Shown here in pieces: positions 1-64,000 of a DNA stretch of 64,000 bases. The number at the start of each line of letters is the position of its first letter. Position 1 is the first letter of the stretch. The stretch lies in contig CAAFLY010000061.1 of assembly GCA_900763885.1 (NCBI GenBank), positions 10,553 through 74,552 of the forward strand, in the 5' to 3' direction. Made by a program: the position numbers and the translations under genes. The notes beneath the pieces are model-generated. The model saw nothing but the letters and a program-made list of their open reading frames with translations. It did not search any database and was not told the origin of the DNA. Source of the stretch: Clostridia bacterium (lineage in GTDB: Bacteria > Bacillota > Clostridia > Oscillospirales > CAG-272).

Positions 1-957
1 GTACTTGCCAATCTGTATGCGAAGAAGCCGCTTGAAGAAGTTCTGCCCATGCTCAAGGGAATGGGTGTGGAGGCGGTAGAGATCGGCTGCGGCGGTTATC
101 CGGGCAAGGATCACTGCGATCCCGAGGTGCTCCTGAATGACGACGCAAAGCTGAAACAGTGGCTCGATCTGTTTGAAAAATACGACATCGAGCTTGCCGC
201 GCTGTCGTGCCATGGCAATCCGGTCCATCCCGATCCGGCGATCGCTGCCGCTTATGATAAGGACTTCCGCAACGCCGTGCTCCTCGCCGAAAAGGTCGGA
301 GTAGACACCATCGTGACCTTCTCCGGTTGTCCGGGCGATCATCCGGGCGCGAAATATCCGAACTGGGTCACCTGCCCGTGGCCGGAGGACTTCTTAGCCG
401 TTCTTGAATACCAGTGGAACGAGGTCCTCATCCCGTACTGGAAGGAAGCCTGCGCGTTTGCGGAGGCACATCACGTCAACCGGATCGCGCTGGAGCTCCA
501 TCCCGGCTTCTGCTGCTACAACACGGAAACCCTTCTGAAGCTCCGCAAAGCGGTAGGTCCCGTGATCGGCGCGAACTTTGACCCGTCCCACCTCATCTGG
601 CAGGGCATGGAGCCCGCAGCGGCCATCCGTATGCTCGGCGACGCGATCTACCACGTACACGCCAAGGATACCAAGATCGACGAAATCAACAAGGCGCGCA
701 TCGGTGTGCTCGATACCAAGCATTACAGCGATGAAGCCAACCGCGCATGGGTGTTCCGTGCTGTCGGATACGGTCATGACGCCGCGTACTGGAAGGATAT
801 CATGGACAATCTCCGTTTGGTCGGCTATGACCGCGTGCTCTCCATCGAGCATGAGGACAGCCTGATGTCCATCGATGAAGGTCTGTCCAAGGCGGTGGAA
901 TGCTTAAAGACCGTCATCATGCACGATCCGAAGCCGGGTACCATGTCCTGGGCATAA
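1..957 (+). CDS. sugar phosphate isomerase/epimerase (xylose isomerase-like TIM barrel), 5' end outside window
   Basis: Frame 1 is open from nt 1 (VLANLYAKKPLEEVLPMLKG...), so the 49..957 ORF is cut by the window edge. The translation (ALELHPGF, FDPSHLIWQG, HVHAKD, SIEHED) looks like AP-endonuclease-2/xylose-isomerase-like TIM barrels. Confidence 0.7.
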   Translation, partial: VLANLYAKKPLEEVLPMLKGMGVEAVEIGCGGYPGKDHCDPEVLLNDDAKLKQWLDLFEKYDIELAALSCHGNPVHPDPAIAAAYDKDFRNAVLLAEKVGVDTIVTFSGCPGDHPGAKYPNWVTCPWPEDFLAVLEYQWNEVLIPYWKEACAFAEAHHVNRIALELHPGFCCYNTETLLKLRKAVGPVIGANFDPSHLIWQGMEPAAAIRMLGDAIYHVHAKDTKIDEINKARIGVLDTKHYSDEANRAWVFRAVGYGHDAAYWKDIMDNLRLVGYDRVLSIEHEDSLMSIDEGLSKAVECLKTVIMHDPKPGTMSWA

Positions 958-1094
958 TGACCGCCCCATTCACCAGCGATTCCATCGTTCCGATCTGGAT
1001 CGCTGTCGGTGTGTCCGGCGCCGCAATGGTGGCCTGCGTGATCCATTTTGTCGTCCAGAAGCTCCTTGCACGCCGGAAAAAGCGAGAAAAATAA
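957..1094 (+). CDS. hypothetical 45-aa single-pass membrane peptide
   Basis: The ATG overlaps the upstream TAA (TAATG). The product MTAPFTSDSIVPIWIAVGVSGAAMVACVIHFVVQKLLARRKKREK has one hydrophobic helix plus a basic tail, and a terminator follows directly. Confidence 0.35.
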   Translation: MTAPFTSDSIVPIWIAVGVSGAAMVACVIHFVVQKLLARRKKREK

Positions 1095-1145
1095 AAAAAC
1101 GCGAGGGATTTCGATTCGTGATGAATCGGGTCCCTCGCCTTTTTG
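1093..1145. terminator. bidirectional intrinsic terminator
   Basis: GCGAGGGA (1101-1108) pairs with TCCCTCGC (1131-1138). It is flanked by an A-run on the left and a T-run on the right, between convergent genes. Confidence 0.7.
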
Positions 1146-1156
1146 TGGCTCTCCGC

Positions 1157-1666
1157 TCATTCCGCGCCGCCAAAACCGCACAGCAGAACGCCGTTATCGA
1201 TCTCCAGAACCGCGTAACGCGGCTTGTATCCGCTGCCTGCCGCACCGGGGTTGATGAGACGCACCGATTTGCCGTAGATGGTGTCCATACGTGTATCCTC
1301 GGCGACATGGGTGTGACCGAACAGCACGACATCCGCTCCGGCTCTGGCTCCGGCATTCGCGGCGGTTTCGAGATCGTTTTTGACCTGCAGCCGATGGCCA
1401 TGCGTCGCGAAGAAGGTGACGCCGCCCTCCGTAAATACCTCGGAATAGGGAATCGGCGGATGGGCTCCGAACAGCACGTCCTCTCCGTTTCCGGCAACCT
1501 GCGTCGTCGGGATGTCCGGGTACCGCTCACGAAGCAGGGAAAAATCGCGATAACCGTCGCCTAAGTGGACGATCCGCGCGACCGGACCGGCGGCGACATG
1601 GGCTTTCACGGCGTTGAGCATGGCTCCCGGATTGCCGTGTGTATCGGAAAAAACGAGGATCTTCAT
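1157..1666 (-). CDS. YfcE/MJ0936-family metallophosphoesterase
   Basis: Internal start MKILVFSDTHGN with an AGGAGG RBS. The motifs DTHG, GDGYRD, THGH and GHTH are typical of calcineurin-like phosphodiesterases. The longer 310-aa ORF has no RBS support. Confidence 0.8.
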   Translation of the reverse strand: MKILVFSDTHGNPGAMLNAVKAHVAAGPVARIVHLGDGYRDFSLLRERYPDIPTTQVAGNGEDVLFGAHPPIPYSEVFTEGGVTFFATHGHRLQVKNDLETAANAGARAGADVVLFGHTHVAEDTRMDTIYGKSVRLINPGAAGSGYKPRYAVLEIDNGVLLCGFGGAE

Positions 1667-1807
1667 ATGCTTTGCCTCCTTGGCGTCTTTTGTGTATCGC
1701 GGACTGCGAAAAGCCGTGCGCACCGAATGAAAACGCGGCGCATACACTGCAAAATGACGGTAGAAATATCGTGCAAACCGCACTGTACAACAGGGGAGGG
1801 TGATACG

Positions 1808-2020
1808 ATGAAGCTGGATCGGAAAACCATCGACGGATTTCTGCGCCTGCCGGACGATAAGCTGTGGCAGCTCATCCGACTGCTTGCCGGACCGAATACG
1901 TCCCTCGGGGAGCCGAACGCGGAAATGCTGGGAAAGCTGCGCGCGGTACTCACGGCACTGACCGAAGCGGATCTCGAACGGATCGACGCACTGCGCGCTG
2001 TATGGAAAGATACGAAATAG
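1808..2020 (+). CDS. hypothetical protein (70 aa)
   Basis: ATG at 1808 is preceded by GGGGAGGG. MKLDRKTIDGFLRLPDDKLWQLIRLL... has a coding-like composition and is followed 12 nt later by the next gene. I recognise no family. Confidence 0.5.
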   Translation: MKLDRKTIDGFLRLPDDKLWQLIRLLAGPNTSLGEPNAEMLGKLRAVLTALTEADLERIDALRAVWKDTK

Positions 2021-2032
2021 GGGGAGAGCGAT

Positions 2033-2440
2033 ATGGATGGAGATCTTACCAAAAAAGTCAGTGAAATCATGGCAAATCCGGAGTTCCAATCGCTGGTACG
2101 GGAACTGCGCGGCGGAGAGGAAATGCCGGATGCGTCGGAAGTCAGCGCGAAGCTGCCGGAGGTACTGTCCACCTTCGGACCGATGCTGTCCGGTCTGATG
2201 GGCAACGCGGGAAAAGGGGATCCAGGCGCGCCGAAACCGGAAGAAACATCGGAAAACGCCAAGCCGGCCATGGCGAAATCCTTCCTCGGCGATCCCGGCA
2301 ACCGCAATCGGCTGTTGACCGCGCTGAAGCCGTATCTCAGTCGGGAACGGGGCGTGCTGATCGACCGTGCCATGTCGGCGATGCAGTTTGGGGAGATGCT
2401 TGGCGGCGCAGGGGAGAAATCCGGTGGAGGTGACGAGTAA
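2033..2440 (+). CDS. hypothetical protein (135 aa), Gly/Pro-rich middle
   Basis: ATG with a GGGGGAGAG RBS. It is co-directional and tightly spaced with its neighbours. No recognisable domain. Confidence 0.55.
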   Translation: MDGDLTKKVSEIMANPEFQSLVRELRGGEEMPDASEVSAKLPEVLSTFGPMLSGLMGNAGKGDPGAPKPEETSENAKPAMAKSFLGDPGNRNRLLTALKPYLSRERGVLIDRAMSAMQFGEMLGGAGEKSGGGDE

Positions 2441-2441
2441 G

Positions 2442-3017
2442 GTGTACGTCAGAGGTCAGAATCGCGGACTCGACGATCCGGGACAGGGGAGCTATCGGAT
2501 CCCGCCCGGATACCGGGGAAACGCCTTCCCAGGGCCGGAGGATGTAAAGGTTCACACGCCGCAGATCTATTCCCGTGGGAGAAATCCGGTGCGCACAGAG
2601 CACACGCAGGGTATGAAAGTCTACTCGCCGCGCCAAAGGGATATGGAGACGGATCCGCCATATCGGAATGATGTCGAGGAGCCCATTGCGGCGCAGGAAG
2701 CGGATTATGCAGAGCCGGATGTGCCATACGACACGGATATTGCCGCAGGATCCACCGATACAGCCGCTCCCCTATGGGACACGATGGCGGAGCCTTCCGC
2801 GGAGGAGGGAAATGTTGCGGCAATGACGCAGGATCCGTACAGCGGCAGGCACGCGGAGGGAAATCGACTGCTCGGCGAAGTCTTTTCCGCGTTGTTTCGG
2901 AATCTGCGCCGGGAGGATTGGCTCCTTGTGGCACTGCTCGCTCTGTTTCTTCTCGACGGGAGCGCGTCGCCGGATGTTCTGCTCCTCCTTGCCGTCCTGC
3001 TCGCCTATCGCGCATAA
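2442..3017 (+). CDS. hypothetical tail-anchored membrane protein
   Basis: GTG at 2442 lies 2 nt after the upstream stop, with GGAGG upstream. The C-terminus WLLVALLALFLLDGSASPDVLLLLAVLLAY is a TM segment. The start is uncertain (an alternative ATG lies further in). Confidence 0.4.
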   Translation: MYVRGQNRGLDDPGQGSYRIPPGYRGNAFPGPEDVKVHTPQIYSRGRNPVRTEHTQGMKVYSPRQRDMETDPPYRNDVEEPIAAQEADYAEPDVPYDTDIAAGSTDTAAPLWDTMAEPSAEEGNVAAMTQDPYSGRHAEGNRLLGEVFSALFRNLRREDWLLVALLALFLLDGSASPDVLLLLAVLLAYRA

Positions 3018-3112
3018 GACCGGACCAGGTCACAGGCGGATGCTACGGGGAATACTGGCGGGAACACGATTCTTGCGGTACGATCAATGGCTGTGCTGCA
3101 CAAATCAGCCTT

Positions 3113-4171
3113 TCAATCGGCCTTTTCCTGTTCTTCCGGGATGGCGGCGAGGGTCCGGCGTACCTCCGGCAAAAGGGCGGCGGCACGACATAGCGGTTCA
3201 CTGTATTTGAAATCGAGCGTTTCCCAGTCCTCCGTGCCGCAGTCGATGGTGAACGAAAAACAAAGCCCGCCCTCCACAGCCTCTGCGGAAAACGGCAGTG
3301 TATGCGTGTGAAGAAGATACTGGATGTAGTAAAGGAGACTGCGATGGCGCGGTGTGGCGTCAACCAGCGGTGTGATGCTGTCGCGGAGCCAGAGTATATC
3401 CGGAATTTGCGCGGATCTCGCCCGGAAGGAAATGGTGATCTCGCCGCCGCGCCGGATCAGTGTGCCGTAGAGTGCAAAATCCGCGTCCGCTATCCGATAG
3501 AGGTATAGGTGGAGCGCAAAGAGCAGGTACACAAAGGGCTTCACGGCAAGACGGACGGTGTATTCATCCCGTGCATCCGGCGGCGGCAAAAGGAGCGAAA
3601 GCGGCACATCGCGGTACAGAGGTTCATCGCCGATCGTTTTTCCGAACCAGTCGAATAAGGCGGTGAGATCGGTCCGACAGGGGGCGTCCGCGGCGCAAAT
3701 GCCGTCGTTCCCATATAGCGGTAGAAATGGGGATGTTTCCGCAAAGACCGATTCCGGCTCCCGCTGCAGCGCGTCACGCCATTCCGGGATCGCAGACAAA
3801 GCGGTATCCAACAGCGGCAGGATCCTGTGTGCGTAGGGGGAGGTTTTCGCGTACAACTCCGCCGTACTTGTGTAGAGCGTCGCGCGGATGGTGCCGTCCG
3901 TAGCCTTTTCGAAAAACGCGGCACGGAAAAAGTAAAACGGACGGAGGGACAACAGCAGTTCATTCTCCGCCGGATCGTCCGACACTGCGGCGGCACAGAA
4001 CGCGCGCAGCGTATCGCGGTCCGTAGGGGAAAGCGCGCTGTAGAACCGTGCGGTAAACGCCGTCATCCCCTCTCCGGTATCCGCGTCCGGAATTCCGGAA
4101 AAAAGCGGGGAATCCGAGACGGACACGATCGATCCGTCCGGCGCGAAATAGAGCTGTGGCTTCGCTGTCAT
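3113..4171 (-). CDS. hypothetical cytoplasmic protein (352 aa)
   Basis: ATG at 4171 (MTAKPQLYFAPDG) has GGAGG 6 nt upstream. The ORF could extend to a TTG at 4243 that overlaps the upstream stop. No family recognised. Confidence 0.55.
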   Translation of the reverse strand: MTAKPQLYFAPDGSIVSVSDSPLFSGIPDADTGEGMTAFTARFYSALSPTDRDTLRAFCAAAVSDDPAENELLLSLRPFYFFRAAFFEKATDGTIRATLYTSTAELYAKTSPYAHRILPLLDTALSAIPEWRDALQREPESVFAETSPFLPLYGNDGICAADAPCRTDLTALFDWFGKTIGDEPLYRDVPLSLLLPPPDARDEYTVRLAVKPFVYLLFALHLYLYRIADADFALYGTLIRRGGEITISFRARSAQIPDILWLRDSITPLVDATPRHRSLLYYIQYLLHTHTLPFSAEAVEGGLCFSFTIDCGTEDWETLDFKYSEPLCRAAALLPEVRRTLAAIPEEQEKAD

Positions 4172-4239
4172 ATTGTCCTCCATTGTCCATGGCTGCCCCG
4201 GCGTATGGGCAGACCGGATCTGTTTTTGCCATAGCCGTA

Positions 4240-5499
4240 TCAATACCAGGAATTGCCGTCCGTGCGGTAGGAGAGATCCTCCGTTTCCGGTGCGGTTTCC
4301 GCCGGCTGCTCTGTATTGCCATCTCCGGACGAGGAGGTTTCCGTCGAACGGGTGACGGCGTAGGGATTGACGCGGCTCTTTATTTCCGGGGTGGTTTCGG
4401 ATTCGGCCTCCGCGGGAATCACGGGGATCACATCGTCCTCATCCTCTTTGGGTACCGTCATCGCGTCCTGCAGTGCATCCGCAGTGACCTCGCGCGCGTA
4501 TTGTCTGTTGGTGATTCCGAGCGCATCGAGAACCACGCTTTGCGCCGCCAGCAGAGAAGGCTCGCCGCCCAGATACACGCGCATATTGTACACCTGAAAG
4601 CTTCCCTTGAGGGAGCGGCAGATCGTTTCCATGGTCATGGCGCCGTCCCCTTTGGTGGAGATGGGCGCGTCGGTCAGATCGATCGCTAAAAAATCGACTG
4701 CGGATGCCGTCATCTGCACCTGCTTGGCGTAGGCTGCCTCGATGTAGACCGTATGCGGCAGAAGCGCGCCGATGGTCCCATTGTCCCCGACCTCTTCCCG
4801 GACATGTTCCAGATAGGTGCGGGCGTAATTGATCGCGTCGGTATCCGCGTCACGGTCGGTCAGTCCGCAGAACAGCACCTCATCGGCGCCCATGGCGAAC
4901 AGCTCTCTGGCGATTGTGCCGTCGAGGATCGCTGCCGCTTCTGCGTTGAGCGTACTGAGGGAAGCTTCAATCCGCACGGATAGCCGGAGATTTTCCGCCT
5001 TTATCGCGTCGCATAGGATGGACAAGCGTCTGTATACACTGTCGCCCGTGATCTCCGCGGTGTCGAGCGGCTGATGGAGGAGTGTGAGCAGTGTCGGCGA
5101 GGTGTAGTAGTACCCATCGGCGTCGTTCACGGCGAGGGATATGGTATCGTAGGTCTCGGCAAGCGATCGCAGACGGAGGATAAGCGCGTCCTCCGCGTCG
5201 GGGGTAAGTCCTGCCTCGGTCCGCCGGATCCAGTCGATGGCACAGGCGTTGACGATCAGCGTGGAGTACTGTTCCGTATCCGTATCGGATTCCATTTCGG
5301 CATCCTTGCGGGACACTGCGTTGCCGGACGGAGGCTTCAGGCTGTCCAGCGCATCCGACGCCGCCTCCACATGCCGTTTCAGGAGATTGCCGGTGAGGAT
5401 GGCAAGTCCGAAAATCGCGGCGGCGCAGAGAATCACAAAGAGGATCTTCAGAAGCACCGCTTTTGCTTTTTGATTCGCTTTTCGCCGGTAGTACCGCAT
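4240..5499 (-). CDS. hypothetical N-terminally membrane-anchored protein with acidic C-terminal tail
   Basis: AGGAGG RBS. The N-terminus MRYYRRKANQKAKAVLLKILFVILCAAAIFGLAIL is a signal anchor, followed by a roughly 300-aa extracytoplasmic domain of unknown family. Confidence 0.6.
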   Translation of the reverse strand: MRYYRRKANQKAKAVLLKILFVILCAAAIFGLAILTGNLLKRHVEAASDALDSLKPPSGNAVSRKDAEMESDTDTEQYSTLIVNACAIDWIRRTEAGLTPDAEDALILRLRSLAETYDTISLAVNDADGYYYTSPTLLTLLHQPLDTAEITGDSVYRRLSILCDAIKAENLRLSVRIEASLSTLNAEAAAILDGTIARELFAMGADEVLFCGLTDRDADTDAINYARTYLEHVREEVGDNGTIGALLPHTVYIEAAYAKQVQMTASAVDFLAIDLTDAPISTKGDGAMTMETICRSLKGSFQVYNMRVYLGGEPSLLAAQSVVLDALGITNRQYAREVTADALQDAMTVPKEDEDDVIPVIPAEAESETTPEIKSRVNPYAVTRSTETSSSGDGNTEQPAETAPETEDLSYRTDGNSWY

Positions 5500-5527
5500 G
5501 GCGTGCCTCCTTTCCGGCAGAGAATTC

Positions 5528-6547
5528 TTATTCCATGGTAAAGATGGAGTATTTATCCAGCGCGGGGAGACGCTCGATGGTCAGACCCGCGGCATAGGTT
5601 TCCAGACGGATGTTGTATAAGGCGCTGTAGTATTCCGTGCGCAGATCGTCATAATGGCTTTTCAGATACGCGTCGTCCTTTTCGTACCGCTTGATGATGC
5701 TGTATCCCGCGTCGGAGTGGACGATCCCGCTCGTTTCCCCCACGGCGAGTGAAAACGCCGCTTCCTCAAATTCGGGATGGCGCGTGCCTTTGGCGATATA
5801 GTATCCGTCATCGTTGTTGAACAGATACAGATCCTGCCCGTACTCGTGGATCAGCGTGTCAAAATCCGCGCCGGATTCCACCAGCCGATAGATCTCCTCG
5901 ATTTTCGCACGGTTTTCCTCATCGGAGCTGCCATTTGTCGCGGAAATGAGGATCTGCTTCACACGGATGATCTCATCGGAGGCAAAGATCGGCTGCAGGG
6001 TCTCCTCGCCGTCCGGAAACTCCCCCGCGTTGTACATGGCAAAAAACAGCTCGTCCGCCAGAAGATCGTTCCGGATGAGAAAACGGTACACGCTGTCCGT
6101 CATATGCGCCTCGGCCAGATTTTCCCGGTACAACGCCATGTCGTCCGCGTACTGCTCATACAGCTCCTCCATCTTCTGATCGAGAGCCTTGGCGATCACA
6201 TCGTCGTCCGGCGCAATATCGTACTGCGCACATAGGGACTGGGTGGCGTAGAGATTGATGATCGTCTCATCCACATGCTCGTTCAGCCGCTCATGGAATG
6301 CGCTGCCCTCCGCGCCGTCCCAAATGGCGGTATCGCCGCCCGCCTCCGCCTCATACTGCGCCTTGTAATTGAGGGCGACATAGCGGTATATCTCGTAGGG
6401 AACGTCGATCCCGTCCACGGTCATGACAGGCGTTTGTTCCTCTTTGGTGCTTTTCAGCTTGGCGGTATCACTGCCGCATCCGCCTAAGAGAAGCGCGGTG
6501 GCAGCGGCGAGACCGATTCCGAGCGTCAGAATTCGTTTGCAGTGCAT
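5528..6547 (-). CDS. prsA: PrsA-like peptidyl-prolyl isomerase lipoprotein (parvulin domain)
   Basis: Start MHCKRILTLGIGLAAATALLLGGCGS (lipobox LGGC) with a GGAGG RBS. The C-terminal half (IRVKQILI...GYYIAKG...GYSIIKR) is parvulin-like. Confidence 0.75.
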   Translation of the reverse strand: MHCKRILTLGIGLAAATALLLGGCGSDTAKLKSTKEEQTPVMTVDGIDVPYEIYRYVALNYKAQYEAEAGGDTAIWDGAEGSAFHERLNEHVDETIINLYATQSLCAQYDIAPDDDVIAKALDQKMEELYEQYADDMALYRENLAEAHMTDSVYRFLIRNDLLADELFFAMYNAGEFPDGEETLQPIFASDEIIRVKQILISATNGSSDEENRAKIEEIYRLVESGADFDTLIHEYGQDLYLFNNDDGYYIAKGTRHPEFEEAAFSLAVGETSGIVHSDAGYSIIKRYEKDDAYLKSHYDDLRTEYYSALYNIRLETYAAGLTIERLPALDKYSIFTME

Positions 6548-6773
6548 GGAAAACCTCCGTTTGCGCGATTCTGTGCGGACTCCCGGAGCTGTCTCGCGGG
6601 AATGACGCCGCACATGATGCTACATCTTATAGATTATACTAAAATTCCGTGAATCCCGTATGAACAGCGACAGGGGATTCCGTGAACGAGAGAAGATTCT
6701 GAAAAATCCGTCCTGGAGGAGCGGCAAGGGGGGATTCTCCGGCGTTTCTGCGGTATTATATACAAAAAAGGTC

Positions 6774-6802
6774 TTGCAATCGGCGCGGATTTGTGATATA
6801 CT
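6774..6802 (+). promoter_or_regulatory. sigma70-type promoter for hprK
   Basis: TTGCAA (6774-6779), a 17-nt spacer, then TATACT (6797-6802), about 80 nt upstream of the hprK ATG. Confidence 0.4.
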
Positions 6803-6884
6803 TTTGGTAGAAATTCCAATTATCAAAAAATACCGGACGCTGCCGGATCCATGGATTCTGCCGCGCCGTGACAAATGGTGCAGT

Positions 6885-7826
6885 ATGGACGATTTTACCT
6901 CCCGTGTCGATTTACAGAAGATCATCACCGAAGAAGCCCTGCAGGTTCTCTATACACCGGACGAGCCGTCAAAAATCATGGTATCGAGCTCCGACGTGAA
7001 CCGACCGGGACTCGCGCTTGCCGGATTTTTCGACCAGTTTGACCACAAGCGGATCCAGATTTTGGGAAATGCGGAGAGCATGTATCTCAAAAATATGTCG
7101 GAGGAGCTGCGGCGCGAACGGCTGACGGCGTTTTTTCAGCACAATCCGGTCGCGGTAGTCGCCTCGCACGGCAACAAACCGGATGAGATGATGAACGAGC
7201 TGGCGTCGTATTTTGAGGTGCCGCTTCTGTATACGGAGGAGAACACAAGCGATTTCATGGCGGCTCTCATTGCCTATCTGCACGTACAGCTGGCACCGCA
7301 GATCACCCGCCACGGCGTGCTGGTCGAGGTCTACGGCGAGGGCATTCTCATTACGGGCGACAGCGGGGTAGGCAAAAGCGAGACAGCAATTGAGCTGATC
7401 AAGCGCGGACATCGATTCATCGCGGATGATGCCGTGGAGCTGCGCCGTGTATCCGCAAAGGCCATCGTCGGAACAGCGCCGGAGATTCTCAAATACTACA
7501 TTGAACTGCGCGGGATCGGGATCGTGGACGTACGGCGGCTCTTTGGTATGGGCTCGGTCAAGGCGACGGAAAAGATCGATATGATCATCCATCTGGAGCC
7601 GTGGGTGCAGGGGAAAATGTACGACCGGCTTGGGCTGGACAACGATTTCACGGACATAATGGGCATCAAGATCCCGACAACGACGATCCCCGTCAAGCCC
7701 GGACGAAATCTCGCCATCATTTTCGAGATCGCCGCGATGAACAACCGCCAAAAGAAGATGGGCTACAACACCGCGGAGGAGTTTAATCAGAAGCTCATGC
7801 AGAGTATGGGCGTGACAGAAGAGTGA
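6885..7826 (+). CDS. hprK: HPr kinase/phosphorylase
   Basis: MDDFTSRVDLQKII... has the Walker-like GDSGVGKSETAIELIKRGHRFIADDAVELRR and the LRGIGIVDVRRLFG signature of HprK. The upstream part of the 388-aa ORF is non-coding-like. Confidence 0.9.
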   Translation: MDDFTSRVDLQKIITEEALQVLYTPDEPSKIMVSSSDVNRPGLALAGFFDQFDHKRIQILGNAESMYLKNMSEELRRERLTAFFQHNPVAVVASHGNKPDEMMNELASYFEVPLLYTEENTSDFMAALIAYLHVQLAPQITRHGVLVEVYGEGILITGDSGVGKSETAIELIKRGHRFIADDAVELRRVSAKAIVGTAPEILKYYIELRGIGIVDVRRLFGMGSVKATEKIDMIIHLEPWVQGKMYDRLGLDNDFTDIMGIKIPTTTIPVKPGRNLAIIFEIAAMNNRQKKMGYNTAEEFNQKLMQSMGVTEE

Positions 7827-7934
7827 GACTCTCTTTCTGCCGATGAAACGGCGTGCAGCGCGCCATCCCAGAGACCGGCGAATTTACAATGACCGGCGCG
7901 GCACGAAAAAGTCCCAAATAGGCAAAAACCGAAA

Positions 7935-7966
7935 ATCTCCGGAGGCGAAAAAACCGGAGATTTTTC
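7935..7966 (+). terminator. intrinsic terminator after hprK
   Basis: ATCTCCGG (7935-7942) pairs with CCGGAGAT (7954-7961), followed by TTTTT. Confidence 0.8.
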
Positions 7967-8076
7967 TGTTATGCAGCCGTCGAACGTGGATTTTGTGACA
8001 TATCTCTATCCCGGCGGCGAAATCGTCCGAAAATCTGTGTAAAGGATAGATTTGTATGAACCTATTGGCGAACGGG

Positions 8077-8105
8077 TTGTTTTTGTCTACCCGTTGTGCT
8101 ATAAT
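8077..8105 (+). promoter_or_regulatory. sigma70-type promoter with extended -10 (TGcTATAAT)
   Basis: TTGTTT (8077-8082), a 17-nt spacer, then TATAAT (8100-8105), about 25 nt upstream of the riboswitch P1. Confidence 0.5.
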
Positions 8106-8128
8106 TTACCCATACGGAAAATTGCATG

Positions 8129-8236
8129 ACAGAGTAGATTTTCGGGCGTAAAGTGCCGGCAAAACGGGGAGTTGTTTGTCGGACGAAGGGGTGTGCGATA
8201 CGCATATGCCGCGGTCCGGATTTCGCATCCCGCTGT
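8129..8236 (+). promoter_or_regulatory. THF (tetrahydrofolate) riboswitch aptamer
   Basis: ACAGAGUAGAUUUUCGGGCGUAAAGUGCCGGC...GUCGGACGAAGGGG...GCCGCGGUCCGGAUUUCGCAUCCCGCUGU carries the THF-I cores (AGAGUAGAU, CGUaAAGUG, ACGAAG, GCGG, GCAUCC-GCU) and a closing P1 ACAGAG/CGCUGU. It lies upstream of folT, the classical target. Confidence 0.8.
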
Positions 8237-8283
8237 ACATAGGAAAGCATCCCACAAATGGCGGTGCTTTCACGAAAAAGACA

Positions 8284-8321
8284 ACCGCCGATCGATAAAG
8301 GGTCGGTGATCCGGTTTTTTT
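8284..8321 (+). terminator. riboswitch expression-platform terminator
   Basis: ACCG-CC-GATC (8284-8293) pairs with GATCCGGT (8308-8315), followed by T7. The 5' arm can instead pair with GGCGGT (8261-8266), which is an antiterminator-like alternative. Confidence 0.6.
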
Positions 8322-8462
8322 CGCAGAGCCAAACCCTCTCAAAGATGTTCAGACGTGTTGGAAAGCCGCTGGTTCCGGTTTTTTCGCAAAAGCGCGACGG
8401 ATACAGCGTTTCCTTGGAACTTGTTTCATATTCCGTAAAACGATTTTTGGGAGGAAAAGAAA

Positions 8463-9050
8463 ATGAACGCAAAAACCAAATCGTATGCCCGTGTCCGCAA
8501 AATCTGTGTCGCCGCCATGATGATCGCCGCGGAGGTGGTGCTGAACCGCTTCTGTTCCATCAAAACCGCCGGCTGGAACATCGGGTTCTCCTTTGTACCC
8601 GTGGTTCTGACCGCGATGCTCTATGGTCCCGGGATGGCGGCTGTCGTCGGCGGCCTGGCGGACTTCATCGGCGCGATCCTATTCCCGATCGGCGTGTACC
8701 ATCCGGGCTTCACGATCATCGCCGCATTCATGGGCTTCAACGACGGGATCTTTCTCCATGGCACGGATGTCCATTGGCAGATAGGGCAGAGCGAAATGCG
8801 CTTTGCCGTCCGCTGGAATAAGATTAGCTTCTGGCAGATGCTCATCCCGACGTTATGGAACCATCTCGTCCTCGGGCTGTGCGTCAACACGGCGTGGGTC
8901 AGCATGCTCTACGGCTCCAAAACCTACTGGGGCTGGTTTGTCTACAGACTTCCGCAGCAGGCAATCATGATCCCGGTGACGATGCTCCTTCTCCCGGTGC
9001 TTTGCCGGATCGCCGCACTGGTACGGCCGCGGCTGACGGGTGAGAGATAA
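8463..9050 (+). CDS. folT: folate ECF transporter S component
   Basis: A 195-aa polytopic membrane protein (KICVAAMMIAAEVVLNRF...FSFVPVVLTAMLYGP) resembling the FolT family, with a GGGAGGAAAAG RBS. It sits directly behind the THF riboswitch and ahead of folC. Confidence 0.8.
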   Translation: MNAKTKSYARVRKICVAAMMIAAEVVLNRFCSIKTAGWNIGFSFVPVVLTAMLYGPGMAAVVGGLADFIGAILFPIGVYHPGFTIIAAFMGFNDGIFLHGTDVHWQIGQSEMRFAVRWNKISFWQMLIPTLWNHLVLGLCVNTAWVSMLYGSKTYWGWFVYRLPQQAIMIPVTMLLLPVLCRIAALVRPRLTGER

Positions 9051-9096
9051 AAGGCATCTGTCGAAAAACAGCGCGCTGTGACGGAGGAATGAGAAA

Positions 9097-10398
9097 ATGC
9101 AGTATGAGGAAGCGATGCAGTATATCCACCGGATCAGCTGGACGGGCAGCCGTCCGGGACTGACGCGGATCGAGGAGCTGTGCGCAAAATTGGGCCATCC
9201 CGAGCGGACGTTGCAGTACATACACGTGGTCGGCACAAACGGGAAGGGATCCTTCTGCCGGATGCTGTCCGCGGTACTGACTGCCGCCGGATACAAAACG
9301 GGGCTGTTCACCTCCCCCTACATCGAAACGTTCAACGAGCGGATGCAGATCGACGGGGAGAATATCGGAAACGATGAGCTTGCCGCGATCACCGGAGAGG
9401 TCAAGCCGTTCGCGGACACCATGGCGGATCCCCCAACGGAATTTGAACTGATCACTGCGGTCGGATTCGAGTATTTCCGCCGGAATCGGTGCGACATTGT
9501 GGTGCTGGAGGCGGGACTGGGCGGCAGACTGGATTCCACAAACGTGATCCCGTCGCCGGAGCTGGTCGTCATCACTGGCATCGACTATGACCACATGGCG
9601 ATCCTCGGCGATACGCTGACGAAAATCGCGGCGGAAAAGGCGGGGGTCATCAAGCCGAAGACGACCGTGCTCTTTGGTGAAGGCGCGCCGGAAGCGGAAT
9701 CTGTGATCCGGGAAACGACGGAGCAAATCTGCGGCAAAAGCGCGTATCATCGCACGGACTACAGCCGGATTGAGCGTCCCGCCACCTCCCTCGACGGCAC
9801 TACGTTCTCGTTCGCGCCGTTTGGGAAGCTGCGCCTGTCCATGCTCGGGATGTATCAGCTTCGCAACGCGGCAAACGTTCTGACCGCCATCGAGCTGCTG
9901 CGGAACAAGGGCTACGCAATCCCGGACGAAGCGGTGCGGCAGGGACTTGCGGGTGCCGAATGGAAGGCACGGTTTGAGATCCTGTCCCGCGATCCGCTCG
10001 TTTTGTACGACGGCGCGCACAATCCACAGGGAATCGCCGCGGCAGAGGAAAACATCCGCCGGTATCTCGCGCCGCTGACGCGATCCGGCAAGGTGGAGCT
10101 ATTGATGGGCGTGCTTGCCGACAAGGACTACCGCGCGATGATCCACGCCGTATCGCCCTATGCCGCGCACGTCGTGACGATCACCCCCACCAGTCCGCGC
10201 GCGCTGGACGCCGCCATGACCGCCGCGATCTTCCGGGAAAACGGCGTGGAGGCGGTTTCGGCGGGATCGGTGGCGGAGGGAGTGCGCCTTGCGGTGGAAG
10301 CTGCCCGAAAAGAAAAGATGCCGCTCTTCATCTTAGGCTCGCTGTATCTGTACGGAGACGTGAAAAAGGCACTTGCCGCAATCCCCGATCTGGCGTAA
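9097..10398 (+). CDS. folC: bifunctional folylpolyglutamate synthase/dihydrofolate synthase
   Basis: HVVGTNGKGS P-loop with the Mur-ligase-like central and C-terminal regions typical of FolC. Confidence 0.9.
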   Translation: MQYEEAMQYIHRISWTGSRPGLTRIEELCAKLGHPERTLQYIHVVGTNGKGSFCRMLSAVLTAAGYKTGLFTSPYIETFNERMQIDGENIGNDELAAITGEVKPFADTMADPPTEFELITAVGFEYFRRNRCDIVVLEAGLGGRLDSTNVIPSPELVVITGIDYDHMAILGDTLTKIAAEKAGVIKPKTTVLFGEGAPEAESVIRETTEQICGKSAYHRTDYSRIERPATSLDGTTFSFAPFGKLRLSMLGMYQLRNAANVLTAIELLRNKGYAIPDEAVRQGLAGAEWKARFEILSRDPLVLYDGAHNPQGIAAAEENIRRYLAPLTRSGKVELLMGVLADKDYRAMIHAVSPYAAHVVTITPTSPRALDAAMTAAIFRENGVEAVSAGSVAEGVRLAVEAARKEKMPLFILGSLYLYGDVKKALAAIPDLA

Positions 10399-10453
10399 TC
10401 GCGCCTATGATGGGTGTGGGAGCGGTGTGATGGAATACTGGGAGGAAAAGCAC

Positions 10454-11248
10454 ATGCGGAAGTACCGGAAACACTCCCTGTGGCTTTGCTTTTTGATGCT
10501 CGCGAATGTGTTTGCCGTTTGCGGCTGCACGTGGAAGCTGTTTGACAAGCTGGGCTTTGACACCTATGATTATCATAGCGAGCCTGTGATCGCCAACCAT
10601 GATCCGGACAGCGCGATCGGATCCTCTCTTGCCGCCATGATCGATATTTTGGCGGGTGAGACGGGTCTGCCGGAGTTTACCGGGATGAACCGCGCGATCG
10701 AGAAGTACCGGGACGCGATCCTTTCCTATATGCTGACGACGGAGTATGCGCGCTATTCCGGCAATCGGACACTGATTGAGCAGGCGGAGGAGGCGTATCC
10801 GGCGTATCAGATCACACAGCTCATCCCGGCACGCGAATTTGAGGCGACGATGTACCAGTATTTCGGCGGCAGCGTGAAGATCACCAATAAGGATACAAAC
10901 CGGTTCCGCTATCTGCAAAAGGTGGACGCGTATATCGCCACAGCGGCATTCGTTCCGGTGGAGCGCGATGTACACATCACGGAAATCGCGGAGACGGAGC
11001 ACACCTACCGCGTCCGGTTCACGGTCCAGTGGCAGGAGGATACCTCCAGGGAATACACCGCCCTGATCGTCAAACGGGAGGACGGCACGCAGTATTTCAA
11101 GGAGCTGACGAAATACGCCGCGGAAATGGAGTCGGAAACAACGGAATCGCAAAAAGAGGAGAGCCACGATGGACTCTCCTTTTTCCATGGAGCTTCTTTG
11201 TTCCTCCCCTGTTTCGTACCAGACGGCCGCCGCCATCCGCGTGCGTAA
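10454..11248 (+). CDS. hypothetical lipoprotein
   Basis: ATG at 10454 with a GGAGGA RBS. The signal peptide MRKYRKHSLWLCFLMLANVFAVCGC has a lipobox Cys. The upstream part of the ORF overlaps folC. Confidence 0.6.
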   Translation: MRKYRKHSLWLCFLMLANVFAVCGCTWKLFDKLGFDTYDYHSEPVIANHDPDSAIGSSLAAMIDILAGETGLPEFTGMNRAIEKYRDAILSYMLTTEYARYSGNRTLIEQAEEAYPAYQITQLIPAREFEATMYQYFGGSVKITNKDTNRFRYLQKVDAYIATAAFVPVERDVHITEIAETEHTYRVRFTVQWQEDTSREYTALIVKREDGTQYFKELTKYAAEMESETTESQKEESHDGLSFFHGASLFLPCFVPDGRRHPRA

Positions 11249-11396
11249 GGGTGAGAATGGCACGGATCGGCACGTTGATCCTGTGGTGCGCCGGGAAAAC
11301 ATACCGTGCTTTGTGGATACGGTTCTGCCAAAGCCGGCTCTTGTTCATCCGCGTTCTTTTTTACGGCGGCGTGCGCGAAAATTTCCGGGCAAATCC

Positions 11397-11425
11397 TTGT
11401 ATTGCCGCGCCCTTTGTGCTATAAT
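11397..11425 (+). promoter_or_regulatory. sigma70-type promoter (TGcTATAAT)
   Basis: TTGTAT (11397-11402), a 17-nt spacer, then TATAAT (11420-11425), 35 nt upstream of the EEP gene ATG. Confidence 0.5.
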
Positions 11426-11459
11426 ACCATCAAACGACTCGGAAGGAGACAATTTCATA

Positions 11460-12245
11460 ATGGCAAACATCCGCGTATTCACATTCAATATGCGCACAGA
11501 CGCAGCTTGCGACGGCAGAAACGCGTTTTCGGCGGAACGGAGCGCGTACATCGAGAAGGAATTTCCGAAATATGAGGCGGACGTCATCGGCTTCCAGGAG
11601 ACCAGACCCGAGATGCGCCAGTGGGTGATCGACCATTTCCCGGCGTATACGGTCTGCGGCATTGGCAGAGAAGCGGATCTGCAGGGGGAGAGCAACATCA
11701 TCGCGTACCGTACGGACAGATTCGACCTGGTATCCCTCGATACGTTCTGGCTGTCCGATACCCCGCACCGTCCAGGCTCCCGTTTCGCGACCGACCAGAG
11801 CAGCTGTCCCCGGATCTGCACCGTTGTGACCCTGCGCTGCAAGGAAAACGGCAGGCTGTTCCGGCACTACAACACCCATCTTGACCACGTAGGCGCGTTC
11901 GCGCAGGCACAGGGGATCTCCCTCATCCTGAACCGCATGGTCTCCGATTACCAGACGTGGCAGATGCCCGTGATCCTCACCGGAGACTTCAACGTTACGC
12001 CGGAATCGAAGGTGTACGCGACGGTGAACGGCTTTGGCGGCTGCGGAGACGCGCTTGTGGACGTGTCGGCGGACGTCGGCTTCACCTTCCACGCATACCA
12101 GCCGGAGAAAACACAGGAAAAGATCGACTATATCTTTACAAACATCCCGGCGGACCTCACCAAATCCATGAAGGCGACGGACAACGAGGATGGCATCTAC
12201 CTCTCCGACCACTACCCGGTTGGCGCGATCGTATCGCTGGACTGA
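11460..12245 (+). CDS. endonuclease/exonuclease/phosphatase (EEP) family protein, copy 1
   Basis: MANIRVFTFNMR...GFQE...NTHLDH...LTGDFN...SDHYPV are the EEP catalytic motifs. AAGGAG RBS. A paralog lies at 49922..50710. Confidence 0.8.
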   Translation: MANIRVFTFNMRTDAACDGRNAFSAERSAYIEKEFPKYEADVIGFQETRPEMRQWVIDHFPAYTVCGIGREADLQGESNIIAYRTDRFDLVSLDTFWLSDTPHRPGSRFATDQSSCPRICTVVTLRCKENGRLFRHYNTHLDHVGAFAQAQGISLILNRMVSDYQTWQMPVILTGDFNVTPESKVYATVNGFGGCGDALVDVSADVGFTFHAYQPEKTQEKIDYIFTNIPADLTKSMKATDNEDGIYLSDHYPVGAIVSLD

Positions 12246-12354
12246 GGAGGCGCTGGAGCCACTGTTTTTTGCGCAGAGAGCCTTGGAGGTATGGGTTTTT
12301 GACGCAGAACCAACCATACATCAGCGTTTCCTTACGCTTCTTAGAATAAAAATG

Positions 12355-12390
12355 AGCGGACATGGTACTGGCGTATCGTGTCCGCTTTTG
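12355..12390. terminator. bidirectional terminator between convergent EEP and cobB genes
   Basis: AGCGGACA (12355-12362) pairs with TGTCCGCT (12379-12386), with AAAAA before and TTTT after. Confidence 0.7.
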
Positions 12391-12391
12391 T

Positions 12392-13132
12392 TTATTCGAC
12401 GCCAAGCGCATCCACCGCGGAGAGCACCTCCCCCACCTTGTCCCGCATCACCAGCGTGGCGAGAGCATCCATAGGGGTTTCGTCCCGGTTGATCAGCACG
12501 AGTCGATTGCCGCCGTAGAAGCGGAGCAGTCCCGCTGCCGGATAGACGGTCAGAGAGGTGCCGGCGACAAGGAGCAGATCGGCATTCCGGATGGCATCGA
12601 TGGCTCCCTCCACCGTTTCGTCGGACAGGCCTTCCTCATACAGCACCACGTCCGGACGGATCACGCCGCCGCAGGAGCAGCGCGGTACCGGATCGGAGCT
12701 GTCAAAGATCGCCTCCGCCGGATACGGCTTGCCGCAGTCCATGCAGTAGTTGCGGTAAATCGAGCCGTGCAGCTCCCAGACCGTGCGGGATCCGGCTTTG
12801 GTGTGGAGTCCGTCTATGTTTTGCGTCACCACCGCGGATACCCTGCCCGTTTTTTCCCATTTCGCGAGCGTGCGGTGCGCCGGATTGGGATTTGCGGCAA
12901 GGCAGTTCATCTTGTCCCGGTAGAAGCGATAGAATTGTGCGGGATGAGCAAGAAAATATGAGTGCGAGAGGATCACCTCCGGCGGCACATCATATTTCTG
13001 TTGGTACAGTCCGTCCGCGGAGCGAAAATCCGGAATGCCCGATTCCGTCGACACCCCTGCGCCGCCAAAGAATACCACGTGCCGCGCCTTTTGTACATAC
13101 GACCGCAGGAGTAAAACCTGTGTCTGATCCAT
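12392..13132 (-). CDS. cobB: NAD-dependent protein deacylase (Sir2/CobB sirtuin)
   Basis: Start MDQTQVLLL with a GGGGAGG RBS. Contains GAGVSTESGIPDFRS, QNIDGLH and the zinc ribbon CxxC...CxxC (CMDCG...CSCGG). Confidence 0.85.
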   Translation of the reverse strand: MDQTQVLLLRSYVQKARHVVFFGGAGVSTESGIPDFRSADGLYQQKYDVPPEVILSHSYFLAHPAQFYRFYRDKMNCLAANPNPAHRTLAKWEKTGRVSAVVTQNIDGLHTKAGSRTVWELHGSIYRNYCMDCGKPYPAEAIFDSSDPVPRCSCGGVIRPDVVLYEEGLSDETVEGAIDAIRNADLLLVAGTSLTVYPAAGLLRFYGGNRLVLINRDETPMDALATLVMRDKVGEVLSAVDALGVE

Positions 13133-13205
13133 GATTACACCTCCCCTTTTACAGCAAAAGGACACGAGCCTTTTGATTTTGCCACGCGTCCTTTCCAAGG
13201 ATAAC

Positions 13206-14150
13206 TTATTTTGATTTTTTCAGTACGGCCGCCGCGTCCGGATTTTCGGTCTCCAGTCTGGCGAGGAGCTTTTTGACCTTTTTCTTATGCAGCACGATCG
13301 GTACGACCACCGCCGCCGCAATGGCGCAGAGAAGTACGACCAGGCAGATGTAGTCGACCACGCCGTTTACATTTTCGCCGAACAGGATGCTTGCGCGGAC
13401 CCGCTTCAGCGTGGAGATACCCTTTACGACCGATTGTCCGTCGTATTCCGCGACAGACGCGCCGTCCGCGGTCAGTGCGATGTCGGATACGGTCAGGTTT
13501 TTCGCGGAAAACGCGGCGCGATTGGCACTGACGTCGAGGTTGATCCCCTTCACGGTCAGCATATGGGAGGCTTCTACCGCGTTGTTGGCAGTGAAGGTGC
13601 CGCCGAGCAGATTGACGATTCGTCCGGAGACCGCCGCGCCGTTGGGATCGTCCACGGTGATGGTCATCCTGCCGTCCACGAATGAGAAATCCGCCGCCGT
13701 GGAGAGCACGCCGTATTTCGCGGAATGAATCTCGTAATCGCCCGCGAGCAGCCGCACCTTTTCCGTGCCGACCTCGGTGTAGATGAAGATTCCGGCTTCT
13801 CCCGCGTCGAGGATCAGCTTGCCGCTGCCCTTGAAAACGACCGTTCCCGCGCAGGACAGCGCGTATTTGGAGGCTTTGATGTAGTTGGTGCCGGTGATGT
13901 TGACGGTGCAGCCCTTCGGCAGACGCAGTCCGTAATCGTTCGTCGTGTCGAGGTATAGCCCGTTCAGATCGAGCACATCCGTCCGGTTGTGCCATTCATA
14001 GCCGTGACCGCGCTGGTTCTTGTTTGCCTGCGCAATGTTGAGCGTGGTGGTGATTGTGACCGGATCGTCGGCGGTGATGGGCAGGATTCCAAGTCCGAGT
14101 GTGATACAGAGGATCAGAAGCCCGCAGAGTACGCGATGGATACGTTTCAT
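13206..14150 (-). CDS. hypothetical secreted, C-terminally anchored surface protein
   Basis: N-terminal signal peptide (MKRIHRVLCGLLILCITLGLGILPITA), repetitive G/T/N-rich beta-strand-like middle, then a C-terminal TM (ICLVVLLCAIAAAVVVPIVL) plus a KKKVKK tail. Confidence 0.6.
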   Translation of the reverse strand: MKRIHRVLCGLLILCITLGLGILPITADDPVTITTTLNIAQANKNQRGHGYEWHNRTDVLDLNGLYLDTTNDYGLRLPKGCTVNITGTNYIKASKYALSCAGTVVFKGSGKLILDAGEAGIFIYTEVGTEKVRLLAGDYEIHSAKYGVLSTAADFSFVDGRMTITVDDPNGAAVSGRIVNLLGGTFTANNAVEASHMLTVKGINLDVSANRAAFSAKNLTVSDIALTADGASVAEYDGQSVVKGISTLKRVRASILFGENVNGVVDYICLVVLLCAIAAAVVVPIVLHKKKVKKLLARLETENPDAAAVLKKSK

Positions 14151-14315
14151 GGGATTGCCTTTCGTTCAGAATTTGGGGATAGGAATATATCGCCCGAGAC
14201 TTCCTTATTGTAACATAGCCGCGGTAAAATTGCAAGTCTTTTGGCGAGGACAACACAAAACTTTCGTCTCATGGTCAGATAGACAGGAGATTTTGGCGAA
14301 AAAATCAGGATTTCA

Positions 14316-14867
14316 TCACAAATCCCGAGCCTCTCCCGCCGTATGGGGAACGGCCTTCTTTGTGATGTGCCGATGGAGCATCCATTCCGCAAACGCGTGC
14401 CATCGCATGGACAGAGCGGACGCGAACGATACGGTCAGCACAAGGGCGGAAAGCGGGAGCTTGTCCGTCGCGGTCATAAAGGCGTAAAACGGTCCGGAGA
14501 GAAGGAGCGCCGCGGAGGAGAGGAGGGAAACGAGCAGGCGCAGTCCGGTGCTGCCGCGATGTGCTTTTACGGACAGGGAGGATACGCACGAAAGCACGGT
14601 CAGACAAAGGAGCACGCCGGTGACGATCAGGGCGAAGCGGAGGTACAGAGCAAACGCGTCCCATGCCCACGATACGAAATCCGTGTCCGATTCCCCGCGC
14701 AGAAAATACCGCAGAAGCCAAACCACTGCCGGATAAAGGAAAATGCCGATTCCTCCGCAGATCCCGTTTGCGATTCCCACGATCCGGGCATCGGGGGTGC
14801 GCCGCTGTACGATATAAAGCGCGGCAAATCCCGCGAGACAGGCGAGGGACAACAGAATATAGCTCAT
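14316..14867 (-). CDS. hypothetical polytopic membrane protein (183 aa)
   Basis: Start MSYILLSLACLAGF; its ATG overlaps the nitroreductase stop (ATGA). Several hydrophobic helices. The longer 347-aa ORF overlaps the nitroreductase gene. Confidence 0.55.
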   Translation of the reverse strand: MSYILLSLACLAGFAALYIVQRRTPDARIVGIANGICGGIGIFLYPAVVWLLRYFLRGESDTDFVSWAWDAFALYLRFALIVTGVLLCLTVLSCVSSLSVKAHRGSTGLRLLVSLLSSAALLLSGPFYAFMTATDKLPLSALVLTVSFASALSMRWHAFAEWMLHRHITKKAVPHTAGEARDL

Positions 14868-15445
14868 TCGAGAACAATATCGGATAAGAGCCGCTTCGGG
14901 ACAAAGTGGAGATTGTGGGCGTCGCGGAAGTAGGTCACATCCCCGTCCGGCTTCGGATTGGTGATGAAAACGGTCTCCGCGGGCTTGCCGAGTGCCACGA
15001 TGAGCATCGGAACATACCGCTCCGGGATCCGCAGCTTTTCCCCGACGGTATCCGGGTGGAAAGCGCCGATCATGCAGCCGCCGTATCCTCTCTCGGTCGC
15101 GGACAGCAGTAAGGTCATCGCGGCGATCCCGACGTCCTTTTCGGCGTGACGCGGGTCCTTTGTCACCGTTGTATCGCAGAGGATCACCACAAACGCGCTC
15201 GGATGACCACCGTCCGGCGGCAGCTTCAGCTCCGGCAGCGCACCGGCCCACGCGGTATAGGGGAGGAGCTTTTCCACTCCCTCGCGCGTATCCACGATTT
15301 TGTATCGGAGCGGCTGGGCGTTTCTGGCACTCGGGCAGAGGCGGCAATTGTCGATCCATGAAAGAATCGTATCATGCGGGATCTCGCACGATTCGTCAAA
15401 GGTGCGATAGCTGCGGTTGTCGATGAGCAGATCTCTCAGTTCCAT
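14864..15445 (-). CDS. nitroreductase family protein
   Basis: Start MELRDLLIDNRSYRTF with an AAGGAG RBS. The RSYR, PSARNAQP and GGCMIG patterns are typical of NADH/FMN nitroreductases. Confidence 0.75.
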   Translation of the reverse strand: MELRDLLIDNRSYRTFDESCEIPHDTILSWIDNCRLCPSARNAQPLRYKIVDTREGVEKLLPYTAWAGALPELKLPPDGGHPSAFVVILCDTTVTKDPRHAEKDVGIAAMTLLLSATERGYGGCMIGAFHPDTVGEKLRIPERYVPMLIVALGKPAETVFITNPKPDGDVTYFRDAHNLHFVPKRLLSDIVLE

Positions 15446-15461
15446 GTATTTTCTCCTTATT

Positions 15462-16664
15462 TCATTTCGCGTATTCCGATACGATGCCAACCAGGACCTT
15501 TACCATTGTATCCATGCCCTCGACGGTGTTGTGTTCGTACGGACCATGGAAGGCGTATCCCCCGGTGCCGAGATTCGGGCAGGGCAGCCCCATAAAGGAA
15601 AGGCGCGCACCGTCGGTACCGCCGCGGATCGGCTCATGAGACGGGACCATGCCGAGCGCGGTGATCACACGGTCCGCCGTCTCCACAAGGTGCATGTGAC
15701 CGCCCATCACCTCCGCCATATTCCGATACTGCTCGCGGAGCGTCAGGACCACCGTTCCGGCGCCGTATTTCTCGTTCATGATTTTCTCGATGTGGCGGAG
15801 CGTGTCGATGCGGCTGTCAAACCGGGTCGCGCTGTGGTCCCGGATGATGTAGGACAGAGTCGCGGATTCCACATCTCCCGCCATGTCGGTCAGGTGGTAG
15901 AATCCCTCATAGCCCTCCGTATGCGCCGGGGTCTCCATTGCCGGGAGCGCGCCGTTTATCTCCATGGCGACCAGCGCCGCGTTGACCATCGTATCCTTGG
16001 CACTGCCCGGATGGATGTTGACCCCGCGCACATGAAACACCGCCGCGCCCGCGTTGAAATTCTCGTAGACGATCTCGTTCTCCGCGCCGCCATCCACGGT
16101 ATAGGCAAAATCCGCCGCGAACGCATCGAGGTCAAAGGAATCCGCCGACGCACCGATCTCCTCGTCCGGTGTGAACGCGATCGAGAGGGCGGGGTGCGGC
16201 TTGTCCATGATCTCCGCGCACATCGTCAGGATCTCGGCGATCCCGGCTTTGTCATCGCTGCCAAGGAGGGTGGTGCCGTCCGCGGTGATGAGCGTGCGCC
16301 CTTTCAGCGAGGGCAGATGCGGGAACATCGCGGGGGAAAGGGTCAGTCCCTGCAGCGCGATCTCACCGCCGTCGTAGTTTTCGTGCAGGATCGGTTTTAC
16401 GTTTTCGCCGCGGAAGTCGGGTGCGGTATCCATATGCGCGATAAAGCCGAGTCGGATCGCCGCGGCGCAGTCCTTCGCCGGGATATGCCCATACACGTAT
16501 CCGCGATCGTCCATGTGCGCGTCCGTAATGCCCATCTCCTGCATTTCGGAAGCGAGAATTTCCGCAAGTACCTTCTGCCGCTCTGTGGACGGTACGGTAC
16601 CGGTCGTCTCATCGCTGGTGGTGTATACTTTCACGTAGTTCAAAAATCGTTCGTAAGCTCGCAT
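15462..16664 (-). CDS. pepT: peptidase T (tripeptide aminopeptidase)
   Basis: Collinear with B. subtilis PepT as I recall it: FLNYVKVYTTSDE, GFIAHMDTAPDF, LGSDDKAGIAEI, FTPDEEIG, TEGYEGFYHL, PIRGGTDGA. Confidence 0.9.
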   Translation of the reverse strand: MRAYERFLNYVKVYTTSDETTGTVPSTERQKVLAEILASEMQEMGITDAHMDDRGYVYGHIPAKDCAAAIRLGFIAHMDTAPDFRGENVKPILHENYDGGEIALQGLTLSPAMFPHLPSLKGRTLITADGTTLLGSDDKAGIAEILTMCAEIMDKPHPALSIAFTPDEEIGASADSFDLDAFAADFAYTVDGGAENEIVYENFNAGAAVFHVRGVNIHPGSAKDTMVNAALVAMEINGALPAMETPAHTEGYEGFYHLTDMAGDVESATLSYIIRDHSATRFDSRIDTLRHIEKIMNEKYGAGTVVLTLREQYRNMAEVMGGHMHLVETADRVITALGMVPSHEPIRGGTDGARLSFMGLPCPNLGTGGYAFHGPYEHNTVEGMDTMVKVLVGIVSEYAK

Positions 16665-16844
16665 GGCACAGGCTCCTTATGGGATAAATGGCAGTGTTCA
16701 ATACAGCATACCATAGAGTTGGTATTTTCTATATTATACCATGCCTGCGCGCCGGAATTGTGAACAATCGACGAACAAAACGGCGCGATATTGTTTCCGT
16801 GACGGATTTTGTATATTCCATGGCGGAAATGACGGAAAAAACGC

Positions 16845-16873
16845 TTGCCTACACGCGGAAAATATGCTATAAT
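16845..16873 (+). promoter_or_regulatory. sigma70-type promoter (TGcTATAAT)
   Basis: TTGCCT (16845-16850), a 17-nt spacer, then TATAAT (16868-16873). Confidence 0.5.
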
Positions 16874-16931
16874 ACGGACAAGAACGCCGTGGGAATTCTC
16901 GTTCCATGCGGCAGGGAGAAAGGATATACCC

Positions 16932-18602
16932 ATGAAACTACAGGAAAAATTCGGTATTTACGGGATCGACGACGAACGCACCCGGAAAGTGATCTACCCG
17001 AACCGTGTGGTACTGACACGCGGCAATGTGACCGGTGCGGAAAACCTCAAAAAGTTCCGTCCGACACAGGTCGCCATTTACGCCTATGACGACGCGTGCG
17101 TGCTCGACAACCGCGGCAGCACGGAGAACGCGGCGGTCCTTGTCGATTTCGGCAGAGAGATCCACGGTACGGTCACGGTGTCGATCTTCACGGTCAGCAC
17201 GCAGCACGCGGATTTCCGGCTCCGTTTCGGCGAAAGCGTATCGGAGGCGATCACACCGATCGGCGAAAAGGGGACGACCAACGACCACGCGGAGCGCGAT
17301 ATGGCGTTCGGCGCGGCATCCTGGAGCTCCAACGAATCGAACGAAAGCGGATTCCGGTTTGCGTATCTGGAACTGCTCACGCCGAACTGCCGCGTAGAGC
17401 TGCGCTGCATCGAGGGAACGCTCATCTTCCGCGACATCGAATATAAGGGCAGCTTCCAGTGCAGCGACCCGCTGGTGAATCAGATCTACGACACGGCGGC
17501 GTACACTGTACATCTCAATATGCAGCGGTATCTTTGGGACGGCATCAAGCGCGACAGGCTCGTGTGGGCGGGCGATATGAACACAGAGCTTGCGACGATC
17601 CTTTCCGTGTTCGGCCCGAATCCCGTCGTCACCAAATCGCTCGATCTGGTGCGCGAGGTCACGCCGACGGAGGCAAGCATGAACGGTCTGTCGTCCTACA
17701 ATCTGTGGTGGATGCTCTGCCACTACGACTGGTATATGCACACCGGCGACTACGAATATCTGCGCGAACAGAAGGACTATATCGCCGCGCTCATGAACCG
17801 CTATGTGACCTACGTTGACGAAAACGGCTGTGAAAGACTGCCGGAGGGACGCTTCTTCGACTGGCCGACCAGGGGAAATCCGGATCAAATGCACGCCGGA
17901 CTCCAGGGCCTGACCGCACTGGCACTGCGCAGAGGCGGAGAGCTTCTTTGTGTCCTCGGTGAATCCGCGCTTGCCGATCGGTGTCTCCGTACCGCGGAAC
18001 GCATGAAAAATCACGTGCCGGAAACCAGGGACGGCAGCAAACAGTCCGCGGCGCTTCTTGCCATCGGTGGGGTATGCACGCCGGAGGATATGTATGAAAA
18101 CGTCATCTCCAAGGGAGGTGCTGCCGGATTCTCGACGTTCCTCGGCTACTACACGCTGTCCGCCGTTGCCGAAGCCGGTCAATACGAAGCGGGACTTTCC
18201 ATGATGAAGGATTACTGGGGCGGTATGCTTGCCTACGGTGCTACGACATTCTGGGAGGATTTCGATATCCGCTGGATGGAGAACGCGGCGCCGATCACGG
18301 ATGTGGTCCCTGAGGGCAAAAAGGACATTCACGGTGATTACGGCGCATACTGCTACACGAATCTGCGCCACAGCCTCTGCCACGGTTGGGCGTCCGGTCC
18401 GGCTCCGTGGCTGGCGAAGTACATTCTCGGGATCGAGATACTGGAGCCCGGCTGCAGGAAGATCCGCTTCAACCCGCATCTCGCCGGACTCGATTGGGTG
18501 AAGGGTACGTATCCGACGCCGTACGGTCTGATTGAGGTCGAGGTCACACCGGAGGGTGCCATCTGCCGCGCGCCGGAGGAGATTACGGTTGTCCGCGCCT
18601 GA
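16932..18602 (+). CDS. alpha-L-rhamnosidase-like six-hairpin glycoside hydrolase (GH78-like)
   Basis: Start MKLQEKFGIYG with a GGGAGAAAGG RBS. The C-terminal two-thirds (WDGIKRDRLVWAGD, TFWEDF, SLCHGWASGPAPWL) resemble the rhamnosidase (alpha/alpha)6 domain. Confidence 0.6.
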   Translation: MKLQEKFGIYGIDDERTRKVIYPNRVVLTRGNVTGAENLKKFRPTQVAIYAYDDACVLDNRGSTENAAVLVDFGREIHGTVTVSIFTVSTQHADFRLRFGESVSEAITPIGEKGTTNDHAERDMAFGAASWSSNESNESGFRFAYLELLTPNCRVELRCIEGTLIFRDIEYKGSFQCSDPLVNQIYDTAAYTVHLNMQRYLWDGIKRDRLVWAGDMNTELATILSVFGPNPVVTKSLDLVREVTPTEASMNGLSSYNLWWMLCHYDWYMHTGDYEYLREQKDYIAALMNRYVTYVDENGCERLPEGRFFDWPTRGNPDQMHAGLQGLTALALRRGGELLCVLGESALADRCLRTAERMKNHVPETRDGSKQSAALLAIGGVCTPEDMYENVISKGGAAGFSTFLGYYTLSAVAEAGQYEAGLSMMKDYWGGMLAYGATTFWEDFDIRWMENAAPITDVVPEGKKDIHGDYGAYCYTNLRHSLCHGWASGPAPWLAKYILGIEILEPGCRKIRFNPHLAGLDWVKGTYPTPYGLIEVEVTPEGAICRAPEEITVVRA

Positions 18603-18726
18603 GAATGGACGGCTCTGACGGAAAATTCATAAAACGGTACTTGCAATTCCCGGTCGGATGCGGTACAATACCTTCGCCGGACGGAATTGCCGGTCAATGA
18701 TATACAACAAAGGAGAAGACGGAACC

Positions 18727-19482
18727 ATGAAGATCGCAAAACTGGGCTTACAGCTGTACACCATCCGCGATACCATGAACGACGCGGAAAACATCCGAAA
18801 AAGCTTCCGCAAAATGAAGGAGCTTGGCTACGACATCGGTCAGACCGCGGGATGCGCGATTCCCTATGAGGAATTCGGCAGGATCGCCCGTGAAGAGGGC
18901 ATTGAAATCTGCGGCACCCACGACAATATGGACATCATGCTGAACGATCCCGAAACCGCTATGGCCAATCACCGTGCGCTCGGCACCACCAATATGGGTA
19001 TCGGTGGATTCGGCGCAGGCAGCGTGGAGGAAGTCGAAAGGTTCATCGAGGACGCGAACAGGATCGCGAACACTGTGTACGCGCATGGCTTCAAGTTCAC
19101 GTACCACAACCACAGCCACGAATTCCGTCGTCTCGCAAACGGCAGAACCGCGATGGATATGCTCGTGGAGGGACTGGATCCGGTCAAGACCTCGTTCGTG
19201 CTGGATACCTACTGGGTGCAGCACGGCGGCGGAGATGTGCGCCACTGGATCGAAAAGCTCGCCGGCAGAATCGACATCCTGCACATGAAGGAAATGGGCA
19301 GGGACGACAAGGGACCGTTCATCACCGAGATCGGCAACGGCAATATGTACTGGGAGGGTATCCTCGAGACCGCCGCAAGAGCCGGCGTACAGTATTACGT
19401 TGTCGAGCAGGACAGCTGGCCGGGAGATCCGTTCGATTCCATCCGCCAGTCCTCCGCATACATGCACAAGAACTTTATGTAA
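18727..19482 (+). CDS. sugar phosphate isomerase/epimerase (xylose isomerase-like TIM barrel)
   Basis: Start MKIAKLGLQLYTIRD with an AAAGGAGAAG RBS. YHNHSHEF and LHMKE motifs. Confidence 0.75.
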   Translation: MKIAKLGLQLYTIRDTMNDAENIRKSFRKMKELGYDIGQTAGCAIPYEEFGRIAREEGIEICGTHDNMDIMLNDPETAMANHRALGTTNMGIGGFGAGSVEEVERFIEDANRIANTVYAHGFKFTYHNHSHEFRRLANGRTAMDMLVEGLDPVKTSFVLDTYWVQHGGGDVRHWIEKLAGRIDILHMKEMGRDDKGPFITEIGNGNMYWEGILETAARAGVQYYVVEQDSWPGDPFDSIRQSSAYMHKNFM

Positions 19483-19486
19483 GAAA

Positions 19487-19525
19487 AAATCCCGTCAGGT
19501 TTCGTGCCCGGCGGGATTTTTCTGC
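19487..19525 (+). terminator. intrinsic terminator
   Basis: AATCCCGTCAGG pairs with CCCGGCGGGATT and is followed by TTTTT. Confidence 0.7.
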
Positions 19526-19555
19526 AAAAGTGCGTCCGATCCCTGCCGCAGCCAA

Positions 19556-19584
19556 TTGCATCCTGCGCGCGTATATGGTATAAT
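19556..19584 (+). promoter_or_regulatory. sigma70-type promoter for trpS
   Basis: TTGCAT (19556-19561), a 17-nt spacer, then TATAAT (19579-19584) with a TGg extension. Confidence 0.55.
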
Positions 19585-19670
19585 ATCGATATAGTGTGTT
19601 TTCCGCGGCTGCTTTCTGCAGAACTGCGAAACGATACCGATCCTGTATCAGGCATACAGAGGAGCCAATC

Positions 19671-20771
19671 ATGAAAAATATCATTTTAACCGGCGACCGT
19701 CCGACAGGCAGACTGCACCTCGGACATTATGTGGGATCGCTGAAAAGACGTGTGGAAATGCAGAATTCCGGGCTGTACGATGCGGTCAACATCCTGATCG
19801 CCGACGATCAGGCATTGACGGACAACGCGGACAACCCCGGCAAGATCCGCGACAATATCATAAACGTGGTGCTCGACTACCTGTCCGTGGGCATCGATCC
19901 CGCGAAATCGACGATCTGTGTCCAGTCCGCACTGCCGGCACTGCACGCGCTGACCTTCTACTACCTCAATCTCGTATCCACGGCGCGTCTTTCCCGCAAT
20001 CCCACCGTAAAAGCGGAGATCCAGATGCGCGGGTTTGCCGAGGAGGGACTGCCCGCCGGATTTTTCACCTATCCCGTATCCCAGGCAGCCGACATCACTG
20101 CCTTTGACGCGAATGTTGTGCCGGTCGGAGAGGATCAGCTGCCCATGCTGGAGCAGACGCGGGAGATCGTGGAGAAATTCAACCGGATCTACGGCGAAAC
20201 GCTCGTTATGCCGCAAGCGATGATCCCCGAAAACGTGACGCAGCGCCGCCTTCCGGGTGTGGACGGCAAGGCAAAGATGAGCAAATCCCTCGGCAACTGC
20301 ATCTATCTGTCCGATACGTCCGTGACGGTGAAGAAGCAGATCAACGGGAAAATGTACACCGACCCGCAGCATCTGCAGATCAGTGATCCCGGCCACATCG
20401 AGGGCAACGTGGTATTCACATACCTCGACGCCTTCTGCACGGACGCACATTTTGCCGAATATCTCCCGGAATACGCGAACCTCGATGAGATGAAGGCGCA
20501 TTACGAGAGAGGCGGCCTCGGCGACGGCACGTGCAAGAAATTCCTCTATAATGTGCTGGAGGAAACGTTATCCCCGATCCGCGCCGAACGCGCAAAATGG
20601 GAGCACGACATCGATTCCGTCTACGACATCCTCCGCGAGGGCACCGAAAAGGCGGTGGAAAAAACGAACGCGACGCTCGCCCGAGTCCGGCACGCCATGC
20701 GCATCGATTATTTCGTGGATCGCTCCATCGTGAAGGAGTGGGAGGCACTGCTCGGGAAGACAAAACAATAA
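19671..20771 (+). CDS. trpS: tryptophan--tRNA ligase
   Basis: Start [23 protein letters not shown] (HIGH-type motif) with a GAGGAG RBS, plus KMSKS ([11 protein letters not shown]). Confidence 0.9.
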
Positions 20772-20952
20772 CCGCGCTCCCCCATCCATCCCTCACCCCC
20801 CCGTTTGTTTCCAGAGAAAGAGGAGCAAACGGGAGCTTGTCGTGTGCCGCCGGAATATCCGCGCCAAAAACACGAAATTGTCCCGCGCTTCACAAGAAAA
20901 GTTCACAAGTTTATGGTATACTATCTTGTGGAAGAAACATTGGAGGATCCCC

Positions 20953-22077
20953 ATGCGCACACATCCCGCAATAGCCACCCTGCTTGCCCTGTCTCTGCTC
21001 ACCGGATGCACATCCGCGCCAACAGAGCCGGAGACAGAAGCCGCATCGGTTGCCGAAACAGAATCAGCCGTACCCGAAACAGAAGCGGAGTCGGAAGAGC
21101 TCGAAACCACAGCGGCGGAGCCATTCCCGGCGCAGGAGCCATACCCGGATGCGCCGTACCGCTATACGCTTACCGCGGACGCATATCCGGCAATTGACTT
21201 TACCTATCACGAGGAGTACATGAATTTCGCCGTATGTGATTTTGCGCTTCTGCCGAACGGAAACCTTTTGCTTCTCACGATGAGCGAATCCGTGACGGAG
21301 ATCGCACCGGACGGCAGCGTGGTTGGTACATACACGTATCCATTCACGGAAAACGGCATGACGGCGTACCGGATCGCGGCGGACGAAAATGGGAATTTCT
21401 ATCTCCTCGACGGCAGGAACAACGCCGTTCACAAGGCGGACCGGCAGGGGATTCTGCGCACCATTTCGATCGACAAGCCGGATGTGACTGCCACCAGAGG
21501 GTTTTACGTGACGGCGGAAGACACGCTGGTGCTGGAGAACTACAACGACGACCGCATCCGCTCTGTGTTCACGCTCGATGTATCCGGAGACAACGCGCAG
21601 ATCGTCGGCGACGCGGTGCCGGGTGTGCTGCTGTCTGATGGGTACCGCGCCGAGATGACGTACATCCCGGACAACGAGGGCGAAACCTGGGACGGCGGTA
21701 TGACAAAAAGACTGTCGATCACGCTCTATAACGGCGATGGCGCGATCGTCTTTTCGTACGCCGTGACCGGGAATACGCCGGATTTTGCCGTGATGGCGGG
21801 GATTTCGCCGATCTGCGTGCAGCCGGACGAAACGGTGCTCGCCAAGGTGATGTCCTTTGACACAGGCGATGGGCTTCATGTGTCCGCGGTGCGTTTTGGA
21901 AAAGACGGGATTCTCGGCGCGTCGGCGGTGGATCCGAATCCAAACGACAATCTCATCCACAATTTCGGCGGCGTGCCCTATATGCTGCGCCATCCGGAGA
22001 ACGGACTGGAGATCCTCCCTGTGACGGAGATATGCACCGATTTCACGGCGGACTGCCCTTATACGATCGCACCATAG
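20953..22077 (+). CDS. hypothetical lipoprotein (beta-propeller-like)
   Basis: Start MRTHPAIATLLALSLLTGC (lipobox) with a GGAGGA RBS, an acidic linker, then a repetitive beta-rich body. Confidence 0.6.
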   Translation: MRTHPAIATLLALSLLTGCTSAPTEPETEAASVAETESAVPETEAESEELETTAAEPFPAQEPYPDAPYRYTLTADAYPAIDFTYHEEYMNFAVCDFALLPNGNLLLLTMSESVTEIAPDGSVVGTYTYPFTENGMTAYRIAADENGNFYLLDGRNNAVHKADRQGILRTISIDKPDVTATRGFYVTAEDTLVLENYNDDRIRSVFTLDVSGDNAQIVGDAVPGVLLSDGYRAEMTYIPDNEGETWDGGMTKRLSITLYNGDGAIVFSYAVTGNTPDFAVMAGISPICVQPDETVLAKVMSFDTGDGLHVSAVRFGKDGILGASAVDPNPNDNLIHNFGGVPYMLRHPENGLEILPVTEICTDFTADCPYTIAP

Positions 22078-22111
22078 AAACCATAGTACTCTCAGAACGG
22101 AGTGAATACCC

Positions 22112-22789
22112 TTGAAAGAACGATTCTTAACGATAAGCCACCATGCAGAGCCGATCGAGCTGCCGCAGGAAGCATTGGAGCTTTTTGACGACTACCGCAA
22201 AATGCTGGAGATGGAGCATCTGTACAACGCGGCGATCCGGGAAATGCAGATGCGGTTTGAAACGCTGAACGACGAATTCAAGATCAAATACGAGCGCAAC
22301 CCGATCCACCACGTGGAGAGCCGGATGAAAACGAAGGAAAGCATTGTCAAAAAGCTCCTTGCGCGGCGGGAAGAGATCTCCATCGATTCGGCGAAACGGA
22401 ATCTGAACGACATCGCCGGGGTGCGTGTGGTATGCTGCTACATAGACGACGTATACAGCGTGGAGGATATGCTCCTGCGCCAGCCCGACATACATCTGCT
22501 GAACCGACAGGACTACATCAAGACGCCGAATTACAACGGCTACCGCAGTCTCCATCTCGATATCCAGCTGCCGATCTATCTCTCGGACAAGACGGAAAAC
22601 GTCAAGGTCGAGGTGCAGCTGCGTACGGTCGCCATGGATTTTTGGGCAAGCCTTGAGCACGATCTGCGGTATAAGTCGGAGAAGTCCATCCCGCAGGACA
22701 TCAGCGCGGAAATGCTCGCCTGCGCAAATGAGATCGCCGCCATCGACGAGCGGATGCAGGATATGTACAAACGGATCCAAGAGATCTGA
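22112..22789 (+). CDS. small alarmone synthetase (RelP/RelQ-type GTP pyrophosphokinase)
   Basis: TTG start. ESRMKTKESIVKKL, DIAGVRVVC, PNYNGYRSLHL and EVQLRTVAMDFWASLEH are the RelA/SpoT synthetase-domain motifs, and it aligns from the N-terminus with B. subtilis YwaC as I recall it. Confidence 0.85.
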   Translation: MKERFLTISHHAEPIELPQEALELFDDYRKMLEMEHLYNAAIREMQMRFETLNDEFKIKYERNPIHHVESRMKTKESIVKKLLARREEISIDSAKRNLNDIAGVRVVCCYIDDVYSVEDMLLRQPDIHLLNRQDYIKTPNYNGYRSLHLDIQLPIYLSDKTENVKVEVQLRTVAMDFWASLEHDLRYKSEKSIPQDISAEMLACANEIAAIDERMQDMYKRIQEI

Positions 22790-22800
22790 CGACCAAGGAA

Positions 22801-22910
22801 GCGCAGACAAAAGGTTGTTTTTTTGCAAAACCGCGACCCATCAAAGGCGCGTCCTTCGGGAGGCGCAGACATAAGGTTGTTTTTGCATAGCCTCGACCTG
22901 TCAATCGCGC
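22801..22910. repeat. tandem direct repeat (2 copies, about 62-nt period)
   Basis: GCGCAGACAaAAGGTTGTTTTTttGCAaAaCCgCGACC at 22801 recurs as GCGCAGACAtAAGGTTGTTTTTGCAtAgCCtCGACC at 22863. A partial third copy (AAGGTTaTTTTTGCgAtAaagCC) sits at 24044-24068, downstream of the flanked gene. Confidence 0.6.
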
Positions 22911-22933
22911 TCCCAATACCATCGGAGGACACT

Positions 22934-24031
22934 ATGAAAGCGCAGCTCTGCCGTATGCTTGCCGCACTGCTTTGTGTCTGTACTGTGACCGGCTGTTCGG
23001 CAAACAAGGAAATGCCTACAGGCTATTTGACAACCATTACGAAAAAAGAGCATCGGACCACCGTGATCGAGCCGGTCTGGCTCCAGCCGGACGAGGGAAG
23101 GGTCACACCGGTCTGCGATGAGGAGCACCACGGTGCGGACTGTCCCTTCTATGGCATGGACGAATCGGTGCGCTCCTATCTGACCCGCGACGACGACACG
23201 ATCTATTACGTCACGGAAACGGCGGCGGACAGCGGCGAAAAAACGGCGACGCTGTGGGAATACACGATCCGAAACGGCAGGACAAAACGGATCGACAGCC
23301 GCACCGACACGCTCTGGCGCTCGAAAACGCTCATGAAGGACGGGTATCTGTTCCAGTGGGAGCGGGACGCGGCAGAGGAGAGGTATGATCTCACCTGCAT
23401 GGCGCTTTCCGATCGTGCGCATGAGAAGCGGACGGTCATGGAGATCCCGCAGACGATCAGGACGTCCAAAAGCGGCAAGATCGCGTATTATCTCATGGAC
23501 GATGCCGCCGGGTATCCCTGCGGATTTTACAGCGCGGATTGGAAATTTACCGCCAAACCGCCGACAAGAACGCTCCTTTTCTACGACGCCAAATGTCGGA
23601 TCACGGGCATCTGGTTTGAGGACGACGCGATTTACTGGCGCGGACAGCTGCGTTACGACGCGGAATCCGACGAGCAGACGCTGTACCGGTACGATCCGAA
23701 AACGTGCGCTACCACGGAGGTATGCTCTCTGTACAGCGGCACACAGATGATCGGACGGGGTGACTTCTTCTATTATATCCATCATACGACGACCCCGGGC
23801 GGAGAATCGCGGTGCGAATTCAGCCGTCTGCGCAAATCCACAGGAGAGAGCAAGGTGCTCGAAACGCTGCCCGATGGATGGCGATCCGATACGCCGCCAC
23901 AGGTGTACGGTGCGTGGATCCTCTTTCGGGTAAGGACAGCATCGGAATCGGCGGAGACTGGCGCGGAAGCCTTCTACTGCTGGAACACGGACACCGGCGC
24001 GGGAAAGCTCATCCCGGCGGCAGTCTCCTAA
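22934..24031 (+). CDS. hypothetical lipoprotein (beta-propeller-like)
   Basis: Start MKAQLCRMLAALLCVCTVTGC (lipobox) with a GGAGGA RBS. Repeated YY/W-containing beta-strand motifs. Confidence 0.6.
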   Translation: MKAQLCRMLAALLCVCTVTGCSANKEMPTGYLTTITKKEHRTTVIEPVWLQPDEGRVTPVCDEEHHGADCPFYGMDESVRSYLTRDDDTIYYVTETAADSGEKTATLWEYTIRNGRTKRIDSRTDTLWRSKTLMKDGYLFQWERDAAEERYDLTCMALSDRAHEKRTVMEIPQTIRTSKSGKIAYYLMDDAAGYPCGFYSADWKFTAKPPTRTLLFYDAKCRITGIWFEDDAIYWRGQLRYDAESDEQTLYRYDPKTCATTEVCSLYSGTQMIGRGDFFYYIHHTTTPGGESRCEFSRLRKSTGESKVLETLPDGWRSDTPPQVYGAWILFRVRTASESAETGAEAFYCWNTDTGAGKLIPAAVS

Positions 24032-24123
24032 GGATACTCTGATTTAAGGTTATTTTTGCGATAAAGCCCATGCATCCGAGCGTTTTGGCGCGAAATTACG
24101 ACGCAGGAAACAGAAATCAACCG

Positions 24124-24172
24124 AAAAAACCGCTCCTTTCCCATTTTCGGATGGGAAGCAGAGCGGTTTTTC
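24124..24172. terminator. bidirectional terminator
   Basis: ACCGCTC..TCCCAT pairs with ATGGGA..GAGCGGT, flanked by A6 and T5, between convergent genes. Confidence 0.75.
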
Positions 24173-24187
24173 TATGGTTTCGATGGG

Positions 24188-25387
24188 TTACAGTCTTTGT
24201 GCGATGGCTTCCAGGAATTCGACGGTGCCCAGCTTGTGTACCTCCGGCAGAGTGGACATGGCGGCAAGGTCGCCGGTCATATAGCCCGCCTCGATGGTGG
24301 AGATCGTCGCTTTTTCGAGACGGTTTGCAAAATCGGACAGTGCGGGGAGGTTGTCCAGCTCGCCGCGTTTCCGCAGTGCGCCGGTCCATGCGAAAATGGT
24401 GGCAACGCTGTTTGTGGAGGTCGGCTCGCCCTTCAGATACTTGTAATAATGGCGTTGGACCGTGCCGTGCGCCGCTTCGTATTCGTACACGCCGGTCGGA
24501 GAAACCAGCACGGAGGTCATCATGGCAAGAGAACCGTAGGCGGTCGCGACCATATCACTCATCACGTCGCCGTCGTAGTTCTTGCATGCCCAGATATAGC
24601 CGCCGTCCGAGCGGATCACACGGGCGACCGCGTCGTCGATGAGGGTGTAGAAGTAGGTGATGCCGGCAGACGCGAATTTGTCCTTGTATTCGTTTTCGTA
24701 AATCTCCTCGAAGATGTCCTTGAATCTGTGGTCGTAGGTTTTGGAGATCGTGTCCTTCGCGCCGAACCAGAGATCCTTTTTCGTGTCGAGGGCGTAGTTG
24801 AAGCAGCACCGTGCGAAGCTGGCGATGGACGCGTCTACGTTGTGGATGCCCTGTACGATCCCGCCGGATTCTCCGAACTGGTGGATCAGCCTGCGGGTTT
24901 CCGTGCCGTCCGGTGCGGTGCAGACCAGCTCACACCTGCTCCCCGCCTCCACGCGCATTTCCGTGTTCTTGTAAATATCGCCGTACGCGTGACGGGCGAT
25001 GGTGATCGGCTTAGTCCATGTCGGGATGTACGGCGTGATGCCCTTCACGAGGATCGGCGTGCGGAATACGGTGCCGTCGAGGATGGCGCGGATCGTTCCG
25101 TTCGGGGATTTCCACATTTCCTTGAGGTGATATTCCTCCACGCGCTGTGCGTTCGGCGTGATGGTCGCGCACTTGACGGCGACCCCGTATTTCTTCGTCG
25201 CCTCCGCGGAATCGATCGTCACCTGGTCGTCCGTTTCGTTCCGGTGGACAAGACCGAGGTCGTAGTATTCCGTTTTCAGCTCCACATATGGAGAGATGAG
25301 GATCTCCTTGATCTTTTCCCAGATCACCCGGGTCATTTCGTCGCCGTCCATCTCGACAAGCGGCGTTTTCATCGGAATTTTTGCCAT
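24188..25387 (-). CDS. icd: NADP-dependent isocitrate dehydrogenase (IDH1-like subfamily)
   Basis: [28 protein letters not shown]...KCATITPN...IARHAYGD is characteristic of the roughly 400-aa eukaryote-like NADP-IDH. Confidence 0.9.
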
Positions 25388-25411
25388 ATTTCTGTGGATT
25401 CCTTTCTGTTC

Positions 25412-27349
25412 TTATTTCGAGAGCTGTGCCTTTGTGAAGTCGAGCAGGCCGCCGCAGAGCAGGATCTCCCGCATCCGTTCGCTGAGAGGACATTCGACCG
25501 GGATCTCGACCTTTTTCGTTTCGTTGTATACGGTAAGCGGCTGACCGCACGCGATTTTTTCCCGCAGTCCGGTGAGAGAGAGGGTGTCTCCCGCGTCGAT
25601 CTTGTCGTAATCGGCCTCGTTTGCGAATGTCAGCGGCAGAATCCCTGCGTTGATGAGGTTTTGACGGTGGATCCTTGCGAAGGATTTCACAAGCACCGCC
25701 TTCACGCCGAGATACAGCGGAGCCAGAGCCGCGTGTTCACGGGAGGAGCCCTGTCCGTAGTTCGTGCCGCCGACTACGATGCTTGCGCCGAGCTTCTGCG
25801 CACGTTCCGGGAAGTCCGGATCGCATACGGCAAAGCAGTGCTTCGAGATCGCGGGAATGTTCGAGCGCAGCGGCAGGATCTTCGCACCTGCGGGCATGAT
25901 GTGGTCGGTTGTGATGTTGTCACCGACCTTCAGGGAAACGGGGCAGACGATGCTGTCGGCAAGCGGCGCGGTCTCCGGATATTCCTTGATGTTCGGACCG
26001 CGCAGGATCTCCACGTTTTTCGCGTCCTCAGGAGAGGCGGGCAGGGTGATCATGTTGTCGTTTACAGTAAAATGGGCCGGCATATCGATCTGCGGCATGA
26101 TTCCTATCGCACGCGGATCGGTGAGGTACCCGGCAATGGCGGATGCGGCTGCCACCTCGGGGGATACGAGATAGATCCTGCCATCCTTTGTGCCGCTGCG
26201 TCCCTCAAAATTCCGGTTGAAGGTGCGCAGGGAAATGCCTCCGGAGTTCGGGGACTGTCCCATACCGATGCACGGCCCGCACGCGGATTCCAGTACTCTT
26301 GCGCCCGCGTCGATCATATCGTTCAGCGCACCGTTTGCGGAGAGCATGGTCAGCACCTGCTTGGAGCCGGGCGCGATGGCAAGGGATACGTCGGGATGGA
26401 CCGTCTTTCCCTTCAGGATATAGGCGACCTTCATCATATCGACAAAGGAGCTGTTCGTGCAGGAGCCGATGCAGACCTGATCCACCTTGATCCTGCCGAT
26501 CTCCGAAAGGGGCGCTACGTTGTCCGGCGAATGGGGACGTGCCGCCATCGGCTCCAGTGCGGAGAGATCGATCGTGACCGTCTCATCGTATTCTGCGTCC
26601 GGATCGGCACAAAGCGGGACCCAGACCTCGCCTCTGCCCTGCGCGTCCAGAAACGCCTTTGTCACGTCGTCGGAGGGGAAGATGGACGTGGTCGCGCCAA
26701 GCTCGGCGCCCATATTGGCGATTGTGGCGCGTTCGGGAACGGACAGAGTGGATACGCCCTCGCCGGTATATTCCATGATCTTGCCTACGCCGCCCTTGAC
26801 GGTCAGTCTGCGCAGCACCTCCAGGATCACGTCCTTCGCGGAAACCCAGTCGGAGAGAGAGCCGGTGAGGACAACGTTCACGATCTTCGGATAGGTGATG
26901 TAGTACGCGCCGCCGCCCATCGCCACTGCGACATCCAGTCCGCCCGCGCCGATGGCGATCATGCCGAGTCCGCCACCGGTCGGTGTATGGCTGTCGGAGC
27001 CGATGAGGGTCTTACCGGGCGCGCCGAACCGTTCGAGATGCACCTGATGGCAGATGCCGTTGCCGGGACGGGAGAAATATATGCCGTGCTTCTTCGCCAC
27101 GGAGCCGATGAACCGATGGTCGTCCGCGTTTTCGAAGCCGTTTTGCAGCGTGTTGTGATCGACATACGCCACGGACCGCTCGGTGCGCACCTGATCGATG
27201 CCCATCGCTTCAAATTCGATATATGCCATCGTGCCGGTCGCGTCCTGCGTCAGGGTCTGATCGATCTTCAGACCGATCTCCTGCCCCTTCACAAATTCGC
27301 CGTCGACGACGTGGGCCTTCAGTATTTTTTCCGCAAGTGTGAGTCCCAT
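25412..27349 (-). CDS. acnA: aconitate hydratase
   Basis: Start MGLTLAEKILKAHV. GSDSHT, IGSCTNS, CGPCIG (Fe-S ligands) and the swivel-domain GTNYGQGSSREHAA. Forms an operon with icd downstream. Confidence 0.9.
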   Translation of the reverse strand: MGLTLAEKILKAHVVDGEFVKGQEIGLKIDQTLTQDATGTMAYIEFEAMGIDQVRTERSVAYVDHNTLQNGFENADDHRFIGSVAKKHGIYFSRPGNGICHQVHLERFGAPGKTLIGSDSHTPTGGGLGMIAIGAGGLDVAVAMGGGAYYITYPKIVNVVLTGSLSDWVSAKDVILEVLRRLTVKGGVGKIMEYTGEGVSTLSVPERATIANMGAELGATTSIFPSDDVTKAFLDAQGRGEVWVPLCADPDAEYDETVTIDLSALEPMAARPHSPDNVAPLSEIGRIKVDQVCIGSCTNSSFVDMMKVAYILKGKTVHPDVSLAIAPGSKQVLTMLSANGALNDMIDAGARVLESACGPCIGMGQSPNSGGISLRTFNRNFEGRSGTKDGRIYLVSPEVAAASAIAGYLTDPRAIGIMPQIDMPAHFTVNDNMITLPASPEDAKNVEILRGPNIKEYPETAPLADSIVCPVSLKVGDNITTDHIMPAGAKILPLRSNIPAISKHCFAVCDPDFPERAQKLGASIVVGGTNYGQGSSREHAALAPLYLGVKAVLVKSFARIHRQNLINAGILPLTFANEADYDKIDAGDTLSLTGLREKIACGQPLTVYNETKKVEIPVECPLSERMREILLCGGLLDFTKAQLSK

Positions 27350-27433
27350 ATAGTATTCCTTTCTGCTTCCCGTATTGCGCCGTAGACTGCATAACAGCTC
27401 ATAAATATACGGCGTATGTACACTGATACCTAT

Positions 27434-27462
27434 ATTATACCACACAGAATGAATCGTGTCAA
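27434..27462 (-). promoter_or_regulatory. consensus sigma70 promoter for the acn-icd operon
   Basis: Minus strand: TTGACA (27462-27457), a 17-nt spacer, then TATAAT (27439-27434) with a TGg extension. Confidence 0.55.
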
Positions 27463-27561
27463 CCGACAGAATGCAAAAACCGCGGGAATCATCGGATATA
27501 AGCGGGGATTGCTGCATGAAAATCGGAGTGTCACGTCATTTCGCGTGGGAGGTTTTTGGAT

Positions 27562-27610
27562 AAAAAAACGTTCCTGTGCCGTGGGGGGTGATCGATACGG
27601 CAAGGAACGT
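27562..27610 (-). terminator. intrinsic terminator after mscS
   Basis: ACGTTCCTGTGCCG pairs with CGGCAAGGAACGT, and the minus-strand transcript ends in U7. Confidence 0.75.
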
Positions 27611-27618
27611 CCTTTTGG

Positions 27619-28425
27619 TTACTGGGTCACATGTACGTCGAGCTGCGGATACGGGATCGAGATGCCGAACTGATCGAACGCCTTTTTCACGTCCTCAAAC
27701 ATGGCAAAGTACACGGTCCAGTAATTCTCGGCTTCCACCCACAGACGGAGCTTGACGGTGATCGCGGAGTCTCCGTGTCCGGCAATCAATACCTCCGGCG
27801 CGGGATCCTTCAGCACATTGTCGTCGCTGGCAGCCGTCGCGAGAAGCACCTTGCGCGCAAGATCGAGATCGGTGTTGTACGATATGTTGAAGTCGAAATC
27901 AATCCGGCGCGTGGATTCCGTGGAGAGGTTGTTGATGCTGCAGCCGGTGAGCTGACTGTTCGGCACAGCGACGCTCTGGTTGTCCGGTGTGATGAGGGTC
28001 GTGTAGTAGAGTCCGATGTCCTTGACCACACCGGATACGCTGCCCGCGATGATGAAGTCGCCGACATGGAACGGGCGGCACACCACGAGCACAACACCGG
28101 AGGCGATGTTGGACAGACCGCCCTGGAGCGCCAGACCGATCGCCAGACCGACGGTACCGAGCAGAGCGATGATGGAGGACGACGGTACGCCGAGCTTTTC
28201 CACCACGGCGATGAGCAGCACGAGCTTGAGGACCACGCGCGCGGCGTTGGTCATGAAGGACTGGATATTGACCTCCATCCGTTCATAAAGCTTCGTGTGA
28301 GCGATTTTCCTGACAAGTACGTCGATGACCTTGCAGCCGACGAGGAGGATCAGCAGAGCGATGATGATCCGGATCGCACCGGGCAAAAGGGTATCGGATA
28401 AGAAGCTGGTCAGCCATTCAGGCAT
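27619..28425 (-). CDS. mscS: small-conductance mechanosensitive channel (MscS family)
   Basis: Start MPEWLTSFL. Three TM helices and the pore-helix/beta-domain signature GTVGLAIGLALQGGLSNIASGVVLVVCRPFHVGDFI. Confidence 0.85.
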   Translation of the reverse strand: MPEWLTSFLSDTLLPGAIRIIIALLILLVGCKVIDVLVRKIAHTKLYERMEVNIQSFMTNAARVVLKLVLLIAVVEKLGVPSSSIIALLGTVGLAIGLALQGGLSNIASGVVLVVCRPFHVGDFIIAGSVSGVVKDIGLYYTTLITPDNQSVAVPNSQLTGCSINNLSTESTRRIDFDFNISYNTDLDLARKVLLATAASDDNVLKDPAPEVLIAGHGDSAITVKLRLWVEAENYWTVYFAMFEDVKKAFDQFGISIPYPQLDVHVTQ

Positions 28426-28579
28426 GAAAAACACATCCTTTCGATAAGGGAACTGTAACCTGTCTACTATTATACTGTATCCGGCGCGAAAAATCAACGG
28501 GATGGTGTGATATTTCAGAAATGTTCACAAAACGGAGAGAAATTTGTGCAAATAGGCGCGGGGTGCGGACGGTGCCGCG

Positions 28580-30862
28580 TCACTTCCGCAGCTCCACTCT
28601 GCGGATCTTACCGGAGATCGTTTTCGGCAGCTCCGGCAAAAATTCCACGATGCGCGGGTATTTGTAGGGCGCTGTATGCTCCTTGACGTAGGTCTGGATC
28701 TCCTTTTTCAGCGCGTCCGAACCTTCCTTACCCTTGACAAGCACAATGGACGCCTTGACGACCTGTCCGCGGATCGGATCGGGAACGGCGGTGATGGCGC
28801 ATTCCAGCACATACGGCAGCTCCATGATCACGGATTCGATCTCAAACGGCCCGATGCGATAGCCGGAGGACTTGATCACATCGTCGATCCGTCCGACATA
28901 CCAGAAATAGCCGTCCTCATCGCGCCATGCCGTGTCGCCGGTGTGGTAATAACCGTCGTGCCATACCTTCTTCGTCGCTTCCTCATCGTGGTAGTAGCCG
29001 AGGAACAGACCGCACGGCACGCCTTCCTTCGTCCGCACCACGATCTCGCCCGTTTCACCGACGTCGCAGGAGCGTCCGTCCGCGTCCACGATATCCACAT
29101 CGTACATGGGCGACGGATGGCCCATCGAGCCCGGCTTCGGCGTGTCTCCGACAAAGTTGCCGATGGTGAGCGTGGTCTCCGTCTGACCGAAGCCCTCCAT
29201 CAGCGACAGGCCCGTATATTCGCGGAACTTGTAGAACACCTCCGGATTGAGCGCTTCTCCGGCGATGGTGGCATGCTTCAGCGAGGACAGATCGTAGTTT
29301 TCGAGATGCTCCTTGATGAAGAAGCGGAACATGGTCGGCGGCGCGCAGAAGGTCGTGATGTGGTACCGGGCAAAGAGCGGCAGCAGATCGTGCGCGTCGA
29401 ATTTGTCAAAGTCATACGCAAACACGCAGCTTTCGCAGAGCCACTGGCCGTACAGCTTGCCCCAGAGCGCCTTGCCCCAGCCGGTATCGGAGATCGTGAA
29501 GTGGATCCCCTCCGGATCGACGTTGTGCCAGTACCGGGCGGTGATATAGTGGCCGAGCGCGTATTTGAAGCTGTGTGCCGCGACCTTCGGGTATCCCGTT
29601 GTACCGGAGGTGAAGAGCATGTACATCGGTTTGTCGCCGCAGACGTCCACACGTCTTTCCCAGGTATCGGGATAGTTCATAAACTCCGTGTCGAAGGAGT
29701 GCCAGCCGTCGCGCTCCCCGTGCGAGATCATCTTGATGAGACCCGGATCGACCGCGGCTGCCGCGTTTTCGGCGTGCATGGCGGTTTCCCCATCGGCGGT
29801 GCAGACAATGGCGCGCACATCGGCGGCCTTGTAGCGGTAGGCGAAATCCTTTTCCACGAGCATGAATGTGGCAGGGATCGCGACCGCGCCGAGCTTATGG
29901 AGTGCCAGAGAGGCGATCCAGAACTGCCAGTGCCGCTTCAGCACGAGCATAACGGTATCCCCCTCGCGGATGCCGAGCGACACGAAATAGTTTGCCGCGC
30001 GGTTGGAGAGCAGAGACAGCTCGCGGAAGGTGAACAGAGTCTCGTTCTTTTCGCGGTCGAGGTGTAAAAGCGCGAGCTTGTCGGGGCATTTTGCGGCAAG
30101 AGCGTCCACAACATCGTAGGCAAAGTTGAACTTGTCCGCGTCGTGGAAGCGGATTTCCTTGAGTTTTCCGTTTTCCTCCACGCATTCGACGAATTTCGCG
30201 GCGACCGGATCCTTCGGCAGAGGCGAGAGGGTGTTGTATTTGACCTCGGGCAGGACAGGGGTTTCCAGATTCTCCGGATAATCGTACGCCGCCGCTCCGC
30301 TTGCGATGATGACAGCGAGGAACCGGCACTCTTCACCGTCCACGGCGATCATACCGTGCGGCTTGGAGCTGTCGTAATAGATGGAGTCGCCCGGTTCCAG
30401 GATCTCCTCATGGCCGTCGATCACGGTTTTCAGTCTGCCGGAGAGGATATAGTCGAATTCATGGCCCTCGTGACGGCTCAGCTTGATCGGTGCGTGCTGC
30501 TCCTCCAGCGAGAAGGGCGCGGTGACGACAAAGGGCTCAACGGTCTTGTTCTTGAACAGCGGCGCCAGGTTTTCATAACGGAAGCCGCGCCGCCGTGCGA
30601 TCGGAAGTCCGCGGCCTGCCCGGGTGATGCTGTATTCCTCCAGCGTCGGACTTTCGCCCTTCAGGAGGTCGGTGGTATCCACGCCGAGCCTTGCAGCGCA
30701 CTTATAAATGAAGGTGAAAGTAAAATCCGTCTCCCCGGCCTCGAGGGTGCGATAATTTTCCAGCGACACGCCGGTGCACTGCGCCATTTCCGCCTCGGAG
30801 ATACCAAGGATCTCTCTCGACTCCCGAATACGGTGCGCGACTTCTTTGATGATCTTTTCCAT
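28580..30862 (-). CDS. three-domain fusion: XRE-type HTH + cupin + AMP-forming acyl-CoA synthetase (ACSM/medium-chain-like)
   Basis: Start MEKIIKEVAHRIRESREILGISEAEMAQCTGVSLENYRTLEAGE (HTH_XRE). Then a cupin (HEGHEFDYILSGRLKTVIDGHEEILEPGDSIYYDSSKPHG). Then an adenylate-forming enzyme (FTSGTTGYPK, YHTGD, SGYRIGPFEIES, PKTISGKIRR). The upstream 56 codons of the ORF overlap the T-box terminator. Confidence 0.85.
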   Translation of the reverse strand: MEKIIKEVAHRIRESREILGISEAEMAQCTGVSLENYRTLEAGETDFTFTFIYKCAARLGVDTTDLLKGESPTLEEYSITRAGRGLPIARRRGFRYENLAPLFKNKTVEPFVVTAPFSLEEQHAPIKLSRHEGHEFDYILSGRLKTVIDGHEEILEPGDSIYYDSSKPHGMIAVDGEECRFLAVIIASGAAAYDYPENLETPVLPEVKYNTLSPLPKDPVAAKFVECVEENGKLKEIRFHDADKFNFAYDVVDALAAKCPDKLALLHLDREKNETLFTFRELSLLSNRAANYFVSLGIREGDTVMLVLKRHWQFWIASLALHKLGAVAIPATFMLVEKDFAYRYKAADVRAIVCTADGETAMHAENAAAAVDPGLIKMISHGERDGWHSFDTEFMNYPDTWERRVDVCGDKPMYMLFTSGTTGYPKVAAHSFKYALGHYITARYWHNVDPEGIHFTISDTGWGKALWGKLYGQWLCESCVFAYDFDKFDAHDLLPLFARYHITTFCAPPTMFRFFIKEHLENYDLSSLKHATIAGEALNPEVFYKFREYTGLSLMEGFGQTETTLTIGNFVGDTPKPGSMGHPSPMYDVDIVDADGRSCDVGETGEIVVRTKEGVPCGLFLGYYHDEEATKKVWHDGYYHTGDTAWRDEDGYFWYVGRIDDVIKSSGYRIGPFEIESVIMELPYVLECAITAVPDPIRGQVVKASIVLVKGKEGSDALKKEIQTYVKEHTAPYKYPRIVEFLPELPKTISGKIRRVELRK

Positions 30863-30914
30863 GTGACAAGCTCCTGTTCTATATGGATTTTTGGACTGTC
30901 GGGGCTGTCTTTTG

Positions 30915-31200
30915 ACAAACAAAAAATCCGCCCCAAAATGCTTTGAGACGGATGATACATCCGCGGTACCACTCAAATTGCATCGTACAGCTGCGATGCC
31001 ACTCTGCGGGTTCAGACAAACCCTCTGCACTCACGCGGCAGCACACGGGGAACGATTACTCAGCGGATGATACGATCACGCCTTTCCTTTCCCGACTCGG
31101 AAGGGATAGAACCGCGTCTCACGATACCTGCATTCCACCACCGCAGGCTCTCTGGCTCGTGCATCAGACAGGATTCCGTCTTCGTCAACGTCTTTCTTTG
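30915..31200 (-). promoter_or_regulatory. T-box riboswitch leader (tRNA-sensing transcription attenuator)
   Basis: Minus strand. Stem I (31192-31094) has a K-turn-like base GAC-GUU-GA-CGAAG / CUUC-C-GA-GUC, an AGAGAG bulge and the CCUGC-GGUGGUGGAAU-GCAGG distal hairpin. T-box core AAUUUGAGUGGUACCGCGG (30980-30961). Antiterminator UUUGAG[UGGUACC]GCGGAU...AUCCGU-CUCAAA competes with terminator AUCCGUCUC/GGGGCGGAU + U6 (30953-30915). Confidence 0.85.
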
Positions 31201-31211
31201 GAAGTGCCTTT

Positions 31212-31240
31212 ATTATAGCACGACGGCTCCTCTTTGTCAA
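31212..31240 (-). promoter_or_regulatory. consensus sigma70 promoter for the T-box leader
   Basis: Minus strand: TTGACA (31240-31235), a 17-nt spacer, then TATAAT (31217-31212) with a TGc extension. Confidence 0.7.
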
Positions 31241-31332
31241 GTGTGCAAAACCGGAAGAAAATCGGTGCACTGCCCGGCAAAAATCGTGAAAAAACGACAG
31301 AGAGATTTTTCACTCTGATTTGCCCTCCCGTA

Positions 31333-31361
31333 TTGCAAAATGGCGCGGGATATGCTAAAAT
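31333..31361 (+). promoter_or_regulatory. candidate promoter for the GH38 operon
   Basis: TTGCAA (31333-31338), a 17-nt spacer, then TAAAAT (31356-31361). Confidence 0.45.
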
Positions 31362-31440
31362 GAAAACAGCGAACCCGGCGGCATACAAACAGACCATATC
31401 CCGCCGGAGACCACAGATATACAGATATAAGGAGAGAACC

Positions 31441-34400
31441 ATGCAGTACGACCGTTATGTAAACCGCACATATCAGAAATTCGACCGGATGATAGGCGCC
31501 TATGCCGGTCACATTTTCAAAAAGCTCACGAAGCTCGACGAGCTGTCCGCCTATCCGACGATGGATCATCTGCGTCTGCCGCCGGATCCCGCTCTGCTGC
31601 AGCCGATCACAGCCGGAGCTGTATGGGGCGAAAGATGGGGCAATCTCTGGCTCCACGCGGACGTTGCCGTGCCTGAGGAATGCGCCGGAGAGACCTTCTG
31701 CGTGATCCCTGATGCCAACGCTGTAGAGATCCTCTGCTTCAAAAACGGAGTTCCCGCCGGAATCATCAACTCGAAAAACAACTTTTTAGGCGGTCAGCAC
31801 TCCGCGATGTTCGTCGCGCGGAACGCTGTGGCGGGTGAACGCTTCGCGCTCGATTTTGAATGCTACGCCGGTCACGAGGGAGAGATTTTCACGCACCGCT
31901 TTGACGGACTGTGGCTCTGCGTCCTCGACCGCGCGATCTGCGATCTCGTGTTCGATCTATCCACGGTCCTCCAGATGGCGCGTCTGCCTGCCGAGGATTT
32001 CCTCGCGAAAACCGCCAACGAATGCCTCATGAACGCCTTCCCGTATCTCGTGGAGGAAATCGACTACGCGGATATGGCGGATGTGTACGCGTCCGTGGCG
32101 CCGATCCGTGCCGCTCTGGCTCCCGCGCTGGAAAAATCGGACTTTACCGATCCGACGCGCGGCTTTGTCGGTGTGATCGGCCATTCCCACATGGACACCG
32201 CGTGGCTCTGGCCGGTGGCGGAAACGGTGCGGAAATGCGCGCGCACCTATTCCGAGGTGCTCACGCTGATGGACATCTACCCGGAATACACCTTTATCCA
32301 GTCCTCCGCGCTCCATCTCGATTGGATGCGCAGGGAATATCCCGCGATTTTCGCAGGCATTCAGAAGCGCGTGGCGGAGGGCAGATATGAGCCGAACGGC
32401 GGCGTGTGGGTCGAATGCGACTGCAACATCACCGGCGGCGAATCGATGGTGCGTCAGTTCCTCTACGGACAGCGCTTCACCCGGAAGTATTTCGGCTACA
32501 CCTCCGACACGTTCTGGCTTCCGGATACCTTCGGCTACAACGCGGCGATCCCCCAGATCATGCAGGGCTGCGGCGTGAAATATTTCTATACGACCAAAAT
32601 GGGCTGGAGCGATCTCAATCCGTTCCCGGCGGACACCTTTGTCTGGCGCGGCATGGACGGCAGCGAGGTCATCACGCACCTAAACATCATGCACTGCCTG
32701 CCCGACGTCCAGAACGTCAAGCGCGCGATCGATGAGATCCGTGACAAGCGTTCGTCCTCCGATAAGCTCCTGGCATACGGATTCGGCGACGGCGGCGGCG
32801 GTCCTACCTACGCGATGCTTGAATATCTGCGCCGCGAACGGGATGTGGCGGGACTGCCGGAGATCCAGCCGGTGACGGTCAGCGGATTCATGCACCGACT
32901 GGAGAAATCCCGCGATACACTGCCGCTGCACGATGGCGAGCTGTATCTCGAATTCCACCGCGGTACGCTCACCTCCATGCACGACATCAAGCGGAACAAC
33001 CGCCGCGCCGAGGAAGCGATGCACGATCTCGAATGGGCGAACGTTCTCTCCGGCAAGGCGCGCTGTGAGGAGACCGATGGACTGTACGAGGTGCTGCTCA
33101 AAAACCAGTTCCACGACATTCTGCCCGGCACCTCCATCGAATGCGTGAATGTGCTGGCGCGGAAGGAGGTCGGCGAGATCATCACCCGCGCGAAAGCGAT
33201 TGCCGGGGCATATCTCGATACGCTGACGGAAGGGACGGACGACACGGTCACTGCGGCGAACAGTCTCTCCTTTGACCGGAATGAAGTCGTCACGCTCGCC
33301 GGAAAAACCGGGGTCGTCGGGCACAATACGCAGTCCTACACCGCCATCGACGGCACGGCAAAGACCGATGTGGAGGCGGCGATCCCGGCGTTCGGCAGCA
33401 CCGTGCTCCGTCTCACCGACGCGGAGTGCACCGCTTTGTCTCCGTTTGCCGCGGACGATCATACGCTGGAAACCCCGTATTATTCCGTGATCTTTGACGC
33501 GGACGGCTACATCTCCTCCCTCATCGACAAACGCGTGGGCAGACAGATCCGCAATCTCCACGGCGCGCCTCTCGGTACGCTGTGGCTGGGCGAGGATGTG
33601 CCGACCACCTACGACAACTGGGAGATCGAGGACGATATTTTCCGCCGTCTGAAGCCTGTGACCGGGAAAATGACCCGCCGGGAAACTGTATCCGAGGGTG
33701 CTGTGGAATACCGGATCCGCACGACGTACAATCTCGGCAAAAAGTCCGCCATCGTGATCGACACCGTGTTCTATGCCCATAACCCGCGCATCGATTTCGT
33801 CTCACGAGTGGATTGGGACGAACGGCACACGCTTTTGAAGGTCGGCTTTGACGTGGATGTGCGCGCGTTCACGGTCAAAAACGAGATCCAGTTCGGCTAC
33901 ATGGAACGGCCGACGACGCGCAACACCTCCCTGGAAGCGGCGAAATTCGAGGTCTGCAACCATCGCTATTCCGACCTGTCCGAGAGTCGGTACGGTGTGG
34001 CGGTCCTAAACGACTGCAAGTACGGCATTTCTGTAGAGGGCGGCGATATGCGTCTGACCCTCCACAAGGGCGGCTGTCATCCCGATCCGACAAACGACCG
34101 CGGCGTACACGATATGACCTGGTCGCTCCTGCCGCATACCGGCGCGTTCTCCGCGGAAAATGTGGTGCGCGAGGCACACGCGATGAATCATCCGCCGATT
34201 CTGCACGCGGGAAAAGCCGAGGTTGCGCCGATCTGCCGTGTGGACGAATCAAACATCCTCTGCGACACGGTAAAGATGGCGGAGGACGTGGAAAACGCGT
34301 TTGTGCTCCGGCTCTACGAATGCGAACGGAACCGCACAACGGCACATATCACGATCCCGACCGCATGCCGCGTGTGGCGCACGAATATGCTGGAAGAGAA

Positions 34401-34491
34401 GATTGAAGAGCTGCCCATGACGGCGGACCACACCGTGGAGGTGTCGTTCCATCCGTTCGCCATCGAAACGCTCCTTTGCGAGAGAAAATGA
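31441..34491 (+). CDS. GH38 alpha-mannosidase
   Basis: Start MQYDRYVNRTYQKF with an AAGGAGAG RBS. GHSHMDTAWLWP, WVECDCNITGGES and WLPDTFGY are GH38 catalytic-domain signatures; about 1016 aa. Confidence 0.9.
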   Translation: MQYDRYVNRTYQKFDRMIGAYAGHIFKKLTKLDELSAYPTMDHLRLPPDPALLQPITAGAVWGERWGNLWLHADVAVPEECAGETFCVIPDANAVEILCFKNGVPAGIINSKNNFLGGQHSAMFVARNAVAGERFALDFECYAGHEGEIFTHRFDGLWLCVLDRAICDLVFDLSTVLQMARLPAEDFLAKTANECLMNAFPYLVEEIDYADMADVYASVAPIRAALAPALEKSDFTDPTRGFVGVIGHSHMDTAWLWPVAETVRKCARTYSEVLTLMDIYPEYTFIQSSALHLDWMRREYPAIFAGIQKRVAEGRYEPNGGVWVECDCNITGGESMVRQFLYGQRFTRKYFGYTSDTFWLPDTFGYNAAIPQIMQGCGVKYFYTTKMGWSDLNPFPADTFVWRGMDGSEVITHLNIMHCLPDVQNVKRAIDEIRDKRSSSDKLLAYGFGDGGGGPTYAMLEYLRRERDVAGLPEIQPVTVSGFMHRLEKSRDTLPLHDGELYLEFHRGTLTSMHDIKRNNRRAEEAMHDLEWANVLSGKARCEETDGLYEVLLKNQFHDILPGTSIECVNVLARKEVGEIITRAKAIAGAYLDTLTEGTDDTVTAANSLSFDRNEVVTLAGKTGVVGHNTQSYTAIDGTAKTDVEAAIPAFGSTVLRLTDAECTALSPFAADDHTLETPYYSVIFDADGYISSLIDKRVGRQIRNLHGAPLGTLWLGEDVPTTYDNWEIEDDIFRRLKPVTGKMTRRETVSEGAVEYRIRTTYNLGKKSAIVIDTVFYAHNPRIDFVSRVDWDERHTLLKVGFDVDVRAFTVKNEIQFGYMERPTTRNTSLEAAKFEVCNHRYSDLSESRYGVAVLNDCKYGISVEGGDMRLTLHKGGCHPDPTNDRGVHDMTWSLLPHTGAFSAENVVREAHAMNHPPILHAGKAEVAPICRVDESNILCDTVKMAEDVENAFVLRLYECERNRTTAHITIPTACRVWRTNMLEEKIEELPMTADHTVEVSFHPFAIETLLCERK

Positions 34492-34500
34492 GGTATAGCT

Positions 34501-36222
34501 ATGGCAAAATTCTTGGAGAAAACCGCGGACGGCACGTATATCGTCTCTGCGCCGTCCTATCGTGTGGCGGTACATGGGCATACCTTTGACGTGTATGTCG
34601 CTGAGAACCGCTTCTGCACCCTCGACGTCCGCACCGCCGTCCCCCAAACCTCTGAGGCGCTGGAGGAGATCCCCGATCGGGAAACGCGGCTCCCCACGCT
34701 TGCCGATGTCGCGGAAAAGGCGGGTGAGGTGATGTTCACATGGGTTGGCGAGAGCAGCCTTTGGAAGAAGAAAACCTATGTCCTGCGCTGCGGTTTCCTG
34801 CGCTTCAACTACACCGTGACCGTTGCGGGCCATGGCAATGTGGATGGCGTCCGGTATTTCGCGGGAGAGGGGAACGGCAGCCTGTATGAATTCTCCGAGG
34901 GCTTCACACCGTGCGTATCGTGGTACAACGAGGAGGATTACCGTTTTCGTGCGAGCATGAACTGCCACCGCTGGTCCGTTTTGATGGTCCCGCCGATGTT
35001 TTCCTATTCTTTCGGAATGCGTGGGGTCGGCGATCGTCTGTCCCTCGGATTGGTGGCGGAGAGAGGGGAGCACAATTTCCATGCGTTTGACTATACGGTC
35101 GTCCGGCACAACTGGGGCAGCGGCTTCTATCTGGCGACGGATCAGAGCGGCCATACCCACGTGGACGGCACATGGACCGCGCCGGCGATCATCGGCTATG
35201 GGGCGGCGAATGAGGACGACGCGCTGCGCAAATACACGGACTACTACTTCACCTCCGGCATCGCCAAGCCGCACGACAATCGCTCCTTCCCGCGCTTCTG
35301 GTACGGTCCGATGCTCTGCGGATGGCTTGAACAGGCAATGCGCGTAGGCGATCCGGCGTTTGCGAATCTGACGATCACGGAGCTGGCACGGGAAGAGCTG
35401 TACGAAGCCCTGGTCGGCAAGCTCGGAAAGTATGATATGCACCCGACCGCGCTCATCATCGACGACAAGTGGCAGTCCCACTACGCGACAGATGAGGCGG
35501 ATCCCGCAAAATGGAAGAATCTGCGCGCCTTTGTGGACAGACGCCACGCCGAGGGGATCCACACGATGCTCTGGTTCAAGCTGTGGGATCCGGACGGCTG
35601 GGATCCGGCGCTGTGCGTCACGACAGACAGCGGGGAAGTGCGCATCGATCCGTCCACGCCGGAATTTCTCGCGAATCTCGATCGTGCGCTCTACAGGATC
35701 CTATCCGCGGACGAGGGCTGCTACGACTGCGACGGCTTCAAGCTCGATTTTGCCTTCTTCAATCCGATCGGCAGACGCGTCAAGACCCATTCCGGCAGGT
35801 ACGGCGTGGAGCTTTTATACGATATGATGGCGTACATCTACAAAAAGGCGAAGGAGATCAAGCCCGATGCGCTTGTGAACTGCAGTCCGTGCCACCCGTA
35901 TTTCGCGCACATCTGCGATCAGGCGAGACTGCACGATTACGATCCGAAGAACCGCGACAATAGAGAGGATCTCGAAACGCGCGGCAGAATGTTCTCGCTG
36001 GCGATGCCTGGAGTACTGCTCGATACCGACAATTCCGGCTTCAATACGCGCCGCGATACCATGCGCTGGCAGATGGATCAGGCGATGATCGGCGTGCCGG
36101 ATCTCTACGCGCTCATGGGTAACGAAAGCTGTCCCCTCACCGACGAGGACTTCCTCGCCATCTCCGCGATGTGGAAGGAATACGCGAGAAAGATCGATCT
36201 CCTACACGGCATGGCGCAGTAA
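34501..36222 (+). CDS. putative TIM-barrel glycoside hydrolase (melibiase/GH-D-like IDDKWQ motif)
   Basis: Lies 10 nt after the GH38 stop. LIIDDKWQSHY...HAEGIHTMLWFKLW...CDGFKLDF resembles the (beta/alpha)8 core of alpha-galactosidase-like enzymes. The family assignment is tentative. Confidence 0.45.
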   Translation: MAKFLEKTADGTYIVSAPSYRVAVHGHTFDVYVAENRFCTLDVRTAVPQTSEALEEIPDRETRLPTLADVAEKAGEVMFTWVGESSLWKKKTYVLRCGFLRFNYTVTVAGHGNVDGVRYFAGEGNGSLYEFSEGFTPCVSWYNEEDYRFRASMNCHRWSVLMVPPMFSYSFGMRGVGDRLSLGLVAERGEHNFHAFDYTVVRHNWGSGFYLATDQSGHTHVDGTWTAPAIIGYGAANEDDALRKYTDYYFTSGIAKPHDNRSFPRFWYGPMLCGWLEQAMRVGDPAFANLTITELAREELYEALVGKLGKYDMHPTALIIDDKWQSHYATDEADPAKWKNLRAFVDRRHAEGIHTMLWFKLWDPDGWDPALCVTTDSGEVRIDPSTPEFLANLDRALYRILSADEGCYDCDGFKLDFAFFNPIGRRVKTHSGRYGVELLYDMMAYIYKKAKEIKPDALVNCSPCHPYFAHICDQARLHDYDPKNRDNREDLETRGRMFSLAMPGVLLDTDNSGFNTRRDTMRWQMDQAMIGVPDLYALMGNESCPLTDEDFLAISAMWKEYARKIDLLHGMAQ

Positions 36223-36230
36223 AAACTACA

Positions 36231-36275
36231 GAAAAACCGGAGAAGTCCCCAAAAAGGATTTCTCCGGTATTTTTC
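36231..36275. terminator. bidirectional terminator
   Basis: ACCGGAGAA (36236-36244) pairs with TTCTCCGGT (36260-36268), flanked by A5 and T5, between convergent genes. Confidence 0.8.
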
Positions 36276-36285
36276 TACGGTTTGT

Positions 36286-37587
36286 TCAGTCGATATTCGC
36301 AAGCACGCCTAAAAAGAGCGGCAGTCCCTCCGGCGTGAGGATCGCGTAGACAAACGGGCGGTCGAATACGATCTCCTTCGGCTCCTCCGGCATAAGGCTT
36401 GTGCATTCCATCACCGCGACCGTTACGGCGGCGGCTTCCGTTCCGCCCTCATCGGTGCGGATCTTTGCCTTCTGGAACATATCGGACACATACGCGCTGT
36501 TCCCGGTGCCGTCCTCGCCGATCCCGGTCAGCTCGGCTTCCGGGGAGAAGAGCGCGGACAGTCCCATATCGGACAGCACATCAAGGAGCGGGATGTCCGC
36601 GTCATACTCGAATTTCGGCAGGGATACGATCACCTTTTCCTGATTTTCGTTTGCCGTATCCCGTGCGGCGAGCAGTGTGTCGGCGGAGAGCGATCCGGCA
36701 AAATCGTACACGTCGCCATCCGGCAAAACCGCGACAAAGGTATAGCCGTTTTCGTAATTCTTGGTAAATCCAACGCCGCCGTCCACGGTGAAATAGCTGT
36801 ATTCCTTGGAATGCATAAAGGACGCGGTCGTGTCTCCGGAAAAACCGTGGAACGTGTCGGACGTGACCGACCATTCGTCATACGGAATCACCCATTTGCC
36901 GTTGAAGTATACCGTATTGGCAAGGACCGCGGCGGCGTCAGGGGTCAGTTCCTTTAAGGTTTCCGGAATCATGCCGTGGGTCGCGTCCGAGATCCATTTG
37001 TTGATCTCACCGACCGATTTCGCGTCCGCGAAGGAAAGCGGCGTGGACTGCGCGTCAAAGTACCGTTTCACCATGGCGGCGTATTCGTCGTGCAGCGTGA
37101 ATCCGACATTGCTGTTGAGCCAGATCCCGTTCGCGATCTCTGTGACCCTGGTGGCGGCAAGAGCTTCTTTCGCGGAGTAGAGACTGTCGTCAAGGGTGAG
37201 AAGGTCGTCGTATCCAAGCACATCGGACAGCGCGGCGGCTGTATCCCCGGCAGCACCGTTCGCGAGTACGGCCAAGAGATTGTAGACGGAATACGGGGAC
37301 AGCACGAGATTTTTTCCGTTCACAAGGGATTTGTGGAAGAGCTTCGTGGAAAAATCGTTCACACCCTGCAAAAACGCGGCGTCCAGGGCGACGGTCTGCG
37401 GATCTCTTCCTGCGGCAGGGAGGCTCTGCGTGTCGGGCTTAGCGTCTGCGGCAGGCTTGTCCGTATCCTTTGCTTCCGCGGCGGGATTGTCTGTGTCCGG
37501 CGTGTCCGATGGCACCGACGCGCAGCCGGCCAGGGTGAAAGAGACGAGCATCGCGGCAAGGATCCGGCGGAATAGCGTTTTTTTCAT
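36286..37587 (-). CDS. serpin-family protease inhibitor, lipoprotein
   Basis: Start MKKTLFRRILAAMLVSFTLAGC (lipobox). The serpin core includes NLVLSPYSVYNLLAVLANGAAGDT, NTVYFNGKW, the inhibitory-type hinge EGGTEAAAVT and C-terminal FDRPFVYAI. Confidence 0.85.
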   Translation of the reverse strand: MKKTLFRRILAAMLVSFTLAGCASVPSDTPDTDNPAAEAKDTDKPAADAKPDTQSLPAAGRDPQTVALDAAFLQGVNDFSTKLFHKSLVNGKNLVLSPYSVYNLLAVLANGAAGDTAAALSDVLGYDDLLTLDDSLYSAKEALAATRVTEIANGIWLNSNVGFTLHDEYAAMVKRYFDAQSTPLSFADAKSVGEINKWISDATHGMIPETLKELTPDAAAVLANTVYFNGKWVIPYDEWSVTSDTFHGFSGDTTASFMHSKEYSYFTVDGGVGFTKNYENGYTFVAVLPDGDVYDFAGSLSADTLLAARDTANENQEKVIVSLPKFEYDADIPLLDVLSDMGLSALFSPEAELTGIGEDGTGNSAYVSDMFQKAKIRTDEGGTEAAAVTVAVMECTSLMPEEPKEIVFDRPFVYAILTPEGLPLFLGVLANID

Positions 37588-37702
37588 ATGATTTTGCACC
37601 TCTTTGGTTGTGGAATCGTTCTGTCTCTTTAGACGGTGCGCGCAAAAAAAAGTTCCATTCCCGCCGGAGCTTTGAGATTTTCTTAAATTCCCGCCATCGC
37701 TC

Positions 37703-37731
37703 TTGTAATTCCGCGCTGGATATGGTATACT
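37703..37731 (+). promoter_or_regulatory. sigma70-type promoter for rimM-trmD
   Basis: TTGTAA (37703-37708), a 17-nt spacer, then TATACT (37726-37731) with a TGg extension. Confidence 0.5.
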
Positions 37732-37780
37732 CATACCATAATAGATAAGATAGAATCGGATAAGGATCAGTTTTTGTTTT

Positions 37781-38308
37781 ATGGCAATGGAAAAGTATCT
37801 CGAATGCGCGAAAATCGTCGGGACACACGGCGTGCGCGGCATGGTGCGGGCGGAATGCTACTGCAATACTCCGGCGGCTCTGGCGAAGCTGAAGCGTGTA
37901 TATATAAAGGAGAGATCCGGTGAATACCGGGAAACAAAGGTGCTGCGCGGCGCGGTGCAGAAGACGATGGTCCTCTTTGCACTCGATGGTGTGGACACTC
38001 TGGAAGCGGCGATCCCCCTGAAGGGAACGATCCTGTACGCCGACCGCGCGGATTTTCGTCTCCGTCCGGGAGAGGTGTTCATCGCGGACCTTATCGGGCT
38101 GCCCGTGATCGACAACGACAGCGGCGAGAGCTACGGTACGCTCTCCGACATCACCACCGCCGGCGTACAGGAGCTGTATGTGGTGGAAACGGAGGGCGGT
38201 GCGCGCTTTATGATCCCCGGCGTACCTGCGTTTATCAAGCGGCGCGTCACAGAGGGCGAGGATGCCGGGATCTACGTCACACTGATTGAGGGGATGCGCG
38301 AGGTATGA
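37781..38308 (+). CDS. rimM: ribosome maturation factor RimM
   Basis: KIVGTHGVRGMVR... and the PRC-barrel C-terminus. The stop overlaps the trmD start (ATGA). Confidence 0.85.
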   Translation: MAMEKYLECAKIVGTHGVRGMVRAECYCNTPAALAKLKRVYIKERSGEYRETKVLRGAVQKTMVLFALDGVDTLEAAIPLKGTILYADRADFRLRPGEVFIADLIGLPVIDNDSGESYGTLSDITTAGVQELYVVETEGGARFMIPGVPAFIKRRVTEGEDAGIYVTLIEGMREV

Positions 38309-39084
38309 GGATCGACATCATGACCCTGTTCCCGGAATTTGTGGATACGGTGCTTGCGGAGAGCATTATCGGCAGGGCACGCAAAAAGGGCATTCTCGAT
38401 ATCCGCACGTGGCAGATCCGCGATTATTCCAGAGACAAGCATCGGCGCGTGGACGATACACCGTATGGCGGCGGCAAGGGAATGCTCATGGCTGCCCCGC
38501 CGATCTACCGCTGCTACGAGGCGGTCATGGCGGACACAAACCGCGCGCCGGACGAGAGGGAGGTACCGGATCCTGCGCTTGATCTTTTGCCGGATACGAC
38601 GCTCGACGATCGCGCATCTCCCGTAAAGGATCCCGGCACATACGTTGTCTATATGTCCCCGCGCGGTCGGGTGCTGGACGAAACCATGGCGCGTCGGCTT
38701 GCGGGATACGACAGGCTCATCGTCCTGTGCGGCCATTATGAGGGCGTGGATGAGCGGATCATTGAGGAGATCGTGGATGAAGAGATCTCCATCGGCGATT
38801 ACGTGCTGACCGGGGGAGAGCTGCCCGCGTGCATCCTGTGCGATGTGGTGGGACGGCTCGTGGACGGTGTGCTGGCGGCTCCCGAATGCTATGAGGAGGA
38901 GAGCTTCTCCGGCGACGAGGGACTGCTCGAATATCCCCAGTACACGCGCCCGGTCCGCTTCCGCGGCAGAGAGGTGCCGGAAGTCCTCACCTCCGGTCAT
39001 CACGCGAACATTATGGCGTGGCGGCATGAGCGGTCGATGGAGCTGACCCAAAAACGGCGGCCGGATCTCTTGGAGAAGAAATAG
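38305..39084 (+). CDS. trmD: tRNA (guanine37-N1)-methyltransferase
   Basis: MRIDIMTLFPEF, VDDTPYGGGKGM, LVCGHYEGVDER and IGDYVLTGGELPA are TrmD signatures. Confidence 0.9.
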   Translation: MRIDIMTLFPEFVDTVLAESIIGRARKKGILDIRTWQIRDYSRDKHRRVDDTPYGGGKGMLMAAPPIYRCYEAVMADTNRAPDEREVPDPALDLLPDTTLDDRASPVKDPGTYVVYMSPRGRVLDETMARRLAGYDRLIVLCGHYEGVDERIIEEIVDEEISIGDYVLTGGELPACILCDVVGRLVDGVLAAPECYEEESFSGDEGLLEYPQYTRPVRFRGREVPEVLTSGHHANIMAWRHERSMELTQKRRPDLLEKK

Positions 39085-39087
39085 CCG

Positions 39088-39651
39088 TCACGCCCATCCG
39101 AGATAGTCGAAAATGCCGTTTGCGATCCCGTTTGCGATCCGATACGGCTCCGTTGCCATGAGATACGCTTCCCCGGCGTTCGTGATAAAGCCGATCTCCA
39201 GGAGAACCGCGGGCATCCGGGTCTTGCGCAGAACATAGAGCGTCGGACGGGCGAATACCCCGCGATCCGCGAATCCCACAGCGGCAGTCATCCGGGCAAG
39301 AATATTCCCGGCAAGAACCGCCGCACTGCTGCCCAATCGGTAGACGTAGGCCTCCGAACCGTTTGCCGACGGACTGACGGACGCGTTGGTGTGCAGGCTG
39401 ATGAAATAATCCGCGCCCCAGCTGTTTGCGTCGTTGACACGGGCGGCAAGAGAGGTGGCGGTGGATGTGCCGAGCTGCGTGGTCGGGGTCGGACGGGACA
39501 GGCGCGTCTCTATGCCGGCGGAGGTCAGGATCTCGGACAGTGCCACGCCGACCGCAAAGACAATATCCTGCTCCTGGTACCCGTTTCCCTCGGCTCCGGC
39601 GTTCGGATTGACGGGATTGTGTCCCTGATCGATGTAAATTCTGATAGCCAT
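39088..39651 (-). CDS. N-acetylmuramoyl-L-alanine amidase (Amidase_3 family)
   Basis: Start MAIRIYIDQGHNP with a GGAGG RBS. ISLHTNA and LLEIGFITN zinc-amidase motifs. No signal peptide. Confidence 0.8.
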   Translation of the reverse strand: MAIRIYIDQGHNPVNPNAGAEGNGYQEQDIVFAVGVALSEILTSAGIETRLSRPTPTTQLGTSTATSLAARVNDANSWGADYFISLHTNASVSPSANGSEAYVYRLGSSAAVLAGNILARMTAAVGFADRGVFARPTLYVLRKTRMPAVLLEIGFITNAGEAYLMATEPYRIANGIANGIFDYLGWA

Positions 39652-39718
39652 ATGCGCCTCCGTAGATTGTGTCTTCCCTGACAGGATATGCACGACACGC
39701 GCGGGCGGTATCCATCCT

Positions 39719-40444
39719 ATGAAAGAACTGCAGAAAATTTTAGGCTCCGTGCGCCGCGCCGTTTCCCATTACGATATGCTGCGGGACGGCGATTCCGTGG
39801 CGATCGGGTTATCCGGCGGCAAGGATTCGCTGGCGCTGCTCGTATCGCTCGCGGCATTGCGGCGGTTTTACGAGAAACCATACACCCTCTCCGCCGTGAC
39901 GGTGCTTCCCGGATTTCCCGGACAGACCGCGACGGCGCTTTCCGCGGTGCGTTCCCTCTGCGACAGCTGGGAGGTTCCGCTATATGTCGTGGAAACGGAG
40001 ATCGCCCGGATCGTGTTCGATGCGCGGAGGGAGAAGAATCCCTGCTCCCTCTGTGCCAACCTGCGGCGGGGCGCGCTCTGCCGGAAATGCGTGGAGATCG
40101 GCGCGAATACCCTGGCACTCGGCCATCACCGGGACGACGTGGTGGAGACGTTCATGATGAATCTTCTCGAAACCGGGCGGCTCGGCTGTTTTATGCCGGT
40201 CACGGTTTATCCCGACAGCGGAATGCGTGTGATCCGGCCGCTTGTCTACACGGAGGAATGCGATATTCGCTCCCTTGTGCGCGCCATGGATTTGCCGGTA
40301 TACCAAAATCCCTGTCCCGTCGATGGGGAAACAAACCGCGCGAAAATTGAGGATTATCTCCGCTCCTACGGCGGCAAACGGGAACTGTACCAGAAGATCC
40401 TCGCCGCCCTGGAGAATAGCGGGATCGATGGATGGCATGACTGA
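39719..40444 (+). CDS. PP-loop ATP pyrophosphatase, TtcA-like tRNA thiolation enzyme
   Basis: SGGKDS PP-loop, CSLCANLRRG and GHHRDD motifs. Confidence 0.75.
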   Translation: MKELQKILGSVRRAVSHYDMLRDGDSVAIGLSGGKDSLALLVSLAALRRFYEKPYTLSAVTVLPGFPGQTATALSAVRSLCDSWEVPLYVVETEIARIVFDARREKNPCSLCANLRRGALCRKCVEIGANTLALGHHRDDVVETFMMNLLETGRLGCFMPVTVYPDSGMRVIRPLVYTEECDIRSLVRAMDLPVYQNPCPVDGETNRAKIEDYLRSYGGKRELYQKILAALENSGIDGWHD

Positions 40445-40577
40445 CGTGATGCGGCATGGGAATGTTTGCCTGTGTTTCAAAAAATAACAGCGACAAAAAT
40501 ACGCGGGAAAACGGGAACATTTTCGTTTTTCGCGCGTCTTAGTAATGAGTAGAAAACCGCACCTTGGAGAGAGTAAC

Positions 40578-41576
40578 ATGAATGCAGAAAAAACATGGGA
40601 TGTAAAGTCGGGAAAACCGGAGAAACGACCGCCTGAGGCGAAAGCGAAGAAAAAACGGGTGACTCCGGAGCCGGACAAGCCGAAAAAGCCGACCCGGCGA
40701 TTCGGCAAAACAAAGCGGGAGATCGCGGATATGTTCCGCACCATGCCGTTTATGATCCCGAGCGTCTGCGGCGTGCTGCTCTTTTTTATCCTGCCGTTTT
40801 TCGTCGTGATCTATTACGCCGTGATCGACAGCAATACGACCGCCAACTTCGTCGGGATCGAGAATTTCACGAAGCTCTTCCACAACGCGGCGTTCAAGCT
40901 GGCATTGAAGAACACGGGTACCTTCTCCCTGACCGCCGTACCGTTTGCCGTGGTGCTGTCGCTGGCACTGGCGGTGCTGCTGGACCGGGACCTGCCGATG
41001 AAAAGCATCTTCCGTACGATATTTCTTTCTCCCATGATCGTGCCTGCCGCGTCCATCATCTTAATCTGGCAGGTCATATTCGACTACAACGGACTGATCA
41101 ACGAGATCACCGCACTGTTTGGCGCGGCGCCGGTCGAATGGCTCAAATCCGACTACGGCTATCTCGTTGTGGTGCTGCTGTTTCTCTGGAAGAATATCGG
41201 CTACAACATGATCATGTTCATGTCCGCGCTGGCGGCGATCCCGAAGGACATCATCGAGGTCGCCATGCTCGACGGCTGCAGCCCGGTACAGCGGTTTTTC
41301 AAGATCAAGCTCCGGTATCTGGCCTCTACGATTACATATGTAACGATCATGTCGCTCATCAACTCATTCAAGGTGTTCCGCGAGGTGTTCCTGCTCGTAG
41401 GCAGCTATCCCTACGACTCCATGTACACCCTGCAGCACTTTATGAACAACACATTCAAAGGCTTTGACTACCAGAAGCTGTCCGCCGCCGCCATCGTGCT
41501 TTGTCTCATCATGATCGTGGTCATCGGCATTCTGCTCTGGACGGACAACCGCGTCGGGAGGGATATTGAAGAATGA
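40578..41576 (+). CDS. carbohydrate-type ABC transporter permease (MalF/BPD_transp_1-like) with basic N-terminal tail
   Basis: ATG at 40578 with a GGAGAGAG RBS. Six TM segments and the EAA-like loop (IEVAMLDGCSPVQRFFKIKL). The first ~55 aa are K/P/R-rich. Confidence 0.8.
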   Translation: MNAEKTWDVKSGKPEKRPPEAKAKKKRVTPEPDKPKKPTRRFGKTKREIADMFRTMPFMIPSVCGVLLFFILPFFVVIYYAVIDSNTTANFVGIENFTKLFHNAAFKLALKNTGTFSLTAVPFAVVLSLALAVLLDRDLPMKSIFRTIFLSPMIVPAASIILIWQVIFDYNGLINEITALFGAAPVEWLKSDYGYLVVVLLFLWKNIGYNMIMFMSALAAIPKDIIEVAMLDGCSPVQRFFKIKLRYLASTITYVTIMSLINSFKVFREVFLLVGSYPYDSMYTLQHFMNNTFKGFDYQKLSAAAIVLCLIMIVVIGILLWTDNRVGRDIEE

Positions 41577-42580
41577 CGAATACCGAAAAAAAGCCTCTCG
41601 CGCCGGTCGCAAACGTTTCTCCGCCGCCCAAAAGAAAGCCGACCAAGGAAATGCGCGCCGCACGCCGGGTGCATCGACGGAAAATTGCCAAGCGCGCGCT
41701 CTTATTGACGATCACGATGGTGATCCTGCTCTCGTTTGCGGTGCTGTTTTTGTTCCCGACCGTGTTCACCGTCACCAACTCCTTTATGTCCACCACGGAG
41801 ATCAGCGCGAACTACGGCAAGATCTTCTCCGGGCTTGGCGTATCGGGCAGCGGCTCGACCGGGCGGGTATACATCGGCGAGCGGGTGAACCTGCAGCTGA
41901 TCCCGGATAAGGTGAGCTTCTCGCAGTATTCGACGGTGCTGTTCAAAAGCCCGGAATACCTCATCAAATTCTGGAACTCCGTGTTCTACGTGCTGCCGAT
42001 CGTGCTGTTCCAGCTGGTCGTGGCGGCGGGCGCGTCGTATGCGTTTGCCCGCGTGGAGACGAAATTCCGCTCGATCTGCTTTTTTGCCTACATTATATTG
42101 ATGCTGATGCCGTATCAGGTCACGCTTGTGCCGAACTACATCGTGGACAACGCGCTCGGCATCCTCAACACGCGATGGGCGATCATCCTGCCCGGTATTT
42201 TCTCCCCGTTCAGCGTGTTCATTCTCACGAAATACATGCGCCGGATCCCGTCCGCCATGGTGGAAGCCGCGGAACTGGACGGGGCGGGCGAATTCGATAT
42301 TTTTCTGAAGATCTTCATGCCGCTGTCCCGACCGACCCTGTACTCGGTGGCGATTTTGGTATTCATCGACTACTGGAACATGGTGGAGCAGCCGCTGATC
42401 CTTTTGACCGACGCGGAGATGTATCCGCTCTCCGTCTTTCTGTCGCAGATCAACCAGGGGGACACCGGCATAGCGCTGGCGATCGCCGTTATCTATATGG
42501 TGCCGCCGGTCCTGCTCTTCCTCTACAGTGAGGATTACCTCATCGACGGTATCTCCTATTCCGCGTCCGTGAAGGGCTGA
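41573..42580 (+). CDS. carbohydrate-type ABC transporter permease (MalG-like) with basic N-terminal tail
   Basis: ATGA overlap with the upstream permease. EAA loop MVEAAELDGAGEFDIFLKIFMP. The N-terminal ~45 aa are P/K/R-rich. Confidence 0.8.
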   Translation: MTNTEKKPLAPVANVSPPPKRKPTKEMRAARRVHRRKIAKRALLLTITMVILLSFAVLFLFPTVFTVTNSFMSTTEISANYGKIFSGLGVSGSGSTGRVYIGERVNLQLIPDKVSFSQYSTVLFKSPEYLIKFWNSVFYVLPIVLFQLVVAAGASYAFARVETKFRSICFFAYIILMLMPYQVTLVPNYIVDNALGILNTRWAIILPGIFSPFSVFILTKYMRRIPSAMVEAAELDGAGEFDIFLKIFMPLSRPTLYSVAILVFIDYWNMVEQPLILLTDAEMYPLSVFLSQINQGDTGIALAIAVIYMVPPVLLFLYSEDYLIDGISYSASVKG

Positions 42581-42639
42581 GCGCGGCGGAAAAGCACGCA
42601 TCCAAAACCTATTTGATATACAAATTCGGAGGACAAATC

Positions 42640-45078
42640 ATGAACGGAACATCCCGCAGAGCATGGGTCAAGAACGCCGCGATCGTTTTTCTGATCGTAC
42701 TGCTGCTGCTCACCTTCTTTTCCAACACGATTCTGAACTATTCGCTGCCGGAGGTATCGGTGCAGTACGCAAGCTACGACAGCATCACGAACGCCATCAA
42801 GGTATCCGGCACCGTCAAGGCGAACGAGAGCTATGTCGTGACCTATGACGAAGCGGACAAGGACAGCAACACGACGGAGGTGGGTCAGACGCGCAAGATC
42901 GTGTCCGTATACGTCAAGCAGGGCACGGTGGTTGCCATCGGCGATCCCATCATCGCACTGAAGGGCGGCGCGACCAAGGAGCTGGAGGAAGCGGAAAAGA
43001 GCCTGCGCGATCTGGAAAAGCAGTATGCGCTGGACAAGATCACGGACACCATCAACGATCTGACCTCCGACAAGAGCAAAACGGAGAACGAGCGCACGCT
43101 GGCGGACTACTATAAGCAGCTTAGCAACAAAAAGGAGCTGTACAGCAAGCTCCTTGCCGGTACCGATCCGACCGAGACCCTGAAGGCGCAGAAGAAGGCG
43201 CAGGAAAAGGAAATCGCCGCGATCCAGAAGCAGATCGACGAGATCAACACGCGCATTACGGAGATCAAGGGCAAGATCAGCGCCGCCGAGGGCAATATCG
43301 TGGAGGATTACTCCGGCAAGTCCCTGGCCGAGCGGTACAACGCTGCCAAGCAGAACTATGAGGTGCTGCAGGGAGAATACGATACGCTGACGGCGCGGGT
43401 GAAGGAGCTGAAAGGCAATTCGGAGAATCTGTCTGAAGTTTCCGAGGAGGTCAAAAAGGCGTATGCGATCAGTCAAGAAATCGACAAGCTGAATGAGACG
43501 ATTGCTGATTTAAGGTTACAGTTAAAGAGACTTCTGGAGGACAATGGTATCAGTCAGGAAGAACTCAATGATAAACAAAAAGCGTACGAACGTGCAAAAG
43601 CCGAATATGACGCTTTTATTGCCAACACAAACAATTGTTACACATTGTATTTAGGCGAACTTGAGAATAGAGATAGACTACAACGGGCATATGATGAAGC
43701 TGTTGCGGAATTCGAACATCATAAAAATTGTGAAAATGAAAACGATCATAATCTGGATGAGTTAAATGAAAAAGTAATAAATGCCAAAGCTGATCTTGAC
43801 GGTGTATCGACAGAATACATCGAGAGGTACGAAAAGATAAATTCAGAATATGAAAGTGCTAAGAAAAAGTATGAGGATGCAAAAAATGGCTCATATTCAG
43901 ATAACACGTCTGTAAAAAGACAGATTGAGGATTTGAATAAACAAATTGCAACTGCTCAAGAACAGATTTCACAAGACTATGAAAAACTCAAAATTCTTGG
44001 AATGCCTAAGATCGATGACCTCACCGATTATTACATCAACAACCAAGACGAAAGCACGAAAAAGGAATACAACAAATTAAAAGCGCAGCTGGATGAGATC
44101 ACCACCGATTACGAAAAGGCGAAGACGGAGTATGAATCGCTCCAAAAGCAGATGAACAGCACCGGGACCATCTCGGACAACAAGGCGCTGCTTGAGACCT
44201 TTACACGCGACCTCCAGTCCTATACCGACAAAAAGGAAGCCGCGGACGAGATCCTGAAGGACATCGAGGAGGATCTCCAGGCCGCGCAGACCGAGAACAA
44301 CAAGAAGCCGGAGGAGGTCGAGAACGAGATCACCAAGCTGCAGAACGACATCACCACGCTCGAGAAGCAGATGAAGATCGACTCCGCCACCGAAAGCAAG
44401 AACGACGTGGAGTCGAAATACACCCGCGAGGATCAGGTCAAGCAGATCGAGGAGCTGAAGAAAAAGATCGAGACGATCAAGGCAGCCCCCGAGGAAACGC
44501 TCGTCACCGCCCCTATCGCCGGCAAGATCGTCTCCATCGATTTCGTACCGGGCAACTCCATCACAAGCGGCGCGGAGGTGGCGCGGATCGAGGTCGCGGA
44601 CAAGGGCTACATATGCGAGGTCTCCATGACCACCGAGCAGGCGCGCAAGGTACAGATCGGCGCGGAATGCTCCATCGTCAACTCGTGGTGGTACAGCGAC
44701 GTCAAGGCAAGCGTGTCCCAGATCCGCAGCGATCCGCAGAGCCAGGGACAGAAGAAGATCGTCGTGATCACCGTAACGGGCGACGTATCCGAGGGACAGA
44801 CCCTCAACTTCTCCATCGGCGACCGCAGCCAGTCCTACGAATCCGTCCTGCCGAAAACCGCGCTCCGTGAGGATAAGGAGGGCAAGTTCGTCCTTGTCGT
44901 GGAATCGAAGTCCACGCCGCTCGGTGTGCGCTATAAGGCGGTCCGCTACAATGTAGAGGTCGTCGCGTCCGACGATACCAAGTGCGCGGTATCCGGTCTC
45001 TACGGCAACGAATCCATCATCACCACCTCCACCTCCCCGATCAGCGACGGACAGCAGGTTCGTCTGGCGGAGAAGTAA
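42640..45078 (+). CDS. HlyD/membrane-fusion-protein-like adaptor with a very long coiled coil
   Basis: ATG at 42640 with a GGAGGA RBS and an N-terminal TM. Split lipoyl-like halves (VKQGTVVAIGDPIIAL near aa 100; LVTAPIAGKIVSIDFVPGNSITSG near aa 620) plus a C-terminal beta-barrel region. Roughly 510 heptad-rich residues lie between the halves. Confidence 0.7.
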   Translation: MNGTSRRAWVKNAAIVFLIVLLLLTFFSNTILNYSLPEVSVQYASYDSITNAIKVSGTVKANESYVVTYDEADKDSNTTEVGQTRKIVSVYVKQGTVVAIGDPIIALKGGATKELEEAEKSLRDLEKQYALDKITDTINDLTSDKSKTENERTLADYYKQLSNKKELYSKLLAGTDPTETLKAQKKAQEKEIAAIQKQIDEINTRITEIKGKISAAEGNIVEDYSGKSLAERYNAAKQNYEVLQGEYDTLTARVKELKGNSENLSEVSEEVKKAYAISQEIDKLNETIADLRLQLKRLLEDNGISQEELNDKQKAYERAKAEYDAFIANTNNCYTLYLGELENRDRLQRAYDEAVAEFEHHKNCENENDHNLDELNEKVINAKADLDGVSTEYIERYEKINSEYESAKKKYEDAKNGSYSDNTSVKRQIEDLNKQIATAQEQISQDYEKLKILGMPKIDDLTDYYINNQDESTKKEYNKLKAQLDEITTDYEKAKTEYESLQKQMNSTGTISDNKALLETFTRDLQSYTDKKEAADEILKDIEEDLQAAQTENNKKPEEVENEITKLQNDITTLEKQMKIDSATESKNDVESKYTREDQVKQIEELKKKIETIKAAPEETLVTAPIAGKIVSIDFVPGNSITSGAEVARIEVADKGYICEVSMTTEQARKVQIGAECSIVNSWWYSDVKASVSQIRSDPQSQGQKKIVVITVTGDVSEGQTLNFSIGDRSQSYESVLPKTALREDKEGKFVLVVESKSTPLGVRYKAVRYNVEVVASDDTKCAVSGLYGNESIITTSTSPISDGQQVRLAEK

Positions 45079-45096
45079 GAGCCGGGAGAGACGGAC

Positions 45097-46218
45097 ATGA
45101 AAATGAAAATCTCCCGAAAATGGATAACGGCGGCGGTGATCTGCGCGGCGGTGATGCTTGTATTCCTGGCGTTCGCCGGGATCTGCGAGATGATCTCGCG
45201 CGGCATGACGGCGGACATCAAGGAGCTGGACGCCGGAGCCCGCTGGACCAGCGACGGTTCACCCTACGCCACGATCGCCCTGTACACCGATACGGCGACG
45301 GCATTCGACCGCAGCACCGTCGAGAGATACGCCTACGCCATCACAAACGCGCTGCTCACCGCGTCCATCGATTCCCCGGAGGGCGGCAGCATATGGACCT
45401 ATTCGTACTACGGAGAGCAATCCACAAGCGTCACCGGCCCCAAGGGCTCCTCCGCGGCGGAGATGCAGTTTGTCGGCGGCAGCTACTTCACGTTCCATCC
45501 GCTGCGCTTCCTCTACGGCGCGCCGTTTTCCTACGATTCCACCCTGCCCGACGGCGTGGTGATCGACGAGGATTTGGCGTGGCGTGTGTTCGGTGCCATC
45601 GACGTGATCGGCATGGAGCTGACCTGGAACGGCCGCTCGTTCACGGTCTGCGGCATCGTACAAAAGGAACGGGACACCGAGGCATACAAGAAGGCGTACG
45701 GCAGCACCGGACGGATCTACATGAGCTACTACGGCTACGAAATGGCGGGCGGCGACACCCAGTCGATCACGGCGTTTGAGGCGACGATCCCGAACGCGGT
45801 CAAATCCTTTGCGATCAACCTCTTCAAGGGCGCCGTCACCGTCAACGAGGACACGATGGTGCTCTACGAAAACTCCGACCGCTACTCCTTTGCCAATCGG
45901 TTCAAGCGCATCAAAACGCTGCCGTATCAGGGAATGCGCACGGAGCGGATCATCTATCCGTATTACGAAAACGAGCTGTGCGTCCTCGACTTTGAAACCG
46001 GGATCTGGATGGTTGTCGAGGTCGTCATGCTCGGCATTGCCGCCGTCGGACTGATTGGCGCGATCTTCTGCGTGTCACACAGCGGATTCTCACCGACAAT
46101 ACTCGTGAAAAACGGGTTCCGGAAGGCGGAGGACGCGTTCGACAGGAAACGGGAAGCACGCTGGAAGAAGAAAAACAAAGGCAAAAATCTACCGCCCGAT
46201 CCGCTCGCAGGACTGTAG
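45097..46218 (+). CDS. bitopic membrane protein with a MacB-type periplasmic core domain, no FtsX domain
   Basis: N-terminal TM, then a region like the MacB_PCD consensus (VVIDEDLAWRVFGAIDVIGMELTWNGRSFTVCGIV), then one C-terminal TM and a basic tail. The four-helix FtsX bundle is absent. Confidence 0.5.
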   Translation: MKMKISRKWITAAVICAAVMLVFLAFAGICEMISRGMTADIKELDAGARWTSDGSPYATIALYTDTATAFDRSTVERYAYAITNALLTASIDSPEGGSIWTYSYYGEQSTSVTGPKGSSAAEMQFVGGSYFTFHPLRFLYGAPFSYDSTLPDGVVIDEDLAWRVFGAIDVIGMELTWNGRSFTVCGIVQKERDTEAYKKAYGSTGRIYMSYYGYEMAGGDTQSITAFEATIPNAVKSFAINLFKGAVTVNEDTMVLYENSDRYSFANRFKRIKTLPYQGMRTERIIYPYYENELCVLDFETGIWMVVEVVMLGIAAVGLIGAIFCVSHSGFSPTILVKNGFRKAEDAFDRKREARWKKKNKGKNLPPDPLAGL

Positions 46219-46343
46219 GGCACGGATTTGCATTGGGAACAGCAGGGAAATTTCACGTGTATAAGCGTATGCGCGGAACTTTCCTGCGTTTCCGTCGTCT
46301 AAGAGCATAGAAAGCAGACAGCACTCATAAGGAGGAAAATCCT

Positions 46344-48923
46344 ATGCAAAAAAAGAAAATACTCTCTCTGGCACTGGCAGCCGCGGCGATCATCGGTTCC
46401 ACCGGACTGGTCGGATGCGGGAAAAAGAACACCGGACCGGTCTATTCCCGCCGTACCAACGTCTATAAAACGGTCGAGCTGACCGGTCCCCAAAAGGCGC
46501 GCTGGATCGATCAGGCATTCTGCACCGGCGACTCTATGGTCATGCTCTACACGGAATACATCGACAATAGCGGGGACACTGCCTTTGCGGATGAAGTCGC
46601 GTCTGTCGCGAGGGTGAGCGAGGAGACCGCTGTCGAGGAAACCGAAGCCGCCACCGACGAGGTCCCCGCAGAGGACGGAGAGGTGACAGACGCAAACGGC
46701 GATGGGATCCCGGACGGCGAGGTGCCCGAGGCAAACAGCACGGATGACGCGCCTACGGAGGAAACCGCGAGCGAGGCGACGCTTGAACCGGAGACCATGC
46801 CGACCACCAAAAGGTGGCTCTATTCCGTCAAGCTCGACGGCTCCAGCTCCTCGGAGATTGAGCTGAACCTCGGCTTGAACGAAGACAACGGCTACTTCAA
46901 TTCGATCTTCAAGGGACCGGAGGGGACGATCTATATCTCTTATCAGAACTGGATCTACACCGACACCGAGTCCTACGCGCAGGTTATGCTCTACAACGTC
47001 GATTTCACAACGGGCGAAATGAAGGGCGATCCGATCGACCTGACCGCCGCCATAGAATCCGCGGGCTACAACAAGAGCGAAACGTATATCAACACCATCG
47101 ATTACAACGGCTCCGAGCTCCTGCTGACCATAGACGGCAACATCCTGCTGTGCGACGACAAGGGCAATTTCCAGAAAAAGCTCGAAACGGATGCAAGCTG
47201 GATCAGCACCATGCTCTACGATGAGAATGAGATATACTACATAACCTATGTGGACGGCAAGGGACAGCAGCTTTTCGCTGTCGATAAGACCACCGGGCAG
47301 GGATCGAACATCACCACCGATACGCTGAACAACGCGATCGCAAACGGCGGCAGTCTCATGGGCTACGCGAACGGCAAATTCTACTTCAATTCACAGACCG
47401 GCGTGACCACGTGGGAGCGCGCGACCGACACCGCGACGGAGATCCTCAACTACATCAACTCCGACATCGACCGCTCCGTGGTGAACAATCTGTATCTCCT
47501 CCCGGACGGCAGATTCGCATACTACGGTACCGACTACAGCAGCAAAACAAACAAAACCCTCATCGGCGTGCTGGAGAGGATCCCGGACGAGCAGATGCAG
47601 GATGAGGTCATCCTCACGCTTGCCTGTACCTACACGGACTACTATCTGCGCAAGCTCATCATCCGCTACAACAAGCAGAACACCGGCGTGCGCATCTCCG
47701 TCAAGGACTACTCAAGCTATAACAACGAAGGGAACAACTGGAACGGCGCGGCGACCCAGCTCGGCAACGACATCACCGTCGGCAACGTTCCGGACATTCT
47801 CGTGCTGGATTCCTCTCTCCCGGTCGAATCCTACTATAAGAAGGGCGTGTTCGCCGATCTGTATCCGTTCATCGACAGCGAGGAGAACGGCATCGACCGC
47901 TCGGATCTGATGGAGAATCTCCTGAAGGCATGCGAGCTCAACGGCAAGCTCTACTCCATCATCACCAGCTACTATTTCCAGACCCTTGTCGCAAAGTCCG
48001 ATTTTGTCGGCACGAAGCCCGGCTGGACGATTCGGGAAATGCTCGACGCCATCGCGAAAATGCCGGAGGGCATGGTGGCATTCAGCTACGATTTCGACCG
48101 CTCGTCCCTGCAGGATATGCTGCTCTCCGCCTGCATGGGTTCCTTCGTGAATTATGAAACGGGCGAAACGAGCTTCAACAGTCAGGATTTCATCGATCTC
48201 ATCGAATTCTTGAAATCCTGCCCGGAAAAGAGCATCCAGAACGCGTATTACGATAACATCGATTACGACAACTACGACGCCCAGGCGGAGCAGGAGTGGT
48301 ACAACGAGTACGAAATGCGCTTCTTCAAGAATAAGGCTCTCTTCATGAACGCCTACGTCAGCTCCTTTGACGCGTTTACGTACACCATGCAGCAGTTTGG
48401 CGGCAACGCGACGCTGATCGGCTATCCGACAACCGATGAAAACTCCAGCGGTGCGGTGGTCTATCCGAACATGGAGCTTGGCATCTGCGCGGCGTCCAAA
48501 AACACATCGAGCGCATGGCAGTTCCTCAAGTATCTCTTGACCGACGAGCAGTACGCGAAGGACAACTACTCCTTCACCATCTCGAAGAAGAACATGCAGG
48601 CGAAGCTCGACCAGACCAATCAGGACGCGGAGCAGAACGGCGGCAACGAATGGACGGATGAGGACTGGAAGTGGTACGAGGACAACTACAGCGAGGAATA
48701 TGTGAACTATCTGAAGAGTTCCCGGATGAAGTATACGCCGGAGCTGGGCCAGAAGGTCATGGACATCGTAAGCACCGCGACCACAGTCGTCCGCTATGAC
48801 AAAAAGCTCACCGAGATCATTAATGAGGAGCTGAGCAGCTTCTACGGCGGCACCAAATCCGCGGCGGACACAGCAGGCATTATCGACAGCCGTGCGAAGA
48901 TCTATATCTCCGAAAACAGCTGA
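46344..48923 (+). CDS. large lipoprotein: unknown ~400-aa N-terminal domain fused to a family-1 extracellular solute-binding domain
   Basis: AAGGAGGA RBS and lipobox LVGCGKK, with an acidic linker. From about aa 420 (VILTLACTYTDYYLRKLIIRYNKQNTGVRISV...PDILVLD...) it resembles sugar ABC solute-binding proteins. Confidence 0.65.
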   Translation: MQKKKILSLALAAAAIIGSTGLVGCGKKNTGPVYSRRTNVYKTVELTGPQKARWIDQAFCTGDSMVMLYTEYIDNSGDTAFADEVASVARVSEETAVEETEAATDEVPAEDGEVTDANGDGIPDGEVPEANSTDDAPTEETASEATLEPETMPTTKRWLYSVKLDGSSSSEIELNLGLNEDNGYFNSIFKGPEGTIYISYQNWIYTDTESYAQVMLYNVDFTTGEMKGDPIDLTAAIESAGYNKSETYINTIDYNGSELLLTIDGNILLCDDKGNFQKKLETDASWISTMLYDENEIYYITYVDGKGQQLFAVDKTTGQGSNITTDTLNNAIANGGSLMGYANGKFYFNSQTGVTTWERATDTATEILNYINSDIDRSVVNNLYLLPDGRFAYYGTDYSSKTNKTLIGVLERIPDEQMQDEVILTLACTYTDYYLRKLIIRYNKQNTGVRISVKDYSSYNNEGNNWNGAATQLGNDITVGNVPDILVLDSSLPVESYYKKGVFADLYPFIDSEENGIDRSDLMENLLKACELNGKLYSIITSYYFQTLVAKSDFVGTKPGWTIREMLDAIAKMPEGMVAFSYDFDRSSLQDMLLSACMGSFVNYETGETSFNSQDFIDLIEFLKSCPEKSIQNAYYDNIDYDNYDAQAEQEWYNEYEMRFFKNKALFMNAYVSSFDAFTYTMQQFGGNATLIGYPTTDENSSGAVVYPNMELGICAASKNTSSAWQFLKYLLTDEQYAKDNYSFTISKKNMQAKLDQTNQDAEQNGGNEWTDEDWKWYEDNYSEEYVNYLKSSRMKYTPELGQKVMDIVSTATTVVRYDKKLTEIINEELSSFYGGTKSAADTAGIIDSRAKIYISENS

Positions 48924-48953
48924 CCGACGAATCAAACACCACAATCGAAAACC

Positions 48954-48998
48954 GTGGGGAAACTTTTCACGAAAGAGAGGCTTCCCCACCTCGTTTTC
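48954..48998 (+). terminator. candidate terminator after the SBP gene
   Basis: GTGGGGAA (48954-48961) pairs with TTCCCCAC (48982-48989), followed by CTCGTTTT. The U-tract is interrupted. Confidence 0.55.
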
Positions 48999-49032
48999 CC
49001 CTCACATCATTCTGGATTGGAGACAACACGTC

Positions 49033-49638
49033 ATGCGCAAAGCCATCTGCAACAGCATCGCCGCGGGAATTTTCATCGGAATCGGCGGCAGCGTATTCTT
49101 AGCCATCGAAAATAAGATCGCAGGCGCGGTATTTTTTACGGTAGCCCTGCTCTGCATCTGCCAGCTTGAGCTCTTGCTCTACACCGGGAAGATTGGATTT
49201 TTAGCGTTCGATCACAGCAAACCGGAGATCATCACCACCGCGGTCTGCCTTGCCGGGAACTGTATCGGCACGGGACTGGCGGGTGCGGCGATCCGGTATT
49301 GCCGTCCGCAGGTGATCGACCGCGCGGTCACAATGATGGAGGACAAGCTCGCCATACCGCTCGGCAGGACATTCTTCACCGCTCTGTTCTGCGGGATCCT
49401 CATGTACGCCGCCGTGCGCATTTATCGGGAAAAGCAGTCGCTCTCCGGGATCCTCTTCTGCGTCCCCGTGTTCATCCTCGCCGGCTTTGAGCACTCCATC
49501 GCCGATATGTTCTACGCGTGGACGGCACTTGTGGGCGGTGCGCGTACGGTGCTGTTTCTGGCGGTCGTAGTCCTCGGCAACACGGTGGGCGGACTGCTGG
49601 TGCCGGTGCTCAAACGAATCGCCGGTGATAAGGCGTAA
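49033..49638 (+). CDS. formate/nitrite transporter (FNT) family protein, short form
   Basis: Start MRKAICNSIAAGIFIGIGG. Contains the FNT signature GFEHSIADMFY. About 201 aa. Confidence 0.7.
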   Translation: MRKAICNSIAAGIFIGIGGSVFLAIENKIAGAVFFTVALLCICQLELLLYTGKIGFLAFDHSKPEIITTAVCLAGNCIGTGLAGAAIRYCRPQVIDRAVTMMEDKLAIPLGRTFFTALFCGILMYAAVRIYREKQSLSGILFCVPVFILAGFEHSIADMFYAWTALVGGARTVLFLAVVVLGNTVGGLLVPVLKRIAGDKA

Positions 49639-49741
49639 ATGGAGGCGAAACCAGAGAAACAGTAATAAAAATTCCATAATGCGCAGAGAATGTATTGCAA
49701 AACGACCGTATTCGACGCCGTCTTTCTGCGTCTCCCATGCC

Positions 49742-49790
49742 GCCGTTCATTCCTCTATGCAGGGAATGAACGGCGATATTTCAATATTTG
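49742..49790 (+). terminator. hairpin terminator
   Basis: A perfect 13-bp stem, CGCCGTTCATTCC / GGAATGAACGGCG, followed by a T-rich tail (ATATTTCAATATTT). Confidence 0.6.
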
Positions 49791-49844
49791 GAAAATTTTA
49801 TCGCAGAAAAGTGAAGAAAAAGCAGAAATGTGCTGAAAATCGAT

Positions 49845-49874
49845 TTGACAGTAGTGCAAACGGTATGCTATAAT
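49845..49874 (+). promoter_or_regulatory. sigma70-type promoter (TGcTATAAT) for EEP copy 2
   Basis: TTGACA (49845-49850), an 18-nt spacer, then TATAAT (49869-49874). Confidence 0.55.
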
Positions 49875-49921
49875 AGGAACATGGCAAAAATCACAAAAAA
49901 CCATTCTCACAGGGAGGCAAT

Positions 49922-50710
49922 ATGGCAAATATTCGTGTTTTCACATTCAATATGCGAACCGACGCGCCCTCCGATGGCGTCAACTGGTTCTCCGGCGAAC
50001 GTTCTGCGTATATCGGCAAGACGTTTCCGAAATATCGCGCGGACATTATCGGCTGTCAGGAAACCACACCATGTATGCGCCAGTGGCTGATCGATCACTT
50101 CCATGAATACGAGGTCTGTGGCCTGGGCAGAGAAGCGGATTTGCAGGGAGAGAGCAACGTTGTGTGCTTCAGACGGGAGAAGTTCGATTTGGTGACACTG
50201 GATCAGTTCTGGCTTTCGGATACGCCGCACGTGCCAGGCTCCCGGTTTCACACCGATCAAAGCGAATGTCCGCGCATCTGTATGGCACTGACGCTGCGCA
50301 GCAAAAAAAACGGCAGGCTTTTCCGGTATTACAACACCCATCTTGACCATGCCGGAGAGCTGGCGCAGGCACAGGGTATGTCGCTGATCCTGGAACGGAT
50401 GACGCGAGATTATGGCGCATGGCAGCTTCCGGTGATTTTGACAGGAGATCTGAACATTACGCCGGCATCCAAAACGTACCGTTCTCTCGTCGAATTTACT
50501 GGTTGCGGCACACCGCTTCGGGATTTGACAACGGAGGTCGGTCCCACACTGCACGACTATATGCCGGAGACGGTGCATGAAAAGATCGACTACATTTTCA
50601 CCAATCTTCCGCACGATCCGTCAAAGACAGTGAAGGCAACAGATCATGACGATGCCGGACACTACCTCTCGGATCACTATCCGGTAGGTGCGGAAATCCT
50701 GCTGGATTGA
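49922..50710 (+). CDS. endonuclease/exonuclease/phosphatase (EEP) family protein, copy 2
   Basis: MANIRVFTFNMRTDA... is collinear with 11460..12245 and has the same EEP motifs (CQE, NTHLDH, LTGDLN, SDHYPV). GGGAGG RBS. Confidence 0.8.
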   Translation: MANIRVFTFNMRTDAPSDGVNWFSGERSAYIGKTFPKYRADIIGCQETTPCMRQWLIDHFHEYEVCGLGREADLQGESNVVCFRREKFDLVTLDQFWLSDTPHVPGSRFHTDQSECPRICMALTLRSKKNGRLFRYYNTHLDHAGELAQAQGMSLILERMTRDYGAWQLPVILTGDLNITPASKTYRSLVEFTGCGTPLRDLTTEVGPTLHDYMPETVHEKIDYIFTNLPHDPSKTVKATDHDDAGHYLSDHYPVGAEILLD

Positions 50711-50720
50711 GGAGATTGCC

Positions 50721-52181
50721 ATGAACATGAAAAGGAATATTTCTATACTTCTTTTGATCGCTATGCTTCTTGTTACCGCTTGTTCCGGTAAACAGACAGA
50801 ACCCGCCGAGGATTCCGCGGTACAACCCAATGATCCGGCGCAGACAGATGTGGAAACCGAAACGGAACTGCGTGACAACGTACCGGACGGTGTGAAATTT
50901 GACGGTGCGTCCTTTGTGCTTTTGTCTCCGGATGAATACGGCGGACAGTGCCTGACCGAGGAGCAGACGGGCGACGTACTGAACGATGCCACGTATGCAA
51001 TGAAAAGCGCTGTGGAAGAACGACTTGGCGTACAAATCACAGAAGAATTGACGAAATTCTGGGAAATGCAGGGACATGTGGAAAAGCTCATCACCTCCGG
51101 CGACAATTCGTACAGCGCGGTGGAGATGATGGACCGTTTTGGATTTCCGCTTGTGCGGAAGCACTGTTTTTTGCCAATTTCCGATGTGCCCTATATCGAT
51201 TTGTTACGTGAATATTGGGGCAGCGGGCTGAGTGCCGATTTACAGATCAACGGTGAGCATTACTTTGCGGTCGGCTCGTTCAATCTCAAGGCGTTCACCA
51301 ATACCGCATGCACGCTTCTCAACCGTACACTTTGTGAAGCACATGGCGTAAGTGTGGACGATGAGACCATCGACAGCGGAGCTTGGACGTATGATACGCT
51401 TTATACCCTTGCGGAAGCGATATCGACGGACGCGAACGGTGACGGTGTAATGGATGAAAACGACATTTATGGCCTCGGTCATTATGATCTCCGATCCGCA
51501 CCTGCCATCGCGTGGATTGCCGGCGGATTCCGAACACTGGATAATGACACGGACGGAAAGCTCGCAGTGAATGTTTACGGCAATGAGCGGTTTGTTGACA
51601 TCCTGACCATGGTGCAGGACAAGCTGTTCTTTGGCGACGCGTGTTATAAGGTACAGGAAAGTGCGTCTGTATGGAACACAATGGATATCTTCAAGGACGG
51701 CAGAGAATGGGCCATGATCGGCGTGTTCAACGCGATTGTGGAAATGCGCGATATGGAGGACGATTTCACTGTGGTGCCCGTACCGAAGTTTGAGGAAAGC
51801 GCGGCGGAATACCGTTCCCGTACCTACGACTCGTATTTCACGCTTATCCCGACGACGGTACAGGATACGGAGATGGTCGGCGCGGTGCTGGAAGCCATGT
51901 CGTTTACCGCGTACCGGGACGTGATTCCGGCATACATCCAGACAACTCTGAAAGGAAAGGCGTCCCGCGATGAGATGGCGGCAAAGTATATTCAGCTTGC
52001 GTTTGACACACGGCACATCGATCTTGGCGAAGCGTTGATTTTTGACGTGTTCGGTGACCAATCTATGTTTGATATGCTGAAAAAACAGCCGCTTGGAATT
52101 GCCTCTTACCTTGAAAAGAAGCAAAAAACCATCGATAAAGCATTCTCGGAGATCGTAGCTCTGGCGGACGACGCGGAATGA
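50721..52181 (+). CDS. lipoprotein, probable orphan ABC solute-binding protein
   Basis: Start MNMKRNISILLLIAMLLVTACSGK (lipobox), 10 nt after the EEP stop. Size and pattern resemble large LplA-type sugar-binding lipoproteins. Assignment is tentative. Confidence 0.55.
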   Translation: MNMKRNISILLLIAMLLVTACSGKQTEPAEDSAVQPNDPAQTDVETETELRDNVPDGVKFDGASFVLLSPDEYGGQCLTEEQTGDVLNDATYAMKSAVEERLGVQITEELTKFWEMQGHVEKLITSGDNSYSAVEMMDRFGFPLVRKHCFLPISDVPYIDLLREYWGSGLSADLQINGEHYFAVGSFNLKAFTNTACTLLNRTLCEAHGVSVDDETIDSGAWTYDTLYTLAEAISTDANGDGVMDENDIYGLGHYDLRSAPAIAWIAGGFRTLDNDTDGKLAVNVYGNERFVDILTMVQDKLFFGDACYKVQESASVWNTMDIFKDGREWAMIGVFNAIVEMRDMEDDFTVVPVPKFEESAAEYRSRTYDSYFTLIPTTVQDTEMVGAVLEAMSFTAYRDVIPAYIQTTLKGKASRDEMAAKYIQLAFDTRHIDLGEALIFDVFGDQSMFDMLKKQPLGIASYLEKKQKTIDKAFSEIVALADDAE

Positions 52182-52198
52182 TTTCACCGAAACGAAAA

Positions 52199-52224
52199 AA
52201 GACTTTCCACGGGAGGTCTTTTTG
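52199..52224 (+). terminator. intrinsic terminator
   Basis: AAGAC..TCC pairs with GGA..GTCTT and is followed by TTTTT. Confidence 0.6.
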
Positions 52225-52283
52225 CGTTTGCACAGCGCGTATAAGACGACGGGATACGGCGCATAGTACAGAAATAACGAAAA

Positions 52284-52348
52284 TTTACCGTTTTACAGCG
52301 ATTTTACATATGCTCGCTTTCCGACTTTACCCCGGAATGGTATTCTAT
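52284..52348 (+). promoter_or_regulatory. candidate Pho-box array plus -10 element upstream of pstS
   Basis: Direct repeats TTTACC (52284), TTTACA (52292), TTTACA (52303) and TTTACC (52326), partly at 11-nt phasing, replace a -35 and precede TATTCT (about 52341). This resembles the Bacillus PhoP TT(A/T/C)ACA repeats. Confidence 0.45.
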
Positions 52349-52414
52349 AGGCGTACCAAGGAAAACAAACAACTATACATCCGGGACAGCGTTCCGGGAA
52401 AAGGAGTGAACTTT

Positions 52415-53218
52415 ATGAAAAAAGTATTTGCACTTGCTATGGCAGCTCTTTGTGTGATCGGGCTTTGCGCCTCCTGCGGTAAATCCGGCTCGAGCGTGTC
52501 CACGGATGGTTCGACCTCAATGGAAAAGGTGATCGGCGCGCTCGGCGAATCCTTTATGGCGCAGAACAGCAGCGTGACCTTTACCTACAACCCGACTGGC
52601 TCCGGCTCCGGTATCAAAGCGGTAGAAGCGGGAACCTGCGACATCGGACTTTCCAGCCGCAATCTGAAGGACGAGGAAAAGGCGGCGGGTCTGACCGGCA
52701 CTGTGCTTGCCTATGACGGCATCGCGATGATCGTCAGCAACGACAACCCGGTCGATGGTCTGACGCTCGACCAGGTGGCTGCCATTTACACCGGCGAGAT
52801 CACCAACTGGAGCGAGGTCGGCGGCAATGACGCGCAGATCGTCCTCATCGGCAGAGAGGCGGGCAGCGGTACGAGAGACGGCTTTGAGTCCATCACCGGA
52901 ACGGCGGAAAAATGCCAGTACAGACAGGAGTTGACCTCCACCGGCGACGTTATCACCACGGTCTCCCAGAACCCGGATGCCATCGGTTATGCCTCCCTCG
53001 CAGCGATCGGCGACAGCGTGCGTACCCTGAAAATCGACGGCGTAACGCCTACGGAGGAATCCGTCAAGTCCGGTGAATACGTCATCCAGCGTCCGTTCCT
53101 TCTTGTAACAAAGACGGGTGCGGCTCTCTCCGATACGGCACAGAAATTCTTCGACTACGTAACCTCCGCCCAAGCGGCGCCGATCATCCAGAAGGCCGGC
53201 GCGGTACCTGCAAACTGA
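52415..53218 (+). CDS. pstS: phosphate ABC transporter substrate-binding lipoprotein
   Basis: Lipobox LCASCGK, then GSTSMEKV...YNPTGSGSGIKAV...GREAGSGTRDGF, the PstS family pattern. AAAGGAG RBS. Confidence 0.9.
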   Translation: MKKVFALAMAALCVIGLCASCGKSGSSVSTDGSTSMEKVIGALGESFMAQNSSVTFTYNPTGSGSGIKAVEAGTCDIGLSSRNLKDEEKAAGLTGTVLAYDGIAMIVSNDNPVDGLTLDQVAAIYTGEITNWSEVGGNDAQIVLIGREAGSGTRDGFESITGTAEKCQYRQELTSTGDVITTVSQNPDAIGYASLAAIGDSVRTLKIDGVTPTEESVKSGEYVIQRPFLLVTKTGAALSDTAQKFFDYVTSAQAAPIIQKAGAVPAN

Positions 53219-53300
53219 ACAAAAGCATAAGCATGGCGCAGATACGGTTTATCCTGTGAAAAAACGGGATAAGCCATTTGCGCGCAGGAGGGAAAATCGT

Positions 53301-54170
53301 ATGCAGAAACGAAAACATCTACTGGAGAACGTGGTACACGGGATCTTTCTCATACTCGGACTCGTGACCGTCGGCTGTGTCCTGCTCATCACCGTCTATC
53401 TGGTTCTCTCCGGACTGCCGGCGATCCGCAAAATCGGGCTGCTCCCGTTTCTCTTTGGCAAAACGTGGGCGTCTACCGCGTCGGAGCCGTCCTTCGGGAT
53501 CCTGCCGTTCGTACTGACCAGCATCTACGGCACCGCGGGCGCGATCCTCATTGGTGTACCGATCGGCTTTCTCACGGCGGTTTATCTCGCGAAGCTGGCT
53601 CCACCGGCGGTCAAATCGGTCGTACAGGCGGCGGTCAGTATGCTTGCCGGGATTCCGTCCGTGGTCTACGGGCTTGTCGGTATGCTCATTTTGGTGCCTG
53701 GGATCCGCAGACTTTTCAACGTGCCGGACGGCGCCAGCCTTCTTGCGGCGATCGTGGTGCTGGCCATCATGATCCTGCCGTCTATCATCAAGGTATCCGT
53801 GACCGCGCTGGAAGCCGTGCCGAAGGAGTATGAGGATGCGTCCTTGGCTCTGGGCGCGACGCCGATGGAAACGTATTTCCGCGTATCCGTTCCGGCGGCA
53901 AGGAGCGGGATCGCAGCGGCGGTGGTGCTGGGTGTAGGTCGTGCGATCGGCGAGGCGATGGCGGTCATGATGGTCGCCGGAAACGCACCGAATATGCCGG
54001 GACTGTTCGAGAGCGTCCGGTTTCTGACCACGGCTGTCGCGAGTGAAATGTCGTATGCCGCCGGACTCCAGAGACAGGCGTTGTTCTCCATCGCGCTTGT
54101 GCTGTTCTTCTTCATTATGCTCATCAACGCCGCGCTCAATTTCTTCCTGAAACGGGAGGGGAAGCAATGA
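53301..54170 (+). CDS. pstC: phosphate ABC transporter permease PstC
   Basis: ATG at 53301 with an AGGAGGG RBS (the ORF opens at a GTG at 53256). Polytopic, with the EAA-type loop EDASLALGATPMETYFRVSVP. Confidence 0.9.
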   Translation: MQKRKHLLENVVHGIFLILGLVTVGCVLLITVYLVLSGLPAIRKIGLLPFLFGKTWASTASEPSFGILPFVLTSIYGTAGAILIGVPIGFLTAVYLAKLAPPAVKSVVQAAVSMLAGIPSVVYGLVGMLILVPGIRRLFNVPDGASLLAAIVVLAIMILPSIIKVSVTALEAVPKEYEDASLALGATPMETYFRVSVPAARSGIAAAVVLGVGRAIGEAMAVMMVAGNAPNMPGLFESVRFLTTAVASEMSYAAGLQRQALFSIALVLFFFIMLINAALNFFLKREGKQ

Positions 54171-55093
54171 TCGAAAACCGAAAAGTACCACTTGCCGCGC
54201 GTCGGGAAGAAAAACGGGCGACGAAGTCCTGCCTGTCGCAGCCTTTGTCCGTCCGCAGACGCGTGTTTGACATCCTCTGCAAATGCGGCATGGGGCTGTG
54301 CGTGACAGTCACGGTGGCTCTGACCGCGTTTCTGATCTTCTATGTGCTCCTCAAAGGACTGCCGGAGATCTCGTGGAAGCTCTTGTCTACCTCGCGGAGC
54401 TATCTCACGGACAGTATCGGCATTCTTCCGGACATTCTCTCCACGCTCTATATCGTCGTCACCACCATTCTGATCGTCGTGCCGCTCGGTGTGGGCGCCG
54501 CGGTCTATTTGACAGAGTACGCTTCCAACAAAAAGCTCGTCGCTGTGATCGAGTACGCGGCGGAGACGCTGTCCGGTATCCCATCGATCATCTATGGCCT
54601 GGTCGGTATGCTCTTTTTCTGCCAGTTTCTCCGGCTGGACAAATCGCTGCTCGCAGGTTCCCTGACGCTGGTGATCATGAATCTGCCGACCATCATGCGC
54701 ACGACACAGGAGAGCCTGAAAACGGTCCCGCAGAGCTACAGAGAGGGCGCGTTCGGATTGGGTGCCGGCAAATGGCGCGTGATCCGTACCGTGGTGCTGC
54801 CCGGATGCGTGGACGGTGTGATTACAGGCTGTATCCTGACGGTCGGACGGATCCTCGGCGAATCGGCTGCGCTGCTGTTCACCGCGGGCTTTGCGCATAC
54901 CTTATACGGCTTCTTCGACGGTATGGCAAACTCCGGCGCGACATTGACCGTGGCACTCTACTTTTACGCCAAAGAGGACGGTCGGTTTGACATCGCATTC
55001 GCCATTGCCGCCATTCTCATGCTTCTGACCCTCATTATCAATTTCGCCGCCGATCGGATCGCTGCGTATTTCAGGAGGAAAAAAGACCTATGA
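54167..55093 (+). CDS. pstA: phosphate ABC transporter permease PstA
   Basis: ATGA overlap with pstC. Loop [22 protein letters not shown]. Confidence 0.9.
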
Positions 55094-55845
55094 GCGACAT
55101 TCTCACCGTATCGGATCTCTGTCTGTGGTACGGAAGCCATCAGGCACTCAAAGATATAAACATCAACATTCCCGAAGAAAGCATCACCGCGCTCATCGGT
55201 CCGTCCGGGTGCGGAAAATCGACGTTTCTGAAAACCCTGAACCGCATGAACGACCTGATCCCCGGCGTGCGTATCACGGGCGAGGTCAAATACCGCGGCG
55301 AGGACATATTCGCGCCGAGCTGTGACGTTGGCGCATTGCGGAAACAGATCGGTATGGTGTTCCAGAAGCCGAATCCGTTCCCGATGAGCATCTACGACAA
55401 CATCGCCTACGGACCGCGCACCCATGGGGTCCGGAACAAGGTGGCTCTCGACGAGATTGTGGAAAAATCCCTCACCGGAGCTGCCATCTGGGACGAGGTC
55501 AAGGATCGTCTGCGCAAAAACGCACTGGGGTTATCCGGCGGTCAGCAGCAGCGGCTCTGTATCGCGCGTGCGCTGGCAGTCGAACCGGCGGTGCTGCTCA
55601 TGGACGAGCCGACCAGCGCGCTTGACCCGATTTCCACGGCGAAGATTGAGGAATTGACAATGACCCTCAAGGAAAAGTACACCATCGTGATCGTCACGCA
55701 CAATATGCAGCAGGCGGTGCGTATTTCGGACAACACGGCGTTCTTCCTGCTGGGAGAGCTGGTGGAATACGGCGACACGGAGAAAATGTTCTCGACTCCG
55801 ACAGACAAACGGACAGAGGAGTACATCACAGGGAGGTTTGGATAA
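55090..55845 (+). CDS. pstB: phosphate ABC transporter ATP-binding protein
   Basis: Walker [10 protein letters not shown], signature [14 protein letters not shown], Walker B LLMDEP, and the PstB-specific N-terminus. Confidence 0.95.
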
Positions 55846-56501
55846 TGCGGACACGGTTTGACGAACAGCTGGAGCTGCTGCATAGAGAGCTTATCGAAAT
55901 GGGGGCGTTGTGCGAGGAGGCGATCGCGCGTGTATCCCGTGCCCTGACTGAGGGAAACGCCGCGCTCTGTTCCTCCGTCCCCGCCATCGATGCGCAGATC
56001 GACGAAAAGGAACGTACCATCGAATCGATGTGCCTGCGCCTTCTTTTGCAGCAGCAGCCCGTTGCCAGAGATCTGCGGCAGATTTCGGCGGCACTCAAGA
56101 TGATCACGGACATGGAGCGCATTGGGGATCAGGCGGAGGACATTTCGGAGATCATCGTATTCTTAGGCGGTCGGTGCGATTCGGACGAAATCGGCGCGCT
56201 CCTTCGCGAAATGGCACTCGCTGCGATAAAAATGGTGACGGAAAGTGTTGACGCATACGTAAAACATGATATAATAGTAGCTGAGAAGGTCACGGCGGAT
56301 GACGACATTGTGGACGACTACTTCGATCGTGTCAAACGCAAGCTGATCGACAAGATTGCCTCCTCTCCGGCGGATGGGGAATACGCACTGGATCTTTTGA
56401 TGATCGCGAAATACTATGAGCGTATCGGAGACCACGCGGTGAACATTGCGGAGTGGGTGATCTTTTCTGTGACCGGCAATCATAAGGAGGAGACGACATG
56501 A
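55845..56501 (+). CDS. phoU: phosphate signalling regulator PhoU
   Basis: TAATG coupling to pstB. Two PhoU repeats, each with the ERIGD motif (DMERIGDQAEDI and YYERIGDHAVNI). Confidence 0.9.
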   Translation: MRTRFDEQLELLHRELIEMGALCEEAIARVSRALTEGNAALCSSVPAIDAQIDEKERTIESMCLRLLLQQQPVARDLRQISAALKMITDMERIGDQAEDISEIIVFLGGRCDSDEIGALLREMALAAIKMVTESVDAYVKHDIIVAEKVTADDDIVDDYFDRVKRKLIDKIASSPADGEYALDLLMIAKYYERIGDHAVNIAEWVIFSVTGNHKEETT

Positions 56502-57181
56502 TCTGGTGTGTGGAGGATGAGGAAAGCATCCGCGATATAGAGGAATATGCCCTGCGCAGTGCCGGATTTGAGACGCGCGGCTTTACGGACGGCAATACGT
56601 TCTGGGACGCGCTCCAAGGGGGGCAGACGGAGAAGCCACAGCTTGTGGTGCTCGATGTGATGCTCCCCGGCGTGGATGGGATCACGCTTTTGAAACGGAT
56701 CCGCGCCATGCCGTCTACGCGTCTTTTACCGGTGATCCTGGCGACGGCACGGGGGGCGGAGTACGACAAAATCGAGGGACTGGATCTCGGCGCGGATTAT
56801 TACTTAGCCAAACCGTTCGGCGTATTGGAGCTCGTTTCGTGCGTGAAGGCGGTGCTGCGTCGCTGCCAGCCGGAGACGGATGAGCATGTCCTGCACTGCG
56901 GCGGACTGGTGATGAACACGGATGCGCATACCGTGACCGCGGACGGCAGACGGGTGACGCTTACCTTCAAGGAATATGAGCTGCTGAAGCTTTTCCTCAG
57001 CCATCCTGGGATCGCCTATACGCGGGATCAGCTGATGAGCGAGGTCTGGGGTATGGATTTCTGCGGTGAAACGCGTACCGTGGATATGCACATCCGCACG
57101 CTCCGCCAGAAAATCGCGCCGTACAGCGATCGCATCGAGACGGTGCGCAATGTCGGTTATCGTCTGGAGGAGCGTCCATGA
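56498..57181 (+). CDS. phoP: OmpR-family response regulator (PhoP/PhoB-type)
   Basis: Receiver domain (LVVLDVMLPGVDG) plus a winged-helix output (LTFKEYELLKLF...RTVDMHIRTLRQKI). Operon context with pst and phoR. Confidence 0.85.
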   Translation: MIWCVEDEESIRDIEEYALRSAGFETRGFTDGNTFWDALQGGQTEKPQLVVLDVMLPGVDGITLLKRIRAMPSTRLLPVILATARGAEYDKIEGLDLGADYYLAKPFGVLELVSCVKAVLRRCQPETDEHVLHCGGLVMNTDAHTVTADGRRVTLTFKEYELLKLFLSHPGIAYTRDQLMSEVWGMDFCGETRTVDMHIRTLRQKIAPYSDRIETVRNVGYRLEERP

Positions 57182-58932
57182 GCGGCGGTGCGGATACGAA
57201 AAACAAACGGGAGAAAAATCTCAACCGCCGGATCTTCGGATCGATTCTGACCGTCGCGGTGGTGGTGCTGCTTGCCACTCTCGTGCTTGTAACCGGATTT
57301 CTCTACGACTATTTCACAGGCGTGCTGGAGCGGCAAATGCGGGACGAATGGGAGATCGCGGCGGCTGCCATTACGGAAAACGGGACGGCGTATCTCGACC
57401 GGCTGACCTCCACGCGGTATCGTCTGACGGTGGTCGCGGCGGATGGCAGTGTCCTTTGCGATACGCAGTCCGACGCGGAAGCAATGGAGAATCACGCCGA
57501 TCGGGAGGAAATCAGGAACGCGCTTGCCGGAGCGGAAGGGAAAACGGTCCGGTATTCGGCGACACGGTTGGAAAAGACGATCTATTACGCGCGCCGTCTG
57601 CCGGATGGAACGGTTTTGCGCATCTCCCAGAGTCAGGCGACCGTGGGAACACTGCTGCTTGGGATGCTCCCGCCGTTTCTCGCGATCCTGGTGGCGGCAC
57701 TCATCCTGTCGTTCGTGCTCGGCGGCAGACTCTCCCGGCGGATTGTGGAACCGCTCAACACACTGGATCTGGCGCACCCGCTCGACAACAACGCTTATGA
57801 AGAACTGTCTCCGCTGCTGCTGCGGATCGAGAGACAGCACAGACAGATCGACGCGCAAATGCGGGAACTGAAACGGCGCACAGATGAATTTTCACACATC
57901 ACCGCCAATCTGCACGAGGGGCTGGTGCTGCTCGACGCGCATACCCATGTCGTACACATCAACGCGGCGGCACGGACTCTCTTTGCGGTCGGCGAGGATT
58001 GCACCGGCGCGGATCTGCTGACCATCGACCGGACCCTTGCCATGCGGGAGGCGATTCGACAGGCACAGGACAATGCGGCGGGACACAGCGAATGGCAGGA
58101 AACCCGGAACGGACGGAGCTATCGGTTCACGATCAGCCGGATCGATTTCGATAGGGAATGCGCCGGATACGCGATTTTGGCGTTCGATGTCACGGACGCG
58201 GTACACGCGGAGGAAATGCGCCGGGAGTTTACAGCAAACGTGTCGCATGAGCTGAAAACGCCGCTGCAGGGGATTCTCGGCAGTGCGGAGCTGATCCAGA
58301 GCGGTATGGTCAAGCCGGAGGACACCGCGCGATTCGTCGGACACATCCACGAGGAAGCCACCCGCCTTCTCGCCCTCATCGGGGACATCATCCGTCTGTC
58401 CCAGCTTGATGAAGCGGCGGAGGACGGGGAGCTGGCCGGTATGACGCGGGAAAACGTGGATCTATGCGCGGTCAGTACGGAGGTGATTCGGGAGCTTACG
58501 GATGCGGCGGCAAAACGGAACGTAACCTTCACACTCTCCGGTGCATCCGTTGCGGTGTATGGGGTAAGACGGCTCGTGTATGAGGTGATCTACAACCTCT
58601 GCGACAACGCGATCCGCTACAATCGGGACAACGGCAGCATAACGGTTACGGTGTCGGCAGTGGACGGCATGGGTGTGGTGTCGGTAGCGGATACGGGGAT
58701 CGGCATCGCGCCGGAGAACCGGGATCGTATCTTCGAGCGGTTCTATCGCGTGGACAAAAGCCATTCCCGTGCGACAGGCGGCACCGGTTTGGGACTGTCG
58801 ATCGTCAAGCACGCCGTCCAGTATCTCCATGGGAAGATCGCGCTCGACTCGAAACCCGGCTCCGGCTCCACGTTCACGGTATCTTTGCCGCAATCGGACG
58901 CGGTAAGCCCGAATTTACAAAATCATGCTTGA
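57178..58932 (+). CDS. phoR: sensor histidine kinase (PhoR-type)
   Basis: Two TM segments, H-box FTANVSHELKTPL, N/G boxes (DNAIRY, DTGIGI, GGTGLGLSIVKH). ATGA overlap with the response regulator gene. Confidence 0.85.
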   Translation: MSGGADTKNKREKNLNRRIFGSILTVAVVVLLATLVLVTGFLYDYFTGVLERQMRDEWEIAAAAITENGTAYLDRLTSTRYRLTVVAADGSVLCDTQSDAEAMENHADREEIRNALAGAEGKTVRYSATRLEKTIYYARRLPDGTVLRISQSQATVGTLLLGMLPPFLAILVAALILSFVLGGRLSRRIVEPLNTLDLAHPLDNNAYEELSPLLLRIERQHRQIDAQMRELKRRTDEFSHITANLHEGLVLLDAHTHVVHINAAARTLFAVGEDCTGADLLTIDRTLAMREAIRQAQDNAAGHSEWQETRNGRSYRFTISRIDFDRECAGYAILAFDVTDAVHAEEMRREFTANVSHELKTPLQGILGSAELIQSGMVKPEDTARFVGHIHEEATRLLALIGDIIRLSQLDEAAEDGELAGMTRENVDLCAVSTEVIRELTDAAAKRNVTFTLSGASVAVYGVRRLVYEVIYNLCDNAIRYNRDNGSITVTVSAVDGMGVVSVADTGIGIAPENRDRIFERFYRVDKSHSRATGGTGLGLSIVKHAVQYLHGKIALDSKPGSGSTFTVSLPQSDAVSPNLQNHA

Positions 58933-59050
58933 ATCCTACGGCAAATCGTGCTACACTTACTACGGCGGGATCCCATACAAACGGATCTGCGCCGTAGCTT
59001 TTGCATGAGGGTTAGCTGAAGCTAACTGTATCAAACGGAAAGGAGTCGGA

Positions 59051-60013
59051 ATGGGAAAGATGGAATGTCTCAGCGAAAGACAGAGGAATACGGGTGCGCA
59101 ATGTCCGGATGGGGTGGTAACGCGGATCCACGGTGAGGACGGAGAGGCGGTGACGACGCGGTATCCGGTCTTTCCGGGCATCGATATTCTCTACAACGAC
59201 GTGCATGCTTCCCGGTGCGCCATGGCATGGAATGGACGGAGGGGTATGTTCGTGATCCACCATTGCCGGGAGGGACGGATCGAGTATCACATGGGCGACG
59301 CGTATTTTTATTTAGCACCGGGAGATCTCGCGCTCGGCAAATGCGAGGATTTTCGGGATGCCGCACGTTTTCCGACCGGCCATTACCACGGGATCACCGT
59401 CCTCATCGATCCGGAAGAGGCGCCGGAATGTCTGTCGTGTCTGCTTGCGGATGTCAACGTCCGTCCAAGCGCGATCCTTGACAAATTCTGCCGCGACCGG
59501 GTTTATTTTGCCAAACGATCGTCGCCGCGCGTGGAGCATGTTTTCTCGGAATTGTACGCGGTGCCGGAGGACATACGGGCAGGTTATTTCAAGGTCAAGA
59601 TTTTGGAGCTGCTGCTGTTTCTGACCACACTGCCTGTGGATGAGGAGGTTCCGGTCGGCTGCTCCCGTGCGCAGGTGCAGCTTGCCAGAGAGATCCGGGA
59701 CTATCTGCGCTCCAATACGGAGGCGAAGGTGACCATTTCGGCGTTGACGGCGGAATTTCACGTCTCTCCCGCGCAGATCAAATCGAGCTTTCAGGCAGTC
59801 TACGGGATGTCTCCGACGGCGTATCTCCGATCCCGGAAGATGAAGGGCGCCGCGCGGCTGTTGCGGGAGACGGATCGTACCGTGCTCGATATTGCCGGAC
59901 AGTTTGGGTATGACAACGCCAGCAAATTCGCCAAAGCCTTTCGCGATGTGATCGGCGTGTCTCCGGCAGCGTATCGGATGGGGATCAACGCGGATACCTG
60001 CGCCCCGGCATAA
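59051..60013 (+). CDS. AraC-family transcriptional regulator
   Basis: AAAGGAG RBS. C-terminal double HTH (ISALTAEFHVSPAQIKSSFQAVYGMSPTAYLRSRKM...IAGQFGYDNASKFAKAFRDVIGVSPAAYR). Confidence 0.8.
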   Translation: MGKMECLSERQRNTGAQCPDGVVTRIHGEDGEAVTTRYPVFPGIDILYNDVHASRCAMAWNGRRGMFVIHHCREGRIEYHMGDAYFYLAPGDLALGKCEDFRDAARFPTGHYHGITVLIDPEEAPECLSCLLADVNVRPSAILDKFCRDRVYFAKRSSPRVEHVFSELYAVPEDIRAGYFKVKILELLLFLTTLPVDEEVPVGCSRAQVQLAREIRDYLRSNTEAKVTISALTAEFHVSPAQIKSSFQAVYGMSPTAYLRSRKMKGAARLLRETDRTVLDIAGQFGYDNASKFAKAFRDVIGVSPAAYRMGINADTCAPA

Positions 60014-60130
60014 AAACGGAGCCCTCCTCTTTCCATGGAGAGATATCCGGAAAAACGGAAGATTTCGGACATGGATGAATAGTATCGGAAACTCCCGTGT
60101 AAACCTGCGCCGACAAAAACCGAACAATTT

Positions 60131-60176
60131 GGAGCCGTATCTGTTCGTTTTGGAGTGGATACGGCTCCTTATTTCC
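60131..60176 (+). terminator. hairpin, probable terminator after the AraC gene
   Basis: A perfect 11-bp stem, GGAGCCGTATC / GATACGGCTCC, with a 16-nt loop, followed by TTATTTCC. Confidence 0.55.
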
Positions 60177-60291
60177 TGTATACTATAGATGCAAAGGGAA
60201 AAAGGTCCCTGAGGTTCAGATAACACGGGAGAGATGGTGGATATAGCGCCTCCCGGAGACGATACAATACAATATGTGAGAGGAGAAGCAA

Positions 60292-60576
60292 ATGAGTATC
60301 GTGATTCTCGGCGGCAATGAGTGTATGGAACGCCGATATATGGAACTGTGTGAATCGTACAGCTGTCAGGCGAAGGTGTTTACTAAACCGGTCGGCGGGC
60401 TGCGCAAAAAGCTCGGCAATCCGGATCTGATGATTTTCTTCACCGGAACGATGTCCCACAAAATGGTAAAGGGTGCGCTGTGTGAATTCCGCGGGCAGGA
60501 CGTAAAAATCGAACGGAGCCACACAAGCTCTTTGGCGGCACTGCGCGAGATTCTGGAAAAGCACACCGCAATGTGA
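60292..60576 (+). CDS. DUF2325-like small protein
   Basis: GAGAGGAG RBS. MSIVILGGNECMERRYMELCE...DLMIFFTGTMSHKMV matches my recollection of the DUF2325 family. Confidence 0.7.
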   Translation: MSIVILGGNECMERRYMELCESYSCQAKVFTKPVGGLRKKLGNPDLMIFFTGTMSHKMVKGALCEFRGQDVKIERSHTSSLAALREILEKHTAM

Positions 60577-60636
60577 TGAAAGCGGCTGTGTCATGTCGTA
60601 TAAAAGAACGGCTGCTGCGGAGGGGAGGTGTGTACC

Positions 60637-61182
60637 GTGTCGGAGGAATTTATCGTAGCACAGGCGGCTCCCACTCTTGCGGGCATGAAAACGGGCAGTC
60701 TGTTCGGCTGCGCGTATCGGGATAAGGCGGCGTTGAACAAGGATGTGCGCGCGTGGAACCGACGGCTTGTCCCCCTTGGACTCTGTCTTCTGCCGCTGAA
60801 ATTCTCCGGGAAACGGGCACTGCTGTATCTCTACCGTCCGGATGCGCTGCGGGAAGATCTGAATGACGGAACGGCACGCGCGGTGTTGGAGAAGGCCGGC
60901 TACCGGAATGAAAGCAGCACGCGGTGTATCACGGAACTGATGCGGCGGCTGCGGATGGAGGGAGAATTCCCTCACGAGATCGGACTGTTTCTCAGCTACC
61001 CGCCGGAGGATGTCCGTGGATTTATGGAAAACCACGCGGCCAATTACAAGCTTGTCGGTACGTGGAAGGTATATGGAGACGTGGATAAGGCGCGCGAGAC
61101 CTTCAAACAATACCGGGATTGTACGGAAAACTATCGCGCACAGCAAAAAGCAGGCTCAAGCATTGAGCAGCTTGCCGTGTGA
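60637..61182 (+). CDS. DUF3793-like protein
   Basis: GTG at 60637, about 9 nt after GGGGAGG (the ORF opens at a GTG at 60628). APTLAGMKTGSLF...EFPHEIGLFLSYPPEDVRGF is the DUF3793 pattern as I recall it. Confidence 0.65.
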   Translation: MSEEFIVAQAAPTLAGMKTGSLFGCAYRDKAALNKDVRAWNRRLVPLGLCLLPLKFSGKRALLYLYRPDALREDLNDGTARAVLEKAGYRNESSTRCITELMRRLRMEGEFPHEIGLFLSYPPEDVRGFMENHAANYKLVGTWKVYGDVDKARETFKQYRDCTENYRAQQKAGSSIEQLAV

Positions 61183-61222
61183 CGAAGCATACACAATTCA
61201 AAAAGGAAGAAGGAAAACGAAA

Positions 61223-61648
61223 ATGAAGAAAACAGCGGTTATTTTTTGGAGCGGCACAGGCAATACGGAAGCGATGGCGAATGAGGTGCTCGCAGGAATG
61301 GAGTCCGCCGGTGCGGATGCGGTGCTTTTGGGCTGCGGCGAAGTGGATGGCGGTATGATCGACGCATTGGACGCGGTGGCTCTCGGCTGTCCTGCCATGG
61401 GTGCGGAGGTTCTGGAGGAAGAGGAATTCGCGCCGATGTTCGACTCCATCAAGGACAAGCTCGCCGGAAAAAAGGTCGCGCTGTTCGGCTCCTACGGCTG
61501 GGGTGATGGCGAATGGATGCGCACCTGGGAGGATGATTGCAAATCCGCCGGAATCGTCCTCGCCTGCGACAGCGTAATCTGCAACGAAGCGCCGGACGAT
61601 GAAGCGACGGCAGCCTGCCGGAATCTTGGCAAGGCCTTGGCGGAATAA
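61223..61648 (+). CDS. short-chain flavodoxin
   Basis: Start MKKTAVIFWSGTGNTEAMA (FMN phosphate loop) with an AAGGAAGAAGGA RBS, plus FGSYGWGDGEWM. Confidence 0.85.
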   Translation: MKKTAVIFWSGTGNTEAMANEVLAGMESAGADAVLLGCGEVDGGMIDALDAVALGCPAMGAEVLEEEEFAPMFDSIKDKLAGKKVALFGSYGWGDGEWMRTWEDDCKSAGIVLACDSVICNEAPDDEATAACRNLGKALAE

Positions 61649-61900
61649 CGGATTCGGATACAGAGGTACAGGAGACGGTTCTATGACGCGCGAAAAGGTG
61701 GGTATGATGCTCAAACGAAAACTGCAGCTTCTTGGTGCGGTGGGACTGATCCTGCTTGTCGCTATGCTTCTTGAAAATATCCTGTAAATGCTGCGCCCGA
61801 TGGATTTTCACAGATCTGTCGGGCATTTTTTGCGCAGAAGCTTGTATTTTTTCACAAAATCTGGTATACTGTGGGAGCATAAGATCATGGGAGGTGTCAC

Positions 61901-62383
61901 ATGGATATACTCTGGAAAAATACGGACGGTGTGTTCAGCTATCGCGCGGCAGGCATTTTGCGGTATCGCGGGAAGATCCTTTTGCAGCACGCTGCCAATG
62001 AACCGGGGTATGTCGTGCCGGGTGGTCATGTGGCGTTCGGAGAAACCACTGCCCAAACCCTGCGGCGGGAGTTTCGGGAGGAATGCGGGGCGGAGATCAT
62101 CGTGGGCGCGCTGTGTGGCGTGGGGGAGATCTATTTCCCATGGGGAGAGAAGCTGTGCCATCAGATCTGCCTGTATTACCACGTGTCTCTCGCCGATCCG
62201 TCCGCGTTTCCGACCGACGGCGTCATCCCATGCGTCGAAAAGCTGGAGAATCGGGATTTTTCCATTGATTTCCACTGGATCCCGCTGCAAAAGCTGCCCG
62301 GCAAGCGCCTGTACCCGCCGCAGATTGTCGATATGGCACAGGCGGACAGACCGATTTCGTTCGTCTACAGAGAAGAAAATTGA
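61901..62383 (+). CDS. NUDIX hydrolase
   Basis: Nudix box GGHVAFGETTAQTLRREFREECG. GGGAGG RBS. Confidence 0.85.
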   Translation: MDILWKNTDGVFSYRAAGILRYRGKILLQHAANEPGYVVPGGHVAFGETTAQTLRREFREECGAEIIVGALCGVGEIYFPWGEKLCHQICLYYHVSLADPSAFPTDGVIPCVEKLENRDFSIDFHWIPLQKLPGKRLYPPQIVDMAQADRPISFVYREEN

Positions 62384-62596
62384 CCATGCGCTTTGCCCAT
62401 ACCCAGAATGAGCCGTCGATGTCGCCGGAATTGGATGGTTCCTCGACAAGGCTGCCGCCAAGCATACCGGACGTGACAACGGCATTGACGCGTATGTGCA
62501 GTATTGGTGCGCACGGCCGCAGATCCATTGGCGCGCGGATTTTTGGGGAAGGGTAAGGGGATGATGAAAGAAATTTCAAAAAAACTGAAAATGCCT

Positions 62597-62625
62597 ATTG
62601 ACAAACGGTGCAGAATGTGGTATAC
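62597..62625 (+). promoter_or_regulatory. consensus-like promoter for the tRNA pair
   Basis: TTGACA (62597-62602), a 17-nt spacer, then TATACT (62620-62625) with a TGg extension. Confidence 0.6.
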
Positions 62626-62677
62626 TATATAGGCAGTCGAGGAAAGACAGAAGCAAGCATCTGATGCTGTGCCGTAT

Positions 62678-62763
62678 GCCGGAGTGGCGGAATTGGCAGA
62701 CGCCCGGGACTTAAAATCCCGTGTAACGAGAGTTACGTACCGGTTCGAGCCCGGTTTCCGGCA
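62678..62763 (+). tRNA. tRNA-Leu (anticodon UAA)
   Basis: Hand-folded cloverleaf: acceptor GCCGGAG/TTCCGGC, anticodon arm CGGGA-CTTAAAA-TCCCG, long variable arm GTAAC..GTTAC, T arm ACCGG-TTCGAGC-CCGGT. CCA is not encoded. Confidence 0.85.
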
Positions 62764-62795
62764 TGTTTCCTTCCTTCCAACGCTGAAAAGAATAT

Positions 62796-62873
<78 letters not shown>

Positions 62874-62877
62874 CAAA

Positions 62878-62911
62878 AGATCAGCTAACCTATGTTAGCT
62901 GGTCTTTTTTT
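62878..62911 (+). terminator. intrinsic terminator after the tRNA operon
   Basis: AGATCAGCTAAC pairs with GTTAGCTGGTCT (12 bp, one G-T) and is followed by T7. Confidence 0.85.
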
Positions 62912-63238
62912 GTCCTTATACGGCATAGGGAAACAGATCCGCAATGCGCTTTGGTTCGGTTTCATTCGTTTTTGTTTTCGCGAAATGAGCGGCGAGAGGT
63001 GTATGGGGGAGGAATATTTGCGAAAAATGATGGAGACGACGTACGTCGGCAAACGTCGTCTTGTGGGGGAATGGTTGCGAATGAACGGAAAGGATGTATT
63101 CAATCAGACAATCCCCCATACAGACAAAATCACCCCCAAAACCACCACAAAAAAACGAACAAAATATTAGATAGCCCGAGCGGCATCATCCGTGCCAAAT
63201 AAGGCTTCAATTTAAGTTTCCAGAAAGGATGTTTTCCA

Positions 63239-63604
63239 ATGCGAAAATATCAAATGATCCATCCGGTCGGACGTGAAATGGTAGACTTACGCACTTTTGA
63301 AGCTGAAATCAAAAATGCAGTAGCTGAGATCATGCCATTTGCGAAGGTAGAGGTAGCCGCAAACTACTATACCGTAGAACCGTCTCCTTACCATAATCAG
63401 GCAATCAAGATAGGCCAGATACTTGGAAAAATCGCGACATTAAGACAATATTCCATTCAGATTACCAGAACCTTTTGCAGCGTAGAGGTGGTGGAAGAGG
63501 TGGAGCAACAAACAACAGACGCTTCGACAGCAACCATAGAATCCAAACCGATTCAGACGCAGAAAGGCGGTGGTGGTCGTGGGAGAAAAAAGAAAGTACA
63601 TTGA
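63239..63604 (+). CDS. hypothetical protein (121 aa) of the integrated element
   Basis: AAAGGA RBS, AT-rich codon usage, C-terminal GGGGRGRKKKVH tail. Overlaps the next ORF by about 35 nt. Confidence 0.45.
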   Translation: MRKYQMIHPVGREMVDLRTFEAEIKNAVAEIMPFAKVEVAANYYTVEPSPYHNQAIKIGQILGKIATLRQYSIQITRTFCSVEVVEEVEQQTTDASTATIESKPIQTQKGGGGRGRKKKVH

Positions 63605-63779
63605 TATAAACGAGATGATACGCGACTATCTTCCCATGAGCCGAAAGAAGGCAAGAAAGTTTGTCCTGTCGTACCTCAATACCAAACGAATTGGAAATAA
63701 GATTTACGTGGATAGGGAAGAACTGGAGCAAATCCTTGCGAATCCGGATATTGAAAAGTATCCGCTGTATCAAAACTAA
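63570..63779 (+). CDS. excisionase-like small HTH DNA-binding protein
   Basis: YIDINEMIRDYLPMSRKKARKFVLSYLNTKRIGNKIYVDREELEQIL has the layout of MerR/Xis-type excisionases. The start is ambiguous (GTGs at 63570-63579, or ATG at 63615). Confidence 0.5.
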   Translation: MVVVGEKRKYIDINEMIRDYLPMSRKKARKFVLSYLNTKRIGNKIYVDREELEQILANPDIEKYPLYQN

Positions 63780-63781
63780 GC

Positions 63782-63826
63782 AAAAAAAAGACAGCATCTG
63801 CCAATACCGGTGGATGCTGTCTTTTA
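63782..63826. terminator. bidirectional terminator
   Basis: A perfect 10-bp stem, AGACAGCATC / GATGCTGTCT, flanked by A8 and T4, between convergent genes. Confidence 0.8.
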
Positions 63827-63829
63827 CTC

Positions 63830-64000
63830 TTACTGGAAGATGAGCTCGTCGATTTTCTCACCGGCAGCCTTGTTCATCTCCGGTACAGTGTGCGCGTATA
63901 CGTTCAGAGTCATCGCAATATCAGCGTGTCCGAGCCGTTCCTGCATAACCTTTGGACTCACGCCAGCTTGCAGCATAACAGAGGTGTAGCTGTGACGCAA
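63830..64000 (-). CDS. tyrosine recombinase/integrase, C-terminal 56 aa (5' end outside window)
   Basis: The reverse translation reads LRHSYTSVMLQAGVSPKVMQERLGHADIAMTLNVYAHTVPEMNKAAGEKIDELIFQ*. This carries box II of phage-type integrases (LRHS...LGH...Y), with the catalytic Tyr in NVYAH. Confidence 0.85.
   Translation of the reverse strand: MRHSYTSVMLQAGVSPKVMQERLGHADIAMTLNVYAHTVPEMNKAAGEKIDELIFQ

Follow-up and report, generated by a model that had tools for sequence, protein, structure and literature searches.

Since the 1960s it has been clear that anaerobes of the rumen and gut can use 2-methylbutyrate, isovalerate and isobutyrate as precursors of isoleucine, leucine and valine, and 2-methylbutyrate is abundant in both environments, but we know of no assignment of the enzymes that activate these branched acids in gut Firmicutes. 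In rumen anaerobes, branched-chain volatile fatty acids feed isoleucine and leucine synthesis (PMC10658910). Among characterized acyl-CoA synthetases, MacsMa adenylates C3-C8 acids and prefers 2-methylbutyrate, the substrate with which its CoA step is completed best, and pocket enlargement in medium-chain enzymes of this type has been attributed to a Trp-to-Gly change (PMC10455477). MbcS accepts 2-methylbutyrate and isobutyrate (PMC10026030) and allows branched-chain fatty-acid primers to be made from exogenous acids (PMC10026030, PMC11167679). T-box regulons serve almost wholly the supply of aminoacyl-tRNA, through tRNA ligases, amino-acid biosynthesis and transport (PMC2494555), and XRE-cupin transcription factors are well documented as repressing, locally, the enzyme genes next to them (PMC7901475).

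The locus described here lies in a stretch of 64,000 nucleotides from a Clostridia bacterium (GCA_900763885.1 CAAFLY010000061.1:10553-74552), referred to here as the window, and all of its features are on the minus strand. A reading of this DNA from the sequence alone had proposed a chimera of a regulator and an enzyme, and its claim of a single continuous frame was confirmed: the 760-residue protein is encoded by one uninterrupted ORF (28580..30862, -), with its ATG at 30862 and its stop codon at 28580-28582, and more than 120 protein clusters share its architecture, with identities of 59-99%. A Shine-Dalgarno sequence, AGGAG, can be read directly 8 nt before the ATG (30871..30875, -). A longer, GTG-started ORF reaching 31030 was rejected, since it crosses the leader terminator and all homologues start at the position equivalent to MEKIIKEV.

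Domain searches with Pfam models clearly supported three of the four expected matches, namely AMP-binding (residues 256-624, E 9e-60, 202.9 bits against a cutoff of 29.9), AMP-binding_C (674-752, E 2e-21, 76.9 against 24.5) and Cupin_2 (126-184, E 8e-15, 54.7 against 27.2), while HTH_3 (12-66) only just passed, with 23.8 bits against 23.0; HTH_19 (27.5 against 30.2) and HTH_31 (20.1 against 27) stayed below their gathering scores. The AlphaFold2 prediction begins with a five-helix bundle (residues 2-68, pLDDT 80-96) followed by a beta-barrel (107-187), which together with the Cupin_2 match upholds the cupin assignment. The protein can thus be divided into an acidic, five-helix XRE-like domain (residues 8-68; 30659..30841, -), delimited from HTH_3, the predicted structure and the analysis of charge and variability; a nearly invariant linker with the pattern GxSPTL ... 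GLPIxRRxGFxYxNLAPLFK (69-105; 30548..30658, -), whose pLDDT is low in the full-length model and 79-89 in the model of the N-terminal part; and the cupin barrel (106-187; 30302..30547, -), defined by the Cupin_2 match, conservation and an alignment with HppE. H131, E135 and H169 of the barrel are invariant and form a 2-His-1-Glu pattern, and Q134, D137, G158-D159, Y162-Y163 and D164-S165 are also conserved. A variable linker of low predicted confidence (188-219; 30206..30301, -) then leads to the large N-terminal (220-660; 28883..30205, -) and small C-terminal (661-760; 28583..28882, -) domains of the acyl-CoA synthetase. This variable linker is the exact division point of versions in which the protein is split between two genes.

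The enzyme part is complete, as had been claimed. In addition to both Pfam domains, it carries the ANL motifs TSGTTGYPK (A3, 418-426), YHTGD (A7, 639-643) and PKTISGKIRR (A10, 746-755, with K752), and the A8 hinge GRxDDVIKSSGYRIGPFE, which reads GRIDDVIKSSGYRIGPFE in the window, at 657-674; all of these core motifs are intact, with no variation among 63 homologues. The best match in the PDB was 3ETC, the structure of MacsMa (Methanosarcina acetivorans MA4008), with 660 bits, an E-value of 4e-197 and 54% identity over 523 columns. G559, which precedes QTET, was taken, by reading the FGQTET motif, as the equivalent of the pocket residue Trp416 of Acs (AcsMt), so that, on this motif-based assignment, MacsMa and the window protein share a Gly in place of the Acs Trp. 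The Trp residues at positions 260, 277, 282 and 289 of the MacsMa chain are matched by W445, W462, W467 and W474, and, allowing for an offset between the 3ETC chain and the published numbering, the critical Trp259 of MacsMa is probably among these conserved residues. Unlike the window protein, MacsMa is archaeal and has neither an HTH-cupin module nor a T-box. Of the curated NCBIfam models, MbcS (NF047394) scored best, at 438.3 bits, a value below its equivalog cutoff of 850, and the PrpE and Acs models were far below it, with 184 bits for the propionate-CoA ligase model. The methylbutyryl-CoA synthetase of S. aureus differs from the window protein in being a single-module protein that serves the supply of lipid primers, and to our knowledge no T-box control has been described for it. 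The C-terminal 540 residues are best explained as a short branched-chain acyl-CoA synthetase of the MacsMa/MbcS type that is predicted to be active.

The leader of the gene points to the amino acid that its product may serve. Transcription would start from a sigma-70 promoter, TTGACA-17-TATAAT with a TG extension (31212..31240, -), which agrees with the consensus at 12/12 positions and has a strong counterpart upstream of nearly all homologous loci. It is followed by a T-box leader (30941..31197, -) consisting of stem I, stems II/III and the T-box antiterminator. The match to Rfam RF00230 covers the full model (1-219) with 70.2 bits and an E-value of 5e-15 and does not reach the gathering score of 93, so that the element is missed at the gathering threshold and detected at the E-value threshold; at the latter, no second T-box was found in the window. 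Stem I contains a K-turn, the AGAGA bulge, the GGUGGAA distal loop and a specifier loop, and all T-box hallmarks, including the UGGN bulge of the antiterminator and a competing terminator, are present and conserved in 65 homologous loci. The tRNA-dependent attenuation suggested by the sequence-only reading is therefore well supported by the E-value and by the full set of hallmark elements, although the score is below the gathering score. 65 of the 78 homologous loci are preceded by the motif TGGTACCGCG, and in all of these the UGGU of the T-box bulge (30968..30971, -), which pairs with the 3' ACCA end of the tRNA (discriminator base A), is invariant. The intrinsic terminator (30926..30953, -) has a 12-bp stem and a U-run, shares its 5' arm with the antiterminator and folds with an MFE of -29.1 kcal/mol (z = -2.9). 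The 13 loci that have no T-box form one Ruminococcus clade, and a check with RNAalifold for an alternative leader RNA in them gave no conserved pairs.

The specifier codon is AUC, for isoleucine (31105..31107, -), and it stands unpaired just 5' to the helix CUUC that closes the loop. Calling of specifiers by regular expression left 18 leaders unresolved, which were read by eye; AUC stands in the same register in 63 of the 64 readable leaders, those of two split operons included, and the lone exception (locus L077) has GUC, for valine, in the same register. The earlier reading had given neither an amino acid nor a substrate. In its stem I with K-turn, AGAGA and distal loop, its AUC specifier, its UGGUACC bulge and its terminator/antiterminator switch, the leader resembles the Ile T-box leaders of ileS and of ilv operons (RF00230). 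It differs from them in its Rfam score of 70, short of the gathering threshold of 93, in the residue after the specifier, which is C in the window and usually a purine elsewhere, and in the gene that it precedes, an acyl-CoA ligase and not a tRNA ligase, a biosynthetic operon or a transporter. Taken with the homology to MacsMa and MbcS, the isoleucine specifier makes 2-methylbutyrate the most likely substrate of the enzyme.

The reading we favor, and to which we would give an even chance of being right, is that the locus is a single-gene unit for salvage of an isoleucine precursor, with an HTH-cupin control module that does not bind DNA. Transcription from the strong promoter would normally end at the leader terminator, and uncharged tRNA-Ile, by pairing with the AUC specifier and the UGGU bulge, would stabilize the antiterminator and allow the gene to be read; this step follows the established T-box mechanism, the leader elements themselves being directly observed. 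The ligase would then convert 2-methylbutyrate to 2-methylbutyryl-CoA, which a 2-oxoacid:ferredoxin oxidoreductase could reductively carboxylate to 2-oxo-3-methylvalerate for transamination to isoleucine. This downstream route is drawn from classical rumen physiology and is not confirmed by the window, which contains no oxidoreductase or ilv genes. The valine specifier found in one species fits the same logic, by which a branched-chain acid is converted to a branched-chain amino acid. As for the N-terminal part, the cupin pocket (H131/E135/H169 together with the Arg/Tyr linker) may be the binding site for a small anionic pathway metabolite and may control adenylation or the use of CoA, and the acidic HTH-like domain could be an interface or oligomerization domain, as in HppE, so that the whole would be a ligand- or metal-binding control module and not a DNA-binding repressor.

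The same enzymology could have another purpose, with 2-methylbutyryl-CoA used mainly as an anteiso fatty-acid primer, as by the S. aureus enzyme, and with isoleucine shortage signaling a shortage of primer. We regard this as a tentative alternative of some weight, although on the improbable side. MbcS is the best NCBIfam model for the protein and is known to supply such primers from exogenous acids (PMC10026030, PMC11167679), but the score falls well short of the equivalog cutoff, and an almost exclusive dedication of T-box regulons to aminoacyl-tRNA supply (PMC2494555) argues for the amino acid. In any case, the primer and isoleucine-salvage fates are compatible and not mutually exclusive.

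A survey of the HTH-cupin-synthetase architecture showed it to be widespread, with the full-length fusion in at least 120 protein clusters and at least 80 species-representative genomes, carried by gut and rumen Oscillospiraceae/Ruminococcus and Acutalibacter; among the carriers, Neglectibacter timonensis SN17 (L014) is in culture. Stand-alone homologues of the HTH-cupin module also exist, and 5 of the 7 sampled are encoded directly upstream of an orthologous ACS gene, at spacings from overlap to 68 nt, the HTH-cupin gene coming first in these split operons; the other two do not adjoin an ACS gene. One fusion of the same pair in reverse order was found (P0243), and no neighboring gene is conserved among 80 loci. 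We read the HTH-cupin module as an obligate protein-level partner of the ligase, either fused to it in either order or encoded by an adjacent, often overlapping, gene. The pairing is widespread, and literature searches returned no published description of it and nothing specific on the fusion or on a T-box-controlled acyl-CoA ligase.

In trigger enzymes such as BirA, PutA, NadR and BzdR, a regulator-type domain covalently joined to an enzyme demonstrably binds DNA, and BirA is, in addition, adenylate-forming. By analogy, the N-terminal part of the window protein could be a true XRE-cupin repressor joined to its own target enzyme. As a dimer it would bind an operator at its own promoter or at others and, like BirA and PutA, bind or release DNA on detection of the acid substrate or the acyl-adenylate by the cupin. 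The HTH fold with its marginal HTH_3 match would suit such a role, and the closest overall superposition of the N-terminal model is with 1Y9Q, an annotated regulator (TM 0.69, against 0.5 for HppE). The module also shares its two-domain order and fold with the XRE-cupin factors PuuR and SutR of E. coli and PauR, PsdR and ErfA of Pseudomonas, and like them it is tied to neighboring metabolic enzyme genes. Since such factors repress adjacent enzyme genes locally (PMC7901475), the layout of the split operons, with the HTH-cupin gene first, also fits this paradigm, and some stand-alone copies do lie away from any ACS gene.

The indirect evidence, however, points away from DNA binding. The domain had been taken for a classic XRE HTH, but residues 8-67 carry a net charge of -4, equal to that of HppE, where PuuR has +3, SutR +4 and 1Y9Q +3; among homologues the charge ranges from -4 to -7, averaging -4.4 for fusions and -6.0 for stand-alone versions. 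Acidic residues are contributed by helix 2 (SEAEMA), which is also variable, by the first part of helix 3 (xLE) and by the loop after it (ETD). Most of the module hardly changes among orthologues, and its variability is highest on the exposed surface of helix 3, the recognition helix, at positions 34, 36, 38 and 39, while helix 4, the linker and the cupin pocket do not vary. Nor does the description of a complete PuuR/SutR-style regulator hold up well, since the PuuR equivalog model (NF007408) gives 23.1 bits against a cutoff of 211, from the cupin part only, and identity to the XRE-cupin factors is 18-19%. As far as the coupling of sensing to DNA binding could be tested, it found no support: neither some 60 promoters nor the 5'UTRs without a T-box contain a conserved palindrome, and there is no conserved neighboring target. 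The promoters have in common only the -35/-10 elements and an A/T-rich upstream stretch, with 'ATTTGAATATCAC' at the 5' end of the leader in those of one clade, and the only two inverted repeats of the window's intergenic region (31328-31407) are unconserved. What sets the module apart from the known factors is its link to one specific enzyme, through covalent fusion or translational coupling; the fusion exists in reverse order as well, and the gene is already under a dedicated T-box switch. The case for a DNA-binding regulator is thus weak and a trigger enzyme is unlikely; the module probably acts on the enzyme and not on DNA, net charge being an indirect argument.

Solved proteins with the HTH-cupin two-domain fold are mainly enzymes, namely HppE, HEPD and MPnS, and we know of no DNA role for their HTH-like domain. 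The module could likewise be, instead of a relic or a DNA-binding regulator, a second catalytic unit, in which an HppE-type metal-cupin domain would carry out a further reaction with the acid, the acyl-AMP/CoA or a keto-acid as substrate. The two reactions would be channeled, and the second would add a new step to the anaerobic conversion of branched short-chain acids to branched-chain amino acids. A profile built from the module aligns with HppE from end to end (E 1.6e-7), Foldseek returned HppE, 1Y9Q, HEPD and MPnS, along with Psf4, as top matches of the N-terminal model, and the module has the same parts as the phosphonate-pathway non-haem-iron enzymes HppE, Psf4, HEPD and MPnS, an HTH-like alpha domain and a cupin with a conserved linker. 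The invariant H131/E135/H169 align with H138/E142/H180 of HppE, and R91 and Y96 of the linker with its substrate-binding R97 and Y102; the equal charge of the alpha domain and the fusion or tight coupling to an enzyme in both orders would also agree with catalysis. However, PuuR, a sensor, retains the same H/E/H pattern, so that the triad does not separate a sensor, an enzyme and a transcription factor. Identity to HppE is only about 21%, the predicted domain arrangement differs (rmsd ~13 A), and the window module is found fused to an ANL enzyme in anaerobes, outside any phosphonate context. The strictly anaerobic life of the hosts makes oxygenase or peroxidase chemistry improbable, and the conversion of 2-methylbutyrate to isoleucine needs no additional reaction. 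We therefore consider a bifunctional enzyme quite doubtful.

The isoleucine T-box would also be compatible with propionate as the substrate, since propionyl-CoA could be reductively carboxylated to 2-oxobutyrate and enter the normal ilv route to isoleucine, and propionate falls within the C3-C8 range that MacsMa adenylates (PMC10455477). The propionate-CoA ligase model nevertheless scores 184 bits against 438 for MbcS, the CoA step of MacsMa proceeds best with 2-methylbutyrate (PMC10455477), and the valine specifier of L077 fits a branched-chain acid instead, all of which leaves propionate a very unlikely choice. Finally, an assembly or frameshift artefact joining two separate genes, for which the split two-gene versions of other organisms might speak, is effectively refuted by the identical 760-residue protein on 4 independent contigs and by the uninterrupted fusion in more than 120 clusters and 80 genomes.

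These results advise caution in annotation, as not every protein with HTH_3 and Cupin_2 domains should be annotated as a transcription factor. The obligate pairing of a ligase with an acidic HTH-cupin module points to an undescribed form of control or assistance of an ANL enzyme, and control of such a ligase by a T-box would extend the T-box regulon to an acyl-CoA ligase of precursor salvage. For the gut and rumen anaerobes that carry it, the MacsMa/MbcS-like ligase, preceded by its Ile-specific T-box, offers a concrete and testable candidate gene in at least 80 species-level genomes.

The 760-aa protein coded on the reverse strand at 28580-30862 (-) consists of 760 uninterrupted codons from an ATG at 30862, which in our sequence reading is preceded by AGGAG, and Pfam finds four modules in it, confirming that a single ORF joins a regulator-like module to an acyl-CoA synthetase (ACS). 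The domain scan suggested by the sequence-only reading matched AMP-binding (residues 256-624, E 9e-60), AMP-binding_C (residues 674-752, E 2e-21) and Cupin_2 (residues 126-184, E 8e-15), while the XRE-type HTH was marginal (HTH_3, 23.8 bits against a cutoff of 23; HTH_19 under its cutoff). Every catalytic motif named in that reading was found and is invariant among homologues. AlphaFold2 predicts a five-helix bundle followed by a beta-barrel, a low-confidence linker (residues 190-205) and an ANL enzyme with its usual two domains, with a mean pLDDT of 81.8 for the full-length protein and 88.8 for residues 1-195. The fusion is genuine and widely distributed. Four independent metagenome contigs code for an identical protein (the window itself being ENA ERZ1744014 NODE_99), and the architecture is full length in at least 120 clusters and at least 80 species-representative loci. 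The best 120 clusters of a 5.8-billion-protein collection all share the four domains, align to 97-100% of the query and are 64-99% identical to it; they are named only 'AMP-binding protein', 'cupin domain-containing protein' or 'acetyl-CoA synthetase'. The best 80 loci in species-representative genomes (59-82% identity) come from Oscillospiraceae, Ruminococcus, Acutalibacter, Neglectibacter timonensis SN17 and many human, chicken and ruminant gut MAGs.

Attenuation of this gene by tRNA, as previously proposed, was upheld. A promoter matching the consensus at 12/12 positions (31240-31212 (-)) is followed by a T-box leader (30941-31197 (-); Rfam E 5e-15, 70.2 bits, which is under the gathering score of 93) and a terminator with a 12-bp stem and a U-run, whose 5' arm is shared with an antiterminator bearing a UGGUACC bulge. 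The specifier AUC (31107-31105 (-)) lies in an internal loop directly 5' of the closing CUUC helix, and UGGU implies a discriminator base A, which fits tRNA-Ile. The T-box core TGGTACCGCG occurs within 250 nt upstream of the fusion in 65 of the 78 loci having upstream DNA, and the specifier register reads AUC in 63 of 64 readable leaders. The only exception, upstream of 2621 in L077 (MAG Clostridia RGIG5585), has GUC (Val) in the same register, which possibly reflects a shift to valine salvage from isobutyrate. The remaining 13 loci, from one Ruminococcus clade, have no T-box but a short 5'UTR, in which no conserved RNA structure was found. In this clade a consensus promoter lies upstream of the gene (L029, L030, L037, L039, L056, L062, L063, L065-L068, L076), TATGTAAGC is conserved ~6 nt past the -10 element, and so is the RBS context (GAAAGGAGnAGGCTTGCTATG). 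In ~30 loci among L020-L070, AAATTTGAATATCAC is conserved at the leader 5' end, between the -10 element and T-box stem I, and many loci carry the A/T-rich AAAATTTTTCAAAAAA just 5' of the -35 element, perhaps resembling an UP element or a CodY box; the window has neither.

A second RNA element, a THF riboswitch (8128-8237 (+), 75 bits), lies 5' of ORFs 8463-9050 and 9097-10398 (+), coding for an ECF-transporter S component and a Mur-ligase/FolC-like protein, probably a folate uptake and polyglutamylation operon. The window also holds a serpin gene (433 aa, Pfam Serpin; 36286-37587 (-)), here in a gut Clostridia contig, a phosphate-regulon block (52178-58932 (+); PstS-like binding protein, PstB-like ABC ATPase, PhoU, PhoB-like response regulator and PhoR-like histidine kinase) and, at its end, a tRNA-Leu(UAA) and tRNA-Met(CAU) pair (62677-62873 (+)).

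The closest solved relative of the ACS part is MacsMa of Methanosarcina acetivorans (PDB 3ETC; 54% identity, E 4e-197), for which 2-methylbutyrate is the preferred acid and the only one carried properly through the CoA step (PMC10455477). In the alignment, every MacsMa Trp in the stretch holding (probably) Trp259 is kept, and from the FGQTET motif we read G559 as the Gly that takes the place of the Acs pocket Trp in MacsMa-type enzymes. The methylbutyryl-CoA synthetase of S. aureus, MbcS, is the top curated family at 438 bits, short of its equivalog cutoff (850); models for acetate and propionate ligases score far lower. Together with the isoleucine specifier, this homology points to 2-methylbutyrate as the substrate. 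Reductive carboxylation of a branched-chain acyl-CoA towards an amino acid is a classical route. Rumen anaerobes are known to derive isoleucine and leucine from branched-chain volatile fatty acids (PMC10658910). Neither oxidoreductase nor ilv genes were found within the 64-kb window. A Sir2-family deacetylase gene is located 16 kb from the ligase (12392-13132 (-)). Since sirtuins restore activity to acyl-CoA synthetases acetylated at the A10 lysine, K752 could conceivably be under such acetylation control.

A search with residues 1-215 retrieved 686 cluster representatives (E < 1e-10), many of them stand-alone proteins of ~185 aa with 35-60% identity to the query. Five of the seven stand-alone HTH-cupins looked up have an orthologous ACS gene directly downstream (545-570 aa, 54-61% identity to residues 220-760), at spacings from overlap to 68 nt, and the split point is exactly the variable linker of the fusion. 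An Ile (AUC) T-box is present in two of these split operons as well, and a 269-aa fragment (P0243) has the reversed order, ACS C-terminus then HTH-cupin. No other gene is conserved beside the fusion in the 80 loci, and its two halves evolve at equal rates. A partnership at the protein level is indicated by the two fusion orders, by fission that keeps translational coupling, and by these equal rates. Elsewhere in the family, a 401-aa protein (P0245) joins a cytidylate kinase to an HTH-cupin of the same acidic type, and in L095 (3800-4000) a direct tandem repeat of ~70 nt (GGTATGGTGTAAAAGTTTGAAAATAAATCTGCGTGAGTGCGGAAAACGAAACTTTAAGTGGCAC...) lies directly 5' of a split operon without a T-box.

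Our reading is that the HTH-cupin probably controls the ligase, as a module that binds a ligand or a metal. A catalytic role remains a rival, since the family profile matches HppE, a non-haem-iron enzyme of phosphonate pathways, along its full length (E 1.6e-7). H131/E135/H169 align with H138/E142/H180 of HppE, which we take to be its iron ligands, and R91 and Y96 align with R97 and Y102 in its linker. The profile also matches 1Y9Q, a PDB entry annotated as regulator (E 2e-9); Foldseek ranks HppE, 1Y9Q and the phosphonate enzymes Psf4, HEPD and MPnS on top, and the predicted module superposes better on 1Y9Q (TM 0.69) than on HppE (TM 0.5). The triad is kept in PuuR too and therefore does not tell a sensor from an enzyme.

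DNA binding is the other remaining rival, and XRE-cupin transcription factors that repress adjacent metabolic genes via palindromic operators, leaving DNA on metabolite sensing, are a real paradigm (PMC7901475). However, over HTH residues 8-67 the net charge is -4 in the window protein, -4.4 on average in 63 fusions (range -7 to -2) and -6.0 in 148 stand-alone relatives, against +3 in E. coli PuuR, +4 in SutR and +3 in 1Y9Q; the HppE alpha domain has -4. Helix 2 has SEAEMA in place of the SQRRAA of PuuR, helix 3 begins with acidic xLE/xEE, and ETD-F replaces the basic or proline loop past it. Nowhere does the module vary more than at the exposed helix-3 positions 34, 36, 38 and 39, whereas hardly any change is seen in helix 4 (DFTFTFIYKCA), the linker (GLPIxRRxGFxYxN...K) or the cupin pocket. 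A comparison of ~60 promoters of homologous loci revealed no conserved palindrome. The window intergenic region before the ORF, divergent from a GH38 alpha-mannosidase gene, has two inverted repeats only, CCGGCGGCATA/TATCCCGCCGG (31375-31407) and a TTGCAA-centred palindrome (31328-31343). Taken together, these features argue that the module is unlike DNA-binding XRE-cupin regulators. The proposal of a PuuR/SutR-style N-terminus is not supported by these indirect features, and of two stacked control layers the RNA layer stands while the DNA layer is unlikely; the system is probably not the two-layer DNA/RNA regulator first envisaged.

The promoter, isoleucine T-box, terminator, intact ANL motifs and conserved HTH-cupin partnership are established here. 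From what is known of T-boxes, uncharged tRNA-Ile would allow read-through of the leader. Homology and regulation suggest that the ligase would then activate 2-methylbutyrate to 2-methylbutyryl-CoA, to be converted to isoleucine by reductive carboxylation and transamination; the CoA ester may double as an anteiso-lipid primer. More tentatively, the cupin might bind an anionic pathway metabolite and gate the ligase, which would spare ATP and CoA pools. Our literature search found no description of the HTH-cupin-ACS architecture or of a T-box-controlled acyl-CoA ligase; the components all belong to known kinds, and together they make up an uncharacterised variant. The fusion gene is a plausible candidate for a step long known in gut and rumen metabolism, with an unexplained accessory module.

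Follow-up and report, generated by a model that had tools for sequence, protein, structure and literature searches.

Organization of the locus

The window, the whole 64-kb stretch of DNA that was analyzed, carries on its minus strand a gene encoding a fusion protein of 760 aa, preceded by a sigma-70-type promoter and a T-box leader. The elements of the promoter and leader are given below, each with the evidence on which its placement rests.

31212-31240, minus strand: sigma-70-type promoter, TTGACA at 31240-31235 and TATAAT at 31217-31212, 17-nt spacer (12/12, TG extended -10)
30920-31197, minus strand: transcriptional T-box comprising Stem I, Stem II, IIA/B, an extra hairpin, Stem III and the antiterminator/terminator (RF00230)
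31093-31192, minus strand: Stem I with K-turn base (UGA...GA) (MFE fold, alignment, covariation counts)
31153-31148, minus strand: AGAGAG bulge of Stem I (direct reading, MFE fold)
31142-31132, minus strand: distal loop GGUGGUGGAAU of Stem I, tRNA-elbow platform (reading, MFE fold)
31105-31107, minus strand: specifier codon AUC (Ile), separated by a single C from the CUUC basal helix (comparative alignment)
about 31092-31047, minus strand: Stem II with AGUA S-turn (cmscan alignment to RF00230, sequence reading)
about 31046-31030, minus strand: Stem IIA/B region (cmscan alignment to RF00230, sequence reading)
31029-31002, minus strand: lineage-specific hairpin (cmscan alignment to RF00230, sequence reading)
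31000-30980, minus strand: Stem III (cmscan alignment to RF00230, sequence reading)
30942-30977, minus strand: antiterminator UUUGAG [UGGUACC] GCGGAUG-UAU-CAUCCGU CUCAAA (fold of 30941-30985, -12 kcal/mol)
within 30942-30977, minus strand: antiterminator helices A1 (UUUGAG/CUCAAA) and A2 (GCGGAUG/CAUCCGU) (fold)
30971-30965, minus strand: 7-nt T-box bulge UGGUACC, its UGGU complementary to the tRNA 3' end A73-CCA
30953-30926, minus strand: intrinsic terminator, 12-bp stem AUCCGUCUCAAA/UUUGGGGCGGAU with loop GCAU (fold, z = -4.1 for 30915-30963)
30925-30920, minus strand: U6 tract of the terminator, the whole element spanning 30920-30953 (sequence and fold)

The leader is a genuine and complete transcriptional T-box, confirming what the first-pass annotation of this DNA had observed: the perfect TTGACA-17-TATAAT promoter that it described also has a TG extended -10, and the K-turn, AGAGAG bulge and distal loop that it placed on the minus strand are all present. 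Alignment of upstream sequences shows that nearly every orthologous leader is preceded by a comparably strong promoter. In the alignment to RF00230, Stem II of the window leader contains GAGUAAUCG and a predicted IIA/B pseudoknot region falls between Stem I and the antiterminator; the conserved T-box sequence is AAUUUGAGUGGUACCGCGG. Since the 5' strand of the terminator is the 3' strand of the antiterminator, the two structures are mutually exclusive, as had been proposed. The AGUA/GAA S-turn of Stem I, described at first as not obvious, is absent from the window leader, in which the 5' side of the specifier loop consists of 'AC' only. Where a purine usually follows the specifier, the window has C.

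Detection and conservation of the leader

When searched with a permissive local cmscan, the leader gives a full-length match to RF00230 (model positions 1-219) at 30941-31197 on the minus strand, which at 70.2 bits (E value of 4.3e-15) is significant though below the Rfam gathering score of 93 for this family. A default Rfam scan of the whole window at the gathering threshold reported no T-box because the score falls under that cut-off. The gathering threshold is a cut-off set by curation and not a structural feature. Similarly, all eight of the orthologous leaders that were sampled are full-length RF00230 matches (53-112 bits), with the gathering score being exceeded by two of the eight (L052 and L068). 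Most of these leaders fall under the threshold, and standard annotation therefore misses them.

Leaders were compared at 80 orthologous loci, 75 of which have sufficient upstream sequence. The T-box core TGGTACCGCG is found in 63 of these 75, its bulge always reading UGGU, and the pairing of a T-box with an acyl-CoA-synthetase fusion gene that was first noticed in the window is thus a recurrent one, kept across Oscillospiraceae, Ruminococcus, Christensenellaceae and related MAGs. Twelve orthologs that form a Ruminococcus clade have no T-box, yet they carry the Gly typical of Ile-type enzymes (see below). In addition, the helices flanking the specifier covary: 88% of cells pair as compared with 26-47% when the partners are slid, compensatory changes are seen in 14 of 18 pairs, and the observed score was reached by none of 500 shuffles. 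These counts were made on 44 leaders with the Stem I helices supplied by hand, since MAFFT and RNAalifold applied to the 44 Stem I segments recovered the distal helix alone.

Assignment of the specifier

Three specifiers were initially considered, namely AUC (Ile), UUC (Phe, 31111-31109) and CGC (Arg, 31116-31114). Comparison of orthologous leaders, together with covariation, fixes the specifier position as that of AUC, while UUC and CGC were rejected, the columns of neither being conserved in the alignment. Specifically, 54 of 58 readable primary leaders have AUC and the remaining four have GUC or GUA (Val), and columns 95-97 of the alignment of 44 leaders (alignment A1) hold A in 40 and G in 4, U in 44, and C in 42 and A in 2, respectively. 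The 'AC' of the 5' side of the specifier loop is found in 40-43 of the 44 leaders, no GAA stands ahead of the codon, and the base following the codon is often C across the orthologous leaders. Specifiers were read by an anchored rule, codon+N+CUUC(C/U)GAG, and by inspection by eye; an automatic script that used complementarity only mis-parsed about one quarter of the leaders and was dropped. The TBDB rule for the position of the specifier fits 31107-31105, and Ile T-boxes favor AUC as their specifier (PMC7778990). On this comparative reading the specifier is AUC and the T-box is predicted to be specific for tRNA-Ile. The tRNA genes that adjoin some of the loci are those for Thr, Tyr, Val, Asp, Phe and Gly, with no cognate tRNA-Ile among them. 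One Ruminococcus tRNA-Val(UAC) carries the A73 and CCA terminus that the UGGU bulge demands.

It could be argued that a different tRNA is sensed (tRNA-Phe via UUC or tRNA-Arg via CGC), or that the leader is a decayed and constitutive relic, in which case the link to isoleucine would be spurious. Such a view may draw on the RF00230 score under the gathering threshold, on the low posterior probability with which cmscan aligns the specifier region, and on the missing canonical S-turn of Stem I. However, the UUC and CGC positions are variable whereas AUC is set in register by the basal helix, and where AUC changes, it changes to Val codons only. Moreover, the helices around the specifier covary, terminator and antiterminator are both intact, and the type of specifier tracks a pocket residue of the enzyme (see below), which would be unexpected of a relic. 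This explanation is accordingly regarded as very improbable.

The fusion gene and its ligase domain

The gene downstream of the leader has the following features.

30875-30871, minus strand: ribosome binding site AGGAG (sequence)
28580-30862, minus strand: CDS of 760 aa with ATG at 30862, HTH-cupin-ligase fusion (Pfam, NCBIfam, PDB)
30841-30647, minus strand: XRE-type HTH, aa 8-72 (Pfam HTH_3, 23.8 bits with a cut-off of 23)
30517-30293, minus strand: Cupin_2, aa 116-190 (Pfam, 54.7 bits)
30130-28583, minus strand: AMP-forming acyl-CoA synthetase, aa 245-760 (PF00501, 203 bits; PF13193, 77 bits)

No clear intrinsic terminator was found between the fusion gene and the downstream mscS. The core motifs of the ligase (TSGTTGYPK, GFGQTET, YHTGD and PKTISGKI) are intact and align with those of PDB entry 3ETC. 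Among solved structures this entry, MacsMa of Methanosarcina acetivorans, is the nearest by a wide margin (660 bits, 54% identity over the ligase domain), while the best NCBIfam model is MbcS (NF047394) with 438 bits, the equivalog cut-off of 850 not being reached. Judged from these scores, the window ligase is related to MbcS without being an MbcS equivalog, and appears closer to MacsMa. Alignment with E. coli Acs and MacsMa reveals features of an enlarged acyl pocket: Trp414 of Acs is replaced by Gly in the window ligase, the alternate Trp (MacsMa Trp259) is conserved, and a small residue occupies the position of Acs Val310. We take Val310 of Acs to be an acyl-pocket residue (Gulick 2003; Ingram-Smith 2006).

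The roles of the Trp414 and Trp259 pocket residues are described in the study of MacsMa, according to which the enzyme prefers 2-methylbutyrate and carries that substrate through both steps to the acyl-CoA, while with many other substrates it forms acyl-adenylates unsuited to the second step (PMC10455477). Similarly, MbcS is described as selective for 2-methylbutyrate and isobutyrate (PMC10026030). Homology, in combination with the Gly/Ala pocket switch described in the following section, suggests that the substrate of the window enzyme is most likely 2-methylbutyrate.

Val-type paralogs and other ligases with Leu T-boxes

In at least 14 genomes the ligase genes form a tandem pair in which an Ile-T-box ligase 1 is followed by a Val-T-box ligase 2, and both genes have promoters of their own. 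Comparison of 55 Ile-type and 16 Val-type sequences identifies a sole residue in the catalytic domain that is strictly group-specific, residue 463, which is Gly in 55/55 Ile-type enzymes, as it is in MacsMa, and Ala in 16/16 Val-type enzymes. In the window it is encoded as follows.

29474-29476, minus strand: Gly463 codon, motif DTGW-G-K, equivalent to Acs Val310 (specificity-position analysis, Acs alignment)

The strict Ile/Val-specific positions total three, the other two, K54R and K106R, falling in the HTH-cupin module. The Val type arose at least two times, L068 grouping with the Ile-type L009 as its sister at a bootstrap support of 98%. Specifier and pocket residue thus vary together, and a pocket with Gly as opposed to Ala would fit 2-methylbutyrate (C5) as opposed to isobutyrate (C4).

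Leu-specific (CUC) T-boxes are found upstream of a different acyl-CoA ligase family, at L043 and at about 10 readable metagenome loci, and the Leu T-box of L043 has an S-turn (AGUAGUA / GAA-CUC-A). In a metagenome scan, about 66 of the 77 Leu-type TIM-barrel-ligase relatives with sufficient upstream sequence have no T-box. The association of a Leu T-box with this ligase is sporadic, the specifier being CUC in every readable case.

The first-pass annotation had proposed a branched-chain acid or phenylacetate as the substrate of the window enzyme. The branched-acid class is supported, because three lines that are independent of the window leader agree: the homology to MacsMa, the Gly to Ala change in the Val paralogs, and the ligases with Leu T-boxes. 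Phenylacetate, and with it Phe, proved unsupported.

The fused HTH-cupin module

The N-terminal part of the fusion protein consists of a five-helix HTH_3 domain and, after it, a Cupin_2 barrel, as indicated by Pfam and by an AF2 model in which the helices span residues 2-67 and the barrel residues 106-188. The top Foldseek match and the closest sequence match are one and the same, 1Y9Q, an HTH_3-cupin transcription regulator. Purifying selection acts on HTH and cupin alike. R11, R16, H131, E135 and H169 are invariant, the last three composing a triad of the 2-His-1-Glu type, and identity amounts to 66-83% in the ligase domain versus 51-56% elsewhere in the protein. Stand-alone relatives of the module, of about 185 aa, are common, and the gene of one of them precedes that of a separate ligase by 12 nt. 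When an operator for the fused HTH was sought in the promoter regions, A/T-rich UP-like elements were all that they were found to have in common.

These features invite the view that what the T-box adjusts is the amount of an HTH-cupin DNA-binding regulator, the ligase domain serving as its sensor (of acyl-AMP, cf. BirA), such that Ile starvation would reprogram a wider regulon and CoA-ester output would be secondary. The selection acting on the module and its invariant residues, the regulator 1Y9Q as nearest match in both sequence and structure, the stand-alone relatives and the location of two of the three strict Ile/Val positions within the module are all in its favor. Yet the ligase is the best-conserved part of the protein and retains every catalytic motif, HTH-like and cupin folds also occur in the metal enzymes HppE, HEPD and MPnS, which do not bind DNA, and the promoter regions share no operator motif. 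As an account of the locus in its own right a regulatory role is distinctly unlikely; it adds to the explanation that we prefer, set out below, and is no true competitor of it.

A proposed role in isoleucine supply

Isobutyrate, 2-methylbutyrate and isovalerate are needed by, or beneficial to, rumen cellulolytic bacteria and many gut Clostridia, and labelling work of the 1960s traced them into valine, isoleucine and leucine, respectively. We know of no genes that have been assigned to the step in which the branched acids are activated. In rumen microbes, 2-methylbutyrate is converted to Ile, isobutyrate to Val and isovalerate to Leu (PMC7356843; PMC10658910), the former citing Robinson & Allison 1969, Allison & Peel 1971 and Allison 1966 for the conversion of acid to amino acid.

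The preferred reading, to which a probability of roughly 0.7 is given, is that a tRNA-Ile T-box attenuator governs a MacsMa/MbcS-type ligase, such that Ile starvation leads to the activation of 2-methylbutyrate for isoleucine. When tRNA-Ile is charged, the 12-bp terminator would form and transcription would end about 60 nt ahead of the gene. Uncharged tRNA-Ile would instead dock on Stem I via its anticodon and elbow, and its free 3' end would stabilize the antiterminator, allowing RNA polymerase to enter the gene. The ligase would convert exogenous 2-methylbutyrate to 2-methylbutyryl-CoA, which a ferredoxin-dependent 2-oxoacid oxidoreductase would reductively carboxylate to 2-oxo-3-methylvalerate, to be transaminated to isoleucine. 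With carboxylation and transamination open to the thioester in rumen and gut anaerobes, isoleucine starvation would therefore turn on precursor scavenging. The paralogs with Val T-boxes and a Gly to Ala change in the pocket would have the equivalent role for isobutyrate and valine. The idea put forward in the first pass, that amino-acid starvation triggers the activation of a precursor acid, is in this way supported and sharpened.

The 2-oxoacid:ferredoxin oxidoreductase (VOR) that this idea called for is not encoded in the 64-kb window, nor is a transaminase or an ilv gene, and no such gene recurs in the flanks of the 80 orthologous loci; the isoleucine link is therefore without support from genomic context. 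The same switch and the same activity might serve lipid synthesis instead, the acyl-CoA being used as a FabH primer for anteiso and iso branched-chain fatty acids as with MbcS of S. aureus: scarce Ile or Val would mean less amino-acid-derived primer, and the T-box would start acid scavenging for membranes. Consistent with such a use are the best NCBIfam model of the window ligase, MbcS, which provides the primers of branched-chain fatty acids, starting from 2-methylbutyrate and isobutyrate (PMC10026030; PMC11167679), the failure to find a VOR or transaminase gene nearby, and the match of specifier to substrate (Ile with anteiso-C5, Val with iso-C4), which would be equally expected. Arguing against it, T-boxes sense tRNA charging, and hence supply for translation, surveyed T-box targets all raise the cognate aminoacyl-tRNA pool (PMC2494555; PMC3766115), and rumen microbes are documented to turn branched acids into branched-chain amino acids (PMC7356843). 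A primary role in lipid synthesis is consequently judged unlikely, although both uses could coexist, the acyl-CoA standing at a branch point.

Building upon the isoleucine reading, it may tentatively be proposed that specifiers and ligase pockets co-evolve as a modular regulon, pairing AUC and Gly with 2-methylbutyrate, GUA or GUC and Ala with isobutyrate, and CUC and the other ligase with isovalerate, to which the fused HTH-cupin would add a second, protein-level sensor of a small molecule. If this possibility holds true, the long-missing activation genes behind the need of rumen and gut Clostridia for branched-chain volatile fatty acids would be identified, and their expression would be set by tRNA charging and by a small molecule alike.

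The first-pass annotation had regarded the target as lying outside the known T-box regulon, and no description of a regulon member combining a T-box with a branched-acid CoA ligase was found in the searchable literature. Searches for T-boxes together with 2-methylbutyrate, isobutyrate, VOR or CoA ligase returned nothing relevant, and no CoA ligase appears in the supplementary lists of Sun 2013 or Wels 2008. The tRNA-Ile switch ahead of a MacsMa-like ligase offers a concrete candidate gene family for the activation step, one whose thousands of members are now annotated simply as 'AMP-binding protein' or 'acetyl-CoA synthetase'. As the sister genes with a Val switch differ by one pocket residue, each copy would carry, in its specifier, a label of its own function, and an old physiological question becomes directly testable. 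The T-box regulon would be extended to the uptake and activation of carboxylic-acid precursors, with a bearing on the branched-chain fatty acid supplementation of ruminants and on turnover in the human gut.

Comparison with known systems

With the classical branched-chain T-boxes (ileS, valS, leuS and B. subtilis ilv-leu), the window leader shares the K-turn, the specifier loop, the platform of AG bulge and distal loop, the S-turn of Stem II, IIA/B, Stem III, the 7-nt UGGN bulge and the competing antiterminator and terminator, as well as AUC, the usual Ile specifier. Unlike them, it stands before an acyl-CoA synthetase and not before an aaRS gene, a biosynthetic operon or a transporter gene, the specifier loop of its Stem I is reduced to a minimum ('AC' opposite N-codon-N) and has no AGUA/GAA S-turn, C often comes directly after the codon, and many members of the group fall under the Rfam gathering threshold.

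Among enzymes, MacsMa resembles the window ligase in its 54% identity, in the Gly that replaces Trp414, in Trp259 and in the Gly at the position of Val310, but is archaeal and has no N-terminal HTH-cupin module; a T-box would not be expected there because the reported distribution of T-boxes is bacterial (PMC3766115). MbcS of S. aureus takes 2-methylbutyrate and isobutyrate, the very substrates predicted for the Ile-type and Val-type paralogs, but is a single enzyme for both acids, feeds fatty-acid synthesis and has no HTH-cupin module, and T-box control is not mentioned in the accessible part of its description (PMC10026030).

The window fusion protein can also be compared with regulators and with enzymes that double as such. 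BirA is, like the window protein, an adenylate-forming enzyme with an N-terminal HTH. BirA and PutA are trigger enzymes with a fused DNA-binding domain, and proteins of the PuuR type are HTH-cupin regulators. Both 1Y9Q and HppE join an HTH to a cupin fold, as does the window module with its H131/E135/H169 triad. The window module differs from these trigger enzymes and HTH-cupin proteins in that its DNA binding, operator and metal are putative. No characterized protein with the domain order HTH-cupin-ANL ligase was found.

Finally, non-classical targets of T-boxes have precedents. The B. subtilis rtpA gene, which encodes anti-TRAP, is a non-classical target of a Trp T-box. The Cys T-box of C. 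acetobutylicum ubiG-mccBA (PMC2566862) likewise has a non-classical target, and both targets still serve the supply of the cognate amino acid, as is proposed here. These two differ from the window in that their targets are concerned with interconversion or regulation, whereas the window target would activate an exogenous carboxylic-acid precursor, and in that here the specifier co-evolves with the substrate pocket of the enzyme.

The leader RNA and its gene

Direct reading of the minus strand revealed all hallmarks of a transcriptional T-box 3' of a promoter and upstream of the fusion gene, as listed here.

31240-31235 (TTGACA) and 31217-31212 (TATAAT), minus strand: sigma-70-type promoter, 17-nt spacer with TG, score 12/12
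30977-30942, minus strand: antiterminator UUUGAG [UGGUACC] GCGGAUG-UAU-CAUCCGU CUCAAA, folding at -12 kcal/mol
30953-30920, minus strand: terminator, fold with 12-bp stem AUCCGUCUCAAA/UUUGGGGCGGAU followed by U6
30875-71, minus strand: RBS AGGAG, 3' of the terminator
30862, minus strand: ATG start codon of the fusion gene, 3' of the RBS
30862-28580, minus strand: fusion gene, ORF of 760 aa
aa ~8-72 of the fusion protein: XRE-type HTH
aa ~116-190 of the fusion protein (30293-30517, minus strand): Cupin_2 domain
aa 245-760 of the fusion protein: AMP-forming acyl-CoA synthetase

The promoter that the first-pass annotation had called perfect is so, and the 3' part of the leader folds as described there, the 3' strand of the antiterminator being reused by the terminator stem. 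The claim of a complete T-box was likewise borne out by a permissive local scan, in which RF00230 matched over its full length (model positions 1-219) at 30941-31197(-) with 70.2 bits (E 4.3e-15), though below the curated cut-off of 93 bits; the window T-box is sub-threshold for this family, yet far from chance. At gathering thresholds a window-wide Rfam scan returned no T-box, its sole matches being a THF riboswitch and a pair of tRNAs, and within the 64-kb window the exact T-box core occurs in the ligase leader only. The riboswitch (8128-8237(+), 75 bits) is followed by a gene for an ECF-type transporter component and a folylpolyglutamate synthase-like gene (9097-10398), an ordinary arrangement. 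Neither tRNA gene (62678-62763 and 62796-62870, both +) encodes tRNA-Ile: one product is Leu-like in its long variable arm, and the second, with anticodon CAU and a C1-A72 mismatch, is initiator-like.

Downstream of the fusion gene, on the same strand, are mscS and genes encoding aconitase and NADP-isocitrate dehydrogenase, while a divergent GH38 mannosidase gene lies upstream. A promoter-like site of its own is present at mscS, and no clear terminator was found between the fusion gene and mscS, so the T-box transcription unit is probably monocistronic. Also downstream in the window are genes for a small RelA/SpoT-domain alarmone synthetase and a class-Ib aaRS (start 19672), the latter with a short leader and no T-box before it. 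Bacterial serpin genes occur near the locus in the window (36286-37842(-)) and in locus L081 (3276-4577).

Conservation of the leader

Scanning a single genome for each species yielded more than 590 proteins related to the fusion protein, and the analysis covered the 80 best (58-82% identity). These belong to Oscillospiraceae, Ruminococcus (including R. flavefaciens MAGs), Christensenellaceae, Acutalibacteraceae and other gut or rumen Clostridia, and include the cultured Neglectibacter timonensis; in databases the family goes under generic names ('AMP-binding protein', 'cupin domain-containing protein', 'acetyl-CoA synthetase'). The proposed pairing of T-box and fusion gene extends to these orthologous loci: the core TGGTACCGCG is present, exact or near-exact, at most 600 nt upstream in 63 of the 80, with UGGU as the T-box bulge in every one of the 63, and all eight orthologous leaders sampled match RF00230 over its full length (53-112 bits, two above the gathering score). 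The leaders are a bona fide T-box lineage that is often missed at standard thresholds. Their low scores arise because insertions are variable and because the canonical Stem I S-turn (AGUA/GAA), which the first reading of the window had found not obvious, is absent from the ligase leaders family-wide. A Stem II S-turn is present in this lineage.

The core was absent from 17 loci, five having too little upstream sequence and 12 being truly T-box-free. The latter (L021-L023, L025, L028-L030, L033-L037) all fall within one Ruminococcus sub-clade, with no T-box and no other Rfam family matched in the upstream region or leader. Here a strong promoter is followed by a leader of ~100-130 nt, about 260 nt upstream of the fusion gene; the leader start 'GTAAGCAC' is conserved and several loci contain the perfect palindrome GCTTTAAAGC. 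It may be a leader RNA not described so far, or may serve the fused HTH as an operator.

Identification of the specifier

Three candidate specifiers had been put forward for the window, namely AUC (Ile, 31107-31105), UUC (Phe) and CGC (Arg), and comparison of the orthologous leaders now selects among them. Specifically, a conserved basal helix GAAG/CUUC and a K-turn (UGA...GA) set a fixed register in every leader, such that one variable base, preceded by the specifier trinucleotide, lies directly 5' of CUUC. Among 58 primary leaders with Stem I inside the locus, the specifier is AUC in 54 and GUC or GUA in four (L047, L050, L066, L068). In the 44-sequence alignment the specifier columns read A40/G4, U44 and C42/A2 with variable flanking columns, and the loop's 5' side reads 'AC' almost without exception (columns 14-15 versus 94-98). 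The helices framing the loop covary, with 88% of cells pairing versus 26-47% when partners are slid, changes on both sides in 14 of 18 pairs, and an observed score reached by 0 of 500 shuffles. The Stem I MFE fold of the window leader leaves 'AC' (5') and 'AUCC' (3') unpaired. By the TBDB rule the specifier occupies bases 2-4 of the specifier bulge, counted from its 3' end, which is where AUC lies here; among Ile specifiers, AUC is the preferred one (PMC7778990). UUC and CGC were rejected because the alignment columns that hold them are not conserved; with AUC fixed in register, the alignment identifies AUC at 31107-31105 as the window specifier, and tRNA-Ile is its predicted cognate ligand.

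The specifier loop is minimal ('AC' opposite N-codon-N; window Stem I 31093-31192(-)), and the base 3' of the specifier (A 20, C 18, G 5, U 1 in 44 leaders) is not a conserved purine. The UGGU bulge calls for discriminator A73, which is that of bacterial tRNA-Ile and tRNA-Val; A73 was confirmed in one tRNA, a Ruminococcus tRNA-Val(UAC) ending ...A-CCA.

Sibling ligases under distinct T-boxes

By a wide margin (660 bits versus 365 for the next), the solved structure closest to the ligase domain is 3ETC (54% identity over 517 residues), the Methanosarcina acetivorans acyl-CoA synthetase MacsMa. PMC10455477 gives 2-methylbutyrate as its preferred substrate, with which both half-reactions are completed to acyl-CoA, and describes the acyl-adenylates of many other substrates as unsuited to the second step. 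The window protein has the same diagnostic pocket features as MacsMa, namely Gly in GFGQTET at the Acs Trp414 position and the alternate Trp (MacsMa Trp259). The best NCBIfam model for the fusion protein is that of MbcS, the S. aureus methylbutyryl-CoA synthetase (438 bits, below the equivalog cut-off of 850), an enzyme described in PMC10026030 as selective for 2-methylbutyrate and isobutyrate.

The commonest neighbor in orthologous loci is a second HTH-cupin-ligase copy on the same strand, each tandem copy having its own promoter and T-box. At least 14 loci (L039, L046, L048, L055, L059, L061, L062, L066, L069, L073-L075, L077, L080) have the order T-box(AUC)-ligase 1, then T-box(GUA or GUC)-ligase 2, and one contig carries the convergent loci L009 (Ile) and L068 (Val). 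Comparison of 55 Ile-type with 16 Val-type proteins revealed only three strictly group-specific positions: two lie in the N-terminal module (K54R, K106R), and the third is Gly463, replaced by Ala in the Val type, within the motif DTGW[G/A]K. In alignment with E. coli Acs, residue 463 occupies the Val310 position and the GFGQTET Gly that of Trp414. The acetate pocket of Acs is lined by four known residues, Val310 among them (Gulick 2003; Ingram-Smith 2006). MacsMa has Gly at the position of residue 463.

The Gly-to-Ala change would shrink the predicted pocket by one methyl group, which would match isobutyrate (C4, Val precursor) versus 2-methylbutyrate (C5, Ile precursor). The correlation between specifier and pocket is more than a single phylogenetic event: bootstrap support of 98% joins L068 (Val, Ala) and L009 (Ile, Gly) as sisters, and Val-type sequences occupy at least three places in the neighbor-joining tree. 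One nucleotide substitution each is enough to convert the specifier AUC to GUC and the codon from Gly to Ala.

In L075 and five other loci, the Ile- and Val-T-box ligases flank a gene on the same strand (5419-6870(+) in L075) that is possibly co-transcribed with ligase 1; its 483-aa product combines an ACT domain with a metallo-beta-lactamase fold.

A third specificity was encountered at locus L043, where a canonical T-box (AGUAGUA ... GAA-CUC-A, Leu) is divergent from the Ile-T-box ligase.

L043 1-2540, minus strand: Leu-type ligase with T-box, CUC specifier

This T-box precedes a different ligase, composed of a xylose-isomerase-like TIM barrel and a PRK12583-family AMP-binding domain. A metagenome scan with this protein returned 80 relatives, only 11 of which are preceded by a T-box core; the retrieved sequence includes Stem I for nine of the 11, and eight of these nine, representing three different leader types, have CUC (L127, L130-L132, L134, L136, L141, L155). 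L139 has CAC and a variant basal helix. T-box control in this family is sporadic, most members being T-box-free. At L085-L087 and L090 the Leu-type gene is preceded by an unfused MacsMa-like ligase gene. As judged from the leaders, T-box control of acyl-CoA ligases extends to Ile, Val and Leu.

The N-terminal HTH-cupin module

The module is conserved: mean identity of orthologues to the window protein is 56% in the HTH and 51% in the cupin, in which H131, E135 and H169 form an invariant triad of the 2-His-1-Glu type. The AF2 model contains a confident five-helix HTH and cupin barrel, and its first Foldseek match is the HTH_3-cupin regulator 1Y9Q, closely followed by HppE, HEPD and MPnS, metal enzymes sharing its HTH-like plus cupin layout. 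Given the invariant triad and these Fe(II) enzymes as structural neighbors, the module may bind a metal; DNA binding, metabolite sensing and catalysis are all candidate functions for it.

An exhaustive search revealed many stand-alone HTH-cupin relatives of ~185 aa. At L165 the fusion is split: a 192-aa HTH-cupin protein (54% identity to the window module) is encoded by one gene (748-1326) and, after a gap of 12 nt, a MacsMa-like ligase (52% identity, Gly at the pocket position) by the next (1338-2510). This gene order indicates that module and ligase are functional partners also when unfused. Upstream of the split pair is a plain A/T-rich promoter region with no T-box.

Physiological role and relation to known systems

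In the rumen, 2-methylbutyrate, isobutyrate and isovalerate are converted to Ile, Val and Leu, respectively, via carboxylation and then amination, as stated in PMC7356843, where Robinson & Allison 1969, Allison & Peel 1971 and Allison et al. 1966 are cited for this precursor role; the same roles apply in methanogens (PMC10658910). The most economical account of the present data is that uncharged tRNA-Ile would switch on activation of exogenous 2-methylbutyrate. We infer that the next steps would be reductive carboxylation of the CoA ester by a ferredoxin-dependent 2-oxoacid oxidoreductase and transamination of the product to Ile; genes for such an oxidoreductase, a transaminase or ilv functions are neither present in the 64-kb window nor recurrent beside orthologues. 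The main rival account, in which anteiso/iso fatty-acid synthesis would draw on the CoA ester as its primer, as with MbcS, is equally compatible with the mapping of specifier to substrate, and the amino-acid and lipid uses may exist side by side.

The finding provides testable candidate genes for a classical, genetically unassigned pathway. Within searchable full text, no paper describing a T-box with 2-methylbutyrate, isobutyrate/valine, VOR (2-oxoacid:ferredoxin oxidoreductase) or CoA ligase was found, and neither Wels 2008 nor Sun 2013 lists a CoA ligase in its regulon tables. Mechanistically the RNA is an ordinary T-box; the novelty lies in the class of gene regulated and in the co-variation of specifier and enzyme pocket.

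What the first reader, a model, noticed from the sequence alone, without database searches (positions are those of the whole stretch)
43470..44085. In-frame low-GC patch at the centre of the MFP coiled coil
Nucleotide composition switches abruptly inside a continuous ORF. Hand counts of the 60-nt lines at 43501, 43561 and 43621 give 23, 22 and 21 G+C. The flanking coiled-coil lines at 43201 and 44221 give 32 each. Amino-acid composition stays similar (K/E/N/D/L-rich), but synonymous usage flips from AAG/GAG/CTG/GAC to AAA/GAA/TTA/GAT. The patch midpoint (about 43780) nearly coincides with the midpoint of the helical region (about 43730), which is the predicted hairpin tip. That is where an insertion lengthens both arms equally without breaking the fold. 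This pattern suggests a recombination-derived mosaic or a horizontally acquired tip module rather than drift.
Basis: seen in the sequence. Interest (0 to 1): 0.6.

Follow-up and report, generated by a model that had tools for sequence, protein, structure and literature searches.

The report
Hypervariable AT-rich tip cassette in adaptor
The low-GC patch is real, but it is one of at least eleven swappable versions of the far tip of a very long membrane-anchored rod protein in a gut Clostridia bacterium, and every version is AT-rich, as expected for a surface-exposed target kept diverse by selection rather than a one-off foreign insertion.

Summary
Observation confirmed. Inside the 812/821-aa HlyD-family adaptor gene (42613/42640-45078), GC3 falls from 0.82 to 0.28 over nt 43501-44007. 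This is the only such outlier among 52 genes in the window.

Interpretation partly right. The gene is a recombination mosaic, but the patch is not a private insertion or a recent import. Conspecific orthologues are 97-100% nt identical across the rest of the roughly 8-kb locus. In the same slot they carry at least 11 unrelated cassette types (15-47% aa, 40-55% nt identity) with recurrent breakpoints (43413-43416/43504 and 43921-43981/44099).

All eight orthologous alleles whose DNA I obtained are equally AT-rich (GC3 0.22-0.37). Cassette and backbone phylogenies disagree. Within a type dN/dS is 0.03-0.13, and substitutions are at compositional equilibrium, so there is no amelioration. GC3 falls in three steps: 0.86 in segments shared by all alleles, 0.59 in class-only segments, 0.28 in type-specific segments.

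AlphaFold puts the cassette at the hairpin tip. Distant relatives in other gut species show the same hypervariable, AT-rich centre.

Best reading: a long-lived balanced polymorphism of an exposed tip, shuffled by homologous recombination. The selecting agent (phage, antibody or other) and the cause of the AT-richness are inferred, not shown.

The parts
42640..45078 (+). HlyD-family membrane fusion (adaptor) protein gene. It is 812 aa from ATG 42640, the start used by public gene calls; the ORF is 821 aa from TTG 42613.
   Evidence: Pfam HlyD_3 scores 32.2 bits (cut-off 22.2) and Biotin_lipoyl 23.7 (cut-off 22.1). Foldseek matches EmrA, BesA, MacA, AcrA and Spr0693 at probability 1.0. P0001 is the 812-aa product.
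42655..42738 (+). N-terminal transmembrane anchor (residues 6-33 of the 812-aa protein). The rest of the protein is predicted to lie outside the membrane.
   Evidence: AlphaFold2 helix 6-33 over the hydrophobic stretch AAIVFLIVLLLLTFF, preceded by SRR and K. The topology is inferred.
42973..43413 (+). Conserved proximal N-arm of the coiled-coil hairpin, GC3 about 0.86.
   Evidence: Helices start at residue 112. The segment is 97-100% nt identical in all conspecific orthologues. The tier shared by all alleles has GC3 0.86.
43414..44098 (+). Outer limits of the variable cassette. Homology to class B alleles ends at 43413-43416 (43477 for one allele) and resumes at 44099.
   Evidence: blastn of the window against L007, L009, L011, L015 and L001.
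43505..43980 (+). Type-specific hypervariable core, GC3 0.28. Homology to other class A alleles ends at 43504 and resumes at 43921, 43971 or 43981.
   Evidence: blastn against L005, L006 and L012. The GC3 changepoint segment is 43501-44007. Type-specific residues are 297-458.
43726..43752 (+). Predicted hairpin turn (residues 363-371, KNCENENDH region).
   Evidence: This is the central non-helical break in the AlphaFold2 model. Helix breaks on the two arms mirror about residues 360-366.
44099..44481 (+). Conserved proximal C-arm of the coiled coil, GC3 about 0.86.
45097..46218 (+). Downstream partner candidate: a 373-aa protein with a MacB-like periplasmic core domain between two hydrophobic helices. 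No FtsX domain was detected.
   Evidence: Pfam MacB_PCD scores 39 bits (cut-off 27). The adjacency is conserved in all orthologous loci.
40545..42580 (+). Two CUT1-type sugar ABC permease genes immediately upstream on the same strand.
   Evidence: Pfam BPD_transp_1. NCBIfam shows UgpA/E-, MalF/G- and GlcT/U-like hits, all below the equivalog cut-offs.
46344..48923 (+). An 859-aa lipoprotein gene closing the conserved gene block.
   Evidence: The lipobox-like N-terminus reads LVGCGKK. Synteny is conserved. An orthologue has a faint SBP_bac_1 hit.

Best explanation
**What it is.** The patch is one allele of a hypervariable, AT-rich cassette. The cassette encodes the distal third of the alpha-helical hairpin (both arms plus the turn) of a giant HlyD-family adaptor. 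The adaptor is anchored by one N-terminal helix in the membrane of a gut Clostridia bacterium.

**Shown.**
- Strains that are about 98% identical across the rest of the operon carry at least 11 mutually unrelated cassette types in exactly this slot.
- The types fall into two architectures: a long all-helical form, as in this window, and a shorter form with a four-stranded beta mini-domain at the tip.
- Types are moved between backbones by homologous recombination in the conserved arms.
- Each type is conserved by purifying selection.
- The allele lineages are much older than the backbones that carry them.
- Every type is AT-rich at synonymous sites and sits at compositional equilibrium.

**Inferred.**
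- With about 250 residues per arm (roughly 37 nm if extended), the hairpin can cross a Gram-positive wall and expose its tip.
- The tip is then kept diverse by negative frequency-dependent selection from something that recognises it. Phages are the most likely agent; host antibody or competitors are alternatives.
- The AT-richness is a by-product. A segment that can only recombine with the few strains sharing its type escapes the recombination-linked GC-favouring force (GC-biased gene conversion). That force keeps GC3 near 0.85 in the rest of the same gene, so the cassette settles at the AT-rich mutational equilibrium.
For: **Mosaic structure.** Flank aa identity is 97-100% against 15-47% in the patch, with length differences of 47-63 aa. 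At the nucleotide level the figures are 97-100% against 40-55%. Breakpoints recur across independent alleles at 43504, 43413-43416 and 44099. Eleven types were found among 66 close orthologues.

**Shuffling between backbones.**
- P0011 vs P0054: flank 100%, cassette 22%.
- P0021 vs P0064: cassette 93.8% nt and dS 0.15, against flank 83.9% and dS 0.83.

**Old alleles under constraint.** P0020 vs P0021 have cassette dS 0.87 against flank dS 0.16, with cassette dN only 0.029. Within-type dN/dS is 0.03-0.13.

**AT-richness is general.** GC3 is 0.22-0.37 in all eight orthologous alleles against 0.79-0.84 outside.

**Compositional equilibrium.** Third-position changes in the cassette are 25 GC>AT against 28 AT>GC. 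In the flanks they are 127 against 32.

**Graded GC3.** Segments shared by all alleles have GC3 0.86, class-only segments 0.59 and type-specific segments 0.28. The gradient repeats in 7 further alleles.

**Family-wide pattern.** In 50 distant relatives from 21 lineages, the aa-matched central GC3 deficit averages -0.154 and is negative in 80% (Wilcoxon p = 3e-8). Other species also show flanks at 95-99% with centres at 22-40%. Lineages with invariant centres show little or no dip.

**Tip position and fold.**

**Precedent from literature.** The roughly 160-aa variable region of PIP_EF sets phage tropism (PMC4999554). YueB has a wall-spanning ectodomain (PMC9863714). Recombination-linked GC bias in bacteria is described in PMC4450053.
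Against: - No direct evidence shows that the tip is surface-exposed or that any phage or antibody binds it.
- The monoderm envelope is inferred only from homologues that sources name as Clostridia or Ruminococcaceae.
- The AlphaFold model is of moderate quality (pLDDT 73.6, pTM 0.30).
- The per-site rate differences between cassette and flank that would support weaker GC-favouring fixation are not significant (Fisher p = 0.07 and 0.14).
- The link between hypervariability and the GC3 dip across lineages is qualitative and rests on few lineages.
- A horizontally circulating, intrinsically AT-rich cassette pool would give much the same picture.
- Silent donor copies elsewhere in the genome were not excluded.
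Confidence: 0.6

Rival explanations
1. One-off horizontal acquisition. This strain, or its recent ancestor, imported a tip module from a low-GC donor by recombination, and the low GC is the donor's signature.
For: There is an abrupt GC3 shift with donor-like codon choices such as AGA, TTA, ATT and GCT. Boundaries are sharp. The window's own type is rare: one 90% cluster with 4 member sequences.
Against: - All eight other alleles sequenced are equally AT-rich in the same slot.
- No donor was found in any protein or DNA collection searched.
- There is no amelioration signal.
- A cassette type persisted at low GC through a backbone divergence of dS 0.44-0.83.
- Distant relatives in hosts with GC3 near 0.5 have centres at 0.2, lower than any backbone sampled.
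Confidence: 0.05
2. Programmed intragenomic variation. The expressed cassette is replaced from silent copies elsewhere in the chromosome (pilE/pilS-like gene conversion) or is diversified by a retroelement.
For: Discrete cassette types with fixed boundaries are what a silent-copy system would produce. Only 64 kb of this genome could be inspected.
Against: - No second copy of any of the 11 cassette types, and no copy of the flanks, exists in the window.
- There are no boundary repeats or inverted repeats beyond chance.
- Alleles differ wholesale in sequence and length, not at adenine-templated positions.
- The P0021-P0064 cassette sharing across diverged backbones is explained by inter-strain transfer.
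Confidence: 0.07
3. Local selection for AT-rich or rare codons. The hairpin turn region is kept AT-rich for a reason of its own, such as slowed translation to help the two arms pair or reduced mRNA structure. Hypervariability would then be a separate matter.
For: The dip is centred on the turn in many lineages whatever the host GC. Expression-linked codon selection cannot differ within one mRNA, so some local factor is required.
Against: - Lineages with invariant centres show little or no dip although they have the same hairpin.
- GC3 tracks how widely a segment is shared among alleles (0.86, 0.59, 0.28) and not distance from the turn as such.
- Class B alleles put a beta domain at the turn and are equally AT-rich.
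Confidence: 0.1
4. Relaxed constraint. A monoderm has no outer-membrane partner for the tip, so the tip drifts freely and decays toward AT.
For: Gram-negative adaptors conserve the tip for TolC docking (general knowledge; review PMC8277102). No such partner is expected here.
Against: - In-situ drift cannot give 40-55% nt identity next to 98-100% flanks in the same strains.
- Within-type dN/dS of 0.03-0.13 shows strong constraint.
- Types are discrete and are shared across backbones.
Confidence: 0.03
5. Assembly chimera joining reads from two organisms.
For: The window comes from a metagenome-derived sequence. The three identical public copies (100% over 4-8 kb) may derive from one sample.
Against: - Three different assembly pipelines give the same junctions.
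- The reading frame is continuous.
- Dozens of orthologues from other samples have the same architecture and the same breakpoints.
Confidence: 0.01

Closest known systems
Periplasmic adaptor / membrane fusion proteins (HlyD, EmrA, MacA, AcrA; the Gram-positive members YknX and Spr0693)
   Same: The domain order is the same: membrane anchor, split lipoyl domain, alpha-hairpin, beta-barrel. This is supported by Pfam HlyD_3 and Biotin_lipoyl hits and by Foldseek matches to EmrA, BesA, MacA and Spr0693. A MacB-type periplasmic core domain protein is encoded next door.
   Different: - The hairpin has about 250 residues per arm. By my recollection of the solved adaptors it is several times longer than theirs.
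- The tip is hypervariable. In Gram-negatives it is the conserved TolC-docking end.
- The neighbour lacks an FtsX domain and no ABC ATPase is adjacent.
- The gene sits inside a sugar-importer-like operon.
PIP_EF of Enterococcus faecalis and its relatives YueB (Bacillus subtilis) and Pip (Lactococcus)
   Same: These are membrane-anchored proteins of Gram-positives with a large extracellular part. [quoted passage not shown] Swapping that region changes phage tropism (PMC4999554). The YueB ectodomain is long enough to span the wall (PMC9863714).
   Different: The protein family is unrelated. No phage is known for the protein in this window. I did not examine the synonymous composition of the PIP_EF variable region.
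Flagellin (FliC) and coiled-coil surface proteins with hypervariable ends (streptococcal M protein, PspA)
   Same: From general knowledge: conserved helical segments build the shaft, an exposed segment is hypervariable, alleles are exchanged by recombination in the conserved parts, and diversity is attributed to immune or phage pressure.
   Different: Here the variable part is the turn of an antiparallel hairpin in a transport adaptor. It is not a filament surface domain or a free N-terminus.
O-antigen and capsule loci
   Same: From general knowledge: low-GC, highly polymorphic cassettes are flanked by conserved DNA and replaced by homologous recombination in the flanks. The polymorphism is long-lived.
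   Different: Those are multi-gene cassettes. This one is an in-frame cassette of 420-690 bp within a single gene.

Membership tests
HlyD / membrane fusion (periplasmic adaptor) protein family | HlyD-type beta-barrel and barrel-sandwich (lipoyl) domains detectable by profile | tested here: met
   Pfam HlyD_3 scores 32.2 bits against a cut-off of 22.2 (residues 631-725). Biotin_lipoyl scores 23.7 against 22.1 (residues 45-115). NCBIfam RND_mfp scores 58.8 bits, below its cut-off of 94.9.
HlyD / membrane fusion (periplasmic adaptor) protein family | Antiparallel alpha-helical hairpin inserted in the lipoyl domain, with overall fold like solved adaptors | tested here: met
   AlphaFold2 gives helices 112-614 with a central break at 363-371 and mirrored breaks on the two arms. 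Foldseek matches EmrA (4tko, E 1e-6, 683 columns), BesA, MacA, AcrA and Spr0693 at probability 1.0.
HlyD / membrane fusion (periplasmic adaptor) protein family | Encoded next to its inner-membrane transporter (ABC, RND or MFS) | tested here: inconclusive
   The downstream gene has a MacB_PCD domain but no detectable FtsX domain or ATPase. The upstream genes are importer-type BPD_transp_1 permeases.
HlyD / membrane fusion (periplasmic adaptor) protein family | Hexameric assembly forming a duct | not testable with these tools
   Only monomer models were made.
Diversity-generating retroelement target | A template repeat near-identical to the variable region, a reverse transcriptase nearby, and variation confined to adenine-templated positions | tested here: not met
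   The window holds no second copy of the region and no significant repeats. Alleles differ in length and at all positions.
Silent-cassette gene conversion (pilE/pilS type) | Promoterless partial copies of the variable region elsewhere in the genome | tested here: inconclusive
   tblastn with all 11 cassette types found none in the 64-kb window. The rest of the genome is not available.
Phage receptor with strain-variable specificity region (PIP_EF type) | Conserved ends with a central hypervariable extracellular segment that differs between conspecific strains | tested here: met
   The extracellular location is inferred from the single N-terminal anchor.
Phage receptor with strain-variable specificity region (PIP_EF type) | Required for infection by a phage, with the variable region determining tropism | not testable with these tools
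   This needs phage isolation and cassette-swap experiments.

The most novel reading that the evidence does not exclude
In many gut Clostridia, a giant adaptor hairpin crosses the cell wall, and its tip is the strain-specific contact point for phages or other binders. The tip is held as an ancient multi-allele polymorphism.

The cassette and its flanks share one gene, one mRNA, one strand and one amino-acid composition. They differ only in how widely they can recombine. The three-step GC3 gradient (0.86, 0.59, 0.28) would therefore be a natural experiment. It would show that recombination-linked biased gene conversion, and not translational selection, holds bacterial GC3 high.
Probability: 0.3. 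Interest if true: 0.8.

Novelty: new variant of a known kind. Interest (0 to 1): 0.62.

Why it matters
**A possible strain-typing and phage-tropism locus.** Membrane fusion proteins are regarded as conserved plumbing whose hairpin tip docks on an outer-membrane channel. Here, in bacteria that lack such a channel, the tip is the most polymorphic piece of an otherwise near-identical 8-kb locus. The same holds in several other gut species. That marks the tip as a likely exposed recognition site. It gives a concrete candidate locus for strain typing, phage host range or antibody targeting in abundant but poorly studied gut Clostridia.

**A within-gene test of GC evolution.** The graded synonymous AT-richness offers an unusually clean contrast. 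Expression, strand and amino-acid content are all held constant. This bears on the long-running question of what maintains high GC at silent sites in bacteria.

Tried and rejected
- **Patch-only protein searches.** The word-index search returned nothing and did not even recover the parent protein. The exhaustive HMMER scan of 1.84 billion representatives gave one weak generic coiled-coil hit at E 1e-4. No donor could be named.
- **Mobile-element collections.** tblastn against phage records, blastn against plasmids and a pattern scan of IMG/VR all found nothing.
- **Genome scan.** The genome-contig scan yielded only one related locus. DNA of orthologues therefore had to come from exact-protein look-ups.
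- **A mistake, corrected.** In one search I picked the downstream lipoprotein gene in L001 and wrongly saw no dip. One search corrected this, and the dip is present.
- **Site-specific or programmed mechanisms.** No boundary repeats, no silent copies, no Rfam family, promoter-like sites at chance level and no alternative ORF in the patch.
- **Pfam on isolated cassettes of six types.** Nothing reached a gathering cut-off.
- **Independent-sample support for the exact allele.** The three public copies are 100% identical over 4-8 kb and may be one sample assembled three ways. I count them as assembler-independent only.
- **Rate-level test of weaker GC-favouring fixation in the cassette.** The direction is as predicted but it is not significant.
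Full report
**1. The observation**

The ORF 42613-45078 (+) is continuous. Public gene calls start it at ATG 42640, giving 812 aa.

- In 150-nt windows, G+C falls from about 0.58 to 0.33 between roughly 43400 and 44100, then returns.
- The change lies almost wholly at third codon positions. A two-changepoint likelihood fit gives codons 297-465 (nt 43501-44007), with GC3 0.28 inside and 0.82 outside and a log-likelihood gain of 84.8.
- Synonymous choices flip within amino acids. Lys AAG/AAA goes from 57/12 to 4/12, and Ile ATC/ATT from 46/2 to 2/6. Amino-acid composition stays like that of the flanking coiled coil.
- Across 52 inferred genes, 100-codon GC3 averages 0.74 (sd 0.09). This gene's minimum of 0.25 is the only extreme value, and the next lowest is 0.43.

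**2. What the gene is**

- Pfam finds HlyD_3 and Biotin_lipoyl above their cut-offs.
- NCBIfam RND_mfp matches the C-terminal part, below its cut-off.
- The AlphaFold2 model (pLDDT 73.6) has an N-terminal helix at 6-33, a split beta domain, helices from 112 to 614 and a C-terminal beta-barrel.
- Foldseek matches EmrA, BesA, MacA, AcrA and the pneumococcal Spr0693. It also matches long antiparallel coiled coils such as Rad50, MukB and SMC.
- The central non-helical break is at residues 363-371 (nt 43726-43752). Helix breaks on the two arms mirror about residues 360-366. This is the pattern expected of a hairpin whose turn lies there.

With about 250 residues per arm and the usual rise of about 0.15 nm per residue, an extended hairpin would be about 37 nm long. 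This is my inference.

Sources name the homologues as Clostridia or Ruminococcaceae adaptors. The samples are human gut metagenomes.

**3. Orthologues change the picture**

A protein search returned 669 relatives. I aligned the best 120 and scored identity by segment. Proteins that are 97-100% identical to the window in the anchor, both proximal arms and the barrel are only 15-47% identical in the patch. They differ in length there by up to 63 residues.

At the DNA level, conspecific loci are collinear at about 98% over 4-8 kb. The exception is this one stretch, which drops to 40-55%, meaning it is unrelated.

Breakpoints recur:
- Three different alleles lose homology at 43504 and regain it at 43921, 43971 or 43981.
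- Five others lose it at 43413-43416 (43477 in one) and all regain it at 44099.

Clustering the central segment of 66 close orthologues at 70% identity gives 11 types in two deep classes.
- **Class A** includes the window. It is long and all-helical.
- **Class B** is 50-60 residues shorter. In an AlphaFold2 model of P0027 it carries a four-stranded beta mini-domain at the turn (residues 322-367, pLDDT 83-89).

No cassette matches any Pfam family above cut-off.

**4. The low GC belongs to the slot, not to this strain**

I obtained DNA for eight other alleles of seven further cassette types. Every one has the same dip: GC3 0.22-0.37 in the centre against 0.79-0.84 outside. My first reading of L001 used the wrong gene and was corrected.

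It is not met. But neither is the idea of a private import.

**5. Recombination, age and constraint**

Cassette and backbone histories disagree.
- P0011 and P0054 have identical flanks but 22% identical cassettes.
- P0021 and P0064 have flanks at 83.9% nt (dS 0.83) but cassettes at 93.8% (dS 0.15). This indicates a recent transfer between diverged backbones.
- P0020 and P0021 have flank dS 0.16 but cassette dS 0.87 with dN only 0.029. The same protein type has been kept while silent sites saturated.
- Within-type dN/dS is 0.03-0.13, as low as or lower than in the flanks.

The cassettes are therefore functional, constrained, older than the backbones, and exchanged by recombination in the conserved arms. 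In-situ drift and relaxed constraint are excluded.

**6. Is the low GC fading?**

I took four sequences of one type and polarised singleton changes. Third positions in the cassette show 25 GC>AT against 28 AT>GC, which is equilibrium at an implied GC3 of 0.43. The flanks show 127 against 32.

There is no amelioration, so the AT-richness is a steady state. Per-site rates differ in the direction expected for a weaker GC-favouring force in the cassette, but not significantly (p = 0.07 and 0.14).

**7. A graded pattern**

Within the coiled coil of the window gene, I sorted codons by how widely their sequence is shared among alleles:

| Tier | Codons | GC3 |
|---|---|---|
| Shared by all alleles | 271 | 0.86 |
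| Shared only within class A | 70 | 0.59 |
| Type-specific | 162 | 0.28 |

The same three steps appear in seven other alleles: 0.81-0.85, 0.43-0.62 and 0.23-0.40. The class-only DNA is common to the class A alleles, so class B is the independent replicate.

**8. The phenomenon is family-wide**

- Among more distant relatives in the first search, pairs with 95-100% identical flanks have centres at 21-61% identity.
- A metagenome scan gave 50 full-length relatives at 28-48% identity, falling into 21 lineages.
- I controlled for amino-acid content by using each gene's own coiled-coil arms. The centre is then below expectation in 80% of genes, with a mean deficit of -0.154 (Wilcoxon p = 3e-8). It is more than 0.15 below in 44%.
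- Host backbones range from GC3 0.48 to 0.91. Centres fall as low as 0.17-0.21, below any backbone sampled.
- Lineages that show the hypervariable pattern have the dip. Examples are L082 vs L091 (flank 98%, centre 25%), L044 vs L047 and L020 vs L021.
- Lineages whose sampled centres are invariant have little or no dip. These are the L067 group, the L080 group, L038/L046 and L056/L058.
- This association is qualitative and rests on few lineages.

**9. Mechanism**

*Shown:* an allelic, in-frame cassette at the hairpin tip is exchanged by homologous recombination. Many old types are kept in the population. Each is under purifying selection. All are AT-rich at equilibrium.

*Inferred:*
- The tip is exposed beyond the wall and is under negative frequency-dependent selection by something that recognises it.
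- The nearest functional precedent is PIP_EF of Enterococcus faecalis. Its central variable region of about 160 aa, flanked by conserved ends, is necessary and sufficient for phage tropism (PMC4999554). YueB has a wall-spanning ectodomain (PMC9863714).
- For the AT-richness, expression-linked codon selection cannot differ within one mRNA. A mixed-host pool cannot explain centres that are more AT-rich than any host.
- The graded pattern fits the idea that GC3 is held up by a recombination-linked bias (PMC4450053). That bias would act less on segments that can pair only with same-type partners.
- A generally AT-rich mobile pool, or local selection for AT-rich codons, remain possible.

**10. Rivals tested**

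- **Assembly chimera.** The exact sequence occurs in three public assemblies made by different pipelines. They are 100% identical over 4-8 kb and may derive from one sample. The stronger argument is that dozens of orthologues from other samples share the architecture and breakpoints.
- **Programmed variation.** No silent copies of any type exist in the window. There are no boundary repeats and no Rfam hit. The rest of the genome is untested.
- **Foreign donor.** No match was found in phages, plasmids, IMG/VR or two very large protein sets.
- **Hidden feature in the patch.** Promoter-like sites are at chance level and there is no alternative ORF.

**11. Verdict**

It is a hypervariable, AT-rich allelic cassette in a protein family where this had not, to my knowledge and in the searches I ran, been described. 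The general kind is known: an exposed variable segment flanked by conserved recombination arms. Its occurrence at the tip of a giant Gram-positive adaptor hairpin is new, and so is the clean within-gene GC3 gradient.

Noticed in passing
window 40545-48923: The adaptor and a MacB_PCD-only two-helix protein lie between two sugar-importer-type ABC permease genes (UgpA/E- and MalF/G-like) and an 859-aa lipoprotein gene. No FtsX permease or ATPase is adjacent. The gene order is kept in homologues at 57% and 48% identity. An efflux-type adaptor embedded in an importer-like operon is unexplained.
   Followed up: partly
window 46564-46801: The acidic, low-complexity N-terminal linker of the lipoprotein fails to align in the more diverged orthologous loci (L012, L001), yet it is GC-rich (about 0.67). 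Rapid divergence in this operon therefore does not by itself bring low GC.
   Followed up: partly
window 62677-64000: tRNA-Leu and tRNA-Met genes (62677-62873) are followed by a low-GC stretch (0.42-0.45). It contains an excisionase-like small ORF (63570-63779) and the C-terminal end of a tyrosine-integrase-like ORF on the minus strand (63830-64000). This looks like the edge of an integrated mobile element running off the window.
   Followed up: no
P0027 residues 303-369 (locus L011); class B alleles in general: Alternative alleles of the same slot carry a small four-stranded beta domain at the hairpin turn in place of the all-helical tip seen in the window. It has no Pfam match. The two architectures would give rods of different reach.
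   Followed up: partly
window 43726-43752 and the equivalent positions of P0002, P0005 and P0007: All four class A cassette types, although otherwise 25-47% identical, keep a cysteine in or next to the predicted turn (HHKNCENEN, HHLNYCPNREGH, EHGCSVNG, LISLCEEQPGY). Several class B types also keep a Cys in an I-E/D-D-x-C motif. The possible role (disulfide between subunits, metal binding) is unknown.
   Followed up: no
window 42556-43476, minus strand: A 306-aa antisense shadow ORF, typical of GC-rich coding DNA, runs through the conserved N-arm and ends where the AT-rich cassette begins. It is not a gene.
   Followed up: no
tool behaviour: The word-index protein search with the 169-aa patch alone returned no hit at E 1e-3, not even the parent protein P0001, which contains it at 100%. 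Negative results from that tool for short, compositionally biased queries should not be trusted.
   Followed up: partly
loci L002, L003, L004: Three public records (ENA ERZ28596108, NCBI GCA_902475975.1, Logan SRR3993050) are 100% identical to the window over 4-8 kb. They are probably one sample assembled by three pipelines. The window's cassette type was seen nowhere else among the 120 best homologues.
   Followed up: yes
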